Of a stretch of 64,000 nucleotides of DNA, positions 1 through 64,000 are shown piece by piece. Made by a program: the position numbers and the translations under genes. The stretch lies in the sequence record MH494197.1; one strand, written 5' to 3'. A model generated the notes under the pieces. The model saw only the letters and a list, made by a program, of their open reading frames with translations. It was not told the origin of the DNA and made no database searches. The first letter of the stretch is position 1, and each line of letters begins with the position of its first letter.

Positions 1-194
1 CAAAATCATTTACACCATGCACATTCAATACACCGTCGATGAAATAGATTCGGTCAATGGTGAGTTCACGTTTATAATCCGAATCATCATACCAGCACAG
101 AACACGAATACCTTTATACTTTGTAGTTAGCTCTTTTCTAATGTAACTAAGTACTCGATATAACTTTTGAATAGCTCTAAGTCCTGCTCAAACA

Positions 195-455
195 TCATTG
201 TTCCTCGTATAATTCCATGTCATCAACTCCAACTTGGCGAATTGCAGTACTTCTTTTAAATGTACCTTTTTCATATAAACATACAGTTAAACGTATTTCA
301 CACTTCAATGCACTGTAATAAATCATATCAATAACACCATATGTTTCATACATTTCTAAGTATACATTTCGTCCTAAGTACTTTTCTTCTAAATCAGTAA
401 TTAGACTATTGATAAGATTACCTATCTGTGTTATATCTGTGTGAAATTTATCCAT
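195..455 (-). CDS. hypothetical protein
   Basis: 86-aa ORF in the dominant coding orientation; no recognisable motif. Confidence 0.5.
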   Translation of the reverse strand: MDKFHTDITQIGNLINSLITDLEEKYLGRNVYLEMYETYGVIDMIYYSALKCEIRLTVCLYEKGTFKRSTAIRQVGVDDMELYEEQ

Positions 456-643
456 TACAATAATCCTCTCACATAAAACATTGATGAAAATAGATAATCT
501 TCAGTACTGGAATTTAGTAGTTTATCAAAACTATAATTTTTATGCTTATTTTCATACAAAGACATTCTATAGTATCGTTCTATATTTTCTAAGTAGTCTT
601 TTCGTAATAACATCTGTGTTGTTACATTCACTATAATGTACCT

Positions 644-676
644 TAAAAGAAAAAGGGACCAATATATGATCCCTTT
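644..676 (-). terminator. Rho-independent terminator downstream of pseT
   Basis: minus strand GGGATC-ATATATT-GGTCCC followed by TTTTTCTTTT. Confidence 0.75.
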
Positions 677-679
677 GTA

Positions 680-1606
680 TTAGAAATTTCCTTCAGCCAC
701 TTGGAAAACTTTCAACCCAAGTAGCTTACGCCACATGAACACAACTTGATTGCGGTCATCATATACCTTTTAACATCGTAATGATCAACCACATTTTTCA
801 TGTACAGGTCGAATTTGACAACATCATCAGGACGTTTATCATCAATGTCTCGCATAAACAATGCATCGTAAGGAATACCCCAATTCTTAAGCCACTGTTC
901 GGTATCAGCACGACACCCTTCAGTACGCCCACTCATGACGATAATCTTGCGTTTATGAAAACTGCTTCTGCGATAATAGACAAAATAACTTCTTCGTCTG
1001 GTGTATCCGAGTACAGTACTTTCATCGAACGGGTTACGTCCCCATTTATGAGCAAGAGTACCGTCGATATCAACGATAATAGCAGCTTCTCGTGAATTAC
1101 CATAGTAACCAATGTGTAATGCCTTACTATAATAGTACGTATCTGCCATAGTGTCAATGATATTATCTTGTACTGAACGCTCACGCTGGAGGTTATATTT
1201 CTTACAAAGTTTTACGAACTCTTTAATCTTAAAGAATTCATGAACATCTGCACCACGGTCTTCATTAGGTACAAAATCATCATAGAAGTTCTTTTCTTTG
1301 TAATCATAACCATTATCTATAGCCCATACTTTCCATAGATTACGGAAATGTTGTTTAAGGTTTGTATCGGATATGATGATGTTCCAACCATTCTCTGCTG
1401 CTGAATTTGCTGCACTGAACTGTAAATTAGTTACGTACTGCTCATTAGCATCGTTGAATTTGTAAGCATCATGTGACCCAGCCATAGATTCACGAATATC
1501 ATCACGGTTGATGTTGATAGTCTTGGATTTGGCTTTTTAATCTCTTGCACTGCCCATGTAGTTTTACCACACCGTGCAATCCAACTGTTAGTGTGATAGT
1601 TGGCAT
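680..1606 (-). CDS. pseT: polynucleotide 5'-kinase/3'-phosphatase (T4 PseT-like), broken by apparent sequencing frameshifts
   Basis: N-terminal MPTITLTVG..G(C)GKTTW P-loop and NRDDIR in alternate frames upstream of track ORF 712..1485; HAD motif IIVDIDGTLAH, MSGR, FMRDIDDKRPDDVVK; C-terminus DDRNQVVFMWRKLLGLKVFQVAEGNF* in another frame. Confidence 0.92.
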
Positions 1607-1635
1607 CCTTTAATCCTCTAAAAATTTAACATGCT

Positions 1636-2055
1636 CTATATTATGATAGGTGAGCCATTCCTGTGGTGTTCCTTGCGTATTAAAACACCAATATACGCAA
1701 TACCATTAATTAGACCATTACTATCAGTATTCACATCAACTTTCACAATCTCGGAATCGTACCAGTGTTTGAATGTGTAATCCCAACATCTGACTTTCTT
1801 TCCAATAAGATTGCTCTTGTATTTGTCAATCATTTCATCGACGATAGTTTGTACTGAATTTTTAATTTCATCTTCTACTGACTTTATATATAGTAAATTA
1901 CTTTGTGCATTGTTTATCATTGTATTTCCCAATCCCAAATCGCTTGAGATTTTCACAAGTACAGATTCATCACAACGAATACTAGCAGTATCATTGGATG
2001 AACTGTACTTTAATGGGTCCACTGTAATTGAGATTCTTCTAGGAACTTGATACAT
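1636..2055 (-). CDS. hypothetical protein
   Basis: 139-aa ORF, no motif. Confidence 0.5.
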   Translation of the reverse strand: MYQVPRRISITVDPLKYSSSNDTASIRCDESVLVKISSDLGLGNTMINNAQSNLLYIKSVEDEIKNSVQTIVDEMIDKYKSNLIGKKVRCWDYTFKHWYDSEIVKVDVNTDSNGLINGIAYIGVLIRKEHHRNGSPIII

Positions 2056-2414
2056 CTGAAATAATCTTTCAAGGAAAGAAATTTAACTACTGACATATCC
2101 TGAACAATACTATGCTGAACTTCAACTTTCATATGAACTCCTTATAGTGGGTCGAATTTATTTTCACGTTTTGATGTATAGCGAGTTACATCATGTATTC
2201 TCGGCTTAACACCTTTTGGTTTCCTTTTCTTCTTGTATTCAGTACTACTACACCCGAAAGTATTCTCGATTCGTTTCTTACTAATCTTCACACCTTTCTT
2301 AGAGCGTTTGTGCTGTAATTCATCGATTTCTTCTTGTATTTTCCTGAATTCTGTCGGAGAAAGGGAACCGTCATTTTATACTTAGGTTTAGCCATCACTT
2401 CTCCTTGTGCTAGG

Positions 2415-3566
2415 CTAGATAGTACTAAAATCCTTTAGTACAATTTTCATGTACTTAATAAGAGTCTCTTTGTAATCGACTTTCTTATTGTTGTACATTG
2501 CAAAGGCCAAGCCCTGACGATTCAGTTCATTAGTTAAACACTCCTGAACCTTCTTAGCGAATTCCTTTCGCTCCAAGTGCTTGTGTTCCTTGACGAAGCT
2601 TTCAACTTCATCTTGTAAAGCATTATAGCACGAAAAGACTAGTTGTTCCATTCTTAATATCTTTTGGGTAGCATATTCGTCAGTACTGAACAACTGTTTT
2701 AAATCATCACTCGAACCATTTAATACAGCTTCATATAAATGGGAATCGATTATAATACTGTCTTTCGTTAAATGCAAAGAACAATACCAGTCGGTTTTGA
2801 TTTTGCACATTGTACCATTATTTAGGATGCACACAAAACCTTCAATGTCAAGCATTTTCTTAACTTCTTCAACACTTTCTTTGAATGTAGCACGAACAGG
2901 GAAAGTGTAATGAATATCTTTACCTGTCATGTTAGTACTGTACTGTGCAAGGCATGGGAACTTATTACGTAATGCAGAACCACATAATAGTTCACCACTC
3001 TTGCGATGGCGAACGTTTAGTACAAATATTTGTTCAACCCGGTATGGTAATACAATACGGTACTCTGGACTTGTATACTCCAGATTAACAGTATAGCCCA
3101 AACGGTCTGCTTCGTCAATGTATTGATACAAATTTTGGTTCTCATTGAGAAGACGAGTACTGTTAATCGCATGGTCTGAATACAATGCAGTATGTGATTT
3201 ACAACGAATTACACCATCATTATCACGGTAAGTACTGATTACTGAACCATCCAACTTAGGCATCACTACTGCAATGTCATCGAATGTGGTATCAGCAGGG
3301 AACATTGTAGTAGGATTTTCGTAAGCATTGAAGAACTTTTTCATAGTACGAGCAGCACAACGAATCATATCACCGTCTTCATCAATTTCCCACATAGAAC
3401 CACGGGTTTCTAATGCATTGGGTTGCATGAAATCGGTATATGATGCTAGACGATAACTGAATACACGATATGTTCCACCAGCAGGACTTTTATGATCCAC
3501 ATAAAAGAAAGCCTCACGAGTATTACATAAGTGCATTAAATCTTCATATATTTGTAAAAGGGTCAT
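2415..3566 (-). CDS. rnlA: RNA ligase 1 (T4 Rnl1/gp63-like)
   Basis: intact 383-aa ORF; nucleotidyltransferase motif I KLDGS, motif IV EGFV, motif V KIKTDWY; T4-like N-terminus (FSYRLASYTDF, KFFN). Confidence 0.95.
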   Translation of the reverse strand: MTLLQIYEDLMHLCNTREAFFYVDHKSPAGGTYRVFSYRLASYTDFMQPNALETRGSMWEIDEDGDMIRCAARTMKKFFNAYENPTTMFPADTTFDDIAVVMPKLDGSVISTYRDNDGVIRCKSHTALYSDHAINSTRLLNENQNLYQYIDEADRLGYTVNLEYTSPEYRIVLPYRVEQIFVLNVRHRKSGELLCGSALRNKFPCLAQYSTNMTGKDIHYTFPVRATFKESVEEVKKMLDIEGFVCILNNGTMCKIKTDWYCSLHLTKDSIIIDSHLYEAVLNGSSDDLKQLFSTDEYATQKILRMEQLVFSCYNALQDEVESFVKEHKHLERKEFAKKVQECLTNELNRQGLAFAMYNNKKVDYKETLIKYMKIVLKDFSTI

Positions 3567-3826
3567 TTTATTACCTCTATATCTACATCTGTGCCATAGT
3601 AGGAAACGTAACCATTATCTGAATTACATTGAATTGATAACTCTGATTCATAGTATGTTACTTTGATCACTGTTAGAACTTTTTCATCAATTTTTCCCGT
3701 TAAATAATCCATTTCACGAACACGAACTTTGGTTCCTTTTGGGAGTTCTTGTGCAATTTTATTAACAAGTTCAAAAGCAGCTTCTTCAAGTGTGTGCAAC
3801 AATTGCAATCTATCTTGGATATTCAT
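3563..3826 (-). CDS. hypothetical protein
   Basis: likely start MNIQDRL at 3826; stop overlaps rnlA start. Confidence 0.55.
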   Translation of the reverse strand: MNIQDRLQLLHTLEEAAFELVNKIAQELPKGTKVRVREMDYLTGKIDEKVLTVIKVTYYESELSIQCNSDNGYVSYYGTDVDIEVIK

Positions 3827-3827
3827 G

Positions 3828-4274
3828 TTATTTCCACCAAGTTGTATCACGACCACCAGACAAAGATTCATTGTACTGATGCCTGAAATTAGTATTTGGA
3901 TTATTTGTCATTGTACTAATAAAATCAAATTTAACATTCTCTTGAATGTAATTAATAACATTATCTTTAAATTTAATAGTACTGAAATCTAAATCCAAAT
4001 GTTCATACAATACCGGATGACAAAACTCATGTGTACGCAACGATGGCATGGTATCCTTAATGTATTGCACAGTGTTAATCATTGCATTGTATTCAGGCAT
4101 AGCACGCATCATCATTAGCTGAAAGTGTTCTTCCTCTGACATTGACTCATCCAAATCAATAACGACTTCATCATTTTTAGAGTCATATACTTTAATGGAA
4201 CTCTTGGTTGGATCAAGCATAGCCCACTCTGGATACAGGCATGTTTTCCAAAAAGGATTATTGCACTGAAACAT
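3828..4274 (-). CDS. family A hypothetical protein
   Basis: motif SEEEHFQLM. Confidence 0.6.
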   Translation of the reverse strand: MFQCNNPFWKTCLYPEWAMLDPTKSSIKVYDSKNDEVVIDLDESMSEEEHFQLMMMRAMPEYNAMINTVQYIKDTMPSLRTHEFCHPVLYEHLDLDFSTIKFKDNVINYIQENVKFDFISTMTNNPNTNFRHQYNESLSGGRDTTWWK

Positions 4275-4518
4275 ACTAATTAGATTTTGATTTTTATCAA
4301 AATAGCAAACCCAAGATCCGAACTTGGCTGTACTTCACATACACAAATATCATAAGGAGTCTTCAGTACTGAATGAACCAACTACATTTGATATATGTGA
4401 ATATGGAGTTTCTCTTGATTTTAATTCAAAGGCTCTCTCCATACGATTAACCTGTGGTTGTAATGTAATTACACCCCTCAGTACATATAAAATTCTATCT
4501 AAATCTTTAATCAAAATT

Positions 4519-4854
4519 CTATCCTCTTAGTTTAATAGTACTGGCTGGGTAATCTACCATAGTACTATCTGGTAATCCTATACAGTAATAAGGAAAATAT
4601 CCCATCATATTAATACCAATTAACATTCCTGTTTTATATGAAGTATTAATTTCATAGTGGTCGTCTATATCAACCGCCAGTCCATATAAGGATATGTTAC
4701 AATCCTTGATGTATCGTTCAAAGATTTTATACATTGATGGGTATACAGTTCCATTGGATTCTCTCACTACATCAGCCAACAACTTTATAGTACTGTTAAT
4801 CAAATCTATACTAATCATCTTTGTACTGAAAAGACCAGCAAACGCTGGCCTCAA
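4519..4854 (-). CDS. hypothetical protein
   Basis: 111-aa ORF in tight operon spacing. Confidence 0.5.
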   Translation of the reverse strand: MRPAFAGLFSTKMISIDLINSTIKLLADVVRESNGTVYPSMYKIFERYIKDCNISLYGLAVDIDDHYEINTSYKTGMLIGINMMGYFPYYCIGLPDSTMVDYPASTIKLRG

Positions 4855-4857
4855 AAT

Positions 4858-5139
4858 TTAAATTATTTCATATAGACAATATACACCATCAACGCCATCA
4901 CAAGGAAAATCAACATAGAAATTCACACTAACAGTATCATAATCAATCTCAGTGATGCGTCCGGTTTTACCTACACTCTTCACGAATAGGTCAGAGCCAA
5001 GATATACAAACTCAAACTCATCTGCATACTCTTTTATAATATCAGCAAAATCACAACCATATCTGGGATCAGTATTAATAATCTCAAGATATAATGTAAT
5101 GTATTGTTCGTATGACCATGTGTGTAGGTAAAAATCCAT
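4858..5139 (-). CDS. hypothetical protein
   Basis: 93-aa ORF with AGGAA RBS. Confidence 0.55.
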   Translation of the reverse strand: MDFYLHTWSYEQYITLYLEIINTDPRYGCDFADIIKEYADEFEFVYLGSDLFVKSVGKTGRITEIDYDTVSVNFYVDFPCDGVDGVYCLYEII

Positions 5140-5148
5140 AACAGTTCC

Positions 5149-5886
5149 TTAGAAATATACCATACCCATCAATTCTGAATCTTCAGGGCGAGTATAGCCT
5201 TGTTTCTTAACTTTAAAGTAGAAGGATTCATTGTCTTCTAAATTATAACGTTTCTTCAAGCAACGGGTATATGTCTGGCAATTAGGATGAACCCATTCAT
5301 ATATATGAACACCATCTTCATTATAACCATTTATACTACAACGGTTGCCTTCATGTTTCTTGTAGTTCTTGCTTTTCTCGGTAAATTCTTTTACAGCAGT
5401 AGTACTTGGTGATTTATATTCAAAAGGAACTTCAGTCATACGGAAATAATAATATTGATCGTCTTCATCATATCCCAAGAGCACTGTGTTAGTTTCACGT
5501 ACATTGTAATGATTCTTACTTTTCAATTCATTTTCATATATATCTTGAAGTACTTCTTCAAATACTGTAGTACTGTCAGCATTTGGGTTGGATACACCTG
5601 ATACTCTTCGTTCAATAATAAAATCAGTATATTTGCGGTCTTCTGCAATGTCTTCATTCATATAAAGACTAACGAACTTATCCTTGTACGTCTTTACACT
5701 GTATTGTTTACTTTGAACTTCGCTATATACATCTGCTAACATATTCTCCTGACCGCACTGCACACCACTTACAGAATAAGCACATGCATGTTCAGCCATT
5801 ACTGATGTTAACATTTGAAAATTTGCCATGTTTAATTCATTCGCCATCTCTGTAGCGAAACGGATACGGTCAAGCACTTTACACAC
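5149..5886 (-). CDS. hypothetical protein
   Basis: 245-aa ORF with AAGGAG RBS. Confidence 0.65.
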   Translation of the reverse strand: MCKVLDRIRFATEMANELNMANFQMLTSVMAEHACAYSVSGVQCGQENMLADVYSEVQSKQYSVKTYKDKFVSLYMNEDIAEDRKYTDFIIERRVSGVSNPNADSTTVFEEVLQDIYENELKSKNHYNVRETNTVLLGYDEDDQYYYFRMTEVPFEYKSPSTTAVKEFTEKSKNYKKHEGNRCSINGYNEDGVHIYEWVHPNCQTYTRCLKKRYNLEDNESFYFKVKKQGYTRPEDSELMGMVYF

Positions 5887-6919
5887 TCCTTGTGTTAGTT
5901 ATTGTTCCTCATCCAATATTATATCACTACTTGAGCTATTGTCCCGCTTTGTAACAATAAAGATTCTCAAATTTAAAGTTTTCTATATCACATTCCGAAC
6001 GAACTCGATTCTTGTTCCAGAACAAAATGCGAATCCTTTCATAGTCACGATAAACATTAATAATACTTTTGTGTTTAGATTTGTAGTACTGCTGTATAAC
6101 CTGAAGAGTTATATCCCTCAACTTGGACTTAATTGGGTAAGACATATCATTACTAGTTGTTATGGTATAAACCATCTTCATCGTTTCAGCAACAAGTACT
6201 TCATTCGATTTATTTGCCATTAAAATCCTTACAAACACTATGTAAAGTAAATCCTAAACCTACACCTACGAATGGGAATAGTAAATTAATGTACCAGACA
6301 TTCATTGTCGAAAGGAAACAAATCCCACTTACTGTCAGTACTGCTAGTGAGAAAAGACTCCAGATAAAAATAATGCTCTCATAAAAATGTTACCTCGTTA
6401 GATGAGTAGTTACGATATATTTGTGAATTATGTTCCACACCATGAATTGTTATATGCCCGTTGTAGAAAAAAGTAATATCTACAACTTTGAGTTCTTTAC
6501 GTTTTTAGTACTGAAATATCTACCCACTAACGCAGCATATATATAATCCCTGTACTCTTGAGTAATGAATTTATACATATTATGATTTGCACTACACTTT
6601 TCATCATAAGTATTAGTATATTCTTTCATCAATAACGCATATGTTTTTGTATCAATATAATATTCATCTATAGTTTAATATTGAAATGGGTAGACTATAT
6701 ATATGTACGTAAAGTTTATCAACTCTTTCCATATTCACTTTTAAAGTACTTCCAAGACGACTGATGCTATCTATACGATAAAGCACGTCATTCAGCATCA
6801 TTACGGTATCGGTGTAATCTTCACTAAGAGATTCAATGTAGATATCTTCAAGTTTCACATCCATGCGTGGGATATCTAAATCCCTCAATAAACGCAGTGT
6901 TTGCACGATCAGTTCAGCT

Positions 6920-7120
6920 TTAGTCATGGATACGCTCACAATTAAGGCAATAAATGCACTCAATGTCAGGTCGCCATGATTTATCGAAATCTTTGTGCTG
7001 TTCTTCAGTGTATTCCGAATCATCATTGATGGGAAAGAAATCACCAGCACCAGTGGCCCAGTCTGAATCTAAACGGAAACGAGCTAATTGAGTACTGTTG
7101 CAATATGGACATTTATTCAA
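6920..7120 (-). CDS. small zinc-ribbon protein
   Basis: CPYC near the N-terminus and CLNC near the C-terminus; AAGGA RBS. Confidence 0.6.
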   Translation of the reverse strand: MNKCPYCNSTQLARFRLDSDWATGAGDFFPINDDSEYTEEQHKDFDKSWRPDIECIYCLNCERIHD

Positions 7121-7982
7121 AATTTATTCCTTCTAACTGATATACGTTTAATGAAAATGACCCACTATTATTATCGCATCTGAAACACAGTGTTAAAGAA
7201 CCATTAAAACTAACAACATCAGTACATATACATTTTTCACCATTGGATATGATAGATTTTCCTATATATAAATCTCTTACTATAGTACGGTAATGTTGCC
7301 ATAAAAATAATACACACTTTCATAGTACTCATCTTTTACATATGACAAGTATAAGAATTTATAAAATACTTGTATTTCCTTTAAGTTGTTTTTCATTCTC
7401 CAACTCCAGTAAATTTACACCAATCCAATCAACATCACTATCAGTACTTAATTCCAATCGTAGCTTACCGCTATGACTAACAATATCGCGGAATTTGTAT
7501 ATTTTATTATCACGAACTATACACAAATCATGGTAATATTCATGTAATTCATCCAAAACTTTATCCATACCGAACGATAGATTTCACCGTAGAGATATTC
7601 TCCAGCATCAACCGTAGCGTATTGGATATACAAAAATTTGTATGTGAATTGTATATCATTAAGATTCATATGTCAATCCTTATAGGTCTGTCAACTTCAA
7701 AACTTTGATCTCCATAAATTCCTATCAGTTTTTCAAGAAATTCAACATGGATAATACCTTGATAAGATTTGACACCTGAGTATTCGAATATATCATCGCC
7801 ATCAGTGTAAGTACTGTAATTCTTTTTATATATTCAGCAATAGAATCTAAGTAATCATAGTAATTATTAATAAATGGTGATTCTTTTGATTCGACATGTT
7901 CACCAATCTTCCCACTAAAAGATACATGTCATACAAACCATATATATTTTATACGTGAATTGAACATCATTCAAATTTAATT

Positions 7983-8243
7983 TCAAGGGAATATCTCCAG
8001 AGGAACACTCGTAAATCCAAAATCAGTGTAGAACTGTACCTCTACTTTACCATCGAGCTTAATGATTATATCTGAAAATTCTGCATGATCGTTGTTGATC
8101 ATTACAGTACTGAATTTTTCTTTAATCCTCTCACGCACAATATTAATCATTTCAATACATGTATCTTCTAAAAATATACTATTATTTTTATTTGCTAGGT
8201 CACGAATGCACTTGAATGTTAATTGGAAATCTTTATAATTCAT
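7983..8243 (-). CDS. hypothetical protein (MNYK..Q(F/L)T mini-family)
   Basis: N-terminus resembles that of 8322..8507. Confidence 0.5.
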   Translation of the reverse strand: MNYKDFQLTFKCIRDLANKNNSIFLEDTCIEMINIVRERIKEKFSTVMINNDHAEFSDIIIKLDGKVEVQFYTDFGFTSVPLEIFP

Positions 8244-8321
8244 ATATTCACCAAATCAACAGAGAATAAGTCGTTATCAAATTTATATGAAAGTACTAAT
8301 CTACCACCAAAACTATCGACT

Positions 8322-8507
8322 CTAAGTATCTTTCGTTTTTCCATTAATGAAAATTTCAGTATCAACAAAATACTCACGTAATTCTTCTAGGTAATTTGAC
8401 CATAATTTATGAGTAAACGCATTTTTATTAATTGTATTAGTACTTCTATTATTGTGGTGTAATTTAAATAATTCCATATAAGTGAATTGTATATGTTTGT
8501 AATTCAT
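8322..8507 (-). CDS. hypothetical protein (MNYK..Q(F/L)T mini-family), probably frameshifted
   Basis: MNYKHIQFTY start. Confidence 0.45.
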   Translation of the reverse strand: MNYKHIQFTYMELFKLHHNNRSTNTINKNAFTHKLWSNYLEELREYFVDTEIFINGKTKDT

Positions 8508-8516
8508 ATTTCTTAC

Positions 8517-8541
8517 AAAAAGCCCGAACTTATGTCGGGCT
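8517..8541 (-). terminator. Rho-independent terminator
   Basis: minus strand AGCCCGA-CATAAGT-TCGGGCT followed by TTTT. Confidence 0.75.
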
Positions 8542-9401
8542 ATATGTATTATTCATCGTCATCATCGTCGTCGAGATCAGGTAAATGTCACTATCACCAT
8601 CATCGAAGTACTCAACCACTACACGGAATGTTCAGTGCTGTGAACATCGCATCATATTTTTCATCAGATGGGATAAGAACAAACTCATCAATGCTTTGAA
8701 TTTCAGGCATACGATCTTCAGGAATACCCATTTGCAACAAGGATTGGATGATTTTTCTTTGTATTCTTGGAACTTCTCTTCTGATTCAAAATCCATAATA
8801 AGTTGTGCTACATAACCATCTTCGTTACCAAATGCGATTGACATTTGTGCATCAGTACCGACATATGACCATGTACGCTTGCCAGTATTTTTCTCAATGA
8901 AGTTCTGAATTTCAAGAACGATTTCATGACGAGAACTATTGGCAATGTTGTTAAGGTTAGCAACACCAGCAATAATTTCTGAACTGTCATTGATTCTTCG
9001 AATGTGCCATAGTCACCTAATACATATTGAACACCATCACAATGTAATGCATATGCATAATCCAAATCAGCAAGTGAATCACACTTACCACGGATTGGGC
9101 GTAGGGAAAGCCCTAGGCGAAGATAACGAAAGTATGTATTAGTATTTGTATTTGTCAACGTAATGCTCCTTAACAATATAAAAGTAGTTGCTGTTGTTGT
9201 CAAAAAGATGACTAATCCTTTGTAGACATTTACACCAATCTTGATTTGGCATATTTTATTCGATTTACAAGCCTCAGTCAATAACATTTTGTGCTCTTTA
9301 CTGAAAGTGTGGAAGAGTGGTTTTACATGCCACATCTCCACACCATCTAGTACTGGAAATGTTCACTGAATTTGATCATTGATTCTTGCAAAAATAACCT
9401 G

Positions 9402-9707
9402 TTAGATTCGAATCATCAGACATGTAAGTTCGCCGAAGTCAATTACTTCGTCATGTGTTAACTTATCACTACGCTCTAGAACATTGATGATGAATGGTGT
9501 TTGACTATATAATTCAGCCAGAAACGCAACTTCATCAGATGTATAAGAATATCCCATAGGAACAACTTGTGCAGTCCAGTTTCCTAAAGTTTTGTTTGCA
9601 ATGATTGCAACCACCGTATTACCTTTGAATTCAACATGGATTGAACGGAAACCCGAATCCTCATTCTGATCCCAAAGTACTGGGTTAGTTTTAAACAGTA
9701 CTGACAT
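9402..9707 (-). CDS. hypothetical protein
   Basis: 101-aa ORF with GAGG RBS. Confidence 0.55.
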   Translation of the reverse strand: MSVLFKTNPVLWDQNEDSGFRSIHVEFKGNTVVAIIANKTLGNWTAQVVPMGYSYTSDEVAFLAELYSQTPFIINVLERSDKLTHDEVIDFGELTCLMIRI

Positions 9708-9709
9708 AG

Positions 9710-10238
9710 TTATTTCCTCATGTATTTTATTACATCTTCAAATAGTTTAGTTTTCAGTGCATCATCATTACGTAGAAAAGTACTGAAGCTATTAAAATCT
9801 TCATTCTTGGCAAACTCACGCATCTGTGTGGAACTGTAGCGACTTACATTTCGGTCAATTCCAGCTTGAACTGCCTTGATTGAACAAAAATTATATAACT
9901 TCCCATTGTACGTGTCAAGCGTTTTTGGAATGGTTCAAGTCTGTCTGAACCACATATGAAAAGAACATCTAAGTACTTTCCATCCAGTTCTCTCATTATA
10001 TCAAACAGATTATCTTCTGTATAGATATTTTCTTGTACAGATGGGTAAAATCCTTCTGTATAGTACATTTTCAGTTCAGGAGGTAATGGGTTTTGATGGC
10101 ATCAGTACTGGTACTAAGGAATATTTTCAAATCAGCATTGTACTGTTCTTGTAGTGCTTGAGCTTTTTCAAACACTAAACCATGACCTCGATGTACAGGG
10201 TTAATTCTTCCGAATGTCACTACGCATGTTTCTTTCAT
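9710..10238 (-). CDS. HIGH-superfamily nucleotidyltransferase (phage 'cytidyltransferase-like'), frameshifted in the assembly
   Basis: manual translation across two apparent frameshifts: MKETCVVTFGRINPVHRGH ... ICGSDR ... YSSTQMREFA; track ORF 9844..10068 is the middle piece. Confidence 0.8.
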
Positions 10239-10760
10239 ATGTTCTTCATCACCTGACCAATAGATTTAAGATGGTTGATTTTAGCTGGAGTCAAATACTT
10301 ATCCAGTACTATTAAACAACTAGGGAATGGAGCACTGTCAGTCTTTTATCTGGTTCTTCAGGGATACCGAACTTTAAGCGACCTTTTATAAAACAAATAC
10401 AATCACAAACTTTCGCAGCATAATCCTGAAAGGCTATAGTATCAGTTCTTGATGGTACGAGAATCAGTACTGTAGCACCTTTGTTATATGCATCAACTGC
10501 CTTAGATAACCACGTTTTCAAATCACTGTACGGTGGGTTGAGCCACACGATATTGTTTCCCAGTCCTGTTCAAGTGAATTGTCTTCTGGTGTAAAGAACT
10601 TATCACACAATGCAGTTTCTTTGACACACGCTGCATCTAGTGTAAATTCCCAGAGTTCATCCAAATCTTCAAAGAAATCCTTTGGAGTAGTCCAGTTATC
10701 TTTTCCAGTACTGAAATGTACTGATTGTTTTTCTTCGAAGCATCCTTCTTCGACATACAT
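10235..10760 (-). CDS. dam: phage DNA N6-adenine methyltransferase (PF05869 Dam-type), frameshifted in the assembly
   Basis: W.TPKDFF, FTLDAAC, WLNPPYS (motif IV), LVPSRTDT, FIKGRLKF across track ORFs 10518..10760 and 10312..10548; TGA stop overlaps the next ATG (ATGA). Confidence 0.88.
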
Positions 10761-10772
10761 AATTTCCTTTGA

Positions 10773-11174
10773 TTATAGACAGTTAAGTACTATGTCATCA
10801 AAAGTACTACTGTCAATGTTGTATTCATATAAAAATTTAAAATGTGATCCATAACGCATCATCAGATTAAACTCTTCTTCAGTATTAAATTTGTAATCAT
10901 GAAGAGTTTCAAGGGTACATGTTAAACCTAAAAACTCAATAATTTCTGATGTTACATCATTTCCTGAATTGAAGTATTTAACCCAAACACATTTTCCTTG
11001 TGGGTTGAATTTTCTATATTCTCCTTCTAGTTCTCCATTGACGATATGTGCTTTCGCACTGATTAGATTATTACTATAACGCTCTTCGTAGTAGTTCCCA
11101 TAACGAGCTTTAAGAATTGTAGGCTTCTTGGTTGGGAATAACTTAATGGAAGTTAATTCAAAACCGCACTGCAA
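10773..11174 (-). CDS. hypothetical protein with one MORN-variant-like repeat; true start probably 11311
   Basis: NGELEGEYRKFNPQGK segment; weak family A-like TEEEFNLMM. Confidence 0.45.
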   Translation of the reverse strand: MQCGFELTSIKLFPTKKPTILKARYGNYYEERYSNNLISAKAHIVNGELEGEYRKFNPQGKCVWVKYFNSGNDVTSEIIEFLGLTCTLETLHDYKFNTEEEFNLMMRYGSHFKFLYEYNIDSSTFDDIVLNCL

Positions 11175-11709
11175 CTCTTTGATGTACGAAATACATCCTT
11201 TTCTTTAATCACAACAAAACCAGTAAAATTCTCGGTCTTGTTTCTGATTTTCTGAATCAACAAATTCTAGTGTTTTATAAGTGACGCTTTTAGATTTTTA
11301 ATAAATGACATCATTATTCCTATGGAAACATCAATGACTGTACATGGCGTTGACTTCATCAACACCAGTCGAATTATACACGCTTCGCATGTCTAATTCA
11401 ACGAAAGTACTATGATTTGTTTTAATTAATATTGACGGGTTTGCTTGAGCATATTTCATCCCCAGAAAGAACAAAAAGTTTGACGCTGGTGGCCTTCACA
11501 TAGTTCATATCACGAATTCTCTTACGAGGCGAAAGCGGGTTGCTCTGTTTCTCTCTATCGCGGTTCTTGTAGCAACGGTCGTCGGTCTTAAACATCCCGA
11601 CACATAATACAAATACCATATGACCAGTACTTGTATTTGATTTCACGAATTTTGGACGCAACTATTTTGTATAAATTACGACCGCAAATTTCTCATGAAA
11701 TCTCCTTAG

Positions 11710-11922
11710 ATAATTGGTAAGGTGCGATCCTTATATGTCTATCGAGGAACTCTCTTTATCCTATTGGAGTTCTTTATACAGCCGCATTGCCGTGAGTGGT
11801 TCAAACTATGCCATCATCTAACGGGTTTCATTTGCTGTTCGTACTGAAAGGACTACTCATCTACCCTCTACTTTTCGAGTGGATTAGGCTTTAATCATTT
11901 CCATATGGAACCTTTCAGGATT
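11710..11922 (-). ncRNA. candidate structured RNA or long 5' leader
   Basis: ~210-nt stretch with no ORF in the track and several hairpins (TTCCATATGGAA, GAACTC..GAGTTC, AAGG-ATCGCA-CCTT), downstream of a promoter; no family recognised. Confidence 0.3.
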
Positions 11923-11955
11923 AAAAAAGGCGACAACATATTCTGCTGTCACCTT
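11923..11955 (-). terminator. Rho-independent terminator
   Basis: AAGGTGACAGCA-GAATA-TGTTGTCGCCTT followed by TTTT. Confidence 0.7.
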
Positions 11956-11957
11956 AC

Positions 11958-11985
11958 ATTATATCATAAACTTATGGTATGTCTC
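11958..11985 (-). promoter_or_regulatory. promoter GAGACA-N16-TATAAT (TG extended -10)
   Basis: GAGACAtaccataagtttatgaTATAATg. Confidence 0.5.
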
Positions 11986-12038
11986 AGTTGTATTCTGTTT
12001 TTCAGTGAAATTAGTTAAGATATCTGCACTTAAGCTTC

Positions 12039-12830
12039 TCATAACCTCAATCTTACTTGGCATGAACCTGTGCTTGTTTTTACATACAACTCATCATCTT
12101 CAATGAAAGATGTGAACATGAATACCATATCTTCACGTGGAATTGAGAGAATATTACAGTTTTCATTTTCAGCAACAGGGGAATCATTGTAGTACTTAGA
12201 GAATGCAGTACTTTGACGACCGATTATGATAGAATTTCGGATTAGAAAATTACTACAGTACTGAAAATCTTTGTAGTACTTGTCAAGGATATATGGCATT
12301 ATCGCTTCTTTCACTTCTTCATATCCATTTGAACTATCAATTGCAGTACAATAATCTTCTCGGTCTTTATTCCCTCGATGATTATCAAACTCGTACTCAA
12401 AGAATAAATTTTCATTTAATGAATTATTTGAACCAACTGATCCACTATAGTATGATTTTCTATCATTCATTCGATCATCGGGGCATGATGCATACATAGA
12501 AATGTCATGTGTTGACGTACCGATATAAATTTTCTTAGTAATGTGATTGTACGCGATGTAATCATAATCTTGTACTCCAGTGAGCATTAACTGGAACATC
12601 AATTCATCAGGAACATCAATTAACGGGTACTCAAACTTCGAATATCTACTACGACAGAAATTCTTTTCAAATGCTCGATATGCGATGAAATCTTTTAGGT
12701 TTGTAATAGATTCATGCTCATGTGTATTACTTGTGCGTACATTGACATTAGTAGACGAGCAATACCCTTCAGATTCTTCTGCGTAGTCATAATAACCCTT
12801 ACTGTAGTCAACGATTAGATAAAGTTTCAT
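12039..12830 (-). CDS. family A hypothetical protein
   Basis: 263-aa ORF; motif PDELMFQLM. Confidence 0.6.
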   Translation of the reverse strand: MKLYLIVDYSKGYYDYAEESEGYCSSTNVNVRTSNTHEHESITNLKDFIAYRAFEKNFCRSRYSKFEYPLIDVPDELMFQLMLTGVQDYDYIAYNHITKKIYIGTSTHDISMYASCPDDRMNDRKSYYSGSVGSNNSLNENLFFEYEFDNHRGNKDREDYCTAIDSSNGYEEVKEAIMPYILDKYYKDFQYCSNFLIRNSIIIGRQSTAFSKYYNDSPVAENENCNILSIPREDMVFMFTSFIEDDELYVKTSTGSCQVRLRL

Positions 12831-12842
12831 ATATCTCCAGAC

Positions 12843-12873
12843 AAAAAGGACGAGATATTATATCCCGTCCTTT
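12843..12873 (-). terminator. Rho-independent terminator
   Basis: GGACGGGAT-ATAAT-ATCTCGTCC followed by TTTTT. Confidence 0.7.
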
Positions 12874-13233
12874 GGTTTATTAGTGGCTTGCCCAGCAGTA
12901 AACAGGACGTAGATTTTCCATTGGGTTTACTTCAGGCTTCAGTACTGTAACACGAACTTCATACGGAGTACCATCTGCATGATGGAACGTTTCGTAATGA
13001 ATACTCTCAATGAAGGTTTCATATTCTTCTTGAGAACGTGAACGAACTGATGGGGAATATTTCTTTTGGTATCTGATTTTAGTGTAACACTTACTAGTTC
13101 TGATTCTTCACCATTTTCAAGTTTATTGAAATCGAACTCTGGTACACCTTCAAACATATCAAATTTCATTCCGTTGTCTTCCATTTTAAATTCCTTTTAT
13201 ATAATGTTAGTTAGATAGTTTTAATAAATCAGA

Positions 13234-13572
13234 TTAGATTACGTCATACGGTAGAGTACCGTGACGGAATTTATCAAGTTGTGCAAGAACTTCTTTACGT
13301 TCGACAATCTCTGGCACATCTTCTTGCAGTTGGTCACATACTTCAACGATGAAATCCCAATCGCTCTCACAACTCACACGTACTGCTTCAATTGTTTTCC
13401 AATCAGCACTAATTTCACCTTCAGGATTTACATACGAAGGCCATACCTTTCCATAGTCTTGTACTGATTTGTCGTTAAGAACACGAATAGCATTGAAAAT
13501 CTGTCCAGTACTGAAGTGTTTAGTATTCTTCATGTCTTCTAAGCAACATAGCTTAGGTTCACCCGACTTCAA
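13234..13572 (-). CDS. hypothetical protein
   Basis: 112-aa ORF. Confidence 0.5.
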   Translation of the reverse strand: MKSGEPKLCCLEDMKNTKHFSTGQIFNAIRVLNDKSVQDYGKVWPSYVNPEGEISADWKTIEAVRVSCESDWDFIVEVCDQLQEDVPEIVERKEVLAQLDKFRHGTLPYDVI

Positions 13573-13649
13573 TCAGAAGTACACCACCAATAGCTTTTAG
13601 AACAGAACTTGTATTCATCTATATCTCCATTTATCAAAAAGATGTGAAC

Positions 13650-13677
13650 ATTATATCACAAGGAATTGTCATGTCCA
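13650..13677 (-). promoter_or_regulatory. promoter TGGACA-N16-TATAAT (TG extended -10)
   Basis: TGGACAtgacaattccttgtgaTATAATg. Confidence 0.6.
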
Positions 13678-14048
13678 CAATATTTTATCAAATAGTCAAA
13701 CTTTCGTGCCAGTTATTGAAATCGTTAATAGCCAGCATAAACATATTCTCATCATTAAATTCTAGAATATGTTCATTGTATAAGTAGCTAATGTACTTAT
13801 TACTACAGTGTTTGCTATTCATAATTAGCATTTCAACTGCACGTTCATACGAACATGGGCTGAGATACAATTTTGTTCCATCAGGATGCTCAATCTCCAC
13901 TGCACGTGGAATAAAACGTTCACCAGTATAAGGGATATACGGCTCTGTTTTGAAAATAAGTTTGAATTTAGTATCCATACCAAATCCTCCATAATTACAT
14001 TGTTTCTTTTATGTTGCGTAACATAGTATTAACTATGTTCATCTTCCC

Positions 14049-14756
14049 CTAACTTGAAGTAATATTCCAATTTATTAATAATATTACTTTTAATATCTCA
14101 AATATTTGATATTCATTTGTTTCGAAACTAAGTTCGAATTGGAAAGTATATAAATTGTTGAATAGATGTACCAACGATGCATCAGGTGATTCCATTGTAA
14201 ATGTGTAGTTGGCACGATAACCAGTACTAATCACCACTTCCGATGATTCACCTTTCATGGATATGTCAATATTATACATCATTGGGCGACCAGTTGCAAT
14301 ATCTTTCATTCGGAAGAATGCAGTACTGCGATACACAACACCATCTTCGGTAACCTTTTCTTGTATAGTGATATTTGAAACTTCACTCTCTTTGAATTTG
14401 GATTCGAATGAATGAATACGATTTGATTTTTCATCATCCGTATACATAGTGCATGTATATTTTCCAAAATCATCTCTAGATGTATATGATTTATCGCTGG
14501 CGGTTTTATAAAACGAAACCCCATTGATGTGTTCTTCTTTGTACATCATTGTGTCATTGGATTTGTAGTATGAACAATTAGGTGTTGAAAGAGATTCAAA
14601 ATTGTTCACATCATGACAGTAAGAAATAGAAGAATCGCTATACAGTACTACATCACGAATTGCAACTTCTTTTGAAGTACCTTTTGACAGAAATTTGAAA
14701 GTCATTGCATGGGAAGATTCTATATCCATCGTATGTATCTGATGTACTGATACCAA
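14049..14756 (-). CDS. hypothetical protein
   Basis: 235-aa ORF. Confidence 0.55.
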   Translation of the reverse strand: MVSVHQIHTMDIESSHAMTFKFLSKGTSKEVAIRDVVLYSDSSISYCHDVNNFESLSTPNCSYYKSNDTMMYKEEHINGVSFYKTASDKSYTSRDDFGKYTCTMYTDDEKSNRIHSFESKFKESEVSNITIQEKVTEDGVVYRSTAFFRMKDIATGRPMMYNIDISMKGESSEVVISTGYRANYTFTMESPDASLVHLFNNLYTFQFELSFETNEYQIFEILKVILLINWNITSS

Positions 14757-15396
14757 ATGGTGTTGGGGAATTCAGAAATTCGTTGATATGTTCAAGTACT
14801 GAATACTTTTGAAATTACGAAAATCTGTTGTATCCATAGTAATACAATCTCCTAAATTTCGGACAAAATTAGTCGAGAATAAATCTCGACTTGTGTTTTA
14901 CTTTACCATTCTTCATTGCTTTTTACGGTCCACATGTGTTTGAGGTTTATTAAACTCATTCATATGCTTTTGTACAAAGTTGTTTACATTTTTAGCCATA
15001 CTTACTCCAAATCGGATCTTTAACTGTTAGGCTTTCAATATCACTTGCGTAAAGAACTACATTAGTTTGTGTCTCTGATACTTTAAAATCATGATAACTA
15101 TCTTTCACTTTAAAATTATCCAAAATAAACCCTTTACTACAACACATCATGATTTTATCATCTTTGATAGTGTATGTATTCTTTTTCTTACGTACTTCAG
15201 ATTGTGGGGTAATATTATCATTGTTACGAATAACACAATCAATGTACTCGTCATTTGTACTCATAGGCATACCCATGATAAACGAATTGCTAGTACTGAT
15301 TGTTAGTATGAAAACATTAGTATTTGGATTGTGAAAGAAGTCGTGCATAGTTTTACTGCATAAAACAAGCACTGAATTATGTCCTTTACATTGAAC

Positions 15397-15424
15397 ATTA
15401 TATCATGAACTTTGAATGCGTCCA
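15397..15424 (-). promoter_or_regulatory. promoter TGGACG-N16-TATAAT (TG extended -10)
   Basis: TGGACGcattcaaagttcatgaTATAATg. Confidence 0.55.
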
Positions 15425-15556
15425 ACTCTAAAATGTCATCTATCTTTCCATTCTCAACAGTTTTAATCTCCATGATCTATCCTTGATCTTCAAAGGCACT
15501 CCATGTGCACATATATTAGGTCACAGCTTTGTATTTCTCCATTGCTTCGGTGATAT

Positions 15557-16015
15557 TCAATACTGCTTGCGGTACGTCATTTTGTTGTATGCAGTGGTTA
15601 GTTTTTCCATGTTATTGAGAAGACTTAGAAACAATGGAAGTACTTCTGCATTGTCACTGAAGTTACAATCATTGACAGTACTCAATTGGAATAACTCACC
15701 AGCATCAACATTGAGTGTGTTGTATTCTTTAACAATGTTTTCTTCAGTATTGAAGATGTAGAATACAGTCCCCATGTGGTGTAAGTATACACCAGTATCA
15801 TTCTGAATATGACATGGGGTGATTACAATTGCTGTGTTATCAATATTATTTACTATTGTCAAACGCAGACTATGTAACCCAAAGATTACAGTACAATCCT
15901 TTGTACTGTGTTGGATCTGGTCACTAGTAAAGGAAGACCCACTATGATTTTTAGATCCATTTAGTATTTCTTTGATAATTTTAAATGAATACTTCATAGA
16001 ATTAGTTAAAAGCAT
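15557..16015 (-). CDS. family A hypothetical protein
   Basis: motif DAGELFQLSTV. Confidence 0.65.
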   Translation of the reverse strand: MLLTNSMKYSFKIIKEILNGSKNHSGSSFTSDQIQHSTKDCTVIFGLHSLRLTIVNNIDNTAIVITPCHIQNDTGVYLHHMGTVFYIFNTEENIVKEYNTLNVDAGELFQLSTVNDCNFSDNAEVLPLFLSLLNNMEKLTTAYNKMTYRKQY

Positions 16016-16911
16016 GAACTTTACCTTTAAGTAAATTAATTAATGTTCGCATAGATTCAGTACTGACAGTACCAAAATCAACACCTAAGCACTCGTATTG
16101 AAAGAACTCAATAGAATCAATTGAGTCCAAAGGAATCTCAACAACCTGATTCCCTATACCAGACATAGTAACATTGCTTTTATTAATCGTCAAGAAGTTT
16201 TTGAATAAGTATTAAATTTTAGTGAAATCGCATCGGGTGCTTTGTAACAATGCAGTACTGGGAGCCATACACATATAGTACTTTACTTTCACTAAGATCC
16301 GTTTTAAAAAATGAATCCCATTGAAGTATTTCTCATTGGCTCCCATCGCCGCGATTAGTTCATCTGTTGTTGTTAACCTTGTTTCGTTCTTCGTTAAACT
16401 GTTGAAAAGCATAGAATACTACCTTAACCATTTGTAGTGTTTCAGACATTACTTCTGATGAAAATTCAACATCATTGAATTTCAGCATAGTGTTCTGTGT
16501 AAAGAAAGTTGCTTCTAAGTCTTCCAGATTGAAGGGTTCATCAAACAAATTAGTACTGAACATGTCAGTCTTCTTCTTGTATGTGAACAAGAATTTGGAA
16601 TTATAACGAAGAACTATTTCATCTTTATTAACCAAAATACGTGCAATGTTCTGACGTGTCAATGTGGTAATGTTTAAATTGAACACGTTCTTGCGTGTTT
16701 CAGTGATATCAACAAAATACCCATCTCCTGATGGATATTACATCGTACATCCAACCCTTTCTGTACTGTATTGAACAGTGCATCTTGAATAAAATAATTT
16801 GCTGTATCGATGTTTCCTAAAATGTCTAACATAACTTCTCCTTGATTGCTGTCATATTTAGAAGAAATTCTTCAAGCAATTCCTCTGTAACATACTCAAC
16901 ATACCAGAATA

Positions 16912-17343
16912 TCACAATATCTTTGAAAGTCGAGTATTCTTAAAAATATCTACTAACTCTTTGTAGTACTCAAGATCATATACATCTTTTATAATTAGTG
17001 AGTACTGAAATAGTGATTCTTCAGTTAACTTAAATTCTGGATATAGTAAGTCATTAAATTCTAATGATTCTGATTGTACTTTTATTTTAGTGAAGTCATT
17101 TGTTAATCCACCATTATATCCATATAATGCAGCGTAATTCACGAACTTGGCTTTTGGATTAAAATCAAGAACAGTTTCACCTTTATATGACAATCGGTGG
17201 AACGCCGTGAACTTTGTAATTTGCCACGGTTGCTTAATGCCTAAGTCATTTATGTCTTTATTATTGTACATAAGAACTGTGAATATTTCAGCAATCTTCA
17301 ATAATAATTTAGTACGTGCTAGTACTGTCATAGGTTCAATCAT
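16912..17343 (-). CDS. family A hypothetical protein
   Basis: motif TEESLFQYSLI. Confidence 0.65.
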   Translation of the reverse strand: MIEPMTVLARTKLLLKIAEIFTVLMYNNKDINDLGIKQPWQITKFTAFHRLSYKGETVLDFNPKAKFVNYAALYGYNGGLTNDFTKIKVQSESLEFNDLLYPEFKLTEESLFQYSLIIKDVYDLEYYKELVDIFKNTRLSKIL

Positions 17344-17813
17344 TATACACCTTCATATTCATCAAGGAAATCTTCGATGATCATTTCTGCATCATCCATA
17401 TGCATAGCATCTACTTCAACAATGCGAACCTTAGATGCATCCCAAATCATATAGCTAGGAACTGTATCTGGTTCGTAATCGTTCTTGTACTGAACTGCAT
17501 CATAGCCGTTAATTTCGCAGTACTCAATCACTCCACGCCATTCGTCGTCACTGCCCATATCCGTCCACAGAAGCACGTTATCAACATCAACTTCTAAGGT
17601 ATGTAAGTATACTGTATCAGCGTCAACAACGTTCAGTGGGCTTCTCAGCTTGCGTAATGCAGCTTCTAAAGCACTGTGTTTACCTCCCATATGAAGGCCA
17701 CCATACGGGATATAAAAGTTATCAATTTTACAGTACTCGCATGATACAGTTTCATTATTCATTCCTATTTCAGTACTTTGACCGGGCTTTAACCGCTGTT
17801 TCAAGTTGTGCAA
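17343..17813 (-). CDS. possible ADP-ribosyltransferase-fold protein (ART-PolyVal-like)
   Basis: GGLHMG..SALEAA and NGYDAVQYKNDYE..SYMIWDASKVRIV resemble the GYDG..N..E..y.vf.p.qik tail of ART-PolyVal domains; pattern recognition only. Confidence 0.4.
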   Translation of the reverse strand: MHNLKQRLKPGQSTEIGMNNETVSCEYCKIDNFYIPYGGLHMGGKHSALEAALRKLRSPLNVVDADTVYLHTLEVDVDNVLLWTDMGSDDEWRGVIEYCEINGYDAVQYKNDYEPDTVPSYMIWDASKVRIVEVDAMHMDDAEMIIEDFLDEYEGV

Positions 17814-18219
17814 AGTCGTTGATTGTAAGATAATGAATACCCAATGTACTCATTTCTGAATCTATTTTACTATACAAATCGAACATGTCAAGTAGATATT
17901 GATATGTATATGACTCCGATGACACACATGATTCTTGAAATAGACGTTCTTCCATATCATTTACTACTTCATCATTTACGTCTCGAATCACACCATCTTT
18001 GTATGTGTAGTAAATCTCATCCCATTCATCTGATAAGCGGAATAGTAAAGGCTTACCATTAAACATCTCAAGGTCATATGCATTGACTTCACTCAATAAC
18101 ATATCATCAGGATCAGGTGTGAAATCGAATTGAGCGAGTGAAGAACCATCATAATCCTTAAGGAATACACCAATAGCATTCAATTTAACTTCGCCATAAT
18201 TGCCATTCTTGAACTTCAC
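17770..18219 (-). CDS. family A hypothetical protein
   Basis: motif MEERLFQESCV. Confidence 0.65.
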   Translation of the reverse strand: MKFKNGNYGEVKLNAIGVFLKDYDGSSLAQFDFTPDPDDMLLSEVNAYDLEMFNGKPLLFRLSDEWDEIYYTYKDGVIRDVNDEVVNDMEERLFQESCVSSESYTYQYLLDMFDLYSKIDSEMSTLGIHYLTINDFAQLETAVKARSKY

Positions 18220-18930
18220 ACGAATATTAATATCAATGCTTTGAACCGTATCATCATCTTGGAACTGATAATCAATTTTATACTTTTCCCAAAGTTTTTA
18301 ATATCTTTGAAGTACTTAATTTTACTTTCTATTTCTTTAAAGTTCATCTGGAACCACCATCTCTTGTATGTTCTTGCATTTTATCATTGCACAATTAGTA
18401 TGTAAAATGATAGAGTACTTATGTAATGATTTAATTTTATAACACTCATTAAGTACTGAAATGATGCCCCATAACTCTTCTACATCAATAGTGATAGGTT
18501 CACTAGTACTAAGTTGCATTAGTGCTGCTTCCACATCATCTTTGTTATTGATTTTGAACTGCATACCACGTTTCAGTATTTTGGTTTTGGATTATACTCT
18601 GCCATTACATCACCTTCAGGGTAACCCTCGTGTAATAATAATGTAGTCTCATAATCTCCACAATTGAAATTAATTTCATCATAGTCAGGAACACAAATCA
18701 TTCCTTCACCATATTGATTATCTACTGATTCGATTGTTAAAATACGCTGATGTTCATTACTCAGGATAATAGAATCGTGCCAGTACTGCGTAGTGAATTT
18801 ACTACGTTTCTTTTGACAGCACATACTTGACATGGGACCATACTTTTATATAGGGACTTCTTGAATGCTATCGCACGAGCCACCTTAATAACTTCTCGAA
18901 TTAGGTCAATAGCTTCTTGATAACTTTTTC

Positions 18931-19137
18931 TCATTTGTCGTACCCATATAAAATATGATCTAGTGTGCATTGTACTTCTTCATGGAAGAACAATGGGTAA
19001 ATTTGTATTAATTTTTCTTTAAGTTCAAGTGAATGGCATAATTCTAATGCTTTGATACAATCTTCATATTGAACTAAGCTATGTATTGTACTTAACTGGA
19101 AATGTTGTTCTTCAGAGTAAGCTAAATCATATACCAA
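18931..19137 (-). CDS. family A hypothetical protein (C-terminal fragment)
   Basis: motif SEEQHFQLSTI. Confidence 0.6.
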   Translation of the reverse strand: MVYDLAYSEEQHFQLSTIHSLVQYEDCIKALELCHSLELKEKLIQIYPLFFHEEVQCTLDHILYGYDK

Positions 19138-20555
19138 ATTATCATCTAAAAGGTTTGATTTCTTTGAAGGATCAAGTACTGTGTTGCTATGACCTACCCA
19201 GAAAAAGCATTGGTGTTCATATTATTACAACCCCAACCTGCCCCATTTTTGGTGAATAGCAAAGACACAACTATCATAGAGATTAATACCAAGACGCTCT
19301 TCGTTGACATAAATCGTAACACCATCGATTGTCATGGTTATTTGGAAACGCATTGAACCTTCACTTCGTGATCGTGCACAGAAGCCAAGATAACGGTTGA
19401 TAATTGTATTGATTTTATCTGCCCATCCTTCCACATCTTTGGATGCACATAATTTAAAAAGATCATGACTTTGATTCATGTAGTTCTCCGTTAATCAAGC
19501 ATAAGTGGCATCATCGCCCATATCTTTTCATAATCATATCTTCAGTAAAACAAACGTTTTAGGTGCAGTATATGATATTGACAACCCAAATGGAAGTACG
19601 ATTGCATCATCAATTATATTATGAATATCAAACCATGTTTTACACAATCATATGGTGGAAGTTCATGTATTGTACTTAACTGAAAGTATTGTTCTTCACC
19701 AAATGTACTGCAATCAATATCACAAATTTTAGTGAATTGATGATTCCATTTAGATATAATACTGTTTTATTATTGAACATATTAGTTCTATGCATGAAAC
19801 CATTTCTGCTAATATGATTTGATATTGCGTTTTCTTCAATATCATTGCTTATTTTAAAATTCATGTCAAAGTTGTAGTGCGAACTCGACGATTCTTTGAA
19901 TTTTAAATGAAAATAACGATTGTTATTAATTTCCATTTCAATACAAAACACATCTGAATCAAAACGATTAAACTTGTAATCGTTGTCTTCAGGTAGAGTT
20001 TGTAATTTTTCATAACACCAAGCATAGGGTGCACTAAGCTTCTAATAAAATCATTAGTTATTTTCATAGTATTCCTTTAGAACTTTAAATGATTCAACAA
20101 TACTATCTTGTGTGTAATTAGAACTATATACAATTGCATTTGATTTGATTGACCACAGATATGACATAAAGGTTATAACACTACTACATGAACTTAATGT
20201 ATTGTTTTGGAATTCATTTTCTTCAATGTTATCAGTACTGGTATTGATGAATTGGATAGTATCTTGTTTCTGATTAGACATTGAAACTAAAGTACAATCA
20301 GTATAAGGAGTGTACAAAAACGTCTCATTACTAATTGAACTATCATTAGTATATGATGGTTTGGTAATATAAATCAAACGCATGATATCACGCTCAATAC
20401 CCGATTTACGACTTTCCACTAAAGAAATCATATCTATATTTTTCATATGATCAACATTGACATGGAACTTTTGTTTAGAATTACATCTTTTGGGGAATTT
20501 TTATATGAAGATAAGATCTCATACATCTCAACTAATTCTCGTGCATTTAATAAAC

Positions 20556-20981
20556 TCATGTTTTGTCTCTTAATGAAAGAATATCCTTAGTATAAACTGA
20601 TACAGAAATGTGATTATATTTCATCATTAATTTATACACATAAGAAGCTAGTACTAAATCGTAAATTAATTTAGTATCATACAGTACTCCGTATTGTAAA
20701 GCAAGTGAATCAATATCATCTTTACTTTCAATATCCAGAAATGTGCCGAAATATGTAGTACCGTGGAGATGAAAATTGGAATTAATGCAATCAATGCATT
20801 CATTGTCCAACAGAGTAGATGATGATGCCCTCGGTGAATCCCAAATAGTCACTGCGTGTATGCCCTCAACGAACAAATCTATCCATATTTTGTGTCGTTG
20901 TCTTTTTGTTTTATAATTTTCTGGATTTGAAAGTGTAGTTTCAATTATATCCCATATGTATAAGCATTCATCTCTTGTCAT
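20556..20981 (-). CDS. hypothetical protein
   Basis: 141-aa ORF. Confidence 0.5.
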   Translation of the reverse strand: MTRDECLYIWDIIETTLSNPENYKTKRQRHKIWIDLFVEGIHAVTIWDSPRASSSTLLDNECIDCINSNFHLHGTTYFGTFLDIESKDDIDSLALQYGVLYDTKLIYDLVLASYVYKLMMKYNHISVSVYTKDILSLRDKT

Positions 20982-21099
20982 TATAGCACCTTATCCATTG
21001 CTGCATTTAATGCTTTTAAACGATCAACATTCAAAGTATTGAAGATGTACGTTCCTAAAATGTGGAAATCGAACTGGTTCTTTTTGTATGTGTGATAAA

Positions 21100-21555
21100 T
21101 TAAACTACAAAAACAACAGTACTAAGAACCTCTTCCGGTATAACGGTGCTCATCTGAAACAGTTCTTCATCAACTGTACTTGATTCTGGATTGATAGCTT
21201 TTAACTCATACTCTTTATCACCGAATAGTACTTTAATATTATATAAAACACCAACAGTACTAATATGAAATGGATGGTGTGAAAAACTTCCATCATCATT
21301 AATTTGGATATCGGATCTAATCTCGCACTCTTCATTACTTTTACTATTATTTTTACAATACAAATATTCCGCACCAGAAATAGTAAGAATACCGTGATCG
21401 TAATATTCTTTGGACAAACATTTAGATGAAAATGACACATCACGAATGAGGTAATGTTTGTTAATTTCTTTGGCACTACCAACAATGTGTAGCATCTTTG
21501 TGCTGATATCATATAGCTGTTGGTGTCGGGCTGTCATATAACTATAAGCGTTCAT
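21100..21555 (-). CDS. family A hypothetical protein
   Basis: motif VDEELFQMSTV. Confidence 0.65.
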   Translation of the reverse strand: MNAYSYMTARHQQLYDISTKMLHIVGSAKEINKHYLIRDVSFSSKCLSKEYYDHGILTISGAEYLYCKNNSKSNEECEIRSDIQINDDGSFSHHPFHISTVGVLYNIKVLFGDKEYELKAINPESSTVDEELFQMSTVIPEEVLSTVVFVV

Positions 21556-21919
21556 ATGTATCCTTGATGTTTTGATTGCCGTGTAGCTCTTTTAATGTAT
21601 CGGATTCACAGTTAATGAACTTACTATACATTACCAATTCACCAGTGTCAATAGCTTTTGCAGTTTCATAGCAAAGCATCATGTACTCAAACTCCTTGAA
21701 GTTGTCAAGTACTGATCTCTGGAAAATGTATGCTTCACGAATGTCTTCACTTTGATCTAGTTCTGGTGGAATTTCCAAATATGTATCATTCTCTACGTCA
21801 TCAAAATTAGATTCAACAATTCGATTAATATCTTCGTGTAAAGCATTGACAAATATCATGTTTGGAGTAATGGAACCGATTTGCTCACTATGCCTTGATG
21901 TGCGGATATACATTGCCAT
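21542..21919 (-). CDS. family A hypothetical protein
   Basis: motif IREAYIFQRSVL. Confidence 0.55.
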   Translation of the reverse strand: MAMYIRTSRHSEQIGSITPNMIFVNALHEDINRIVESNFDDVENDTYLEIPPELDQSEDIREAYIFQRSVLDNFKEFEYMMLCYETAKAIDTGELVMYSKFINCESDTLKELHGNQNIKDTYERL

Positions 21920-22711
21920 AGTATCCCATGAACCTTTTTCGTCGTTCCATAATCGTAAACTTTATAAGACTCCAGTACTACTGAACCAAAACGATATGGT
22001 GATTTGCATTCAACTTTAAGACGATAATTTCCAATAGGCTCATGTTCAGTAATGTTGTGCTTTTCAGATAGTTCTGCAATGTCATGCATCAATTTCATAA
22101 TTTGAATGTGTTCAGCTTGCATTATAAGTCCTCTAATTTAACAGGTACATGTTCATTGATGAACGTCTTAAGAGCCAGTACTAGATCTTCTAATTCTTCT
22201 GTACTGAATTTTAATATAGTTTTAAAGATTATCAATTCATTTCTTTCTATAATCTTTGGAATTTCATATGCTAACATAAGATTGCGAACAGTACCAGCGT
22301 TGTGTATGAGGTTCGCATTGAATAAAAGTACATCGTACTCGTCTTTTTAATTTTATAATTGTACTCTTCAATTACTTCATGTGTGTATGTATTCTTATAG
22401 GCAATTTTATTTTTATGAAATTTATAACCAACAGTAACACTATCATCATAAAATGTAGAACGATAATCTTGTTTTCTATCGCCGGACGAAATGATGTGTA
22501 ATGCTGTGTATTTGTCCTCAACATCTAACTCAATGTTTGCATAACTGTTAACGGTTTCATTCTTTAGGACGTTAATGTTATATTTCTCATTAACTTTAAT
22601 GTACTGGCGTGAACCATTATCATCAATGAACTTAAAACAATGCTTTACCAACAATGTGATTTCTTTAATTAATTCAGTACTCATATCTTCTCCTGTACTC
22701 TGTTAAAAGCG

Positions 22712-22740
22712 ATTATAACACACCTGAATGCTCATGTAAA
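22712..22740 (-). promoter_or_regulatory. sigma70 promoter TTTACA-N17-TATAAT with TGn
   Basis: TTTACAtgagcattcaggtgtgtTATAAT, 30 nt upstream of an AGGAG RBS/ATG. Confidence 0.75.
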
Positions 22741-22749
22741 GCACTAAAC

Positions 22750-22774
22750 ACAAAAAGACCCATAAGGGTCTTTA
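22750..22774 (-). terminator. Rho-independent terminator
   Basis: AAAGACCC-TTAT-GGGTCTTT followed by TTGTGTTT. Confidence 0.7.
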
Positions 22775-23049
22775 TTTTGGTAAAACGCTGTCAATGTACG
22801 CTAGAGCCTCATCTCGGAGGTACGTTCCATCTATTGTTATGTAATAGTTCTTAGGATATCACTCCCAATCTTCTCGTAAATTTTCATACATGATATCACA
22901 TCTTCATCACAAATGGTACTCAATTGAAACTGTACTTCATCAGTTAAAGGTACGATATCATGTTTAGATGGGGTTGGTATTTTCATTCAAAACAATATCA
23001 AACAAATTAGGAGTATTCTTTGACGAAATGTAACGATGTTTACTACGAA

Positions 23050-23649
23050 TTACCATTCTCGACAGAGAAATACTGGAACTCCATCTTGGTCCACATCTTC
23101 GTATGTTAACGCAATTAACATTTCATAATAATCTTGGAATTTCATTGATGCATAATATGTTTTGTCCTCACCGTACATTCCAAATGATTTGAATTCAATG
23201 TCACCTACATTGTGTGTATCGCTATCACTATTCACGAATTTTAACAGACTGTTGATTAGTCTGATTAGAATATCATCTTTATTCATTATCAGATAACTCC
23301 CTGTGCATGTTGTATAAATCTCTAAAGTCCTGATAGAAATCTTTTCTTCAAGAATATCTTTTAAACTAGGAATCTCATCCATAATCTCATCGATATCAGT
23401 TTCAATAGTAAAACCTGATTTATAATTTTGTAAGAGATAACTAAAAGCAACAAGATAAAGAATTTCATTTGGTTTATGGATTAACATGTGTTGGAACATA
23501 ACTGATTCTAAATCAGATTCAGTACTAAGGTCAGCATAACATGTATCGTTGGTGTCAATTCGTACTTTACTTGAATTTGGATTCCATGTAAAGCAATGTG
23601 TTCCAACTGTTCCCAAACATCCTACTCTTGTACTATCATTTGTTCCCAA
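23050..23649 (-). CDS. family A hypothetical protein
   Basis: motif DLESVMFQHML. Confidence 0.55.
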   Translation of the reverse strand: MGTNDSTRVGCLGTVGTHCFTWNPNSSKVRIDTNDTCYADLSTESDLESVMFQHMLIHKPNEILYLVAFSYLLQNYKSGFTIETDIDEIMDEIPSLKDILEEKISIRTLEIYTTCTGSYLIMNKDDILIRLINSLLKFVNSDSDTHNVGDIEFKSFGMYGEDKTYYASMKFQDYYEMLIALTYEDVDQDGVPVFLCREW

Positions 23650-24418
23650 AAGATATCAAAATACGTTTCATCTGTATAATCGTATTTTTGTACTTTACCT
23701 TTTTAAGGCATAAATCATTATCCTTTCGAAAAGTTTTAGATGATAGTGTATCAATGATGCACATTAATGTTTTTGCAAATGCAATACAATGACGTAATTC
23801 AAGTCTATGGAAATTATAATTAGTAAAATTCATAAAATTCATAATTGTACCTTCAATATTTTATCAGCAATTGATATAACCTTGTCATTGAATACATTAC
23901 CAATCTCAATTCTTATATACATCGCAGGTGGAATCTTTCCCTGAAGTGCATAATATGTTTGTATACCTAAGTACTCATTATTTGATAATGAAAATTTGAT
24001 TCTCTCCATATCTATGTCTGATTTTGGTAAATCTAGTAGTTCATGGTGGTAGTCAACATTTTCAGTGTATATTGATTTAAGTAATTTGAATGATCACTAC
24101 TAATGTAGATGCTATCATCACGAATAATTACTTTATAATCAGAAGGTTCAAACTTATCTTTAGGAGAAAAGAAGACATCATCTATCTTCTTCTCGTATAC
24201 CGAATAACAATTTACCATCGTACTTTACATCAAGCATATTACCTAGAATAGTAATTACACAATGTTCATCAATGTCATGACGTAATGAACGAGTCTTGTA
24301 TTTTGGGTTAATGAAAATTTTCATTAATTTTATACAAATGTCGGCAATGCATTTTACATTATCATTTTCTATGTACATCAAAACCCTCTTTAATTCTTTT
24401 ACATTTTAATGAATACTT

Positions 24419-24853
24419 TCATTGCAGAGATCTCAAAAGATAATGATTTAAAATTGCAGTACTTTTAAAGTACGACATAATGAATAGCATTTTGAGTTCT
24501 TTTTCTGTGTAAATTAAACTATTTTGAAAGTAACTTTCTTCTGATAAATCATCAAGAAAAGGATATACAACTCCATTTGGAGTCAAGAACATGACACGTT
24601 CACTCCAAGATCTAAATGAAATGTAATCAGTCTTACCACATTCATATAAGGAGTTTATCATTCCATCAATCATTAAGGAGAACTCAATACTGTATCCTAA
24701 TCTTTGACACTTGTATCTCTTATCTTCTTTCTTTGTAATTACGAAGTGACGACCCAATGAGTCTTTGTTATCGAAAATGAAATCAACTGTCTCTAAACAC
24801 TCCTTAGCGAACTTCATAGTTTCTCTGTACTTTCGGTTCATTAGTCTCTCCAA
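24419..24853 (-). CDS. family A hypothetical protein
   Basis: motif SEESYFQNSLI. Confidence 0.65.
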   Translation of the reverse strand: MERLMNRKYRETMKFAKECLETVDFIFDNKDSLGRHFVITKKEDKRYKCQRLGYSIEFSLMIDGMINSLYECGKTDYISFRSWSERVMFLTPNGVVYPFLDDLSEESYFQNSLIYTEKELKMLFIMSYFKSTAILNHYLLRSLQ

Positions 24854-25587
24854 ACTTTACGGAAGTGTTTCTCGTAGAACTCATCATCACTTAACATATA
24901 ATCAGGTGTTTCTACTTCTATGGGTTTGTAGAATGTTTCTGGAATGTGTGTAATTTTATTTGGTTGTACTTTATGTTCGCGTAAAACCTTCTGTATAGCT
25001 CCTAGGCGTTGTAAATCAATACAGGTGGGCAGAACTAAGCTGTACTGAAATAGCTCATCAGGGTCATTATAGATACATCCTTGGCTTGTTTGATTTTATT
25101 GTTGGCATCAATGAATATATCAAATCCAAGTACTGCATTATAGCTTACATATGTTGTTTTGTTTTTGTCAATAGCTGCACTTAAACTATATCCATATATT
25201 CCATGTTGGTCAACAATGCATCGTTGCATAATTTTAATCATTTCGAACATAATTTACCTCGTATGTGTTATAATTCCACGTTTTAACACTATCCATTTGT
25301 ATATCCTGAACTTCATGGAAATATTTAAGTACCTTCTGGTATTCCATTAGTTCGTACACATCTTCAGTATTGACAGTGCTCTCCTGAAACAATTCCTCTT
25401 CTGATAAAGTACTATAATCAGGATTTTTATTTCAGAATATATCTCATTCATATATGAATCATTTTGGTAAATCTGTAGATAAAACTGATTATATTCAGGG
25501 ATATAGGTTACGAAATGGTTCTTGATGAATTCATATCTTGAAGCAAAGCAATCATTGCCATCCGTCATGTACTGAATTGTTGTTGTA

Positions 25588-26070
25588 TTATGCATTCAAA
25601 TAATCCACGCATTTATGGTATACATCTAAATCTAAAAAGAATCGTTGTTTGTATTTGTAATGATGAAGTAGTGCACCATAAAGTAATATAGCATTAAGTA
25701 CTTTTGCATCATGAATACAAGACCCTTGGAAGTACATTTCTTCAGTCATGAAAACTAACTCATTGTAAGGGATAAGCACTGAATCTCTAAATGTATCAAT
25801 GTTAATCTTCAAATCGGACCCTTGGCAATATGAAATATATTCACCTCTGTAATGAAAGTCATTATCGTCAAAGTACTCAGCATATACTTGATTGTTCCTA
25901 TTATTTTTAAAGGCAAGTCTTCCTTTGGTTGAACTGAATTGGTCATATTGGAACATTCCACCAAAAGGCATTCCACCGAAAGGTTGGGGACTTCTGAACT
26001 CCTTTGCAATGCGATGAATGTTAGATGCAAATTCTAAAACACCATCGTAATCATATTCTGTTGTAATCAT
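25588..26070 (-). CDS. family A hypothetical protein
   Basis: motif TEEMYFQGSCI. Confidence 0.65.
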   Translation of the reverse strand: MITTEYDYDGVLEFASNIHRIAKEFRSPQPFGGMPFGGMFQYDQFSSTKGRLAFKNNRNNQVYAEYFDDNDFHYRGEYISYCQGSDLKINIDTFRDSVLIPYNELVFMTEEMYFQGSCIHDAKVLNAILLYGALLHHYKYKQRFFLDLDVYHKCVDYLNA

Positions 26071-26575
26071 AGACCATTTTTCTCCATGTACTCAATGATT
26101 TCATCTACGAAGTTTAAATCCATATAGAATCTATCATTTGCGTCATTGAGTTCATCTTTAAGTACTGTAAAAATTGTAGAACTAAACACGATTCTCTCAT
26201 TGTACAAAGTACTGTACTGGAAGAATTCTTCTTCTGATCTAACATTAAATGTGTCATATTCATCATCAACATCAGATCAGGATGATAGTACTTAAAACTA
26301 TCAGATGTATGGAAACAATATGAGATAAAATCCTGATGGTGCATCGTCAAGTACACGAATACCACAGAAATTCTCATCTGTAGTATGCAACAAATTGCTA
26401 TTCATTGACAAATAATTTTTGTACGCATAAAGTGTGCATCTTGGGAGAATTATATTCTCTTTAACTGTTACAAGGAACTTATGAAGTTTAATGATATTTT
26501 GTGCGATTTTTTGTGCATTGCTAAATGATAGGTCTTTGACATTGTGATATAACCCTTTACAATTAATATAAAGAG

Positions 26576-26605
26576 ATTATATCACAAAGATTTGGAGGGT
26601 GTCAA
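26576..26605 (-). promoter_or_regulatory. sigma70 promoter TTGACA-N18-TATAAT with TGn
   Basis: TTGACAccctccaaatctttgtgaTATAAT. Confidence 0.7.
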
Positions 26606-26856
26606 GAGTTCTCACGAAGTTCTACCATTTCTTTCCATACTAAATGGTAATCTTCTAAGTCCAGATAGAAGTCTTCATTTAAGTGCTCATATAAGTACTT
26701 GTACATGAATAGTACACCTAAATTATATTCAGTATTAAGTAATGATTGTTGGAAGTAGTTTTCTTCATTTAGTTCTATATCCATGAACTCAAATCTACCT
26801 AGACCTTTTAATGTACGTATCTCAACATGTGAAGTATCTGTTTTACTGAAGCACAT
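26602..26856 (-). CDS. family A hypothetical protein (C-terminal part)
   Basis: motif NEENYFQQSLL. Confidence 0.6.
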   Translation of the reverse strand: MCFSKTDTSHVEIRTLKGLGRFEFMDIELNEENYFQQSLLNTEYNLGVLFMYKYLYEHLNEDFYLDLEDYHLVWKEMVELRENS

Positions 26857-27140
26857 GAATCCACCTCTAAATTCGGATCATATTCACATTCATACTGTCC
26901 ACTGTTATTATAGAAATCTCTATTACCATCCTTATCTTTTGGCTTAACAACTGATACGTGAAGGTCGTCATCTTTGTACATTGTACGTTCTGGCGTTTTC
27001 ACACATTTTAACTTATTTTCTTTAATGTACTTGATAATATCAATTATATCTTGTGCAGTACTGATTGCTGCCTCAAACGTATCCAACTTAAGATGATTGT
27101 ATAGAGTTCCCTCGTTCTTTATTTTATCTAACATAAAACC

Positions 27141-27479
27141 TCATAGTTCATACATCTTTGATTTGAATTGCATTGGTCCACCAACTTCACATGGATAATT
27201 TTCCATAATACGATTCAAAAGTATCTGGTACTGTTGTAGTACTTCAATTTCCAAATGTATACTACTATCCAGTACTAATGACTCCTGAAACAATTCACCT
27301 CTATCTAAACCTGAAAAATCATTTATAGTTAGCATTGGCTTATCATTTGTACGCAATGTAAATGATTCCTCATTTCGGATTAATGTACAGAATTCATTAT
27401 GTTTTCTGTTGTAATCCATTTTAACCAATAATAACTTGGTGTGAGTTGCGTACATTATTTTTACTAATTCAGTCTTCAT
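27141..27479 (-). CDS. family A hypothetical protein
   Basis: motif DRGELFQESLV. Confidence 0.65.
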   Translation of the reverse strand: MKTELVKIMYATHTKLLLVKMDYNRKHNEFCTLIRNEESFTLRTNDKPMLTINDFSGLDRGELFQESLVLDSSIHLEIEVLQQYQILLNRIMENYPCEVGGPMQFKSKMYEL

Positions 27480-27750
27480 AACGGAATAAAATTCTCCTGT
27501 ACTGCTCCGGCTTAGTACTCAATCTCTTCACTGGATAATTGTCGAAGATCCTTTTCATTTCTTTCTGGATTAAACAAAGAAAATCAAAATCACAATAGTA
27601 TTTTTTATCCCATACTAAACTTTCTTGAAACAACTCATCTTCTTGCATTAGCGTAGTATCAATTGTATCTTCACGTGTATTTGAGTACGCTTCATGACAT
27701 TGAAAACCATCCTCGGATAATCCTAATGTATATGCCGCCATTTCAAACAT
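27469..27750 (-). CDS. family A hypothetical protein
   Basis: motif QEDELFQESLVW. Confidence 0.65.
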   Translation of the reverse strand: MFEMAAYTLGLSEDGFQCHEAYSNTREDTIDTTLMQEDELFQESLVWDKKYYCDFDFLCLIQKEMKRIFDNYPVKRLSTKPEQYRRILFRYED

Positions 27751-27832
27751 ATCATCATTTGTCTTTAACGAAAGTAAACAACAAACGTATTTTTCGTTGT
27801 GTAGTAAGTAATGCTAATGGTATTCATTGGAT

Positions 27833-28435
27833 TTAAACCTCAGTATAAAGCTTACAATAGCTTTCATCGAAATCAAAAATACTTCTCAAGAACTGACAAA
27901 GGTCAGTAAAAATATTTACATTTGCTATATACACATTATCAAATTCTGTTCTTTCGAAGAATGTATGCATAGAATTTGTAATATATCTCATTGCAGATTC
28001 ACGCTGCATTGTTATATCATTTGTGAACATCGCATCTTCATCAGTACTGACTAATTCAATATCAAATGATTGCATATATGGGATACTCTTCCCTAGTGCA
28101 AAGCTATCACCGTATGATGCTTCAACTGCACCTTTAGAATACACCAATTGATATAAGTCCGAAATAGGGTTATAAAAAGTACGACATATTGATGAACATA
28201 ATTTATTATCTATCCAAAAGAAAACCCTATTTGTATTACCGTCAAATGCTATACGCAATCCATCACCATCTAACGATATATCACCATCGAGATTAAAAGA
28301 GAACTGAACTAATGCTTTTTCTAAGTCCATTCTTTTGTGATAAATGATTTCTTGCATATAGATAATATCATTTACTAATTTCTTAAAATACAAATGAACC
28401 TCAGTACTACAACATTTATTTGCATTTAATAACAT
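27833..28435 (-). CDS. hypothetical protein
   Basis: 200-aa ORF. Confidence 0.55.
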   Translation of the reverse strand: MLLNANKCCSTEVHLYFKKLVNDIIYMQEIIYHKRMDLEKALVQFSFNLDGDISLDGDGLRIAFDGNTNRVFFWIDNKLCSSICRTFYNPISDLYQLVYSKGAVEASYGDSFALGKSIPYMQSFDIELVSTDEDAMFTNDITMQRESAMRYITNSMHTFFERTEFDNVYIANVNIFTDLCQFLRSIFDFDESYCKLYTEV

Positions 28436-28484
28436 AGTAGATCCTTATACATTGCATGTATTCTTACAATGTCTCTGTAATAAC

Positions 28485-28727
28485 TCATATCTTCACGATT
28501 ATCATTAAAACAGTAACACTGAATACAGCAGTACTAATTGAACTATCAACAATGTACTCTTTTAATTTATTATAAAGATATATGCACTTAGTAGATGTAT
28601 CATCCCACATAAGACTATTTTGAAAGATGTTTTCTTCTGTGTTAGGATATAAGTACTGCTCAATCTTGTACCCCAATGAACTATCACAGTTTTTATATAC
28701 AGAAATAGATGGACATTCATATTGCAC
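28485..28727 (-). CDS. family A hypothetical protein (fragment)
   Basis: motif TEENIFQNSLMW. Confidence 0.6.
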   Translation of the reverse strand: MQYECPSISVYKNCDSSLGYKIEQYLYPNTEENIFQNSLMWDDTSTKCIYLYNKLKEYIVDSSISTAVFSVTVLMIIVKI

Positions 28728-28966
28728 ATAATACTAATAACATTATCATTGTATGTAGAAATTAAACTGGTACTGGATGCTACACTTTCATCGTAATTCA
28801 GTACTGAAATTCTTGCATTATCTGTGCAGTACAGATGTTTCATTCCACCTCTCATAGCTAGAGTAAGAAATTTATCAGTGAACCATATTCCTTTTGTTTT
28901 CAGTATAGTTTCATGCATAAGATAAGTTTCAATGAAGATTTTACACGCTCAAATGCCAAGTCAAGT

Positions 28967-29158
28967 TCATTGTACATAACGAATATCCTTCTGTAAGGAA
29001 TCAATATATTCTTTAACAACTTGTTCCTGATACTGTGTGCCCAAATACATCAGTACTTTTAACTCTTTGAATTCAGTACTATATGAGTCGGTTTGCATCA
29101 TTTTAGAAGAATATATATTGAATAGTTTAGCAATATCATCTTGGTCTATTATTTTCAT
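28967..29158 (-). CDS. family B small protein (orphan copy)
   Basis: motif LMYLGTQYQEQVVKEYI. Confidence 0.65.
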   Translation of the reverse strand: MKIIDQDDIAKLFNIYSSKMMQTDSYSTEFKELKVLMYLGTQYQEQVVKEYIDSLQKDIRYVQ

Positions 29159-29203
29159 TAACCCTCTTCTGAATAAGTTCCTGTAAGTGCTGAATATAAC
29201 CCT

Positions 29204-29653
29204 TCATTGCAACATCCTGTTTGTTAGAGCCAACGAAGAACAAGAGCTTAAAGTCATGGTAATCCATTTTGGTTTAGTAGTGAACCATATGTCCCACACT
29301 GCACTCACAGTTCTCATGTATTCAATTCGATTAAATGTTTTGAATACTTCATCGAAATCAACCTTTAATAAATTGATATTTAAATTACTGTTAAATGCCA
29401 TCTGCAATTCCATATAGAACTGAATAATAGCATAGTCAGGATCAGTACAAGATAGTTGAAAGCACTGTTCTTCAAATGAATTGTAATTGTACTTAGGAAT
29501 ATTAATAGTACGATATAACTCTGGATAACCCCATATCATAGTGTACACGTCAATTTCAGTACACTTTTTCTTAAAAGTCATCTGTCGAATAGTTTCAGAT
29601 CTGGATTCAAGGTATACAACATTCTTATGAACTGCTGAACCAATTGAAATCAA
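29204..29653 (-). CDS. family A hypothetical protein
   Basis: motif FEEQCFQLSCT. Confidence 0.55.
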   Translation of the reverse strand: MISIGSAVHKNVVYLESRSETIRQMTFKKKCTEIDVYTMIWGYPELYRTINIPKYNYNSFEEQCFQLSCTDPDYAIIQFYMELQMAFNSNLNINLLKVDFDEVFKTFNRIEYMRTVSAVWDIWFTTKPKWITMTLSSCSSLALTNRMLQ

Positions 29654-29914
29654 TGATGTATCAATGACGTGTTTTCCACGTATCTCACACTTCTGGAATG
29701 CACCATTCCCTGTAAAAGTTTATGGAAATCGTACTTCTCACTAATAACTGTACTAGGATCGATTAAACCAGTACTGCATTTTTCAGTACTGGTACGATAG
29801 TGCGAATCTTTTTGATAAATCTTGTAATGCATCATAATCATTAATGTTAATTTTTCTCAAAGGATGCCTCTTCTATAGTAACGAAATCAACTAACCTATC
29901 AAGTTTTTCAGTGT

Positions 29915-30298
29915 CTAGATAAAATATATCCAGTACTGACTTCTGATATAGTACACTAAATGTACATAGATTGTCAAGTGTTCCTTCATTATAAACAGTA
30001 CTTCGAAGTACCCTTCTTCTGTACTCAGAGATAAAATATCAGAAATTTTAAAAGATTCTTCATTCTCATGACGCTCTATCGTAACTTCATCATATTTTCT
30101 GTTCAATGAAATATAATCGTATGCTAATTCAATAGTACTACAGTTGTTGTTGCTAGTGTCAAATAAAGAATCAATTGTAATCTTCGTGCCATTAGAAACT
30201 TCTCTTCGTTCATCATCTACGTATTCAGGATTTTCTTTGAAGAACTTAACAACTTTTAGAATATCATTTGCTTTCTTGATTGCACTTTCGTAACTCAT
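29915..30298 (-). CDS. family A hypothetical protein (MSxxSA subfamily)
   Basis: MSYESAIKKA start; motif TEEGYFEV. Confidence 0.55.
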   Translation of the reverse strand: MSYESAIKKANDILKVVKFFKENPEYVDDERREVSNGTKITIDSLFDTSNNNCSTIELAYDYISLNRKYDEVTIERHENEESFKISDILSLSTEEGYFEVLFIMKEHLTIYVHLVYYIRSQYWIYFI

Positions 30299-30382
30299 TT
30301 TTTCTGGACTCCATATATATCACCTGATTTAGTTCATATACATAATCTAAATCAATGAATATAGAATTATTAAAGTTCTCTT

Positions 30383-30565
30383 TCAGAAATGCATTAAAAC
30401 TACTAAAGCTCTTAATGCACTATTTGGGTATATAGTACTGTACTGGAAGTAAGCATCTTCTGAATTTAAGAATAGTACTTCTTCTTCGGTGAATTCAAAA
30501 TATTTTCCACTTTCATCGATTGAATAGAAAGTTCCAGAATCCCATACGAAGTACTTGAATTCCAA
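30383..30565 (-). CDS. family A hypothetical protein (fragment)
   Basis: motif SEDAYFQYSTI. Confidence 0.6.
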   Translation of the reverse strand: MEFKYFVWDSGTFYSIDESGKYFEFTEEEVLFLNSEDAYFQYSTIYPNSALRALVVLMHF

Positions 30566-30734
30566 ATCATAATCATGGGACTCGTACTTATATTCATTAC
30601 CTAATCCTAGAATATCTGTACCAACACTTATAGTACTAATATATGCCCTTTATAGTCTAAGTACTTTACATTATTTTGAAAGAACTTTACTATATTAACT
30701 AATTCCTCAGCGTGCTTAAGATCACTTTCGTACA

Positions 30735-31109
30735 TTATATTTCAATCTCTATATATTTTTGGGTAATTAAGTAATCCCAGTAGTACTTCACATGTTTTTG
30801 TATCTCAAGTAAAGCATAAAAATTAATTCTCTTGTCCCATACAAGTGATTCCTGAAAAATAAATGATTCATGGTCATCTCTGTAATCACATTCAAGGAAG
30901 TCAGGAATATAATCACAATCGTGAAGATATTCAATCATTAAAGATTCATTACATCTTCTAACGGCAAGGTGCTGGAAATTATCATGATCGAAGAAATACA
31001 TTAAACTAATTGTACCGGAATGTACTGAATACTGTATAAGAATTTCATCGTTTGCCCTTATGTTCGGTACGTACATATTCATAATCCAAATAAAATCTTG
31101 TGCTATCAA
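30735..31109 (-). CDS. family A hypothetical protein
   Basis: motif DHESFIFQESLVW. Confidence 0.6.
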   Translation of the reverse strand: MIAQDFIWIMNMYVPNIRANDEILIQYSVHSGTISLMYFFDHDNFQHLAVRRCNESLMIEYLHDCDYIPDFLECDYRDDHESFIFQESLVWDKRINFYALLEIQKHVKYYWDYLITQKYIEIEI

Positions 31110-31227
31110 TACTTTTAAAGTACCACATAATAACTAAAGTATCTAGTACTTCATCATCATACAAAGTACTATTCTGAAAGTAATACTCTTCACTATCCCA
31201 CGGACCTTTCAGTACTTCAAAGTTCAA
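31045..31227 (-). CDS. family A protein, C-terminal part (gene probably starts MSLRSAL at ~31487)
   Basis: motif GPWDSEEYYFQNSTL. Confidence 0.6.
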   Translation of the reverse strand: MNFEVLKGPWDSEEYYFQNSTLYDDEVLDTLVIMWYFKSIDSTRFYLDYEYVRTEHKGKR

Positions 31228-31229
31228 TT

Positions 31230-31745
31230 TTAACGGTCTACTGCGATTATAAAACGGATTTCACCTCCATATGCATAACTAATAAATTCTGCATCTGGAT
31301 TGTATTGTGAAAAATCTGCTGGACTTTTGGAATTCAAACCAAGAATAACTGTAGTTGTAGCAAAATCACTATCCTTGTAGTAGTTACCATTCTCGGCTTT
31401 GTATACTTCTTCGAACTTCCCAGCCTTAATATCTTCAATATATGCCTGTAGTTCTTTTGCTTTATCAAGAGCACTTCGTAATGACATTATCTTCCCTACA
31501 GTATTCTCTACGTATTCATAATCGAAATAGAAACTACTAGAGCCAATACTTTTAAAGTACCACATAATTACAATAACATCTAATTCTTCTTCATTGTACA
31601 CAGTACTGTTCTGGAAGTAATATTCTTCACTATCCCACGGACCTTCCAGTACTGAATACGGAATGATTGTGTCATCATCATCGTAATCAGGGCTGTAAAT
31701 TATAATATCTTCATCTCTACAATAACTAATGTACTGATTGTACAT
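31230..31745 (-). CDS. family A protein; track ORF probably fuses two genes
   Basis: motif GPWDSEEYYFQNSTV followed by an internal MSLRSALDKAK start. Confidence 0.55.
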   Translation of the reverse strand: MYNQYISYCRDEDIIIYSPDYDDDDTIIPYSVLEGPWDSEEYYFQNSTVYNEEELDVIVIMWYFKSIGSSSFYFDYEYVENTVGKIMSLRSALDKAKELQAYIEDIKAGKFEEVYKAENGNYYKDSDFATTTVILGLNSKSPADFSQYNPDAEFISYAYGGEIRFIIAVDR

Positions 31746-31905
31746 ATGATATTCACAGTCATCAGTATCACCCGTATCAGTGTGTAGTACTAACGTTTCT
31801 GCACATATCTCTGACTCATCATAATCGTCGCGGTCTTTTACAAAAATTCAGTATCAGATGTTTTATACACACGGCACTGAACCTTCTTGTACCATAATCA
31901 TGTAA

Positions 31906-32103
31906 TCATGAATCTTCTTTGCTTCTTTCAATGCACTTTCTAATGACATTACTAATCCCTGTACTTAAATATTCACATGCTCCCCAGTCAAGGAAGAAGG
32001 GTTCAAAATTCAATTCCTTAAAGTACCACAAAACAACCAAGGAATCAAGCATTTCTTGGTTAAAAATAAGACTCTGTTGGAAGTAATACTCTTCAGTACC
32101 CAC
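31906..32103 (-). CDS. family A protein (fragment)
   Basis: motif GTEEYYFQQSLI. Confidence 0.6.
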   Translation of the reverse strand: MGTEEYYFQQSLIFNQEMLDSLVVLWYFKELNFEPFFLDWGACEYLSTGISNVIRKCIERSKEDS

Positions 32104-32363
32104 GGCCCATCAAGTACCCGAAGTCAACAGGTGTATTTGATGTGTCAAAAGTAATCTTAGTACGGAATATATACAAAGAAACTAGTATATTGACTACATG
32201 AAGAGTACTGTATAGTATTGTCTTTATCATGGCCCATAAGTAAAATATCATCAGAGTATGTCTTTATACCTGATAGATAATACTCATTACCAAATGCACT
32301 TACTTTATCACCATAGAAACCACTTTTATGTTATCGTGGAAGTGATGTATTTTGTGTGCCAGT

Positions 32364-32738
32364 TTAAGTGCACTTGCTAAACTCATATATCCTCTTTAAT
32401 AACTCGTAGTAGATCCAAGTCCAGATAGAAGCTAGGACAATCGGTATTATTAAAGTACCACAGAATGACAAGCTTGTCAAGCACATATTCCTCGTAGATA
32501 GTATTCTGCTGGAAGTAGAACTCTTCACTTCCCAGTCATTATCCAGTACTGAATACGGAAGATGTTTCTCTGCTGCACCAGTTATAATGTCAGTATATTG
32601 TATTAAAATATCAGCATCACGACAGAAGTACATGTAATTATCTTCCAGATTAACATCACACCCAGTGAGTGTTGTTTCAGAAGAATCTAAGTTTTCTTCG
32701 TACATGTGAATGTACTCACTACTGTCATCGTATATCAT
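32364..32738 (-). CDS. family A protein (frameshifted)
   Basis: motif EEFYFQQNT in the alternate frame at ~32500-32530. Confidence 0.5.
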   Translation of the reverse strand: MIYDDSSEYIHMYEENLDSSETTLTGCDVNLEDNYMYFCRDADILIQYTDIITGAAEKHLPYSVLDNDWEVKSSTSSRILSTRNMCLTSLSFCGTLIIPIVLASIWTWIYYELLKRIYEFSKCT

Positions 32739-33124
32739 TCGACAATAAGCTTTACCTTCCTTGAATAGATACCCATTGAGACGATTGAGTACTATTTCCT
32801 TTTACATAAATCAATTAACTTAGCAATTTCTAATGCTCTTGTAAAACTCATATCAACTCCTGTGTTGTGTCTTGATATAATCTCGGTACACCATGTGAAT
32901 ATTAGCTATATACAATTCACTAATATCATATGTACCGAAGTTCATGTCATTCCTAATGCTGTTGTTATGTCTAATATCAATTACGAATCGTCGAAGTATT
33001 GTATTCATGAATGATTCCATTTGTTCTTTTTATTCATAGCTTAAAACGATACCTATCTTTGAATCAGACTCTATACAGATTCTTCTATATTCTTTCATCT
33101 TCTGTTGGAGTTCAATTACTTCCT

Positions 33125-33448
33125 CTAGTGTACACAAGTACTTTTGTCAAATATTAATGACTCTTGAAATATTTCAGCCTCACCATGTACTGTTGTATAG
33201 TCTTTCATATTTTCTACAACTGTTCCTTTGGACTGATAATCAATGAAGCTAAAGTAAGCACCATTAAATTTAATGTACTGATCCATTTTGTGTTCATAAT
33301 CACCTTTGTTAAGATTGCAATACACTTCTAGCGAAGTACTAATCTTAGGTATAAACATAGAAAAATCATATTCCATATTACTCACCTGTATTGAAATAAT
33401 AATTACTTGTTGTTGGTGTAGATGTATCAAAGGTGTTTTCTTTAACAT
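33125..33448 (-). CDS. family A protein (CNLxKGD subfamily); likely start 33378
   Basis: YCNLNKGD and GEAEIFQESLIFDK. Confidence 0.65.
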   Translation of the reverse strand: MLKKTPLIHLHQQQVIIISIQVSNMEYDFSMFIPKISTSLEVYCNLNKGDYEHKMDQYIKFNGAYFSFIDYQSKGTVVENMKDYTTVHGEAEIFQESLIFDKSTCVH

Positions 33449-33743
33449 ATCTCTTCATTTCATTTTGTATAAAAATCATATCTTCTATTGTACATGAGTA
33501 CTTATTCTTGTCAAACACCAAAGAAGCTTGAAATAGTTCAGCATTATCTAGTACTGTATAATCTGTAATACTTTCAGAGTTATAGTCGAAGTCATCATGT
33601 AATACATCAATGAAATTAAAACACAAATCGGAGTACTGAATATATAAACTCAACTCATGTTCCGAATCACCCTTGATAAGATTACAGCATAAATCCCATC
33701 CTGTTCTGGACCTGCAAACGTACATTGAATAATCATATGTCAT
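33378..33743 (-). CDS. family A protein (CNLxKGD subfamily)
   Basis: CCNLIKGD and DNAELFQASLVFDK. Confidence 0.7.
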   Translation of the reverse strand: MTYDYSMYVCRSRTGWDLCCNLIKGDSEHELSLYIQYSDLCFNFIDVLHDDFDYNSESITDYTVLDNAELFQASLVFDKNKYSCTIEDMIFIQNEMKRYVKENTFDTSTPTTSNYYFNTGE

Positions 33744-34099
33744 TATGTAATTCCTATATTGAATTTGTATTCTTGATTAATACTTACATTGGATGTATTC
33801 AAAGCAGCATACTCTTTCATTTCATTTTGTATAGCAATTACTTCTTCTAGTGTACACAAGTACTTCTTATCAAATACTAATGCAGCTTGGAATAGTTCAG
33901 CGGCATCCATTACTGTATAATCCGGCATATCTTGATGTGGATACTGTAATGAATCGTAATCAATAAATGTAAATTTACCCTGAGTGTAATGAATATACTC
34001 ATTTGCACTGTGCATTAAATCACCTTTGTTTAAATTACAAAAGTACTGAAAACTGTTCTTAAAAGAATGTACTGATATTACAAAATCAAATTCCATCAC
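33743..34099 (-). CDS. family A protein (CNLxKGD subfamily)
   Basis: FCNLNKGD and DAAELFQAALVFDK. Confidence 0.7.
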   Translation of the reverse strand: MMEFDFVISVHSFKNSFQYFCNLNKGDLMHSANEYIHYTQGKFTFIDYDSLQYPHQDMPDYTVMDAAELFQAALVFDKKYLCTLEEVIAIQNEMKEYAALNTSNVSINQEYKFNIGIT

Positions 34100-35230
34100 T
34101 CTTCCCTAGATTGAAATGATTACTAAAATTAGTTTCACCAGTTTTACACCATTTATCTATACATTCCCTGTGAATGCATTTAATTCTACGCTGGATTTCA
34201 ACAATCTCTTCTAATGTACAGATGTACTTTTGTCAAATACTAATGACTCCTGAAATAGTGCAGCATCATCCATTAAGGTATAGTCCAGCATATCGGTTGC
34301 TTTACAACTAAATCCAGTACCAAGATCCATTAAATAAAATTGTGAATTCCAGAACTTTATAACCTTGCCCTTGTGTAGTTTAAATCACCTTTGTACAAAT
34401 TACAACACGTAATCAACTCACCCGTGTACATCCATGTCCCTATACAAAATTCTTTATATTTTATTTCCATCTTAATCTCTACTGTAATTAATAAGGTAAA
34501 CTCCAATATAAGGAGCACGTTGGGGCGGGGTATTTTTGTTTCAGGAAACATGAACTGTACTCTGAAAACACATTTTAAAACTTTATATTAAACATATACC
34601 TTAACATGTTTTTCAGCGAAAATTTTTTGACCCCAGCGGCCTGTGAAAATGAAACGTCTCTATTTATTCAGCCTAGAAAGCTTGATTTCTTCAATCCTTT
34701 TCATCGCACAAAGCCTTCGACTCGTCCTCTCGTACATATTCAATACTCGCTGTAATGCATTATCTGTATTATCTGAACTGCAATCTGAACCAAATATGTA
34801 TCCTTCAAAATCGAATCCATCATGAATTCAAAACCTTTCACACTAAAGCAATATACCACTTCCGGCTCTTCAAACGTAATCATAATTCCAATCTGTCCCA
34901 TCTAACCTTCTAAGATATCTTGCGTAAATTATTTCGAAATATCTGTGCAACGAAATTACGGATTGCTCATAATCATCATTCCTGTACATTGTGCATGTAA
35001 GAAAATCATTTAAACCGTAATCTAAACTGCACTTGAACTTCTCCTTTGCAACATCTCTAAAATTATCCATAATATGTCCTCTGCACAGCGTAGGTGTACT
35101 GTGAACTCAGCACCGTTAATAGGTAATCTATATTGTAAGCACGATTTCCTCGTTGACTAGCACGACTAGAATAAAGAATATTATCCACATATGTATTGAA
35201 CTGTTCTTCAAATAACTCTTTCATCAGCAC

Positions 35231-35260
35231 CCTTTAACAACCTTTAACAACCTTTAACAA
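35231..35260. repeat. perfect tandem repeat (CCTTTAACAA)x3
   Basis: three exact 10-mers spanning the stop codon of 35244..35600. Confidence 0.9.
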
Positions 35261-35600
35261 CTTTTGAAATGTAATCTTCTAATACACCAATGTTCTTTGT
35301 ATTCGTTCGAACTAAAAGATAACTTAAATTCTCGAACTCCTGAACATAATGCTTAACAGCGTACATGCATCGTAATTCAAAATCTGTATGAACCGTTTTG
35401 TACTGAAATAACATCTCTTCTGATGCATCTAAAAGCTCTGTAGCTTGTTCTGTACTGAACTTAAAGGGATTCTGTACTCCTGAACTAAAACACTTTTGTA
35501 CGTTCGTCTGGACACCCTGTGATAGATATAATCCTGTACTACCATCTTGTGTTGATATCGAATTGAAACCATTACTTGCAACCATTAAATCTGAACTCAA
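35244..35600 (-). CDS. family A hypothetical protein
   Basis: motif SEEMLFQYKTV. Confidence 0.6.
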   Translation of the reverse strand: MSSDLMVASNGFNSISTQDGSTGLYLSQGVQTNVQKCFSSGVQNPFKFSTEQATELLDASEEMLFQYKTVHTDFELRCMYAVKHYVQEFENLSYLLVRTNTKNIGVLEDYISKVVKGC

Positions 35601-35806
35601 TACAAATAATAATTTATCTTCCTTATGAATTAATAAATCTGACTTCAGGATTTTATTCCTGTACTGGTTATATCACCTATACTAAGATTGTCACTGAACT
35701 TCTCAGCGTTGTTCGCAATGCTCTGGACAAGATTTTTAATCTCTTAATGGCACTTCTGTCTTTTTCTAATGTATCTAATAAACTCATTGAACTCATTGTA
35801 CTTTCC

Positions 35807-36151
35807 TTACATATTTGTACCGAACAAAACGGAACTTTGAATACCATTAATCGACACTTCATGTACATATATATTTTGTCTGAATACCTGAAGCAATTGA
35901 ACTAAACTTTGTTGCATAATAATATGCATCGCTACATTATCAAAGGCCGTTTCGTATTGGAATCGTGCAGCTTCATCTTCTATTAAATTCGGAACTTGGA
36001 CTGGATTCTCAAAATTTGTCCTTGTACTGAACTGTACATCATTGTCCTGTACCTTAATACCATATGAATTATCATTGTTATCAACTACATCAAATTCAAT
36101 TAAACTACCATCTTTACTGACGTTCACTATATACACTGAAAATCTACTCAT
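35807..36151 (-). CDS. family A hypothetical protein
   Basis: motif DEAARFQYETA. Confidence 0.6.
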   Translation of the reverse strand: MSRFSVYIVNVSKDGSLIEFDVVDNNDNSYGIKVQDNDVQFSTRTNFENPVQVPNLIEDEAARFQYETAFDNVAMHIIMQQSLVQLLQVFRQNIYVHEVSINGIQSSVLFGTNM

Positions 36152-36194
36152 AATCCTATTTCCTTTAAATCTTCCAAAAATGTTTCATAATCAC

Positions 36195-36464
36195 TTAAGG
36201 AAAAAAGATATCCGTATCGATGTTCGCATCTAATACATTATACAAATTCTGCATCTGTAACACATCAGGAGCATCAATCAATGATTGCTGGAAATAGGCA
36301 GCTTCATCTTCTAAAATATCCCTGAATGTTCTCTCTCGTACTCTGTGGTGTACTGAATTGAATATTGATTTCTCATCCTTAAGCATTGGTAGGTATCGAA
36401 TGTACATGTGTTCTCTTAGCTCAGGACTGATGGAACCCTGAACTGTAACACGTATTCGAAGCAC
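36195..36464 (-). CDS. family A hypothetical protein (C-terminal part)
   Basis: motif DEAAYFQQSLI. Confidence 0.6.
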   Translation of the reverse strand: MLRIRVTVQGSISPELREHMYIRYLPMLKDEKSIFNSVHHRVRERTFRDILEDEAAYFQQSLIDAPDVLQMQNLYNVLDANIDTDIFFP

Positions 36465-36876
36465 ATAGCAACATCCTGAAGGTAATTGGCACTGTAATTA
36501 TTGCTGTAAACAATCTTATGACTTCTGAACTCATCATCATTTCTGAACCAATTGTCACCTACTTTGGTGTACTTATGACTAAGCAATCCACCCTCTAACG
36601 CTTTGATGATCTTCAAAATGTTGTGTGCAAATGCATATGATGTATTGTACTTGGCCTGATACATGTGTGCCTCATCTGCCTCATTTGGCGTTAAAATATT
36701 CACTGAAATGATTATAACACAAAAGCACCACTATGTTAAGCACTCTGTTGTCAAAATCATCTTGTGATGCAGGATGCAAGGACGCATTGATGTTAAAATT
36801 CACTATATCATTGTGGAATTGGTATGTGAACAAATCAAACTTCGTATGCCTTTGTTTGATATCATAGGCGGTCATA

Positions 36877-37080
36877 TTATATATTCAACCCTTTAACAAT
36901 GGAAATAAATTCTTTGTATACATTTTCAGGTAAAGCTTTACTACCATAAAGAATACTAAATTCAGGTAACATATCCGAAATCTCTTTCGCTAAATTTATT
37001 TCATCCCTGAACATTTGCACAGGCATGATATCCTGTACCAATGATAACTGAAAGAAAAATGATTCAATATCTTCATGCAC
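36877..37080 (-). CDS. family A hypothetical protein (fragment)
   Basis: motif IESFFFQLSLV. Confidence 0.55.
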   Translation of the reverse strand: MHEDIESFFFQLSLVQDIMPVQMFRDEINLAKEISDMLPEFSILYGSKALPENVYKEFISIVKGLNI

Positions 37081-37478
37081 CTCTGAATTTAAATAAATCT
37101 CTTCTGGAAACTGGGCTGTACTGTAATAATAAAATACATCAATTCTTTTTCATTATTTTGTACAAGAGGTAAATTTCTTTCGTCTCTCTTATTAATATTT
37201 GTTTTCCATGACTCAATGTTATTCGGAATCCAAAACTCATAAGGTGTCTTCTCCTGAAATATTATCCAGCTTCAATCCATAATATTCACCTTCTCCGTAC
37301 TTTTGCTTCAAAACAATACCTGTACTACTAATGTTTACAATGTACGTATCAACAATCCCTTCTGTGCTAAAAGGAATATTTAACTCTGAACCTTCAGGGT
37401 ACTTAGCATTGAATGCATCTAATGCTTTACTTAGCACTGGGATTGCACTGGTACTGTACTTCATTAATTGGTCTATGA

Positions 37479-37853
37479 TCATTTTAATTCTGTAATCACT
37501 GCATTTACTGCACTTGATGCAAATAAACTGATATTTGAACGATACATATCGTACACTGTACTTTCTTTCTTGTGCACAATGAAATCATAAAGATCAACGA
37601 ATGCAGGAATAATAATCTTGAATGATTTATTTGGGTACGTCCCAAAATCAACTGTACTCAATTTTGCAACGAGCATAACAACAAAGATTTCTTCTGGACT
37701 ATGCAATGTACTGTACTGAAAATATTCCTCAGCACTCATGGCACTTATTGCATTTATATCTTGTGTTTGTAATGTAATATTAAGATATTCAAAAATAGAA
37801 TAAAACTCTGATTTTGTTTGTATTTTGTATTTGTCAATTGGGGTATCTCTCAT
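37479..37853 (-). CDS. family A hypothetical protein
   Basis: motif SAEEYFQYSTL. Confidence 0.65.
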   Translation of the reverse strand: MRDTPIDKYKIQTKSEFYSIFEYLNITLQTQDINAISAMSAEEYFQYSTLHSPEEIFVVMLVAKLSTVDFGTYPNKSFKIIIPAFVDLYDFIVHKKESTVYDMYRSNISLFASSAVNAVITELK

Positions 37854-38120
37854 GAACCATAAACGATCTTGTCCATAAAAGGAATGATTGAATTTGGGGA
37901 AGCCAGAAATACTTCTTCACTATCAATATCCTTTAACTCAATTTGCATACCGGATGAATTGGCAATAATTAATTCATTAAAAATATAATGAACCTTGTGT
38001 ACAATCTCTTGTACTGAATTGAAATCATCTGGTATTTTAAAATTTTCCATAGGTATCTCCTTAAAATGATTACACATTGTACCATGCATTTGTACTCGTG
38101 TCAAACAAAAAGCCCATATC

Positions 38121-38618
38121 TTACGATACAGGCATGTTTATTTGAATTTCATTGTACAAATCATCAATATATAGACATGAAAACGATAAACTTTCTTTAA
38201 CTATATTGTTGTGATAAAGCATTTTAAATGCAATATAGAAAAATAAATCAATATCATCATGTACTAAATTCTGCTGGAACCACCACTCTTCTGTTAAATC
38301 TTGTGCATTAAAATCATCAGGAACTACAATTGACGACATATCAGCATCTTCTTTGTACTCAAACCACATGTCGTCATTTGGATAACGTTCATGCTTCTCT
38401 GGGTAACAATTGCTGGGATTAAATGCTAAAATATAAAATGCCGTCGCAGAATGTTCTTTATTATAAAATGAATTATTCCACACCTGATACCTTTCACCAA
38501 CATCAAACTCTTTTGATACTGATGTTATTGCACATAATGTACGATATATTGTTTCTATTTTGTGAACAAATTTAAAGGCTGCATCTAAACTGAACTCTAA
38601 ATCAGACATGCGGTGCAT
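38121..38618 (-). CDS. family A hypothetical protein
   Basis: motif TEEWWFQQNLV. Confidence 0.6.
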   Translation of the reverse strand: MHRMSDLEFSLDAAFKFVHKIETIYRTLCAITSVSKEFDVGERYQVWNNSFYNKEHSATAFYILAFNPSNCYPEKHERYPNDDMWFEYKEDADMSSIVVPDDFNAQDLTEEWWFQQNLVHDDIDLFFYIAFKMLYHNNIVKESLSFSCLYIDDLYNEIQINMPVS

Positions 38619-39042
38619 AAAATTACCTCAACTAAAATAAGAACGGTATTGAATTCGAGGCAACCTTTGATACCTTGATTGTACATGTACTTTGCTACTA
38701 CATATTTCTGTACTAAATTATAATTATTAAATTCCTCAAAATTGTAATTTAGAATGAAATTTGTACTCAAAAATAACTTATGCATCTCTAATGCACTCTG
38801 ATAATATTTGTACAACTCACTGATATCAATACTTTGTAAATCACTTTGTTCATATGTATGATAAGGAATGGCGTCAATATCAATATTATTAAACCATTCT
38901 CTTAACTTATTAATATCAAATGTATTATTCAGCTTCATAACTCAATACCTCCATTAAGCACTCATAAACACCATCAATCGCATAAGCACAAAACTGAAAT
39001 TAATTTTGTTATTCTTGTGTAATGGACTATCGTGTACTGTAC

Positions 39043-39336
39043 TCAACATAACACTATAAAACAAAGAACGTTCATGTGTAAATAATGATTCCTGAAAAAT
39101 GCTTCCTCTGATTTAATTTTATTATATTCAATCGATTGATCATTAGAATAAAATGAATCTTGATTTGAATTGTACCATGTGTAATCCAAATCATTCTTTG
39201 ATATAACTGGTGTTGGATTAAACTGTAAAAGACTAATAACACTACGGGCATTTGGGGTATCAGGTGTATTGAATCGTTTATCAAAATGACTCGTGCACGC
39301 AATATGTGAATCAAAATCAGATGGTTTAAACCCCAT
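39043..39336 (-). CDS. family A hypothetical protein (frameshifted)
   Basis: adding one T to a T-run restores EEAFFQESLF. Confidence 0.5.
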   Translation of the reverse strand: MGFKPSDFDSHIACTSHFDKRFNTPDTPNARSVISLLQFNPTPVISKNDLDYTWYNSNQDSFYSNDQSIEYNKIKSEEAFFRNHYLHMNVLCFIVLC

Positions 39337-39480
39337 GAATGCGTTAATGATTCTTGTATATGGTTTTTATTATGTGCTGCTTTCTGTACATTATATAAGG
39401 CTGCAACAATACAAGCTAACTTTTGTCCCATAAGGATTGCATTAGCGTAGGTGTACTGAATTTCATTGTACTCATTGCTT

Positions 39481-39690
39481 TCATTGTACTTCGAGATCAT
39501 GGAACAGCCTCACTTTGCCTAACTCGTCATTGGATATTAATTCGTTAACAGCTTTTTGTATATTCTTTAATAATAGCACATCAAATCCTTTTGTGTCAAG
39601 CACACATTGCATTTGGAAGAATTCTTCTTCTGATAATGTATTAAAATCCACAAAATTGTCTAATATTACGTCATTATCCAAATGTGCCAT
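39481..39690 (-). CDS. family A protein, paralog of 39818..40129 (true start ~39795)
   Basis: DFNTLSEEEFFQMQ shared with the neighbouring gene. Confidence 0.7.
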   Translation of the reverse strand: MAHLDNDVILDNFVDFNTLSEEEFFQMQCVLDTKGFDVLLLKNIQKAVNELISNDELGKVRLFHDLEVQ

Positions 39691-39817
39691 GTGCCATGTA
39701 TTTCTTTCGAGCGTTTAATAAAATTCCATCCATCTGGATAATCGGGTTCTAATTCTACATATATCCCCGATACTGTATAAAGCATTTTATATATCATAAC
39801 TATTGTACTCATTGTTT

Positions 39818-40129
39818 TCACTGTACGTCGATGTCATAATACGCTCCTACCTCATAATCTTTCTTGCTTTGGAATTCATTAACGACTTTCTGTATATTTC
39901 TTAATGTTACCATGTCATGTCCGTACATGTCAACCACCAATTGCATTTGGAAAAATTCTTCTTCAGATAATGTATTAAAATCTATAAAATAATCCGTAAC
40001 AACCTGTGCGTCTAAATTTGCCATGTACCATTGATTGGTATCGACCTCTTTAACCAAATTCCATGCATCTGGATCGGATTCTAATTCTACATATATTAAT
40101 GTTAATGTATAAAGCATTTTATACTTCAT
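39818..40129 (-). CDS. family A protein
   Basis: MKYKMLYT start; DFNTLSEEEFFQMQLV. Confidence 0.7.
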   Translation of the reverse strand: MKYKMLYTLTLIYVELESDPDAWNLVKEVDTNQWYMANLDAQVVTDYFIDFNTLSEEEFFQMQLVVDMYGHDMVTLRNIQKVVNEFQSKKDYEVGAYYDIDVQ

Positions 40130-40463
40130 AACTATATCCTTGCATTAATAAATCATAAACGTTTGAAAGGTGCGGAATTTTGATATAAAATTTAAAACCC
40201 TTAATTAAAGGATTCGCGTACAATGAACTGAATAACTTTAGATAATGTATTTGACGAGGACTGTATAATAACGATTTCTGAAATAATTCAGCACTACAAT
40301 CTGAACTAATATCAATTAAATCAATTCGTGCTTCTACTTCATCATCTTGTTTCAAAACATAAAAGAAATAATCGTTTGTGTTGACCCACAAATACCCTTC
40401 ACTATTTTCGTATATAACAGGAGATGCTTGTTCTGGATTGCCTTGGCAAATGCTGCAAAACAA
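40119..40463 (-). CDS. family A protein, paralog of 40700..41014
   Basis: EGYLW, AELFQKSLLY, C-terminus YDLLMQGYSYEV. Confidence 0.7.
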   Translation of the reverse strand: MFCSICQGNPEQASPVIYENSEGYLWVNTNDYFFYVLKQDDEVEARIDLIDISSDCSAELFQKSLLYSPRQIHYLKLFSSLYANPLIKGFKFYIKIPHLSNVYDLLMQGYSYEV

Positions 40464-40699
40464 ACTTTTGCATTACTTTCATCTTTAAACATAAACGATA
40501 ATTTATCATATCTATCTTCTATGCGTAAATCACCTATAAAATGTACTTATGCATAGAATGATTATTCTTGAGCATAAGCATTACTGTACTAATCTTGTGT
40601 GCTAATAATTCTATCTCATTCATATATTATTACCTATTGATTGATACATCGTCATTGTCTTCTAATTCAACATAAATCATATCTTTTGTATAAAGCATT

Positions 40700-41014
40700 T
40701 TATACTTCATAACTATATCCTTGCATTAAAAGATCATAAGCAATATCAACTAATTCTAAACGAATGAAAAATTTTAAATTATCTTTCAATGGATTCAAAT
40801 GCATTGTACTAAACAACATAAGATACTTCATTTGATTTGTATTGTATATTAGGGATGTCTGGAATACTTCTGCTTCATTGTAAGGATCAATGAATTTTAT
40901 ACCTTCTTCACTGTAATCCGTTTTGGAATTCTGATATATAAAATAATCATCACCAGCATTGTACCACAAATAACCTTCAAAACTGGAATCAAATTCTGAA
41001 TTTTCATTTCGCAT
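40700..41014 (-). CDS. family A protein
   Basis: EGYLW, AEVFQTSLIY, C-terminus YDLLMQGYSYEV. Confidence 0.7.
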   Translation of the reverse strand: MRNENSEFDSSFEGYLWYNAGDDYFIYQNSKTDYSEEGIKFIDPYNEAEVFQTSLIYNTNQMKYLMLFSTMHLNPLKDNLKFFIRLELVDIAYDLLMQGYSYEV

Positions 41015-41964
41015 TAAAGGTGATACTGAAATTGGATTTGAACCAACTGTTGCACAAACCTCAATGAAAGCATCTTCATTTCCTTAACTTCTTCTTTGAT
41101 TTTATCATTGTACTGACCTGCAAAACCAGCTTTCACTTCCAAATATAAACTACTCCCAACTTTATTAATTCTTAAAAGGGAACTCTGTACTGTATTCGCA
41201 TTGTTCAGCACTAACGATATTGTGCAAATCTTATGTACCAATAACTCAATATCATTCATATTGGTATTCCTTAATTTGGTGGATTTGGATGTAATAACTG
41301 ATCTATATAATTTAAATGTTCTATTGTAACTAATGAAAGATAATAATTGTAATTATCTATACCACCCTTTAAATGTATATTGTAATACATCTTGATACTT
41401 ACTAATAAAGAATCATTTAAATCATTTATTGCTTTTGTATTAACGGTTTTCATTAATGTTCTTCTCTTAAAAACGCTTAATGGCACAATCTAAATAAAAA
41501 TCATAATACATCATATCTCTATTCTTAACCCATACACAATAATCTGCATTAATATTTCTTAATAATATATTCATATTATAATCTTCACACCCTAATCGTG
41601 CCATTTAATAGGATACTCCGTTCCATTTATTGTATAAGATATAATCCATCCGTAATGAATAGGATGATTTTTGTCTGAATCAGGAATAAAATATAAAGAT
41701 GTACTGGGTTATAACTGAATAAATCGTTGTTACCAATTGTAAAATGTGATAACTCAATCTTCCTTGTACCTGTACTTGGACGAAGAACATTCTTAACACC
41801 GAAGACTGTACCTTGATATTTCTCGGAAAATTCAAACAATGCATCTGCAATTAAATCACGAAACTCCGCATGTATGGTTTCAAAAAATCTATATTACACG
41901 ATGTTTTAATATCCTTGAACTCCTTATATAAAGAGCTTCTTGTATTCAAAAGAAATATTACTTT

Positions 41965-42165
41965 TTAAGATCCTGAACTATTTCTGGATTCATATTCATT
42001 TATCTCATTCTGTAACTTAAGCATCAAAATTTGCATATTAATTTTTTGTACAAGGTGATTGAGAAATTTCTGTACTGTATCTTCTTGTTCTTTTGACCCA
42101 AGATAAAATAACATATTAAATTCCGATAACCTCAGAGCAAAATCTTCCTCTCCCCTCGTAAACAA
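41965..42165 (-). CDS. family B small protein
   Basis: LFYLGSKEQED. Confidence 0.6.
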   Translation of the reverse strand: MFTRGEEDFALRLSEFNMLFYLGSKEQEDTVQKFLNHLVQKINMQILMLKLQNEINEYESRNSSGS

Positions 42166-42199
42166 AAATCCCTGTACTTTGAAGCGTACAAATATTGGT

Positions 42200-42412
42200 T
42201 TACCTTTTTATACCTTTGGGTCTGCATTGTATCTCCTTTTTCAAACACCTTATTAGATTATCAACGTATTGGTCCTGTACTATTGTCCCTAGATAAAATA
42301 ATACATCGAACTCTGATAATTTTATATTGAAAGGATCTACATATACATCTTTAATAAACTCTTTGTACTTCAAAATATATGCATTAGGTAAATTCTTATA
42401 TATCGATTTCAA
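42200..42412 (-). CDS. family B small protein
   Basis: LFYLGTIVQDQYV. Confidence 0.65.
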   Translation of the reverse strand: MKSIYKNLPNAYILKYKEFIKDVYVDPFNIKLSEFDVLFYLGTIVQDQYVDNLIRCLKKEIQCRPKGIKR

Positions 42413-42626
42413 TGATCCTCCCTGACATACCTTGTATTAGCTTATCATACATATCTAGCATTACTTTTTGAATACTAATTAATACTGGCATCGTGCAAAT
42501 ATCAATGTCGTATATTAAGCTGTACTGGAATAATTCCTCTTCCTGCATTTGTACTAAATTAGGTAAAAGATAATTGTCTGCCTCTTCATCCGGTACTTGA
42601 ATGCATAACGCCATCCTTTTGTACAA
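42396..42626 (-). CDS. family A protein (C-terminal part)
   Basis: QEEELFQYSLI. Confidence 0.6.
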   Translation of the reverse strand: MYKRMALCIQVPDEEADNYLLPNLVQMQEEELFQYSLIYDIDICTMPVLISIQKVMLDMYDKLIQGMSGRIIEIDI

Positions 42627-42712
42627 AAGAATGTCAATATCACCTAACTCTTCTGCATAACCAAAAATACATATACTGATGTTTTTGCTATATTAAATTT
42701 CATATTCTTCTC

Positions 42713-43063
42713 TTATATGTGGAATTCACATACGTGTTGAACAAAATTCTTTGGAAGATGACAATGTGTAATCATCTGCTTTTGTACTTCCTTCATATCT
42801 TCGAATGTAAATCCTAAAGAATCATCATGTACTAACAAGTACTGAAACTCTTCTTCTTCAGAGATAGAACATAAATTCGGTACTGAAATTGTGTTTGTTT
42901 TTCTTGCACCTAATTTCCAATGAAAAGAATTATTGCATTTTCTGTACTCAAATATCTTCAACCCAGAACCTGTATTAAAATCAGCTACTACAATGTAACA
43001 TGAATTCTTACGTACAATACAATTGAACTTACGCATTATCTCCACCTCTCTCCGTCTGTACAA
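42713..43063 (-). CDS. family A protein
   Basis: SEEEEFQYLLVH. Confidence 0.6.
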   Translation of the reverse strand: MYRRREVEIMRKFNCIVRKNSCYIVVADFNTGSGLKIFEYRKCNNSFHWKLGARKTNTISVPNLCSISEEEEFQYLLVHDDSLGFTFEDMKEVQKQMITHCHLPKNFVQHVCEFHI

Positions 43064-43340
43064 GAGTACTGGTACGTTGTAGTTAGGGTAGGGACCATGT
43101 TTGTAATGGGCATATTATTAACAATAACGGTAACAGGCATAAGAATCGTCTCTTCTCTACTCTGTCCTGTCCTTGTGCAATTCATCTTTTGCATTTCATC
43201 GGACTCCATGAAATACAATACAAATGGTGCAATCCCAAGAACAATACACAAGACGATAAGGAAATTTAAAAATTCAACATAATTTTCTACCCTATGATTA
43301 ACGTACAGGTACTATATCAGTAATGAAAAGTACTGTCAAG

Positions 43341-43715
43341 CTAGTATTGCACTGTTCTAATGAAAGTACCTTTACTCATGGATTTAAGCTTATGAACCTC
43401 TTCCTGCATACCCTTAATTAACCCTAAAGGTATAGGTAAATCATGTACTAAGCTGTACTGAAAGTATTCTTCTTCAGATAAAGTACTAACATCTGGAATG
43501 CCAATTTTAGTTAGATAATCTTGATGTGTTGACCAATAAATTATATCTTCAGTACTATTGTACTCCCCATATACTGAACAATATTGATGAATATCTTTCC
43601 TGTACCCTTGAGCAATAAAGAACTTATCTACTGCATTACCAGCATTAATAGAATTCACTTCGATTGTCACAGTACTTGAGCTTGTTTTTCCTTTACTATG
43701 CATATTAATCCCCAA
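43341..43715 (-). CDS. family A protein
   Basis: LSEEEYFQYSLVH. Confidence 0.65.
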   Translation of the reverse strand: MGINMHSKGKTSSSTVTIEVNSINAGNAVDKFFIAQGYRKDIHQYCSVYGEYNSTEDIIYWSTHQDYLTKIGIPDVSTLSEEEYFQYSLVHDLPIPLGLIKGMQEEVHKLKSMSKGTFIRTVQY

Positions 43716-43891
43716 ATTAGATATCGAACACTATCAGCTTGATAGTTAGTTCCTACTGTGTGTTTTAATATTAACTCATCTTTCAGTACTGAACATTCTG
43801 CATTAGATATAGGAAGAGAATTAATTCTTTGAATTTCTGGTCGCAAAATACCGCGAAGCTTGCGGTAATCTTCGTATGATAATATTTTCAT
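43667..43891 (-). CDS. family B small protein
   Basis: HTVGTNYQ. Confidence 0.65.
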   Translation of the reverse strand: MKILSYEDYRKLRGILRPEIQRINSLPISNAECSVLKDELILKHTVGTNYQADSVRYLIWGLICIVKEKQAQVL

Positions 43892-44238
43892 TGTTTAGTA
43901 CTCAATAATGTGTTCTTCATAATCACCATTAGGCTCTGTTTAGCTTCTTTCATTAGTACTATCATTTTATGTACTAATGGCATAGGAAATTCTAAATCCC
44001 ATACTAATGATTCTTGAAAGTATTCCTCTGGTGATAAAGTACTTAAATCTTTAATATCAACGTGCTTGTATATTTTATTTTCGTAATTAACAAATGATAT
44101 ATATAAATCATTAATATAAGAATCATACGTAATTGTGAATGGCTTACCCTTGTAGTCCATTACATCTCTACATAGACTACTTTTGATATATATATGTTCA
44201 TAGGATTTATATACCTTGAGTTGTATATTAGTTTTCAT
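43888..44238 (-). CDS. family A protein
   Basis: LSPEEYFQESLVW. Confidence 0.65.
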   Translation of the reverse strand: MKTNIQLKVYKSYEHIYIKSSLCRDVMDYKGKPFTITYDSYINDLYISFVNYENKIYKHVDIKDLSTLSPEEYFQESLVWDLEFPMPLVHKMIVLMKEAKQSLMVIMKNTLLSTKQ

Positions 44239-44471
44239 ATTTCTCTTTATTAGATTGTGTGGTTTTATAGTGAATGAAATCTATTAATGTAATCAAGTAC
44301 AACGTCAAATAGTACTCTTGTTGATCTGTACCTAATGATACAAAGAACTTGTGCTCATAGATTAAAACCTGTTTCTCTTCAAATGGACATTTAATCCTCT
44401 GTATAGGCTTAAGTAAATGATAGTACTTATTAAATCTATGATACATTTCTAGTTCTGTCAGTACTTTCATA

Positions 44472-44693
44472 TTAAACACGTACTCCATTAGCTGTAGCAT
44501 CACGTAAAGCTGTCAAATACTTCTGTACTGCTTGCTCTTGCTTATTTGTACCTAAAAGTATATACATCCATAATTCACTGTAATGTACATCTTCTGTATA
44601 AGGGTTGTTGTAACTTTTTGATAATATAGCATCAAATTCAGATGCATGAACCCTTGTGAACTTAAGAATATCTTGTTGTGTTATGATTCTCAT
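44472..44693 (-). CDS. family B small protein
   Basis: MRIITQ start; ILLGTNKQEQAVQKYL. Confidence 0.7.
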   Translation of the reverse strand: MRIITQQDILKFTRVHASEFDAILSKSYNNPYTEDVHYSELWMYILLGTNKQEQAVQKYLTALRDATANGVRV

Positions 44694-45533
44694 ATTTTTC
44701 CTGTACTATCTGTATAAGAATACCTATGTGTGAATTAACAGTTCTCTCTTGATGCTGTGTTCCTAAGAGTGTCAGTACTATCATATCTGAACGCAAAAGA
44801 TTTTTTCAAGTTCACTTATATCAGTTCTTGAATCAAGTGCCATATATTTGTGATTATTCTTCCTGAATAGTGCCAAGTACTCTTGATTTGATATTTCCTT
44901 CATAGTTTATCCCTGATGCCATTTAAAAGTGCTCTAATATGTTCCTGTACGAATTTGTACTGACTGTCTGTTCCTAGAGTGAGTAGCAATCTTAAATCTG
45001 AACTTTTGATGTGATATTCTAAATCATTATTTGATTCTTGCATCAGTTTCTTAAAGGATGAGAAGTTTGCAGCCATTAGTTCAATGTATTCTGCTGTTCC
45101 TAGTGGTTTGTGTATTGGCTGTTTGTGCATTTTAATTTTATTACCCTTTGAGTGTATTAATGTAATTATACACATTGGCTTTTGATAGTTAGTTCCCAGT
45201 GTAGCTTGAACATAGATTTCATTTAACTTAATAATTTTATCAGTATCTGGTAGTTTTGATGTGTTAATGGCAAATAACTTCAAAACAGTCCATTTAAGAT
45301 TGTTAGGTATTCTTCGTCGGTAATGATTCGCATTTGCATTGGATAAACCTTTTAGTTCTTTGATGTAATCATTAATATTGCATTCTTGATAGTTAGTCCC
45401 TAGGGTAGCTTGAACATAGATTTCACTCATTAGAATATTTTTTCTTCATCAGGTAAATCTGTGGTCTTTGCTATATACAATTTTAGAATTAAACTACTTA
45501 ATAGTTCGTGGTATTCACTTGGTGAAAGGATTT

Positions 45534-45749
45534 TCATTTGCATGTTCTCAGTACAGATTCTTTAAGTTCATCGATGTAGTCCTCAACGAATTGCTCTTGG
45601 AAGTTAGTTCCAACATATAAAAGAACTCTTAAATCTGCTCTAAGTAACTCTTTTTCATCCTCATCTATATCAGACAATGTTATGTTTAAGAATTTACTTG
45701 TATTAAAGATTAACAATTCTGTTTGTTCACTGTGGTTTAAAATTTTCAT
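45534..45749 (-). CDS. family B small protein
   Basis: LYVGTNFQEQFVEDYI. Confidence 0.75.
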   Translation of the reverse strand: MKILNHSEQTELLIFNTSKFLNITLSDIDEDEKELLRADLRVLLYVGTNFQEQFVEDYIDELKESVLRTCK

Positions 45750-46162
45750 AATCTCTTTTTGCTTTCCTCGACAGTAGGTACAAATACGATTCTTCGTATT
45801 GTGCTTGGAAGTTTGTGTTTAAGAGTCGAAACAACTTCTGTTCTTCTAGAACGAGTTGCTTATCTTCATAACAACGGTAGCGTATCAACTTTTTGTATTC
45901 GATGTTGATTACATCCATTACTATAAGCCCATGTTCATCATCTGTCAAGTGCTTCATGCTTTTTTCTTTTCCTGATGTGTTTAGTTAAAAGGTATATTAG
46001 TTTTCTGATGTATTCTTCCTGATAGTTTGTTCCTAGGAGTGCAAGAAGTTTTGCTTCAACTAAAGCTAATTGACGTTCTTCGAATGTGTGTTCCAGTATG
46101 TACTTTGGGTTTGATTTTTAGATATTGCACTATTAGTTTTCATTACAATCTTATGATATTCA

Positions 46163-46420
46163 TTAACTGTTAGGATTTTTAAATTCTTGAGCATGTACCT
46201 TTTCCTTTATAGAGAATTTAAGATATCGAAGCATACTTTCAATGTAATACTCTTGTCTGTCAGTTCCAAGAAAGTACAGGAGTTGAATGTATAAAACTTC
46301 TGCACTCCTTTCGGCATGTGACTTGTTTGTGTCGTTTGGAAGTTGATTTGTAAGTTTTCTGGATTTAATTAATCGTTCTTTTAACTCATCGTCTGTTAAG
46401 TATATCATTTCATTTTGCAT
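46163..46420 (-). CDS. family B small protein
   Basis: YFLGTDRQEYYI; near-identical to 46457..46645. Confidence 0.75.
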   Translation of the reverse strand: MQNEMIYLTDDELKERLIKSRKLTNQLPNDTNKSHAERSAEVLYIQLLYFLGTDRQEYYIESMLRYLKFSIKEKVHAQEFKNPNS

Positions 46421-47562
46421 TTACTTTTTCCATAATAGTAATTTTGAGATATTTAATTATACGTTCAATGTGATACTTTGCCTATCAGTTCCAAGAAGGT
46501 ATGGTAATGACTGGAATAAAACTTCTGCACTCCTTTCTGCTGGGGTTTGGTTTGGGTCATTTGGAAGTTTATTTGTAAGTCTTTTGGATTTATCTAGTCT
46601 TTCTGTTAACTCATCATGTGTTAAGTATATCATTTCATTTTGCATTTAATGTTCCTTACGTAAATTGTCTGGATTAAAAGTGAAATCCATTTTTCTACAT
46701 ATTGGTTTTGATACTGTGTGCCTAAAAGACTCTGCATTTTAAACTCTTCTTCGAGTGCATATCTCGTTTCTATAGTAAAGCTTAAATGACCATATTCTTT
46801 ATCGTATCTTCTCAGTGCTTCCCCAATTCTATCAAATCTTTCTGCTATTCTGATGTTATTAATTTTATTCATCGCATTCATCGATCAGTACACCTTAGTG
46901 GACGGGTCATTTGATAAAAGTACAGCTTACCTTTGATTTCCAATAGTAACTCAGCAATTAATCGATTTACTTCTGGCTCTTGATAGTTTGTCCTAACAAT
47001 GCACCCATCTTTAACTCACGCATCATAATCATTTTCTTACTGTGTTGAATTTCTGGGTTGTGATAGATTGTATTACGTTTGTGTGTAATTTTTGTCATAC
47101 GCTCGGTATATTCATCTTTACTTAAATTGATCATTTGCATGTTCATCAACCTCACATTTATTTTCGATACAAATCATTAGTTCTCTAAGATAGTTTTTAT
47201 CTTACCTTCCTGATGGTTCGTCCCGAAAGTTGCATAACTCTGCTTCTATCATTTTGATTCTTCTGGTGTCAGGTTTCAATCTTTTGTTATTGAAGATTTG
47301 AATCCTTATATCCCTTGATGCATTTAAACGTTTTGATATTCATGGAAAGATAAATTAATCATTTACTTTGTATCTCTCTCTTGAGGGCATCAATTAACAA
47401 CAGTACAGCATTCTCTTGATAGTTTGTTCCTAAGACTGAAAGCATCTTAATCTCATTTACTACGATCAACTTCTTTGAGCGTTCAATAATGTTACTATTA
47501 TAAACGGCGTTACGTGCTGGATAAGTTTTGCAAGACGATCATAATATTCATCTTTACTTAAA

Positions 47563-47811
47563 TTAATCATTTGCATTTCTCGTACATTTACTTAGTTTAC
47601 TCCCAATGTATTTCTTAAGTGTAATTATATATTCCTCTACATAATACTCCTGATAGTTAGTTCCTAAGAATGCACATAGCTTTGTCTCACGCTTCATAAT
47701 CATCTTATTTTCGTGTTTGTTTACTTCACCGAAATGGATTTCATTAAGTTTAGGTAAGATTTTTGCTTGGCGTTCTTTATATTCAGATTTACTTAAATTA
47801 ATCATTTGCAT
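47563..47811 (-). CDS. family B small protein
   Basis: AFLGTNYQEYYVEEYI. Confidence 0.75.
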   Translation of the reverse strand: MQMINLSKSEYKERQAKILPKLNEIHFGEVNKHENKMIMKRETKLCAFLGTNYQEYYVEEYIITLKKYIGSKLSKCTRNAND

Positions 47812-49963
47812 TTACTTTGGATCTCCTTGACTAATGCATCAACCCACATGTCTATATACATTTGTTGATAGTTTGTCCCTATGAGTGCCCTGCATAGAGT
47901 TCAGCTATCATTGCATGTTTTAGGTTGGCAGGATGCTCTTATCAGATTGAATCTTTACTCTTCTGTTGGCACATGTTTTCAGGAGTCTGATGTATTCAAA
48001 GCCTTGTAATTTTCTCATTCTTTAGATATCACCTTGTTACGTAAGGCACTTAACAATACGTCAGTGTAGATGTTTTGATAGTTTGTTCCTACGAAAGCAC
48101 CCAACTTCATTTCAGCTATTATAACACATTTGTCCTCTTGTGCAATAGACTTGTCTAAAGAAATACTAACAACTTTCCTTCTTATAGCTTGTAATCTCCA
48201 ATGATACTGATACTCATTTAGGGTTATCATTCTCTCGCCTCCATATCTCGGTTCTAATGTGTTGACATTGTGCTTCGATGAACATATCTATTGATTTGGC
48301 AATTGCGTTTTTATCTGTGCCAGTCATCAGTACAAGCATCTCGGCCTCACAGTGAAGTAAACGCATGATATCATAGGGTAATATTCCAGATACCGTGTCA
48401 TAGTGTTTCTGTGCCAGTGTCTGTAATAGTTTACAATACATTTTGTGATTTAGTCTGTGTCGCATTGTTTATTCCATTCTTTTTGGCCCTCTGGGTTTTA
48501 TATTGGATTTGGTTTCTTAATGCTGATAAGTATCGTTGAATGAACAGATCTTGATAGTTTGTTCCAATGAATTTCATAAGATAAAGTTCACCGTTGATAA
48601 CATCCACTTCAGGTGCACCATATAAGGCATTGTTTTTCTAAGGGCATGGATTAAAGAGAATAGGGCAGTTTGATACTCAACTCCTGATAAAGTCTTCATG
48701 TTTTGTGAGCCAATAATCATCTAGTTTATCCTGTATAACATTCATTAATTGTTCGACATATTCTGTGCAAAACTTATCTTGATATTGAGTCCCATAAAGT
48801 ACAGCAACCATAGCTCATTAACTTTAGCTCGCATTTGGTTCCATGTAAGGCTGGGGTCATCGTAGACTATCCTTGCTATAGGGTTAGTTTACGGACTATA
48901 GTTTCATATTCATCTAGTGTTAAGTGTTTCATTTACATTTGTCCCTTATTAGATCAGTGAGGGCAACTATGTGTGCAACAACATACTCTTCCTGAAAGTT
49001 CGTCCCAGTACAGCCATCATGCGTATATCGGTGGTGTTTATCCTGTGTTCCCTTACACATAAACCTTCTGTGTGAGGAAGTGTAAAATATTTGTTTATTG
49101 CAGCAATGATAATTTTATTCTTCTCGGAATTACTTAAATGTTTCATAGTTTGCTCTTAATGTATTTCTGGAGTGCAATTATATACTCATTCAAGAAGTGC
49201 TCTGATAATCTGTGCCGAGGAATGCACCCAATAGTATATCATTTTCCAATACTAATGCTAAGTTCAAATCATCAGTCTCTTCATATACTATGAGAATTTC
49301 AAGTTGTCTGGCAGCGACGCGTTCGGTATATTGATTTGAGTTTGCAATGATATTCATAGTTTACTCTTTATGTAATTCTTGAGTGCAATTAAGTATTCCC
49401 CTACATAATACTCCTGAAAGTCTGTATCCAAAAATGCACCCATAAGTAAATCTTTTTCTAATACCCTTGATAAGTTAAGGTCTGCATTTGAAAGGTATAT
49501 AAGTAAGATTTCACCCTGTGCGGAATTGAAACGTTTCTTATATTCTTCTGGTGTTAAAAAATCATAGTTTACTCTTAATATCTTCTATTAAAAATGAATC
49601 CAATCGTCAACATACTCTTCCTGATGGTTTGTGTTCAGTACAGCCAACATGCGGATCTCTGCTCTTGCAACTTGGATTTCAGTTTTAGAAAGGTCTTTGC
49701 TGATATCAAACATTAAGTCCATGTATTTCAAGATAAGACCGAATGATTGGGTTCGTGTTATAGTTTTCATTGTTTCCTCGTGGACAATATTTCATTTTTC
49801 AATGCATCCATATATTGAATCACCCATCTTCCCTGATAGCTTGTTCCCAATGTAATCAAAAGGTATAACTCAATTCGTTCTAAGTTTGTGTCTGTGTTAT
49901 AAATCTTTACCATGTTTTTACGTAACAGTTCTTGATAATCTTCTTTATTTAAAATACGCATTT

Positions 49964-50161
49964 TCATAGTCTACCTTTTATGTCCCTTCGTAATTCTTGT
50001 AAGTATAGTTCGATATACTTTTCTTGATAGTTAGTTCCTATGAAAAGTTTCATAACCAATTCACGCTTATATGCAATACCACGGATATGTGACATATGTA
50101 GGATATATGCCATGTTGGATATGAGTGTGTGGTTGTGCTCTTCTTCAGTTAAAATACGCAT
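49964..50161 (-). CDS. family B small protein (first gene of the array)
   Basis: MRILTEEEH start; LFIGTNYQEKYIELYL. Confidence 0.75.
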   Translation of the reverse strand: MRILTEEEHNHTLISNMAYILHMSHIRGIAYKRELVMKLFIGTNYQEKYIELYLQELRRDIKGRL

Positions 50162-50309
50162 AGGGACTCCATTAAAAATAATATCAATCCCATAATATAC
50201 GATTCATATAAAAGTCAATAACATTTTATTCGTAATACCCTTTATCGAAGTCGCTAAGGTTACCCGCCCTTTAGCCCCTACGCATTTTGCCATAGTCCAA
50301 TCCTTTTAT

Positions 50310-50379
50310 TCATAAAAGTCAAGGGATTACCTATGCATTTTTTAACGCTGAAGTTTAAAAATGCCTTGACTTTTTATGA
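50310..50379. repeat. nested inverted repeat at the array/early-region junction
   Basis: TCATAAAAGTCAAGG ... CCTTGACTTTTTATGA arms enclosing a GCATTTTTTAAC/GTTTAAAAATGC inner stem; third ATAAAAGTCAA copy at 50208. Confidence 0.7.
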
Positions 50380-50637
50380 TTCAGTACTAAATCCTTTTAC
50401 GCATTAATCCTTCGTTACGCTTACGATTATCTGTGTATCCCCATAGTCCTGCCATACTTCCACGCCAGCCGTCGCCCGGTTAGTCGTGCTGTCATCTGCT
50501 TAATGGTCTTAGGCTTTAGTGGAACCTGTTGCAGTACTGTACGCATAGTATCATCGACGTTATCGTGTACGCCTGCAATAGTGCCTAGGACGCTGTATAC
50601 GTGTATAGAACATATGTATGCCCTCCTGATATAGTTA

Positions 50638-50657
50638 AGGCCGCTACAAGGCGGCCT
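50638..50657 (-). terminator. GC-rich hairpin, probable terminator
   Basis: AGGCCGC-CTTGTA-GCGGCCT followed by TAACT. Confidence 0.5.
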
Positions 50658-51646
50658 ATGATGTTTGGTGATGTGTAACGCTTACAGTCCTAAGATAGTG
50701 CGTGCTTCGTTACGTTCCGTGCACAGCTGCATGATGTGAGCAAGTAAGTCCTTGCTAATGTATCCGGTGTTCATAGCTTCACGAATAGATACATCATAAG
50801 CACCGAACCCGTGCGAACGATACGCACATCATTCAGGTTAGTATTATAGATACCGCCGAGATCAACGGCTTCGAATACTACATCAACAGAATATTCATTG
50901 TTGCCATCGTGGAAGTTTTCCAGTGCAATAGTATTGGATACCGCCCAACGTTTGCAGTTTCAATGATGCGGCACTGTTCCGGTTGGATAGTGCCATTACT
51001 TACAGCGTACTCCAGTGCATCTTTACCAAAAGTCCGAGCCAGTACTAAAACGTCAGCGAAGGAAGTGATTGAGAAGGTCATGATAAAACTCCTTAATTTA
51101 GGAGGGAGAACCATTTCCTCTCTATGTAAAACATTATACATGAATCTAAGTACTATGCAAGTACTTTTACATTTTAATACCGGATTCAGGTAGCGGTGAG
51201 ATCCATATTCTGGATCGGTTTCGGTCCAGTACTGTAAATCGATAGTACCTTTCGCGTTAATCTTGTCTACCAGCTTATTCATCTTAGCGTATACTACGTC
51301 AGCATCGATGCGTTTAAAGCCAGTAGCTTTAGTGAAGTAGTAGTGATTTGCTTCACTATCATTAAGGATATACCGAGCACCGTTTGCCGTTTGTGCGATA
51401 ATGATTGAGTATTCTACGTTACGGTCGAGGCCGTCGATGAATACAGAGGAAACATTAGTACGGATGAAAGCTTTAACGATAGCGATTGAAGTAGTCATTT
51501 TGAATCTCCTAACTTTGTGGGCCGTCGCACCATTGCCGCCCTACGAGATACATTATTGCAGTACTGATATACTTTGTCAATACTTTTTATTAATAGTTTT
51601 AGTTCCACCAGCAGATAGTTACTCACCGTTATTAACTATATATTTT

Positions 51647-51724
51647 GGATACACCTATGCACCCTGTGGGCTAGTTTTTGTCTATGCGTATATATAGCAG
51701 GACTGACCGAGTCAATCCCTTTTT
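51647..51724 (-). repeat. CCCAYAGGGTGC element, copy 1
   Basis: GGGATTGACTCGGTCAGTCC..GCTATATATA..TAGCCCACAGGGTGCATAGGTGTATCC. Confidence 0.85.
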
Positions 51725-52022
51725 ATTCTTTTTGTTAGATGATTCTCCAATCATCAACGATCATGGTAAGATACCGAACCAGTGATTCGAGTGATTCGTG
51801 TTCTCGATAGTCTGCCGCTCCACCAGCGGTACAAGTACAGCCGATTAAGCCGTTTTGTAGTTCCGGATCTTTACGTCGATCTGGTTGGCTTTAGCTTCTT
51901 TCAGTACTTCAACCGGGCGAGAGCGATAGACATAATGTTTTACTCCAAACTATTGGCGGGAGAACTATTCCCCGCTCTATGTAAAACATTATACATTACT
52001 GGTTAGTACTGTCAAATAGTTT

Positions 52023-52280
52023 TTATGAAATATCTTCGATGTAGTCGGCCCATTTCATTTTTTCAGTACTGTCAATGGCTACCGGATTATTTGGATCAAA
52101 CCATTCACCATTACCGCAGTACATACCCACGGCTACGGTTTTATAGCCATCCCGGGCCGCACACCACGACATTGCACGATAGATATGGCCTTTAACTGGT
52201 TGCAGTACTGGTAACGTTTTATGGTCTTCTACGTAGGCCATAGCTTGTGGATTTACCCGATATTGTGTGAACTGTTCCAT
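52023..52280 (-). CDS. hypothetical early protein
   Basis: 85-aa ORF with its own promoter (52309) and RBS. Confidence 0.65.
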   Translation of the reverse strand: MEQFTQYRVNPQAMAYVEDHKTLPVLQPVKGHIYRAMSWCAARDGYKTVAVGMYCGNGEWFDPNNPVAIDSTEKMKWADYIEDIS

Positions 52281-52716
52281 TATGTTTCCCCTTGTAGTTA
52301 GTAAAGTTATTACATCAGTACTATCAAGCTATGTCAATAGTACTGAAATAAAACTTTTAGATTAGATTATTGAGGCCGTCAATGGTAGACTCACTTTCTT
52401 CTTTCTCCCATTGTCGGTAGTACTTCCATGCTTCATGATAGGTGGCGATCAGTTCATCTTTTGATCCGGTTACATGCCAGTACTGAATCACGGTGAGCGG
52501 TGTTATAGATAGAATCGAATGATTTCTTCTCTTCTGCCGTTAGCTACTTCCCGCATCAGTTCATCAAAGTTAGCCATTTTATTACTCCTTTTAGTGGGGA
52601 GGATATCTCCCTATGCAAAACATTATACTTTGTTTTAGTTATTATGCAAGTACTTTTTCATATAAACATTAAATTCTACACCGCCGTAACCTTCCACGAT
52701 GATATGTTTTGCGTTA

Positions 52717-52902
52717 TCACGTTTGCACATAGTGAAACCATCGTTTACGTGTTTTGCATTTTCGGGCGACATCACCGATAGCGGCACATACGGCACTAAT
52801 AACAGTATTCCGCAAAGTACTGGTATCATTGGCGGTCATAGTAGTTTGCAGTACTACGTTGTCGTATACGTGTGCATTGATAGTGATTTCGATAGTGTTC
52901 AT
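52717..52902 (-). CDS. hypothetical early protein (frameshifted)
   Basis: own cassette promoter at 52950. Confidence 0.55.
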   Translation of the reverse strand: MNTIEITINAHVYDNVVLQTTMTANDTSTLRNTVISAVCAAIGDVARKCKTRKRWFHYVQT

Positions 52903-53233
52903 GGTGTATCTCGACTGGCGGGAGAACTATTCCCCGCTCTATGTAAAACATTATACGTTAATCTAACTACAATGCAAGTACTTTTAAATTTTATTTCCGA
53001 TATAGTCCGGTCTATTCTTTTCGGTCATACGCTTTGCTAATGTTTGCATATGGCTTATTGCTTGTAGTGTATCCTCTTCCGGGATGAATCGAGATAATCA
53101 GGATCATTCTTCACCTTGCAATGATTATGATAGCGTAGTACTGCCAGTACTTTTTAACTTCTTCTACTGTCATAATAAGTACCCACTTCGTTAGCTTTCA
53201 GGTTAGTATCAATCATCAGTGGATTTTTGTAGT

Positions 53234-53440
53234 TCACAAAACGAGTAGTTTTCTCGATAGCGAATCCCATATAATCCAGCTTACTAACAGTACATTCATT
53301 CTTAAAACTTCTTTCGCTGCATCGATGGCTGATTGCATGGATAACCGACCATCTAAATTAATGTTTCCAAATGATCCACCAGCAGAAGTAGGATTACCGT
53401 TCATATCTTTAATGATCATAGTAGCGGAGTAGCTGGACAT
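53234..53440 (-). CDS. hypothetical early protein
   Basis: own cassette promoter at 53494. Confidence 0.6.
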   Translation of the reverse strand: MSSYSATMIIKDMNGNPTSAGGSFGNINLDGRLSMQSAIDAAKEVLRMNVLLVSWIIWDSLSRKLLVL

Positions 53441-53527
53441 AATTTTGTTTCCTTTTATTGGTGTGGGAGAACTATTCTCCCTTGATGTAAACTATTATAC
53501 AGTACTGATATACTTTGTCAAATACTT

Positions 53528-53931
53528 TTATTCGCCCATATAGATTAGATTATCATCGCCTACATAGGATCGCAAACGTTGATTTCTTCGCAGTACTTCG
53601 TGAATACATCGCCATAGTGACCTAAACCACGATCCCAAAACCAGTTCCGTGACCTTCGCGGGTAAGGAACAGATCATGACCAGCTTGCTCATAACCGTAA
53701 TCAATAAACATACCGCGAACTACTTCCAGATCATTACCGTGTTTCTCAATGAAGCGAGAACATGCAATCACTGCCGCTTGATGGGCTTGCTCTGATAATT
53801 CATAATCTTCCGTAATCGCCGTTCTCATTGTGTACAGTACTGAATTGCATAGCTTCAATGTAAGCTACAACCATTGCAGCATGATTTTTATCGTTAGTGA
53901 TGTTCCGAGCGAGATTAGTAGTAGTAGACAT
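53528..53931 (-). CDS. conserved phage protein with GHD(L/F)(F/W)LTRxGHGxGFWD motif
   Basis: GHDLFLTREGHGTGF; one extra T restores WDRGLG; own cassette promoter at 53983. Confidence 0.7.
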
Positions 53932-54347
53932 GATTTTATTCCTTTTAGTATCGGGGAGAACTATTCTCCCTTGATGTAAACTATTATACAGTACTAATAT
54001 ACTTTGTCAATACTTAATTACGTTTAAAATGATATGTGCCTTTATCATCCTGTACGCCCCATACTGATTTACCATCAACACCAGTGAAGCCGGATTGTAA
54101 TTCAATATGGAAACCATTATTATCAACTACAAAAACTTTTTATTTTCATCCCGATAACATTGATATTCTGAATCAACATTAAAGGCCGCATCATTCAGAA
54201 GATTAGAAGCGTAAATGCAAGTCATTGTAGTCATGATTTTATTCCTTATTGCCGTGGAACCGTTCCTCTCGATATAAAACATTATACTTGATTCTAAGTA
54301 TAATGCAAGTACTTTTTAAAATAGTTTTCAGTACTGAATACTTATAT

Positions 54348-54435
54348 AATAGATACACTTCCGCACCCTATGGGTCAGTGAGTTATCTCTCAATGGATAT
54401 ATATAGCAAAGGACTGACCGAGTCAATCCCTTTTT
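54348..54435 (-). repeat. CCCAYAGGGTGC element, copy 2
   Basis: GGGATTGACTCGGTCAGTCC..CTGACCCATAGGGTGCGGAAGTGTATCTATT. Confidence 0.85.
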
Positions 54436-54507
54436 AATCTTTTTATCGTGTTACCTTACTTGCTGCCACATCACGCTTTTTATAGTACTGATTCCAGATA
54501 TTGCTGG

Positions 54508-54825
54508 TTAAACCGTAATCAAGTACTTTAATAAGTCCATTACGATCCCGCCGATATTCTGTTTTCTGATATCTCTTATCGTTAGTGTTGATAATGTATC
54601 ATCGACGTGTTGTAGTGCATCAGCAAAGCGGTGCTGGCGTTCAATGGCATTACGTTTAATATTGTACTTTAATTCATTGCACGCGTTTACGTGCTTTACA
54701 CTGCCTTTACTTGCAGTACTCAACCGATCCATAACGATAAACATATTATCAGGATCGCATAAATGCATATGCACCTTTGCAAAGTACTGTTTCAACTGAG
54801 GGCGGTCATAGTCTAAAAATTCCAT
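54508..54825 (-). CDS. hypothetical early protein
   Basis: 105-aa ORF with AAGG RBS. Confidence 0.55.
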   Translation of the reverse strand: MEFLDYDRPQLKQYFAKVHMHLCDPDNMFIVMDRLSTASKGSVKHVNACNELKYNIKRNAIERQHRFADALQHVDDTLSTLTIRDIRKQNIGGIVMDLLKYLITV

Positions 54826-55892
54826 ACCTTACATTCAGTTTCATTTTGTTCGACACCCGCATCACAATTCGCGACCTTAATCACTAACCGATCATTTAAA
54901 GCGAAAACTATACGGGAAGATCCGCCCGATGATCTCCAGTCCAGCTAACCGACAAGCTGAAAGGATCTCTTTGTTGGTTTCCATTTCTGACAGTGTACGG
55001 ATGAATTTAGTATAATTACGCATTGCATGTTCTCCTTGAGTTAATGAAACTATATTACAGTACTTTACTATCAATGGCAACTACTTTTTAACATTAACGG
55101 CGTGAATCACTTCCTTAGTGTTTTTAGTACTGAATACTTTCGCCGCTCCTTGTTCGACCGTGATACGATAGCGACCATTAACATCAACCATATTAATAAA
55201 GTCCGGCGTGCTGAATGGTGTTGTTTTGCATTTGAGTACTGTTAACAGTTCCACCAGCGATGTAGTTTCTTTGATACGTTTTTCTAAAGTAATCATTTTG
55301 TTTCTCCCCGTGTTGGTATGTACATATAGTACTAAAACATTTGAGTACTGTCAATTAGATAATATTATATTTCTTAAAATAAAATGCGTCTTGTGTTGGT
55401 TGATACTCGATACCGTTACCGTTATTGACTTCAACTAATAAACCTTTGTCAATAAGTTTTTAATAGTACGATACCCTTGTTGAAAATTGGTAAAATGTGA
55501 ATCATTACGAAAGGTATAACCGTGCTTAACTGCTTCATCAATAGTTTTCTTTTCGATTTTAGATAATTTCATTTTGTTTCTCCCGTGTTGGTATATGTAC
55601 ATAGTACTAAAACATTTGAGTACTGTCAACGTGATATTAGTTTTATTTTCTTATTGTATTGTTGATGCTCATAAAGGTTTATCTTTCCTGTGTTCTCGAT
55701 TACTATCCTGTTGTTAGTGTCCACATCGATTACACGCAGTTTCCGTTGCTTAACTTCCGGGTAATAGGTTACCATTAATAAACTCATTAGCAAGCTGTAC
55801 GGCCTTTGTGATGATTCTCTTCGGTGCTTTATAGTGTACCCGTAAGATGTTATCTTTATATAGTTGAACCTTAATCATTTTGTTTGTCCTAT

Positions 55893-55916
55893 AAAAAGGC
55901 GGGAACTGATCCCGCC
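55893..55916 (-). terminator. Rho-independent terminator
   Basis: GGCGGGA-TCAGT-TCCCGCC followed by TTTTT. Confidence 0.8.
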
Positions 55917-57581
55917 GTGTTGTTAGTACTGCAAGTTATTAGATAACCGGCGGCGTTTACTGTATACTGTTACACGATTACCCTTACGGTCGTGTCGGAT
56001 CTCTTTCTGGTTGCGAATCAGTTCACTTGGACGCTTAAGGTTTGCCGTGATCCGCGTGAGTCCATGCATTGGCATTTACCTGTACTTTGATATCAGAACC
56101 AGCGATAAACTCATCTTGTGCGTCAGTATTGCCGCCAGCATATCCGCTCGTTTTAGTTCTGCTGCTGTTAGTACTGGCTCAGGTGAATTCACAATATCAG
56201 AGATCTTTGAACTGTACGGCCCAGCGTTGGCCTTTCGGTGCATCTTTGCCCATGTCTTTAAATGCTGCTCCTTCCTCGCGTGCAACAATACGGGCAGCTT
56301 CACGGGTAGCGTAGAATTTAGTAATCATGGTATACATCCTATTAGTTAAGTTAGTACTACAAGTTAGAGTCTATTATAAAGTACTATCTGGGCAATGTCA
56401 AATAGTACTTTAAATGGATTCTATTACATGTCTTTCTTACGTTTTACATCGTGGTAGCGAACTGTTATTTCTTTGTTGATCTCTTCCTCGATGCGGTGAA
56501 TAACTTTTTCTTTCGGGTTGAAACCTATAACGGTTTCTTTAATGATCTCAAGCCCGTGTATTCGCCTTGTGTACCGTAACCGTATGTAAAGGTTTCGTGT
56601 CCCGTGTCTTCCAGCGGTCGCCAATTAACGCAGACACGTAGCAAGAGTGGTAAGTATTGCCGTGTGAATCAGTCCACCGATTAACGTTAATGTCAAAGGA
56701 GGTTACAATTTTCAATTCTACTTTCTGGGCAAGGATCATAGCCATTTTATTTCTCTCTTTTAGTTAGGAGGAACCATTCCCTCACTTGATGTAAACTATT
56801 ATACAGTACTAAGATACTTTGTCAATACTTATTTTTGGAAAGTTTACGCATTAATTCTACGCTTTCTTGTGAACGTTTTGCTACCGGCAAGCTGCATGGG
56901 TAGTAAACATTTTGTATAGTCTGACGCTTTGCCACCGAACCGAGCGGCACGTTCACGGGCACTTGGAACTAATACTATTTCTTTCTTGCAGATAGTGCAC
57001 TTAGCCATTTTATTTCTCTCTCTTTGTTAGAGGGGAACCGTTTCCTCACTCGATGTAAACTATTATACAGTACTAAGATACTTTGTCAATACTTAATTAT
57101 TGTAAATGTCGTGAATAGTGATAAAGTTTTTACGACCGTAAACCTGCAAATCAATATCAATGTAGTGCTTATCTAGTACATCCTCGACGCTTAACGCGGT
57201 GTCGTGGATATCTTCGTAGAATTGAGTATCTACAATCTTGCTTAAGTCATCCGGCGTTAACTCATCGTTAAGCAGTTGAACCGCCGGATATCTGCTTCAC
57301 GTTTCCAGTCTTCCAGTTAGTAGTCAGTACTTGTTCGATTTCGTTAGCTGTCAGTAGAATCCGCATTTTTATGTTTCCTTATCAGTGGTTGATGTAAGTA
57401 TTATACTCGTTTACTTTCTATTGTCAAACTATTTTATCAGGGAGTTTTTCGTATGTCTTACTCGACTACTTAACGGGGTTACTTGTTTCGTTCCCCGTCC
57501 TGATGTAAAACATTATACTTGATTCTAAGTACAATGCAAGTACTTTTTAAAAATAGTTTTCAGTACTAGCCACCAGCAAAC

Positions 57582-57653
57582 AATAGATACATTTATGCAC
57601 CCTGTGGGCTGATTTGTTTCTATGCGTATATAATAGCAAAGGACTGAATCCCT
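57582..57653 (-). repeat. CCCAYAGGGTGC element, copy 3
   Basis: GGGATTCAGTCCTTTGCTATTATATA..CAGCCCACAGGGTGCATAAATGTATCTATT. Confidence 0.8.
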
Positions 57654-58959
57654 TATTCAATTATTTTTAAACTTCTTTCGGGTTGCGATAGGTGATAGCG
57701 TTCGGGTACATTTGTTTAATGTTATTCCATGCCCGGTTGACATTGTAACCACTTGATCGAATCAGTTGGTTACTACCGACACCTTGAAACACTACTTCGA
57801 ATAAGAATTCTTTCATGCTTTCACCTCGCGATCTGCTTTACCTTTACGCCGACATTACTAATTGTTCGCGTTGCCATAAGTCGAGTGATACAAAAGTTTT
57901 GCGGTATCACTTTTAGGATACTCGCCATTAGTACCTAACCGATAAAACAGATCTTTCAGTACTGATAATTCTACTTGGATCATTATACTTTCTCTTTGTT
58001 GGGAGGGAACTATTCTTCCGATATAAAACATTATACACTTTATTCAGTACAAGTACTTTTAATCTTTCAGCCAATGATCCTGAATGAATTTTTCACCGGA
58101 ACCTTGCTGCATTGATTGTAACAGACGTTCACGATGAGCGGCGGCGAATTGCTCAGTACTATGCGTTACACCGGTTGATATCTGGATTCACCATTGGGGC
58201 TGATGTATTGTACATCCCACGGTTTTTCGTTAGTATCAGACCATTTACGAACGATTAGTTGACCTTGCATTTTTCTTTCTCTTAGTGGGGAGAATCATTT
58301 CTCCCCTTCATGTAACTTATTATACAGTACTAGATTATCTTGTCAATAGTTTTATTCACCTTGTTTGAATTTAGTTTTCTCCATTGATTCCATGATTGCA
58401 ACCAATACGCCGTGGATCTCGCTTAACGCGGAATCACTAAAAGCATTAATGAATAGTCGATCATTCTCGCGAATATTTTTAATGTACTTTTCAGCAGTAG
58501 TTGCGAATTCATTCAACGGTAGATCAAATGCTTTATCCCATGATGGATGGCGTAATTGTAACAGTACTGGATTATCACGATCACGGGAAAACGTACCAGT
58601 GATGAAACATACGCCCGAATACTTTCGAACTGGCAACGGACTTCCTTTGTGATAGTAGTATGAATGTACATTTATTGTTATCCTCTATTAAATTAATATT
58701 ACAGTTTATGAATCAATTCTTTATCTAAGCGATAGCGTACATTATTAATAGTAACGGCATTGTTTTAATGCTACGCTGTACAGGTCCACCAGCAATAACA
58801 AATGTTGCTTTATTACCCCGAACAATGATAGCACTTCCGTGATTACCGAAATCATCTTGTACTAAAATACTTGATAAGTTTTCCATTTTATTTCTCTTAG
58901 TAGGGAAGATGTTTCCTTGATGTAAGTACTATAACAGTACTGAAAACTAATTGCAAGTA

Positions 58960-59313
58960 CTATGATAAAATCATGATAGGATATTCACTATCGATCAGTA
59001 CCTCGAATCCGAACCCTTCGTACCATTCTTTAAGATTAAAGGCGTTATCTTCTCCGTATCGCATTCTAAGATGATACAATCTGAATCATCAGCGGCATCG
59101 ATAAAGGCATTCATTAATTCGTTACCTTCACCATTGCCCCGACTATCAGGATCAACATAAAGAGAATCAATGAAAGCAACACGGTCATAATCAAGATCCG
59201 GTGCAATGATTCCACGTTTAACAAACCAGTACTGCAATTGTGCTACTTTGCTGTACCTGATAACCAGTGATCTCGCCATTGTCAGTAGTACGCGTGATAT
59301 GTTGTATTCCCAT
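58960..59313 (-). CDS. GNAT-family acetyltransferase (frameshifted in the assembly)
   Basis: FIDSLYVDPDSRGNGEGNELM (acetyl-CoA-binding motif A) and, in the next frame, LKEWYEGFGF (motif B); own promoter at 59343. Confidence 0.8.
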
Positions 59314-59877
59314 GATTTCTATCCTCAGTTAAGATATAAAACATTATACACTATCTTTCAGTACTGTCAATTACTTTTATCTCATAGATCTATGCCAACA
59401 ATTACGCGGATCTCTTTAAAAGTACTATCATGATCCTCCGGCAAGTAATACAATACATGCACCTATAACGGCCCGGCGTCGATTCTCAGGGATTTTACCG
59501 CCGCAGTCGAGGCAATGTACAGTGATTCTCTTTGTGCGTTAATTTGCTTTCTAGCGTGGTTAACGGCGGCCTGAATCACTGCGTTAATCTCGTCTTGTTC
59601 GGCCCCGTCTTTCGCGAATCCTACAGCCATTATTTTAACCTCATTATAAAAATACTATAGTACTGTAATGCTACAATAATACTACTAGTGCTAATCTTAT
59701 TCAAACCACATGATACTACATATCCACCAGCATTACCACGGATAGTAACGCCTTTGTACTGTCTATATAAATTCAACTGCGTATATTGCCTTTGATCAAG
59801 AATTGATCAGAATTATACGCCTTATGCTAAATTGATCCAGTACTTTTGATCATTTATTGATCGATGTTATATAGTTA

Positions 59878-59912
59878 CATTTGTGCACCCTATGGGTTAG
59901 TGACGTTCTCGT
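59878..59912 (-). repeat. CCCAYAGGGTGC element, partial copy 4
   Basis: CACTAACCCATAGGGTGCACAAATGTA downstream of the cassette promoter at 59925. Confidence 0.7.
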
Positions 59913-60224
59913 CTTGATGTAAGTATTATGCCAGTACTGGAGGATATTGTCAATAGATTATTTTAATTTTTTCTATCATTAATTAATGCTTTCAGTACTA
60001 TACTAATAACTTGCAATGATTCATCAATGACAATGAAATTATTCTCTTTCATTAGATGATAGTTACCATTGATTGTATATTCTAACGAGTACTGTTTACG
60101 TTTAATTTTTGATAATGTTTCTATTTGTTTTTGTACTGATTTCATGCTAATCATTGTCAAACGTCCTGTAACGCATTCTAACGAGATAAACGGTTGAGTA
60201 CTGGCATTGTATAGGGTAATGATT

Positions 60225-60252
60225 AAAGCCCACCAGCGTTAACCAGTGGGCT
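60225..60252 (-). terminator. probable terminator
   Basis: AGCCCACTGG-TTAACG-CTGGTGGGCT followed by TTAAT. Confidence 0.55.
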
Positions 60253-62066
60253 ATAATCTTACATCTTGCGGATAATCTTAACAGTATCTTTCACCGATTT
60301 ACCGTTTTGCTGACATTGCTCGATCATCGCGTATTGTTCTGCGGTCAGATCCTCGCCAGTTTTTGCCAGTACTGCGTCGATGAATGAATCCAGTGCGATC
60401 ATTTTGTTTCTCTCTTAGGTTAAGTTAACTACTGTTTATAAAACTTATTATACAGTACTATCAAACTATGTCAATAGTACTGGTAATATATTTTAGCGGT
60501 AGTCGTCGTATGCTTTATTCACGGCGAATATAACTTTCAAAGGCTTCGTCTACCGTTTCATACTCCCGAACATAATCACCATATGAAACTACATACATAC
60601 CTTTTGATCTTCAAACGTCATGATGATAGAATCCAGACCAACGATTTCAGTTTTTGCGATGATAGCCATTTTTAATTCCTTAGTAGTGTAGTTGATAAAA
60701 GTTATTATGTCAGTACTATCAAACTATGTCAATAGTACTGTGATAATATTTTAGTTAATGATAGTCAGTGTAAAATTGTAATCCCCTGCCCGTATAGTAC
60801 TTTATCGCCGAACGTTCCAACACGTTTCATATTGCAATAGATACCCATAACACTTTTACATCTTTGATATTCCGAACGCCAGTAATATCCTTGTTTAAAT
60901 GATCGTGATCAGAAAATAAAACTTGTTTTGCATTTTTCAGTACAGTGCAGATATTAGCCATTTTGTTTTCTCTTCTGTTAGTGGGGAGAAGTTTTTCTCC
61001 CTTGATGTAAACTATTATACAGTACTATAATCTATTGTCAAACTATTTTTTATATTATTCGAAATCTTCTGGACCGGACTGATAATCATCTTCACCGTAT
61101 GCACTTTCTAACCGCTCGCCAGTGCAATCATCAGTTAGTGAGTCATCCTCATAGTTCACGTCTACGCCAGTGATGTAAAACTGGCTATCGTCTGGATCAT
61201 TGAAATTAATTTTCTGGATGTTTACAATAACTGTATTGATGCCGTGACACCGCCATCAGCCGTTACAAAGTACTGATATTTTTCACAACCGCCTGAATTG
61301 AAACCGTAATTAATTTCGGCCCGACCATCACTTAAACGCAGTGTCTGAGCGATGATTTCATTTTCAAAGTTAGATTGAGCAATTGCAATAGTCATGATTT
61401 GTTTCTTATTATCAGGGAAACCGTTTCCCTTTCGATGTAAAACATTATACGCTTATCAGGAAGTAATGCAAGTACTATTTCACGTTAATTTCAAAGTACT
61501 GCTCTTTGATGTTTTCCTGTTGGTAAATCTCGTTTAATGCTTTAAGATCTAAAACCTGTTTACCTGCTGCCTGAATATACTTTTAAGAGTCGCTAACAGC
61601 TTCTCAGGCGTGTTTGTAGTCTTACGTGTTGGGATCTTATCGTGCCCCATAGCGTAGTACTGCTTACGTGCTATAGTACTGATAACACTGCGGTACGGTT
61701 CCATGATCAGCTTGTCTGTATTCGTCGCTATCCCCAAACTTCATACCGTGGATCGCAAAGGTCATCATCATGCGGTCGTTATCGCGGATATTGTGGGGCA
61801 GTCGGCAAGCTCGCGAGTCAGTGACATAGTGATCCCCACGTCGCCACCCAGCGGTAAAGGTCGGGCGATAAAGAAACCGTTAGGGAATACTTTCAGGAAG
61901 TTTTCTTGAACTGCTGCGACGAATTCGATGCTATTCATAATTCATTTCCTTAATTAGTGGGGAAGTTGTTTCCTCTTGATGTAAAACATTATACGCCTAT
62001 TGAGATAGTTTGCAAGTACTTTCTACAAATACTTTTAAAATAGTTTTCAGTACTCAATACTCATAT

Positions 62067-62156
62067 AATAGATACACTTATGCACCCTGTGGGCTAGTGA
62101 GCTATCTCTCAATGAATATATAATAGCAAAATGGCTGACCGAGTCAACCACTTTTT
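62067..62156 (-). repeat. CCCAYAGGGTGC element, copy 5
   Basis: GGTTGACTCGGTCAGCC..TGCTATTATATA..CTAGCCCACAGGGTGCATAAGTGTATCTATT. Confidence 0.85.
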
Positions 62157-63652
62157 CATTTATTTTAGCTTTTAGAATCGCCGCCTTTCGCGTCATGCCT
62201 TGCTTGATGTATTCTGTACTTTCGCTTTACGTGCATTCGCTTTATTTGCTTTCGTAAACGCCGAACAACTTTTATAGTTTAAACCTGTTGGATTCATTTA
62301 AATCACCATAAAGAATAGATAGGTTACTAACAACGCCGCGATCAATGCACCGACCGAACTGTAATAAGCTAATGATCTCATTTTTAGCCTGAAAATAATG
62401 TTTAATTTGAGCGGCGGTCAGTGCACAATTACGCAGGAAGTTTTCTGTATAACTTTTGCGAGTACTGAAAGAGAATTGACCTTTGCTGCTGCCGATAGTA
62501 ACATCAAACCGAGCGTTGTATTGTTTCATTTTGTTTCTCCTGTTATTGGGGAGAATCATTTCTCCCTTCATGTAAAACATTATACAGTACTAAAACTAAT
62601 TGCAAGTACTATTTTTAGATTTACGCAAACTTTCTACCATCTCAGGAGTAAGGTCTGCGGGTAGGAAACTACTTCATCAACGAAACGTAAAGGAATACCC
62701 CAGCGAAAGGTGAACGTGCTTTCTTAGTATTACTCTTTTTGATGCTTTCATTTCATATTCTTAATTAGTGGGGAGAATCATTTCTCCCTTCATGTAAAAC
62801 ATTATACGCGTTTAAAACTAATTGCAAGTACTATTTGAAAGTAAATGCTCATACGCTACATTAACTACGTTTTCAATAACCGACTGTACAGAAAGATCCC
62901 CACTTCCGGCTATAGTAGAAATCGCTTACAGTAGTGTCATCGTATGCAAATACTTTACCGTGACTGCATCAATCACATACATATTAACCTTTAAGATGTC
63001 GATCTTATCCTGTACAGTAAGCATATTAATTAACCTTTTAAGTACTGACTTAAGTAATCTTGTTGATCTTCGGTGATTGCAGCCATCTTCCCTAGTACTG
63101 GATTAATGATATAATCCCTGTAACGTCCTGTAACGCATTCTCAGGCGGTTTAACGGCTGGGGTAGCCATAGCCATTGCCGACTTGTTCGACGCTGTAACG
63201 CTCATAAAGGCGGCATTCTTCCGGTGTTAACATAGCATCAATGCGTTTCATTGGTTTAATGATGCTTTCGATCTCATTCAGTACTTGATTAACGTTCATG
63301 GTATAATCCCAATATAAGCGGCCTAAATCGACCGCTAACGATGTTTTGATTAATAGGTGTATGGTTGACGTTCAAACAATGATTGCACGTTGTACGCCCC
63401 GCTTATGGGCTTTGCTGGTAAATCAATTTTATATTGTTCACGCTTAAAGATAATAAAACGGCAATTGTTTTAACATCAAAATTGATTGAACGTTCCGAGT
63501 TTACCATCGTGCACAAATACAAGATAACCGCTCGCTACTTGTTTTGTAGTACTGGTTGCAACCATAGACCGCCGAACATGTGTACCTGCGTCGATTAAAG
63601 TACTGATATTTTTCATTTTACTATCCTCTTAAGTTGATTTAATTTCTTTCCC

Positions 63653-63690
63653 TATGCAGACACTGTACCAAAGTATCTGCATAAAGTAAA
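63653..63690 (-). promoter_or_regulatory. promoter TTTACT-N17-TACAGT overlapped by an operator-like inverted repeat
   Basis: TATGCAGA(C)ACT-GTACCAA-AGT(A)TCTGCATA spans the spacer, -10 and +1. Confidence 0.5.
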
Positions 63691-64000
63691 GCTAATTAAA
63701 GATCTTTTTACGTTTTACATCCTGTACAGTACAATGCAACGGGATAGACAAATCATTGCACAAACGATAGAGGGAGGTTTCATCAGTATTAAGCCCGTCT
63801 ACTGATTCCTTTAAGAGAGATAACGCCGTTTGTTGGTATGCATCTTCATAGCCATAAGTAAATGATTCAACCGCCAGATCATTCAAGCCGTTATCCAGTT
63901 CGACGCTTACATGACAAGAATGATGTATTGCCATATGAATCAGACCAACGTTTACCGTCAACATTGATTGCACGGATTGCAGCCGAAACGGTGTTAATGA

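Follow-up and report, generated by a model that had tools for sequence, protein, structure and literature searches.

The five repeats in the terminal repeat of an Asteriusvirus jumbo phage are copies of a promoter-coupled, structured unit, predicted to be a non-coding RNA, not described before

T4-like phages carry promoter-early stem-loop (PeSL) cassettes (Arbiol et al. 2010, PMC2839356; Comeau et al. 2014, PMC4122927). As far as these two accounts describe them, PeSLs are composites of a strong σ70 early promoter and a terminator stem-loop, repeated among small ORFan genes of a plastic early region, where they supply homology for cassette gain and loss. The repeat analyzed here resembles them in all these respects: its PeSL-like composite places the −35 element inside the terminator stem, and we saw one cassette-deletion joint. 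Beyond this composite lies a conserved leader, and neither Rfam nor the literature searched yielded a similar element.

Anatomy and setting of the repeats

The window, 64,000 nucleotides of record MH494197.1, comes from Escherichia phage CMSTMSU, an Asteriusvirus jumbo phage. RaK2-like jumbo phages such as those considered here are relatives of T4, and the terminal repeat of one of them, CBB, measures 22,456 bp (PMC5259590). All five copies fall within the ~21.5-kb direct terminal repeat of CMSTMSU; in vB_Ec-M-J, whose direct terminal repeat spans 1-21525, the copy 5 orthologue likewise lies inside, at 10357-10468. The terminal repeat is a region of small early-type genes, many of them with their own consensus or near-consensus promoter (11 perfect promoters in 14 kb), and relatives differ by insertions and deletions of cassette size. 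Across RaK2-like jumbo phages, each terminal repeat holds ~7-17 copies, often within a terminator-promoter cassette. Cumulative GC skew showed no switch within the window.

The core, CCCAYAGGGTGC, has five exact matches in the window against 0.03 expected by chance, confirming the five-copy element reported by the first-pass annotation, and no additional window match with at most one mismatch. All five are on the minus (coding) strand; the annotation had read the plus strand, and its positions are the low-coordinate ends of the copies in that reading. Outside the window, covariance model R1 found at least two further copies, at L008 4318-4370 (−) and 2712-2764 (+). The unit consists, in order, of a σ70-type promoter, a 5′ hairpin (HP1), a linker of 4-5 nt, CCC-N3/4-GGGUGC and, 8 nt past the GGGUGC core, a YRYCYAU box (Table 1). 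HP1 has a stem of 3-5 variable bp, and its loop is rich in purines and ends in AA (GCGAAA, GAGAAA, AGAACAA, AGAUAA), and the predicted transcription start is the A of CAT. No conserved ORF crosses the element, so that the ORF check named in the annotation supports its being non-coding.

Table 1. Features of the five copies in the window (all on the minus strand)
Copy	Feature	Position	Strand	Details
5	Terminator hairpin of upstream operon	62128-62154	−	GGTTGACTCGGTCAGCC; terminator-like and promoter-like matches; G17 orthologue annotated as terminator
5	Promoter P1	62120-62147	−	TTGACT-16-TATTAT; −35 TTGACT in 5′ arm of terminator hairpin
5	Leader element	62064-62117	−	R1 62.7 bits, E 1.4e-14; hairpin UGAG-AGAUAG-CUCA, linker CUAG, 3′ box GUGUAUCUAU
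5	Core	62082-62093	−	CCCACAGGGUGC
5	AGTACTGAAAACTATTTT tract	62037-62054	−	Putative UP-like A/T tract with AGTACT boxes
5	Second promoter P2	61988-62015	−	TTGCAA-16-TATAAT; serves next gene
5	Tract and P2 block	61988-62054	−	
4	Promoter	59925-59953	−	TTGACA-17-CATAAT, extended TG; outside any terminator
4	Leader element	59867-59919	−	R1 38.9 bits; hairpin GACG-AGAA-CGUC, 3′ box AUGUAACUAU
4	Core	59885-59896	−	CCCAUAGGGUGC
3	Damaged terminator hairpin and −10	57630-57653	−	GGGATTCAGTCC; TTGACT lost; G17 orthologue intact
3	−10	57630-57635	−	TATTAT
3	Leader element, short variant	57579-57627	−	R1 38.0 bits; A-rich 5′ segment AGAAACAAA without clear stem, 3′ box AUGUAUCUAU
3	Core	57597-57608	−	
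3	AGTACTGAAAACTATTTT tract and P2	57512-57567	−	Assigned from sequence
3	Second promoter P2	57512-57539	−	TTGCAT-16-TATAAT
2	Terminator hairpin	54411-54430	−	GGGATTGACTCGGTCAGTCC, then TTTGC and a TATATAT-type −10; orthologous terminator annotated in G17
2	Leader element	54345-54398	−	R1 67.8 bits; hairpin UGAG-AGAUAA-CUCA, 3′ box GUGUAUCUAU
2	Core	54363-54374	−	
2	AGTACTGAAAACTATTTT tract and P2	54281-54335	−	Assigned from sequence
2	Second promoter P2	54281-54308	−	TTGCAT-16-TATAAT
1	Terminator hairpin	51700-51719	−	GGGATTGACTCGGTCAGTCC, T-tract shortened; G17 orthologue at L001 1428
1	Leader element, short variant	51641-51689	−	R1 40.7 bits; A-rich AGACAAAAA, 3′ box GUGUAUCC
1	Core	51659-51670	−	
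1	Next promoter	51552-51580	−	TTGACA-17-AATAAT

Under a strict test (−10 end 26-35 nt before GGGTGC), 107 of 120 copies have a σ70-like promoter, compared with 15% of random positions; one copy is an outlier, with its −10 end at 46 nt. This upholds the earlier suggestion that the core goes with the transcription start and with no single promoter. Copy 4, which the annotation called partial, does sit behind an ordinary promoter, but it is complete, with 5′ hairpin, core and 3′ box. The TTGACT hairpin described before the core is there as well (GGATTGACTCGGTCAGTCC followed by a T-tract at copies 1 and 2, the copy 5 hairpin being that of Table 1); overlooked was its role as intrinsic terminator for the operon upstream, an annotation that it carries in phage G17. 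Roughly one copy in three, or more (42/120 counted), has its −35 TTGAC embedded in the hairpin that terminates the operon before it, and terminators are annotated in both G17 and GAP32. The absence of TTGACT from copy 3 holds for the CMSTMSU record but, like the shortened T-tract of copy 1, is specific to it, both being intact in G17 (copy 3 at L001 7449); the record is tagged UNVERIFIED_ORG, and its ORFs are fragmented compared to those of G17. The tract common to copies 2, 3 and 5, AGTACTGAAAACTATTTT, was confirmed, but the AAAATAGTTTTCAGTACT tract is part of the next promoter, a point that had been missed; we read AGTACTGAAAACTATTTT as a probable A/T-rich UP-like tract plus AGTACT box of that promoter. 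Chi sites occur at 57570-57577, after the copy 3 leader, and at 51605-51612, near copy 1.

What follows the leader differs between copies: 41/120 are in tail-to-tail convergent pairs, which include pairs near both terminal-repeat borders in CBB and GAP32, 10/120 meet a terminator first and 39/120 have a second promoter next. Stand-alone copies (convergent or running into a terminator) thus number 51/120 (∼42%), with no gene behind them. A contig from metatranscriptome runs, which are possibly DNA, carries a cassette deletion that fuses copies 3 and 4 at equivalent points (57624→59921), and a single RNA run searched as raw reads returned 0 reads.

Conservation and pairing of the leader

A 111-nt query matched 63 phage records from eight host genera at 73-100% identity. 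Searching relatives with a covariance model, as the first-pass annotation had proposed, showed conservation across several genera: R1 gave 126 matches with 115 distinct sequences (E ≤ 0.001)—76 from nine loci (E < 1e-3) and 50 from IMG/VR loci—in jumbo phages of E. coli, Klebsiella, Salmonella, Pectobacterium, Cronobacter, Serratia and Yersinia, and 0 matches in 17 kb of the terminal repeat of the related Pseudomonas phage PA5oct. Within IMG/VR, a stricter sequence pattern turned up only on 345-378-kb contigs; a search of 596 Gb of bacterial genomes gave 39 scattered matches to it, none of them enterobacterial, which appear to be at chance level (∼140 expected by our own estimate). The core is invariant between genera despite diverged flanks, promoter spacers and hairpin stems. 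Some of the similarity between copies within a genome may stem from gene conversion.

In an unsupervised hairpin scan of 60 copies, 47 had an HP1 stem of at least 4 bp (shuffles: mean 24.5, maximum 32), built from 28 different stems. On the R1 alignment, which was fitted to the structure so that pair counts are inflated (the unsupervised scan being a partial answer), 94.8% of HP1 cells are paired, both sides vary at all four pairs, and the covariation score is 0.475 versus 0.153 when shuffled (0/500) and at most 0.064 when slid; RNAalifold predicts the same HP1 structure. In the core, CCC and GGG are fixed around a loop of variable sequence and length (ACA, AUA, AUU, ACC, UAUA, UAGA), with a compensatory change to CCU...AGG in two copies. 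The downstream box has only pairing-preserving transitions and is paired to GGGUG in 94-100%, versus 30-52% when slid. For GGG there are two possible partners, the CCC just before it, giving a mini-hairpin, and the downstream box; these two competing helices could not form simultaneously, and informative changes for them are few, because CCC and GGGUGC are nearly invariant. The abundant compensatory changes in HP1 and the G-U-tolerant pairings, which exist on the transcribed sense only and make the signal specific to one strand, indicate that the functional strand is RNA, one of the options that the annotation had named.

Readings of the repeat

The observed anatomy, promoter coupling, conservation, covariation and stand-alone contexts are best explained if every copy forms a small early transcription unit of its own that yields a short non-coding RNA able to dock a protein, set in a PeSL-like cassette; we hold this to be slightly better than an even bet (probability roughly 0.55). 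We infer that the element is transcribed, and place its start sites and 3′ ends from promoter geometry alone. Host σ70 RNA polymerase would make RNA from the dedicated promoter of each copy, with the conserved element as its first ∼55-60 nt, and the RNA, rather than the DNA, would be functional, produced from the many strong promoters of the terminal repeat. The product would be a free short RNA at convergent pairs and terminator-bound copies, and elsewhere the beginning of a longer transcript reading into the next promoter. Given that ∼42% of the copies stand alone, the RNA itself looks like the product; as most copies have no terminator of their own, many of the RNAs would be mere 5′ leaders. 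Hairpin loop and invariant core would be offered to a conserved host or phage protein, which the RNA may titrate or redirect. We identified no such partner; the nearby early genes are mostly ORFans, the recognizable features being a zinc finger of DksA/TraR type, a domain resembling ParE and one weak match to a kinase. In a second role, the repeat would mark cassette borders and give homology for cassette gain and loss, as PeSLs do in T4-like phages.

A cis-acting leader, in which a boxB-like HP1 together with the core would recruit a factor, from host or phage, to the very RNA polymerase that has just transcribed them, is a possible but unlikely alternative. Loading would perhaps happen in a hairpin-stabilized pause ∼10 nt after the CCC/GGG hairpin, and cassette-end terminators would then be read through. 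The consensus pause motif has G at −10, then U-G-Y, then R; G35, U42, Y44 and R45 of the element match part of it (60-copy column counts). The strict coupling to the start site, a purine-loop hairpin beside a conserved linear box where operons begin that are each closed by an intrinsic terminator, a loose likeness to lambda nutR (boxB, then CACC-TAT-GGTG-TATGC) and the cassette-encoded DksA/TraR-type protein, from a family known for binding RNA polymerase, would all fit such a leader. Yet boxA-like sequences occur about as often as chance predicts and none adjoins the copies, an ops-like sequence is absent, and none of 30 early proteins checked is N-, Q- or NusG-like. Behind the stand-alone copies, antitermination would yield antisense RNA only, and the gene promoters noted above make read-through unnecessary for expression.

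The remaining explanations account for parts of the pattern. If the repeats were a recombination scaffold only, with similarity from gene conversion plus selection for cassette shuffling and a leader useful at most for promoter clearance or for transcript stability via the 5′ hairpin, the composite among ORFans (as in the PeSL accounts, so far as they go), the joint between copies 3 and 4 and the cassette-sized differences between relatives would follow; however, gene conversion within genomes does not explain a core that is invariant across genera amid diverged surroundings, hairpin pairing is kept through different sequences, and stand-alone convergent pairs flank no cassette, which makes this quite improbable. 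The succession of promoter, G-cluster (GGGUGCGGAG) and strongly A/T-rich tract, in many copies of both orientations with tail-to-tail pairs near the repeat borders, in phages akin to T4, also recalls the R-loop origins oriF/oriG of T4, where RNA hybridized in the downstream A/T-rich stretch would prime the leading strand and convergent pairs would be bidirectional origins; but a primer needs neither an invariant 12-mer nor a covarying 5′ hairpin, and the flat GC skew of the window speaks against it, so that we give this only a slim chance. A DNA-level site, namely, a repressor operator or roadblock at +21 to +33 or a MotA-box-like activator box of a middle-type promoter (GGGTGC, 11 bp, TAnnnT-like hexamer), could use CCC-N3-GGG as a short inverted repeat, and a −10-like hexamer often starts 11 nt after GGGTGC (TATTAT, TATAGT, TAAAAT, TATAAT). 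Nevertheless, position six of the hexamer is T in only 33/60 copies, the spacer may be N4, the element keeps one orientation and a set distance from the start site upstream of it, and the covarying hairpin and the transition-only, G-U-keeping changes are sensible for one RNA strand only; the repeated operator considered by the annotation is therefore disfavored and unlikely, and we assign DNA-level sites in general very little weight. Least credible and poorly supported is a leader peptide in which GGGUG serves as Shine-Dalgarno sequence for a NUG codon 5 nt downstream (Met-Tyr-Leu...): ATG, GTG or TTG is in place in 56/120 copies, with MYL the commonest start, but 64/120 have no start codon there, ORF length ranges from 1 to >39 codons, and the second codon changes radically, Tyr giving way to Arg, Cys, His or a stop.

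Comparison with known systems

The protein-docking early RNA that we favor can be set beside three described systems. Like lambda nut and the boxB-boxA-boxC of rrn leaders, the element combines a small promoter-proximal purine-loop hairpin with a conserved linear box ahead of terminators, and in lambda nutR, too, boxB is followed by a small hairpin, CACC-UAU-GGUG. Unlike lambda nut, it has no boxA, its loop has 6-8 nt where nut has a GNRA-like pentaloop, and each genome carries 7-17 copies, of which one third are arranged face to face, with no N-like protein identified. As a non-coding RNA that would be abundant from strong promoters, it is reminiscent of CsrB/RsmZ-type decoys, but it lacks the features of a CsrA-type sponge, GGA is in a hairpin loop in only about half of the copies, and only 10/120 have their own terminator. 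PA5oct expresses ncRNAs highly from its terminal repeat (PMC7318152); the stretch with both ncRNAs has no sequence or R1 match to the element. For the invariant core we found no counterpart in the PeSL descriptions of PMC2839356 and PMC4122927, so far as these go. On the same accounts, a PeSL runs up to a Shine-Dalgarno sequence and the next gene's start codon, whereas here the composite continues into a conserved, structured non-coding leader of ∼55 nt, after which usually comes another promoter, a terminator or a partner copy.

Five copies in the terminal repeat of a RaK2-like phage

The window is 100% identical to positions 62001-126000 of MH494197.1, the record of Escherichia phage CMSTMSU, an Asteriusvirus jumbo phage of the RaK2-like group. 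RaK2-like phages, with genomes of ∼350 kb, find use in phage therapy and in work on biocontrol. The record carries the label UNVERIFIED_ORG. Compared to phage G17, its ORFs are broken up in window positions 50000-64000 and its homopolymer tracts are shorter, as in the T-tract after the copy-1 terminator; copy 3 has lost GACTCCGGT, and G17 shows neither the defect upstream of copy 1 nor that upstream of copy 3. Judging from this comparison, the fragmented ORFs and shortened tracts are probably sequencing errors and not biology.

The first-pass annotation described a five-copy repeat, and this holds: CCCAYAGGGTGC occurs five times, always on the minus strand (0.03 expected). Copy 4, taken there as partial, is complete, and two additional copies lie just outside the window (locus L008). 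The direct terminal repeat of the relative vB_Ec-M-J contains the orthologue of copy 5, and G+C content climbs from ∼32% to ∼39% near 50 kb of the window, consistent with the repeat border obtained by mapping from this phage; all five copies therefore lie inside the terminal repeat, among small minus-strand genes. This part of the window is an unusually dense array of consensus host promoters, with 11 perfect TTGACA-16/17-TATAAT promoters on the minus strand in 14 kb (50000-64000) and several more matching 10-11 of the 12 consensus positions.

The same region is rich in Chi sites (GCTGGTGG), with 10 in the window against 0.30 expected. Eight of these fall in an 8.6-kb part of the terminal repeat, each on the coding (minus) strand, and two sit directly 3′ of copies 1 and 3. 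Co-oriented excesses occur in G17 (8/0), K64-1 (9/1), Yen9-03 (6/0), BF (6/1), and Munch (11/2), as well as in CBB and GAP32; PA5oct has no Chi sites. The orientation is the one that would be active for RecBCD entering at the right-hand repeat end, which suggests a role in protecting the genome end.

Coordinates of the element copies and of associated features
Feature	Sequence	Coordinates
Core of copy 1	window, minus strand	51659-51670
Core of copy 2	window, minus strand	54363-54374
Core of copy 3	window, minus strand	57597-57608
Core of copy 4	window, minus strand	59885-59896
Core of copy 5	window, minus strand	62082-62093
Terminal repeat, mapped from vB_Ec-M-J	window	∼51.0-72.5 kb
Direct terminal repeat	vB_Ec-M-J	1-21525
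Orthologue of copy 5	vB_Ec-M-J	10357-10468
Eight Chi sites	window, minus strand	51605-60237
Stretches lacking AGTACT	window	∼34.1-42.8 kb; ∼44.9-50.4 kb
Joint between copies 3 and 4	window	57624 to 59921
Second joint	window	56834 to 62071
Convergent pairs	phage locus L003	1008/1076; 3818/3886; 20840/20908
Convergent pairs	phage locus L004	3789/3857; 6618/6686; 22899/22967
DksA/TraR-type gene	G17 (L001)	8864-9118
ParE-like gene	G17 (L001)	5441-5692
Gene with kinase match	G17 (L001)	4252-4833
Orthologues of these three genes	window	∼58995-59279 and nearby
nutR boxB and downstream	lambda (L072)	38229-38379

A promoter-coupled element with a conserved predicted RNA structure

A 111-nt query matches the unit in 63 phage records, with 73-80% identity in the most distant ones (K64-1, RaK2, Munch, CBB, GAP32, Serratia BF, Yersinia fHe-Yen9-03, and Erwinia phages), and phages infecting at least seven genera of enterobacteria carry the element. 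Scanning the fetched loci showed a single invariant layout: a σ70-type promoter; a CAT ∼7 nt beyond it, whose A is the predicted start; a hairpin beginning at +2 to +5; a YUAR linker of 4-5 nt; the core CCC-N3/4-GGGUGC; a YRYCYAU box 8 nt after the core; and A/T-rich sequence. In a strict test, 107 of 120 distinct copies had a promoter whose −10 ended 26-35 nt upstream of GGGTGC (46 nt in a single outlier), compared to only 15% of random positions with such a promoter at any distance; the remaining 13 copies, when looked at, showed −35 boxes of the TTGCAT type. A-tracts lie upstream of the −35 of element promoters. In 42/120 copies, the −35 sits inside the 5′ arm of a G+C-rich hairpin with A- and T-tracts on either side, and TTGAC is constant in these terminator-embedded copies while the other stem letters vary. 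The TTGACT-bearing hairpin noticed in the first-pass annotation is present, followed by TTTGC, but is actually the predicted intrinsic terminator of the upstream operon, annotated so by ARNOLD in G17 and GAP32. The tract AGTACTGAAAACTATTTT shared by several copies is likewise real, and reads as a UP-like A/T tract plus the AGTACT box of the next promoter. The AGTACT palindrome occurs 236 times in the window against 18 expected, is frequent within coding sequence too, and is missing from two stretches; in early promoters it flanks the −35 on both sides and lies next to the −10 (AGTACT-A-TTGACA-N9-AGTACT-G-TATAAT, 22-bp spacing). A phage protein may bind or modify this site.

An unsupervised hairpin scan placed a stem of 4 bp or more at one common position in 47/60 copies, compared to a mean of 24.5 and a maximum of 32 in shuffles. 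The 5′ hairpin has 28 distinct stem sequences, with loops GCGAAA, GAGAAA, AGAACAA, or AGAUAA. A covariance model of the element (R1), a check already proposed in the first-pass annotation, gave 76 matches at E<1e-3 over nine loci, 5 of them in the window, and 50 further matches in IMG/VR loci. On the R1 alignment the hairpin is 94.8% paired, each pair being changed on both sides with 3-5 pair types; since this alignment is fitted to the model, its pair counts lean towards structure, and the unsupervised scan serves as the independent check. The covariation score was 0.475, compared to 0.153 in shuffles (0 of 500) and at most 0.064 in slid controls, and RNAalifold returned the same hairpin plus an RCCC-loop-GGGU mini-hairpin. 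A minority of short variants, including copies 1 and 3 of the window, lack the stem and keep an A-rich segment.

Within the core, CCC and GGGUGC are near-invariant while the intervening 3-4 letters differ freely between copies, two of which have the compensatory pair CCU...AGG. Five columns of the downstream box show only transitions that preserve pairing with GGGUG (G-U to G-C, U-A to U-G) and are 94-100% paired, compared to 30-52% when slid; conversely, 6/8 of the rare changes in GGGUG preserve this pairing. The CCC:GGG and GGGUG:YRYYY helices are mutually exclusive, and their energies are near equal (mean −4.7 versus −3.6 kcal/mol, with 48 versus 52 copies favoring each), so that folding alone gives no choice between them. 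The element could be two-state. Because both helices depend on G-U pairs, the signal is specific to the transcribed sense strand. GGGUG/YRYYY was rejected as an intrinsic terminator, its tail being A/U-mixed with no U-run, and a pseudoknot between the hairpin loop and the 3′ box (AGAUA with UAUCU) suits, by eye, the AGAUAA-loop subclass only and not GCGAAA loops.

Within IMG/VR, a stricter sequence pattern was confined to contigs 345-378 kb long. A scan of 596 Gb of bacterial genomes with this pattern gave 39 scattered matches in unrelated taxa, none in Enterobacterales, which is below the ∼140 expected by chance under our own uniform-composition estimate and speaks against a host counterpart. 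R1 had no match in a 353-kb "Synergistales" contig, nor in the 17 kb of PA5oct that hold both ncRNAs of this Pseudomonas relative, known for abundant ncRNAs in its terminal repeat (PMC7318152); the sequences there are unrelated, and we rejected these ncRNAs as relatives. A cmscan search of 49000-64000 against Rfam 15 (E≤1) returned nothing beyond a chance match to a snoRNA (E 0.43) at another place in the stretch. We found no description of the motif in the literature searched, and the CBB paper gives RpoD-like promoters without the element core (PMC5259590). Of four runs compared with 56500-62400, the one raw-read RNA run had 0 reads, and the contig runs are uninformative on transcription.

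Surroundings of the copies and candidate functions

What follows a copy differs across the 120 distinct copies: 41 form tail-to-tail convergent pairs, with cores 45-56 nt apart and no coding room between them; 10 reach an intrinsic terminator first; 39, like 5/5 window copies, meet a second σ70-like promoter serving the next gene; and 30 are followed by something else. The window genes own strong promoters and 42% of the copies have no gene behind them, so the purpose of the unit seems to be production of its RNA, or an effect on the polymerase producing it, and not gene expression. The convergent pairs are long imperfect palindromes with facing promoters ∼120 bp apart; besides L003 and L004, similar pairs occur in loci L005, L006, and L009 and in IMG/VR loci, and in Mimasvirus and Eneladusvirus phages they are syntenic near both terminal-repeat borders. 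The copies located in the examined Asteriusvirus sequence included no such pair.

Joints in contigs of metagenome and metatranscriptome runs point to relatives lacking whole cassettes. One joint (run X15), in a contig of a related phage, skips 2.3 kb and links equivalent points of copies 3 and 4; another (run X14) skips 5.2 kb and is weak, its shorter side having only 25 letters. Relatives differ by cassette-sized segments. Pfam gave no match for 26/30 neighboring early proteins and detected no RNA-binding or antitermination domain among the 30. Early cassette genes encode a DksA/TraR-type zinc finger (E 1e-11), a ParE-like toxin domain (E 5e-11), and a weak protein-kinase match.

Taken as a whole, we read the element as an RNA unit, with a probability of about 0.55: a short non-coding RNA of the early phase, which stands free or heads longer transcripts and would dock a conserved protein. 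We infer its start sites, length, and partner. That it works as a decoy is a more tentative proposal. We further speculate, and think it rather unlikely, that these phages use a new class of early RNA for host takeover, ∼60 nt long, capped by a 5′ hairpin and bistable (CCC:GGG versus GGGUG:YRYYY), which captures a conserved enterobacterial factor or, with no lambda-type boxA, acts in cis to reprogram the RNA polymerase of the host. Such an RNA would come from up to ∼17 promoters per terminal repeat, and the captured factor could be, for example, a part of the machinery for transcription or RNA decay, or a defense protein that senses RNA.

The main rival is a cis-acting pause or antitermination leader, which the nut-like layout and a partial fit to the pause consensus would suit; we consider it improbable given the absence of boxA and ops, the stand-alone copies, and the many gene-specific promoters. 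Less likely readings include an R-loop primer and a scaffold for recombination only, the latter in line with the joint between copies 3 and 4; against both stand the near-invariant core and the covarying 5′ hairpin. A DNA operator or middle promoter is likewise less likely, since the covarying hairpin and the transitions that keep G-U pairs make sense for one RNA strand only. T4 MotA middle promoters have an activator box ∼12 bp upstream of a TAnnnT −10, and the spacing in the element fits; however, position 6 of the hexamer keeps T in only 33/60 and the box is unrelated to TGCTT, so a MotA-type promoter was rejected. So was a mini-ORF or leader peptide, 64/120 copies having no start codon at the expected place.

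The early program of RaK2-like phages is a black box of hundreds of ORFans, and in their terminal repeat, a region dense with small early-type genes, the element offers a non-coding signal that is sharply conserved and simple to search for. As a decoy, or as a leader that modifies the polymerase, it would be a new takeover device based on RNA and would help to find its protein partner; as a cassette border in the main, it would explain early-gene shuffling in these phages. Under either reading, annotators gain a model for the borders of transcription units and a family of non-coding RNA that Rfam lacks.

Comparison with known systems

Lambda boxA (CGCTCTTTA-like; YGCTCTTWA, at most one mismatch) matched 51 times (52.8 expected), with no match next to a copy on the minus strand, and RfaH ops/JUMPStart (GGCGGTAGnnTG, at most two mismatches) had 8 against 12.4 expected, none at a copy. 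Lambda boxB is a hairpin with a GNRA-like purine pentaloop; the element has a covarying hairpin with a purine-rich loop, here of 6-8 nt (e.g., GCGAAA or AGAACAA). Pfam scans of the 30 early proteins found no N-like arginine-rich antiterminator, such proteins being short and easily missed. Downstream of lambda nutR boxB, CACC-TAT-GGTG-TATGC forms a small triloop hairpin followed by GUAUG, loosely like the element's CCC-AYA-GGG-UGC...GUGUAUC; we regard this as a lead only. CsrB/RsmZ sponges repeat GGA in hairpin loops, while the element has GGA at columns 37-39 in ∼40-55% of copies (hand count from the alignment) and GGGU, not GGA, in its core, which weakens the CsrA-type sponge suggested earlier. 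Hfq-type trans-acting sRNAs have their own Rho-independent terminator with a U tail, unlike the element, where just 10/120 copies meet a terminator first.

The closest likeness is to the PeSL cassettes of T4-like phages. Both have a σ70-consensus early promoter with an A/T-rich upstream region; both have a stem-loop next to or overlapping the promoter that is a predicted terminator of upstream transcription (TTGAC in a G+C-rich hairpin and then Ts in 42/120 copies); and both sit among ORFans in a plastic region with indels between relatives. As far as the published accounts we drew on describe it, a PeSL ends 3′ in the Shine-Dalgarno sequence and start codon of the next gene, whereas the element continues into a non-coding leader and then a second promoter, a partner copy, or a terminator, and its conserved structured leader has no counterpart in those accounts. 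The composite of terminator and promoter is closely analogous to PeSL cassettes, and the joint between copies 3 and 4 is as expected of PeSL-type recombination.
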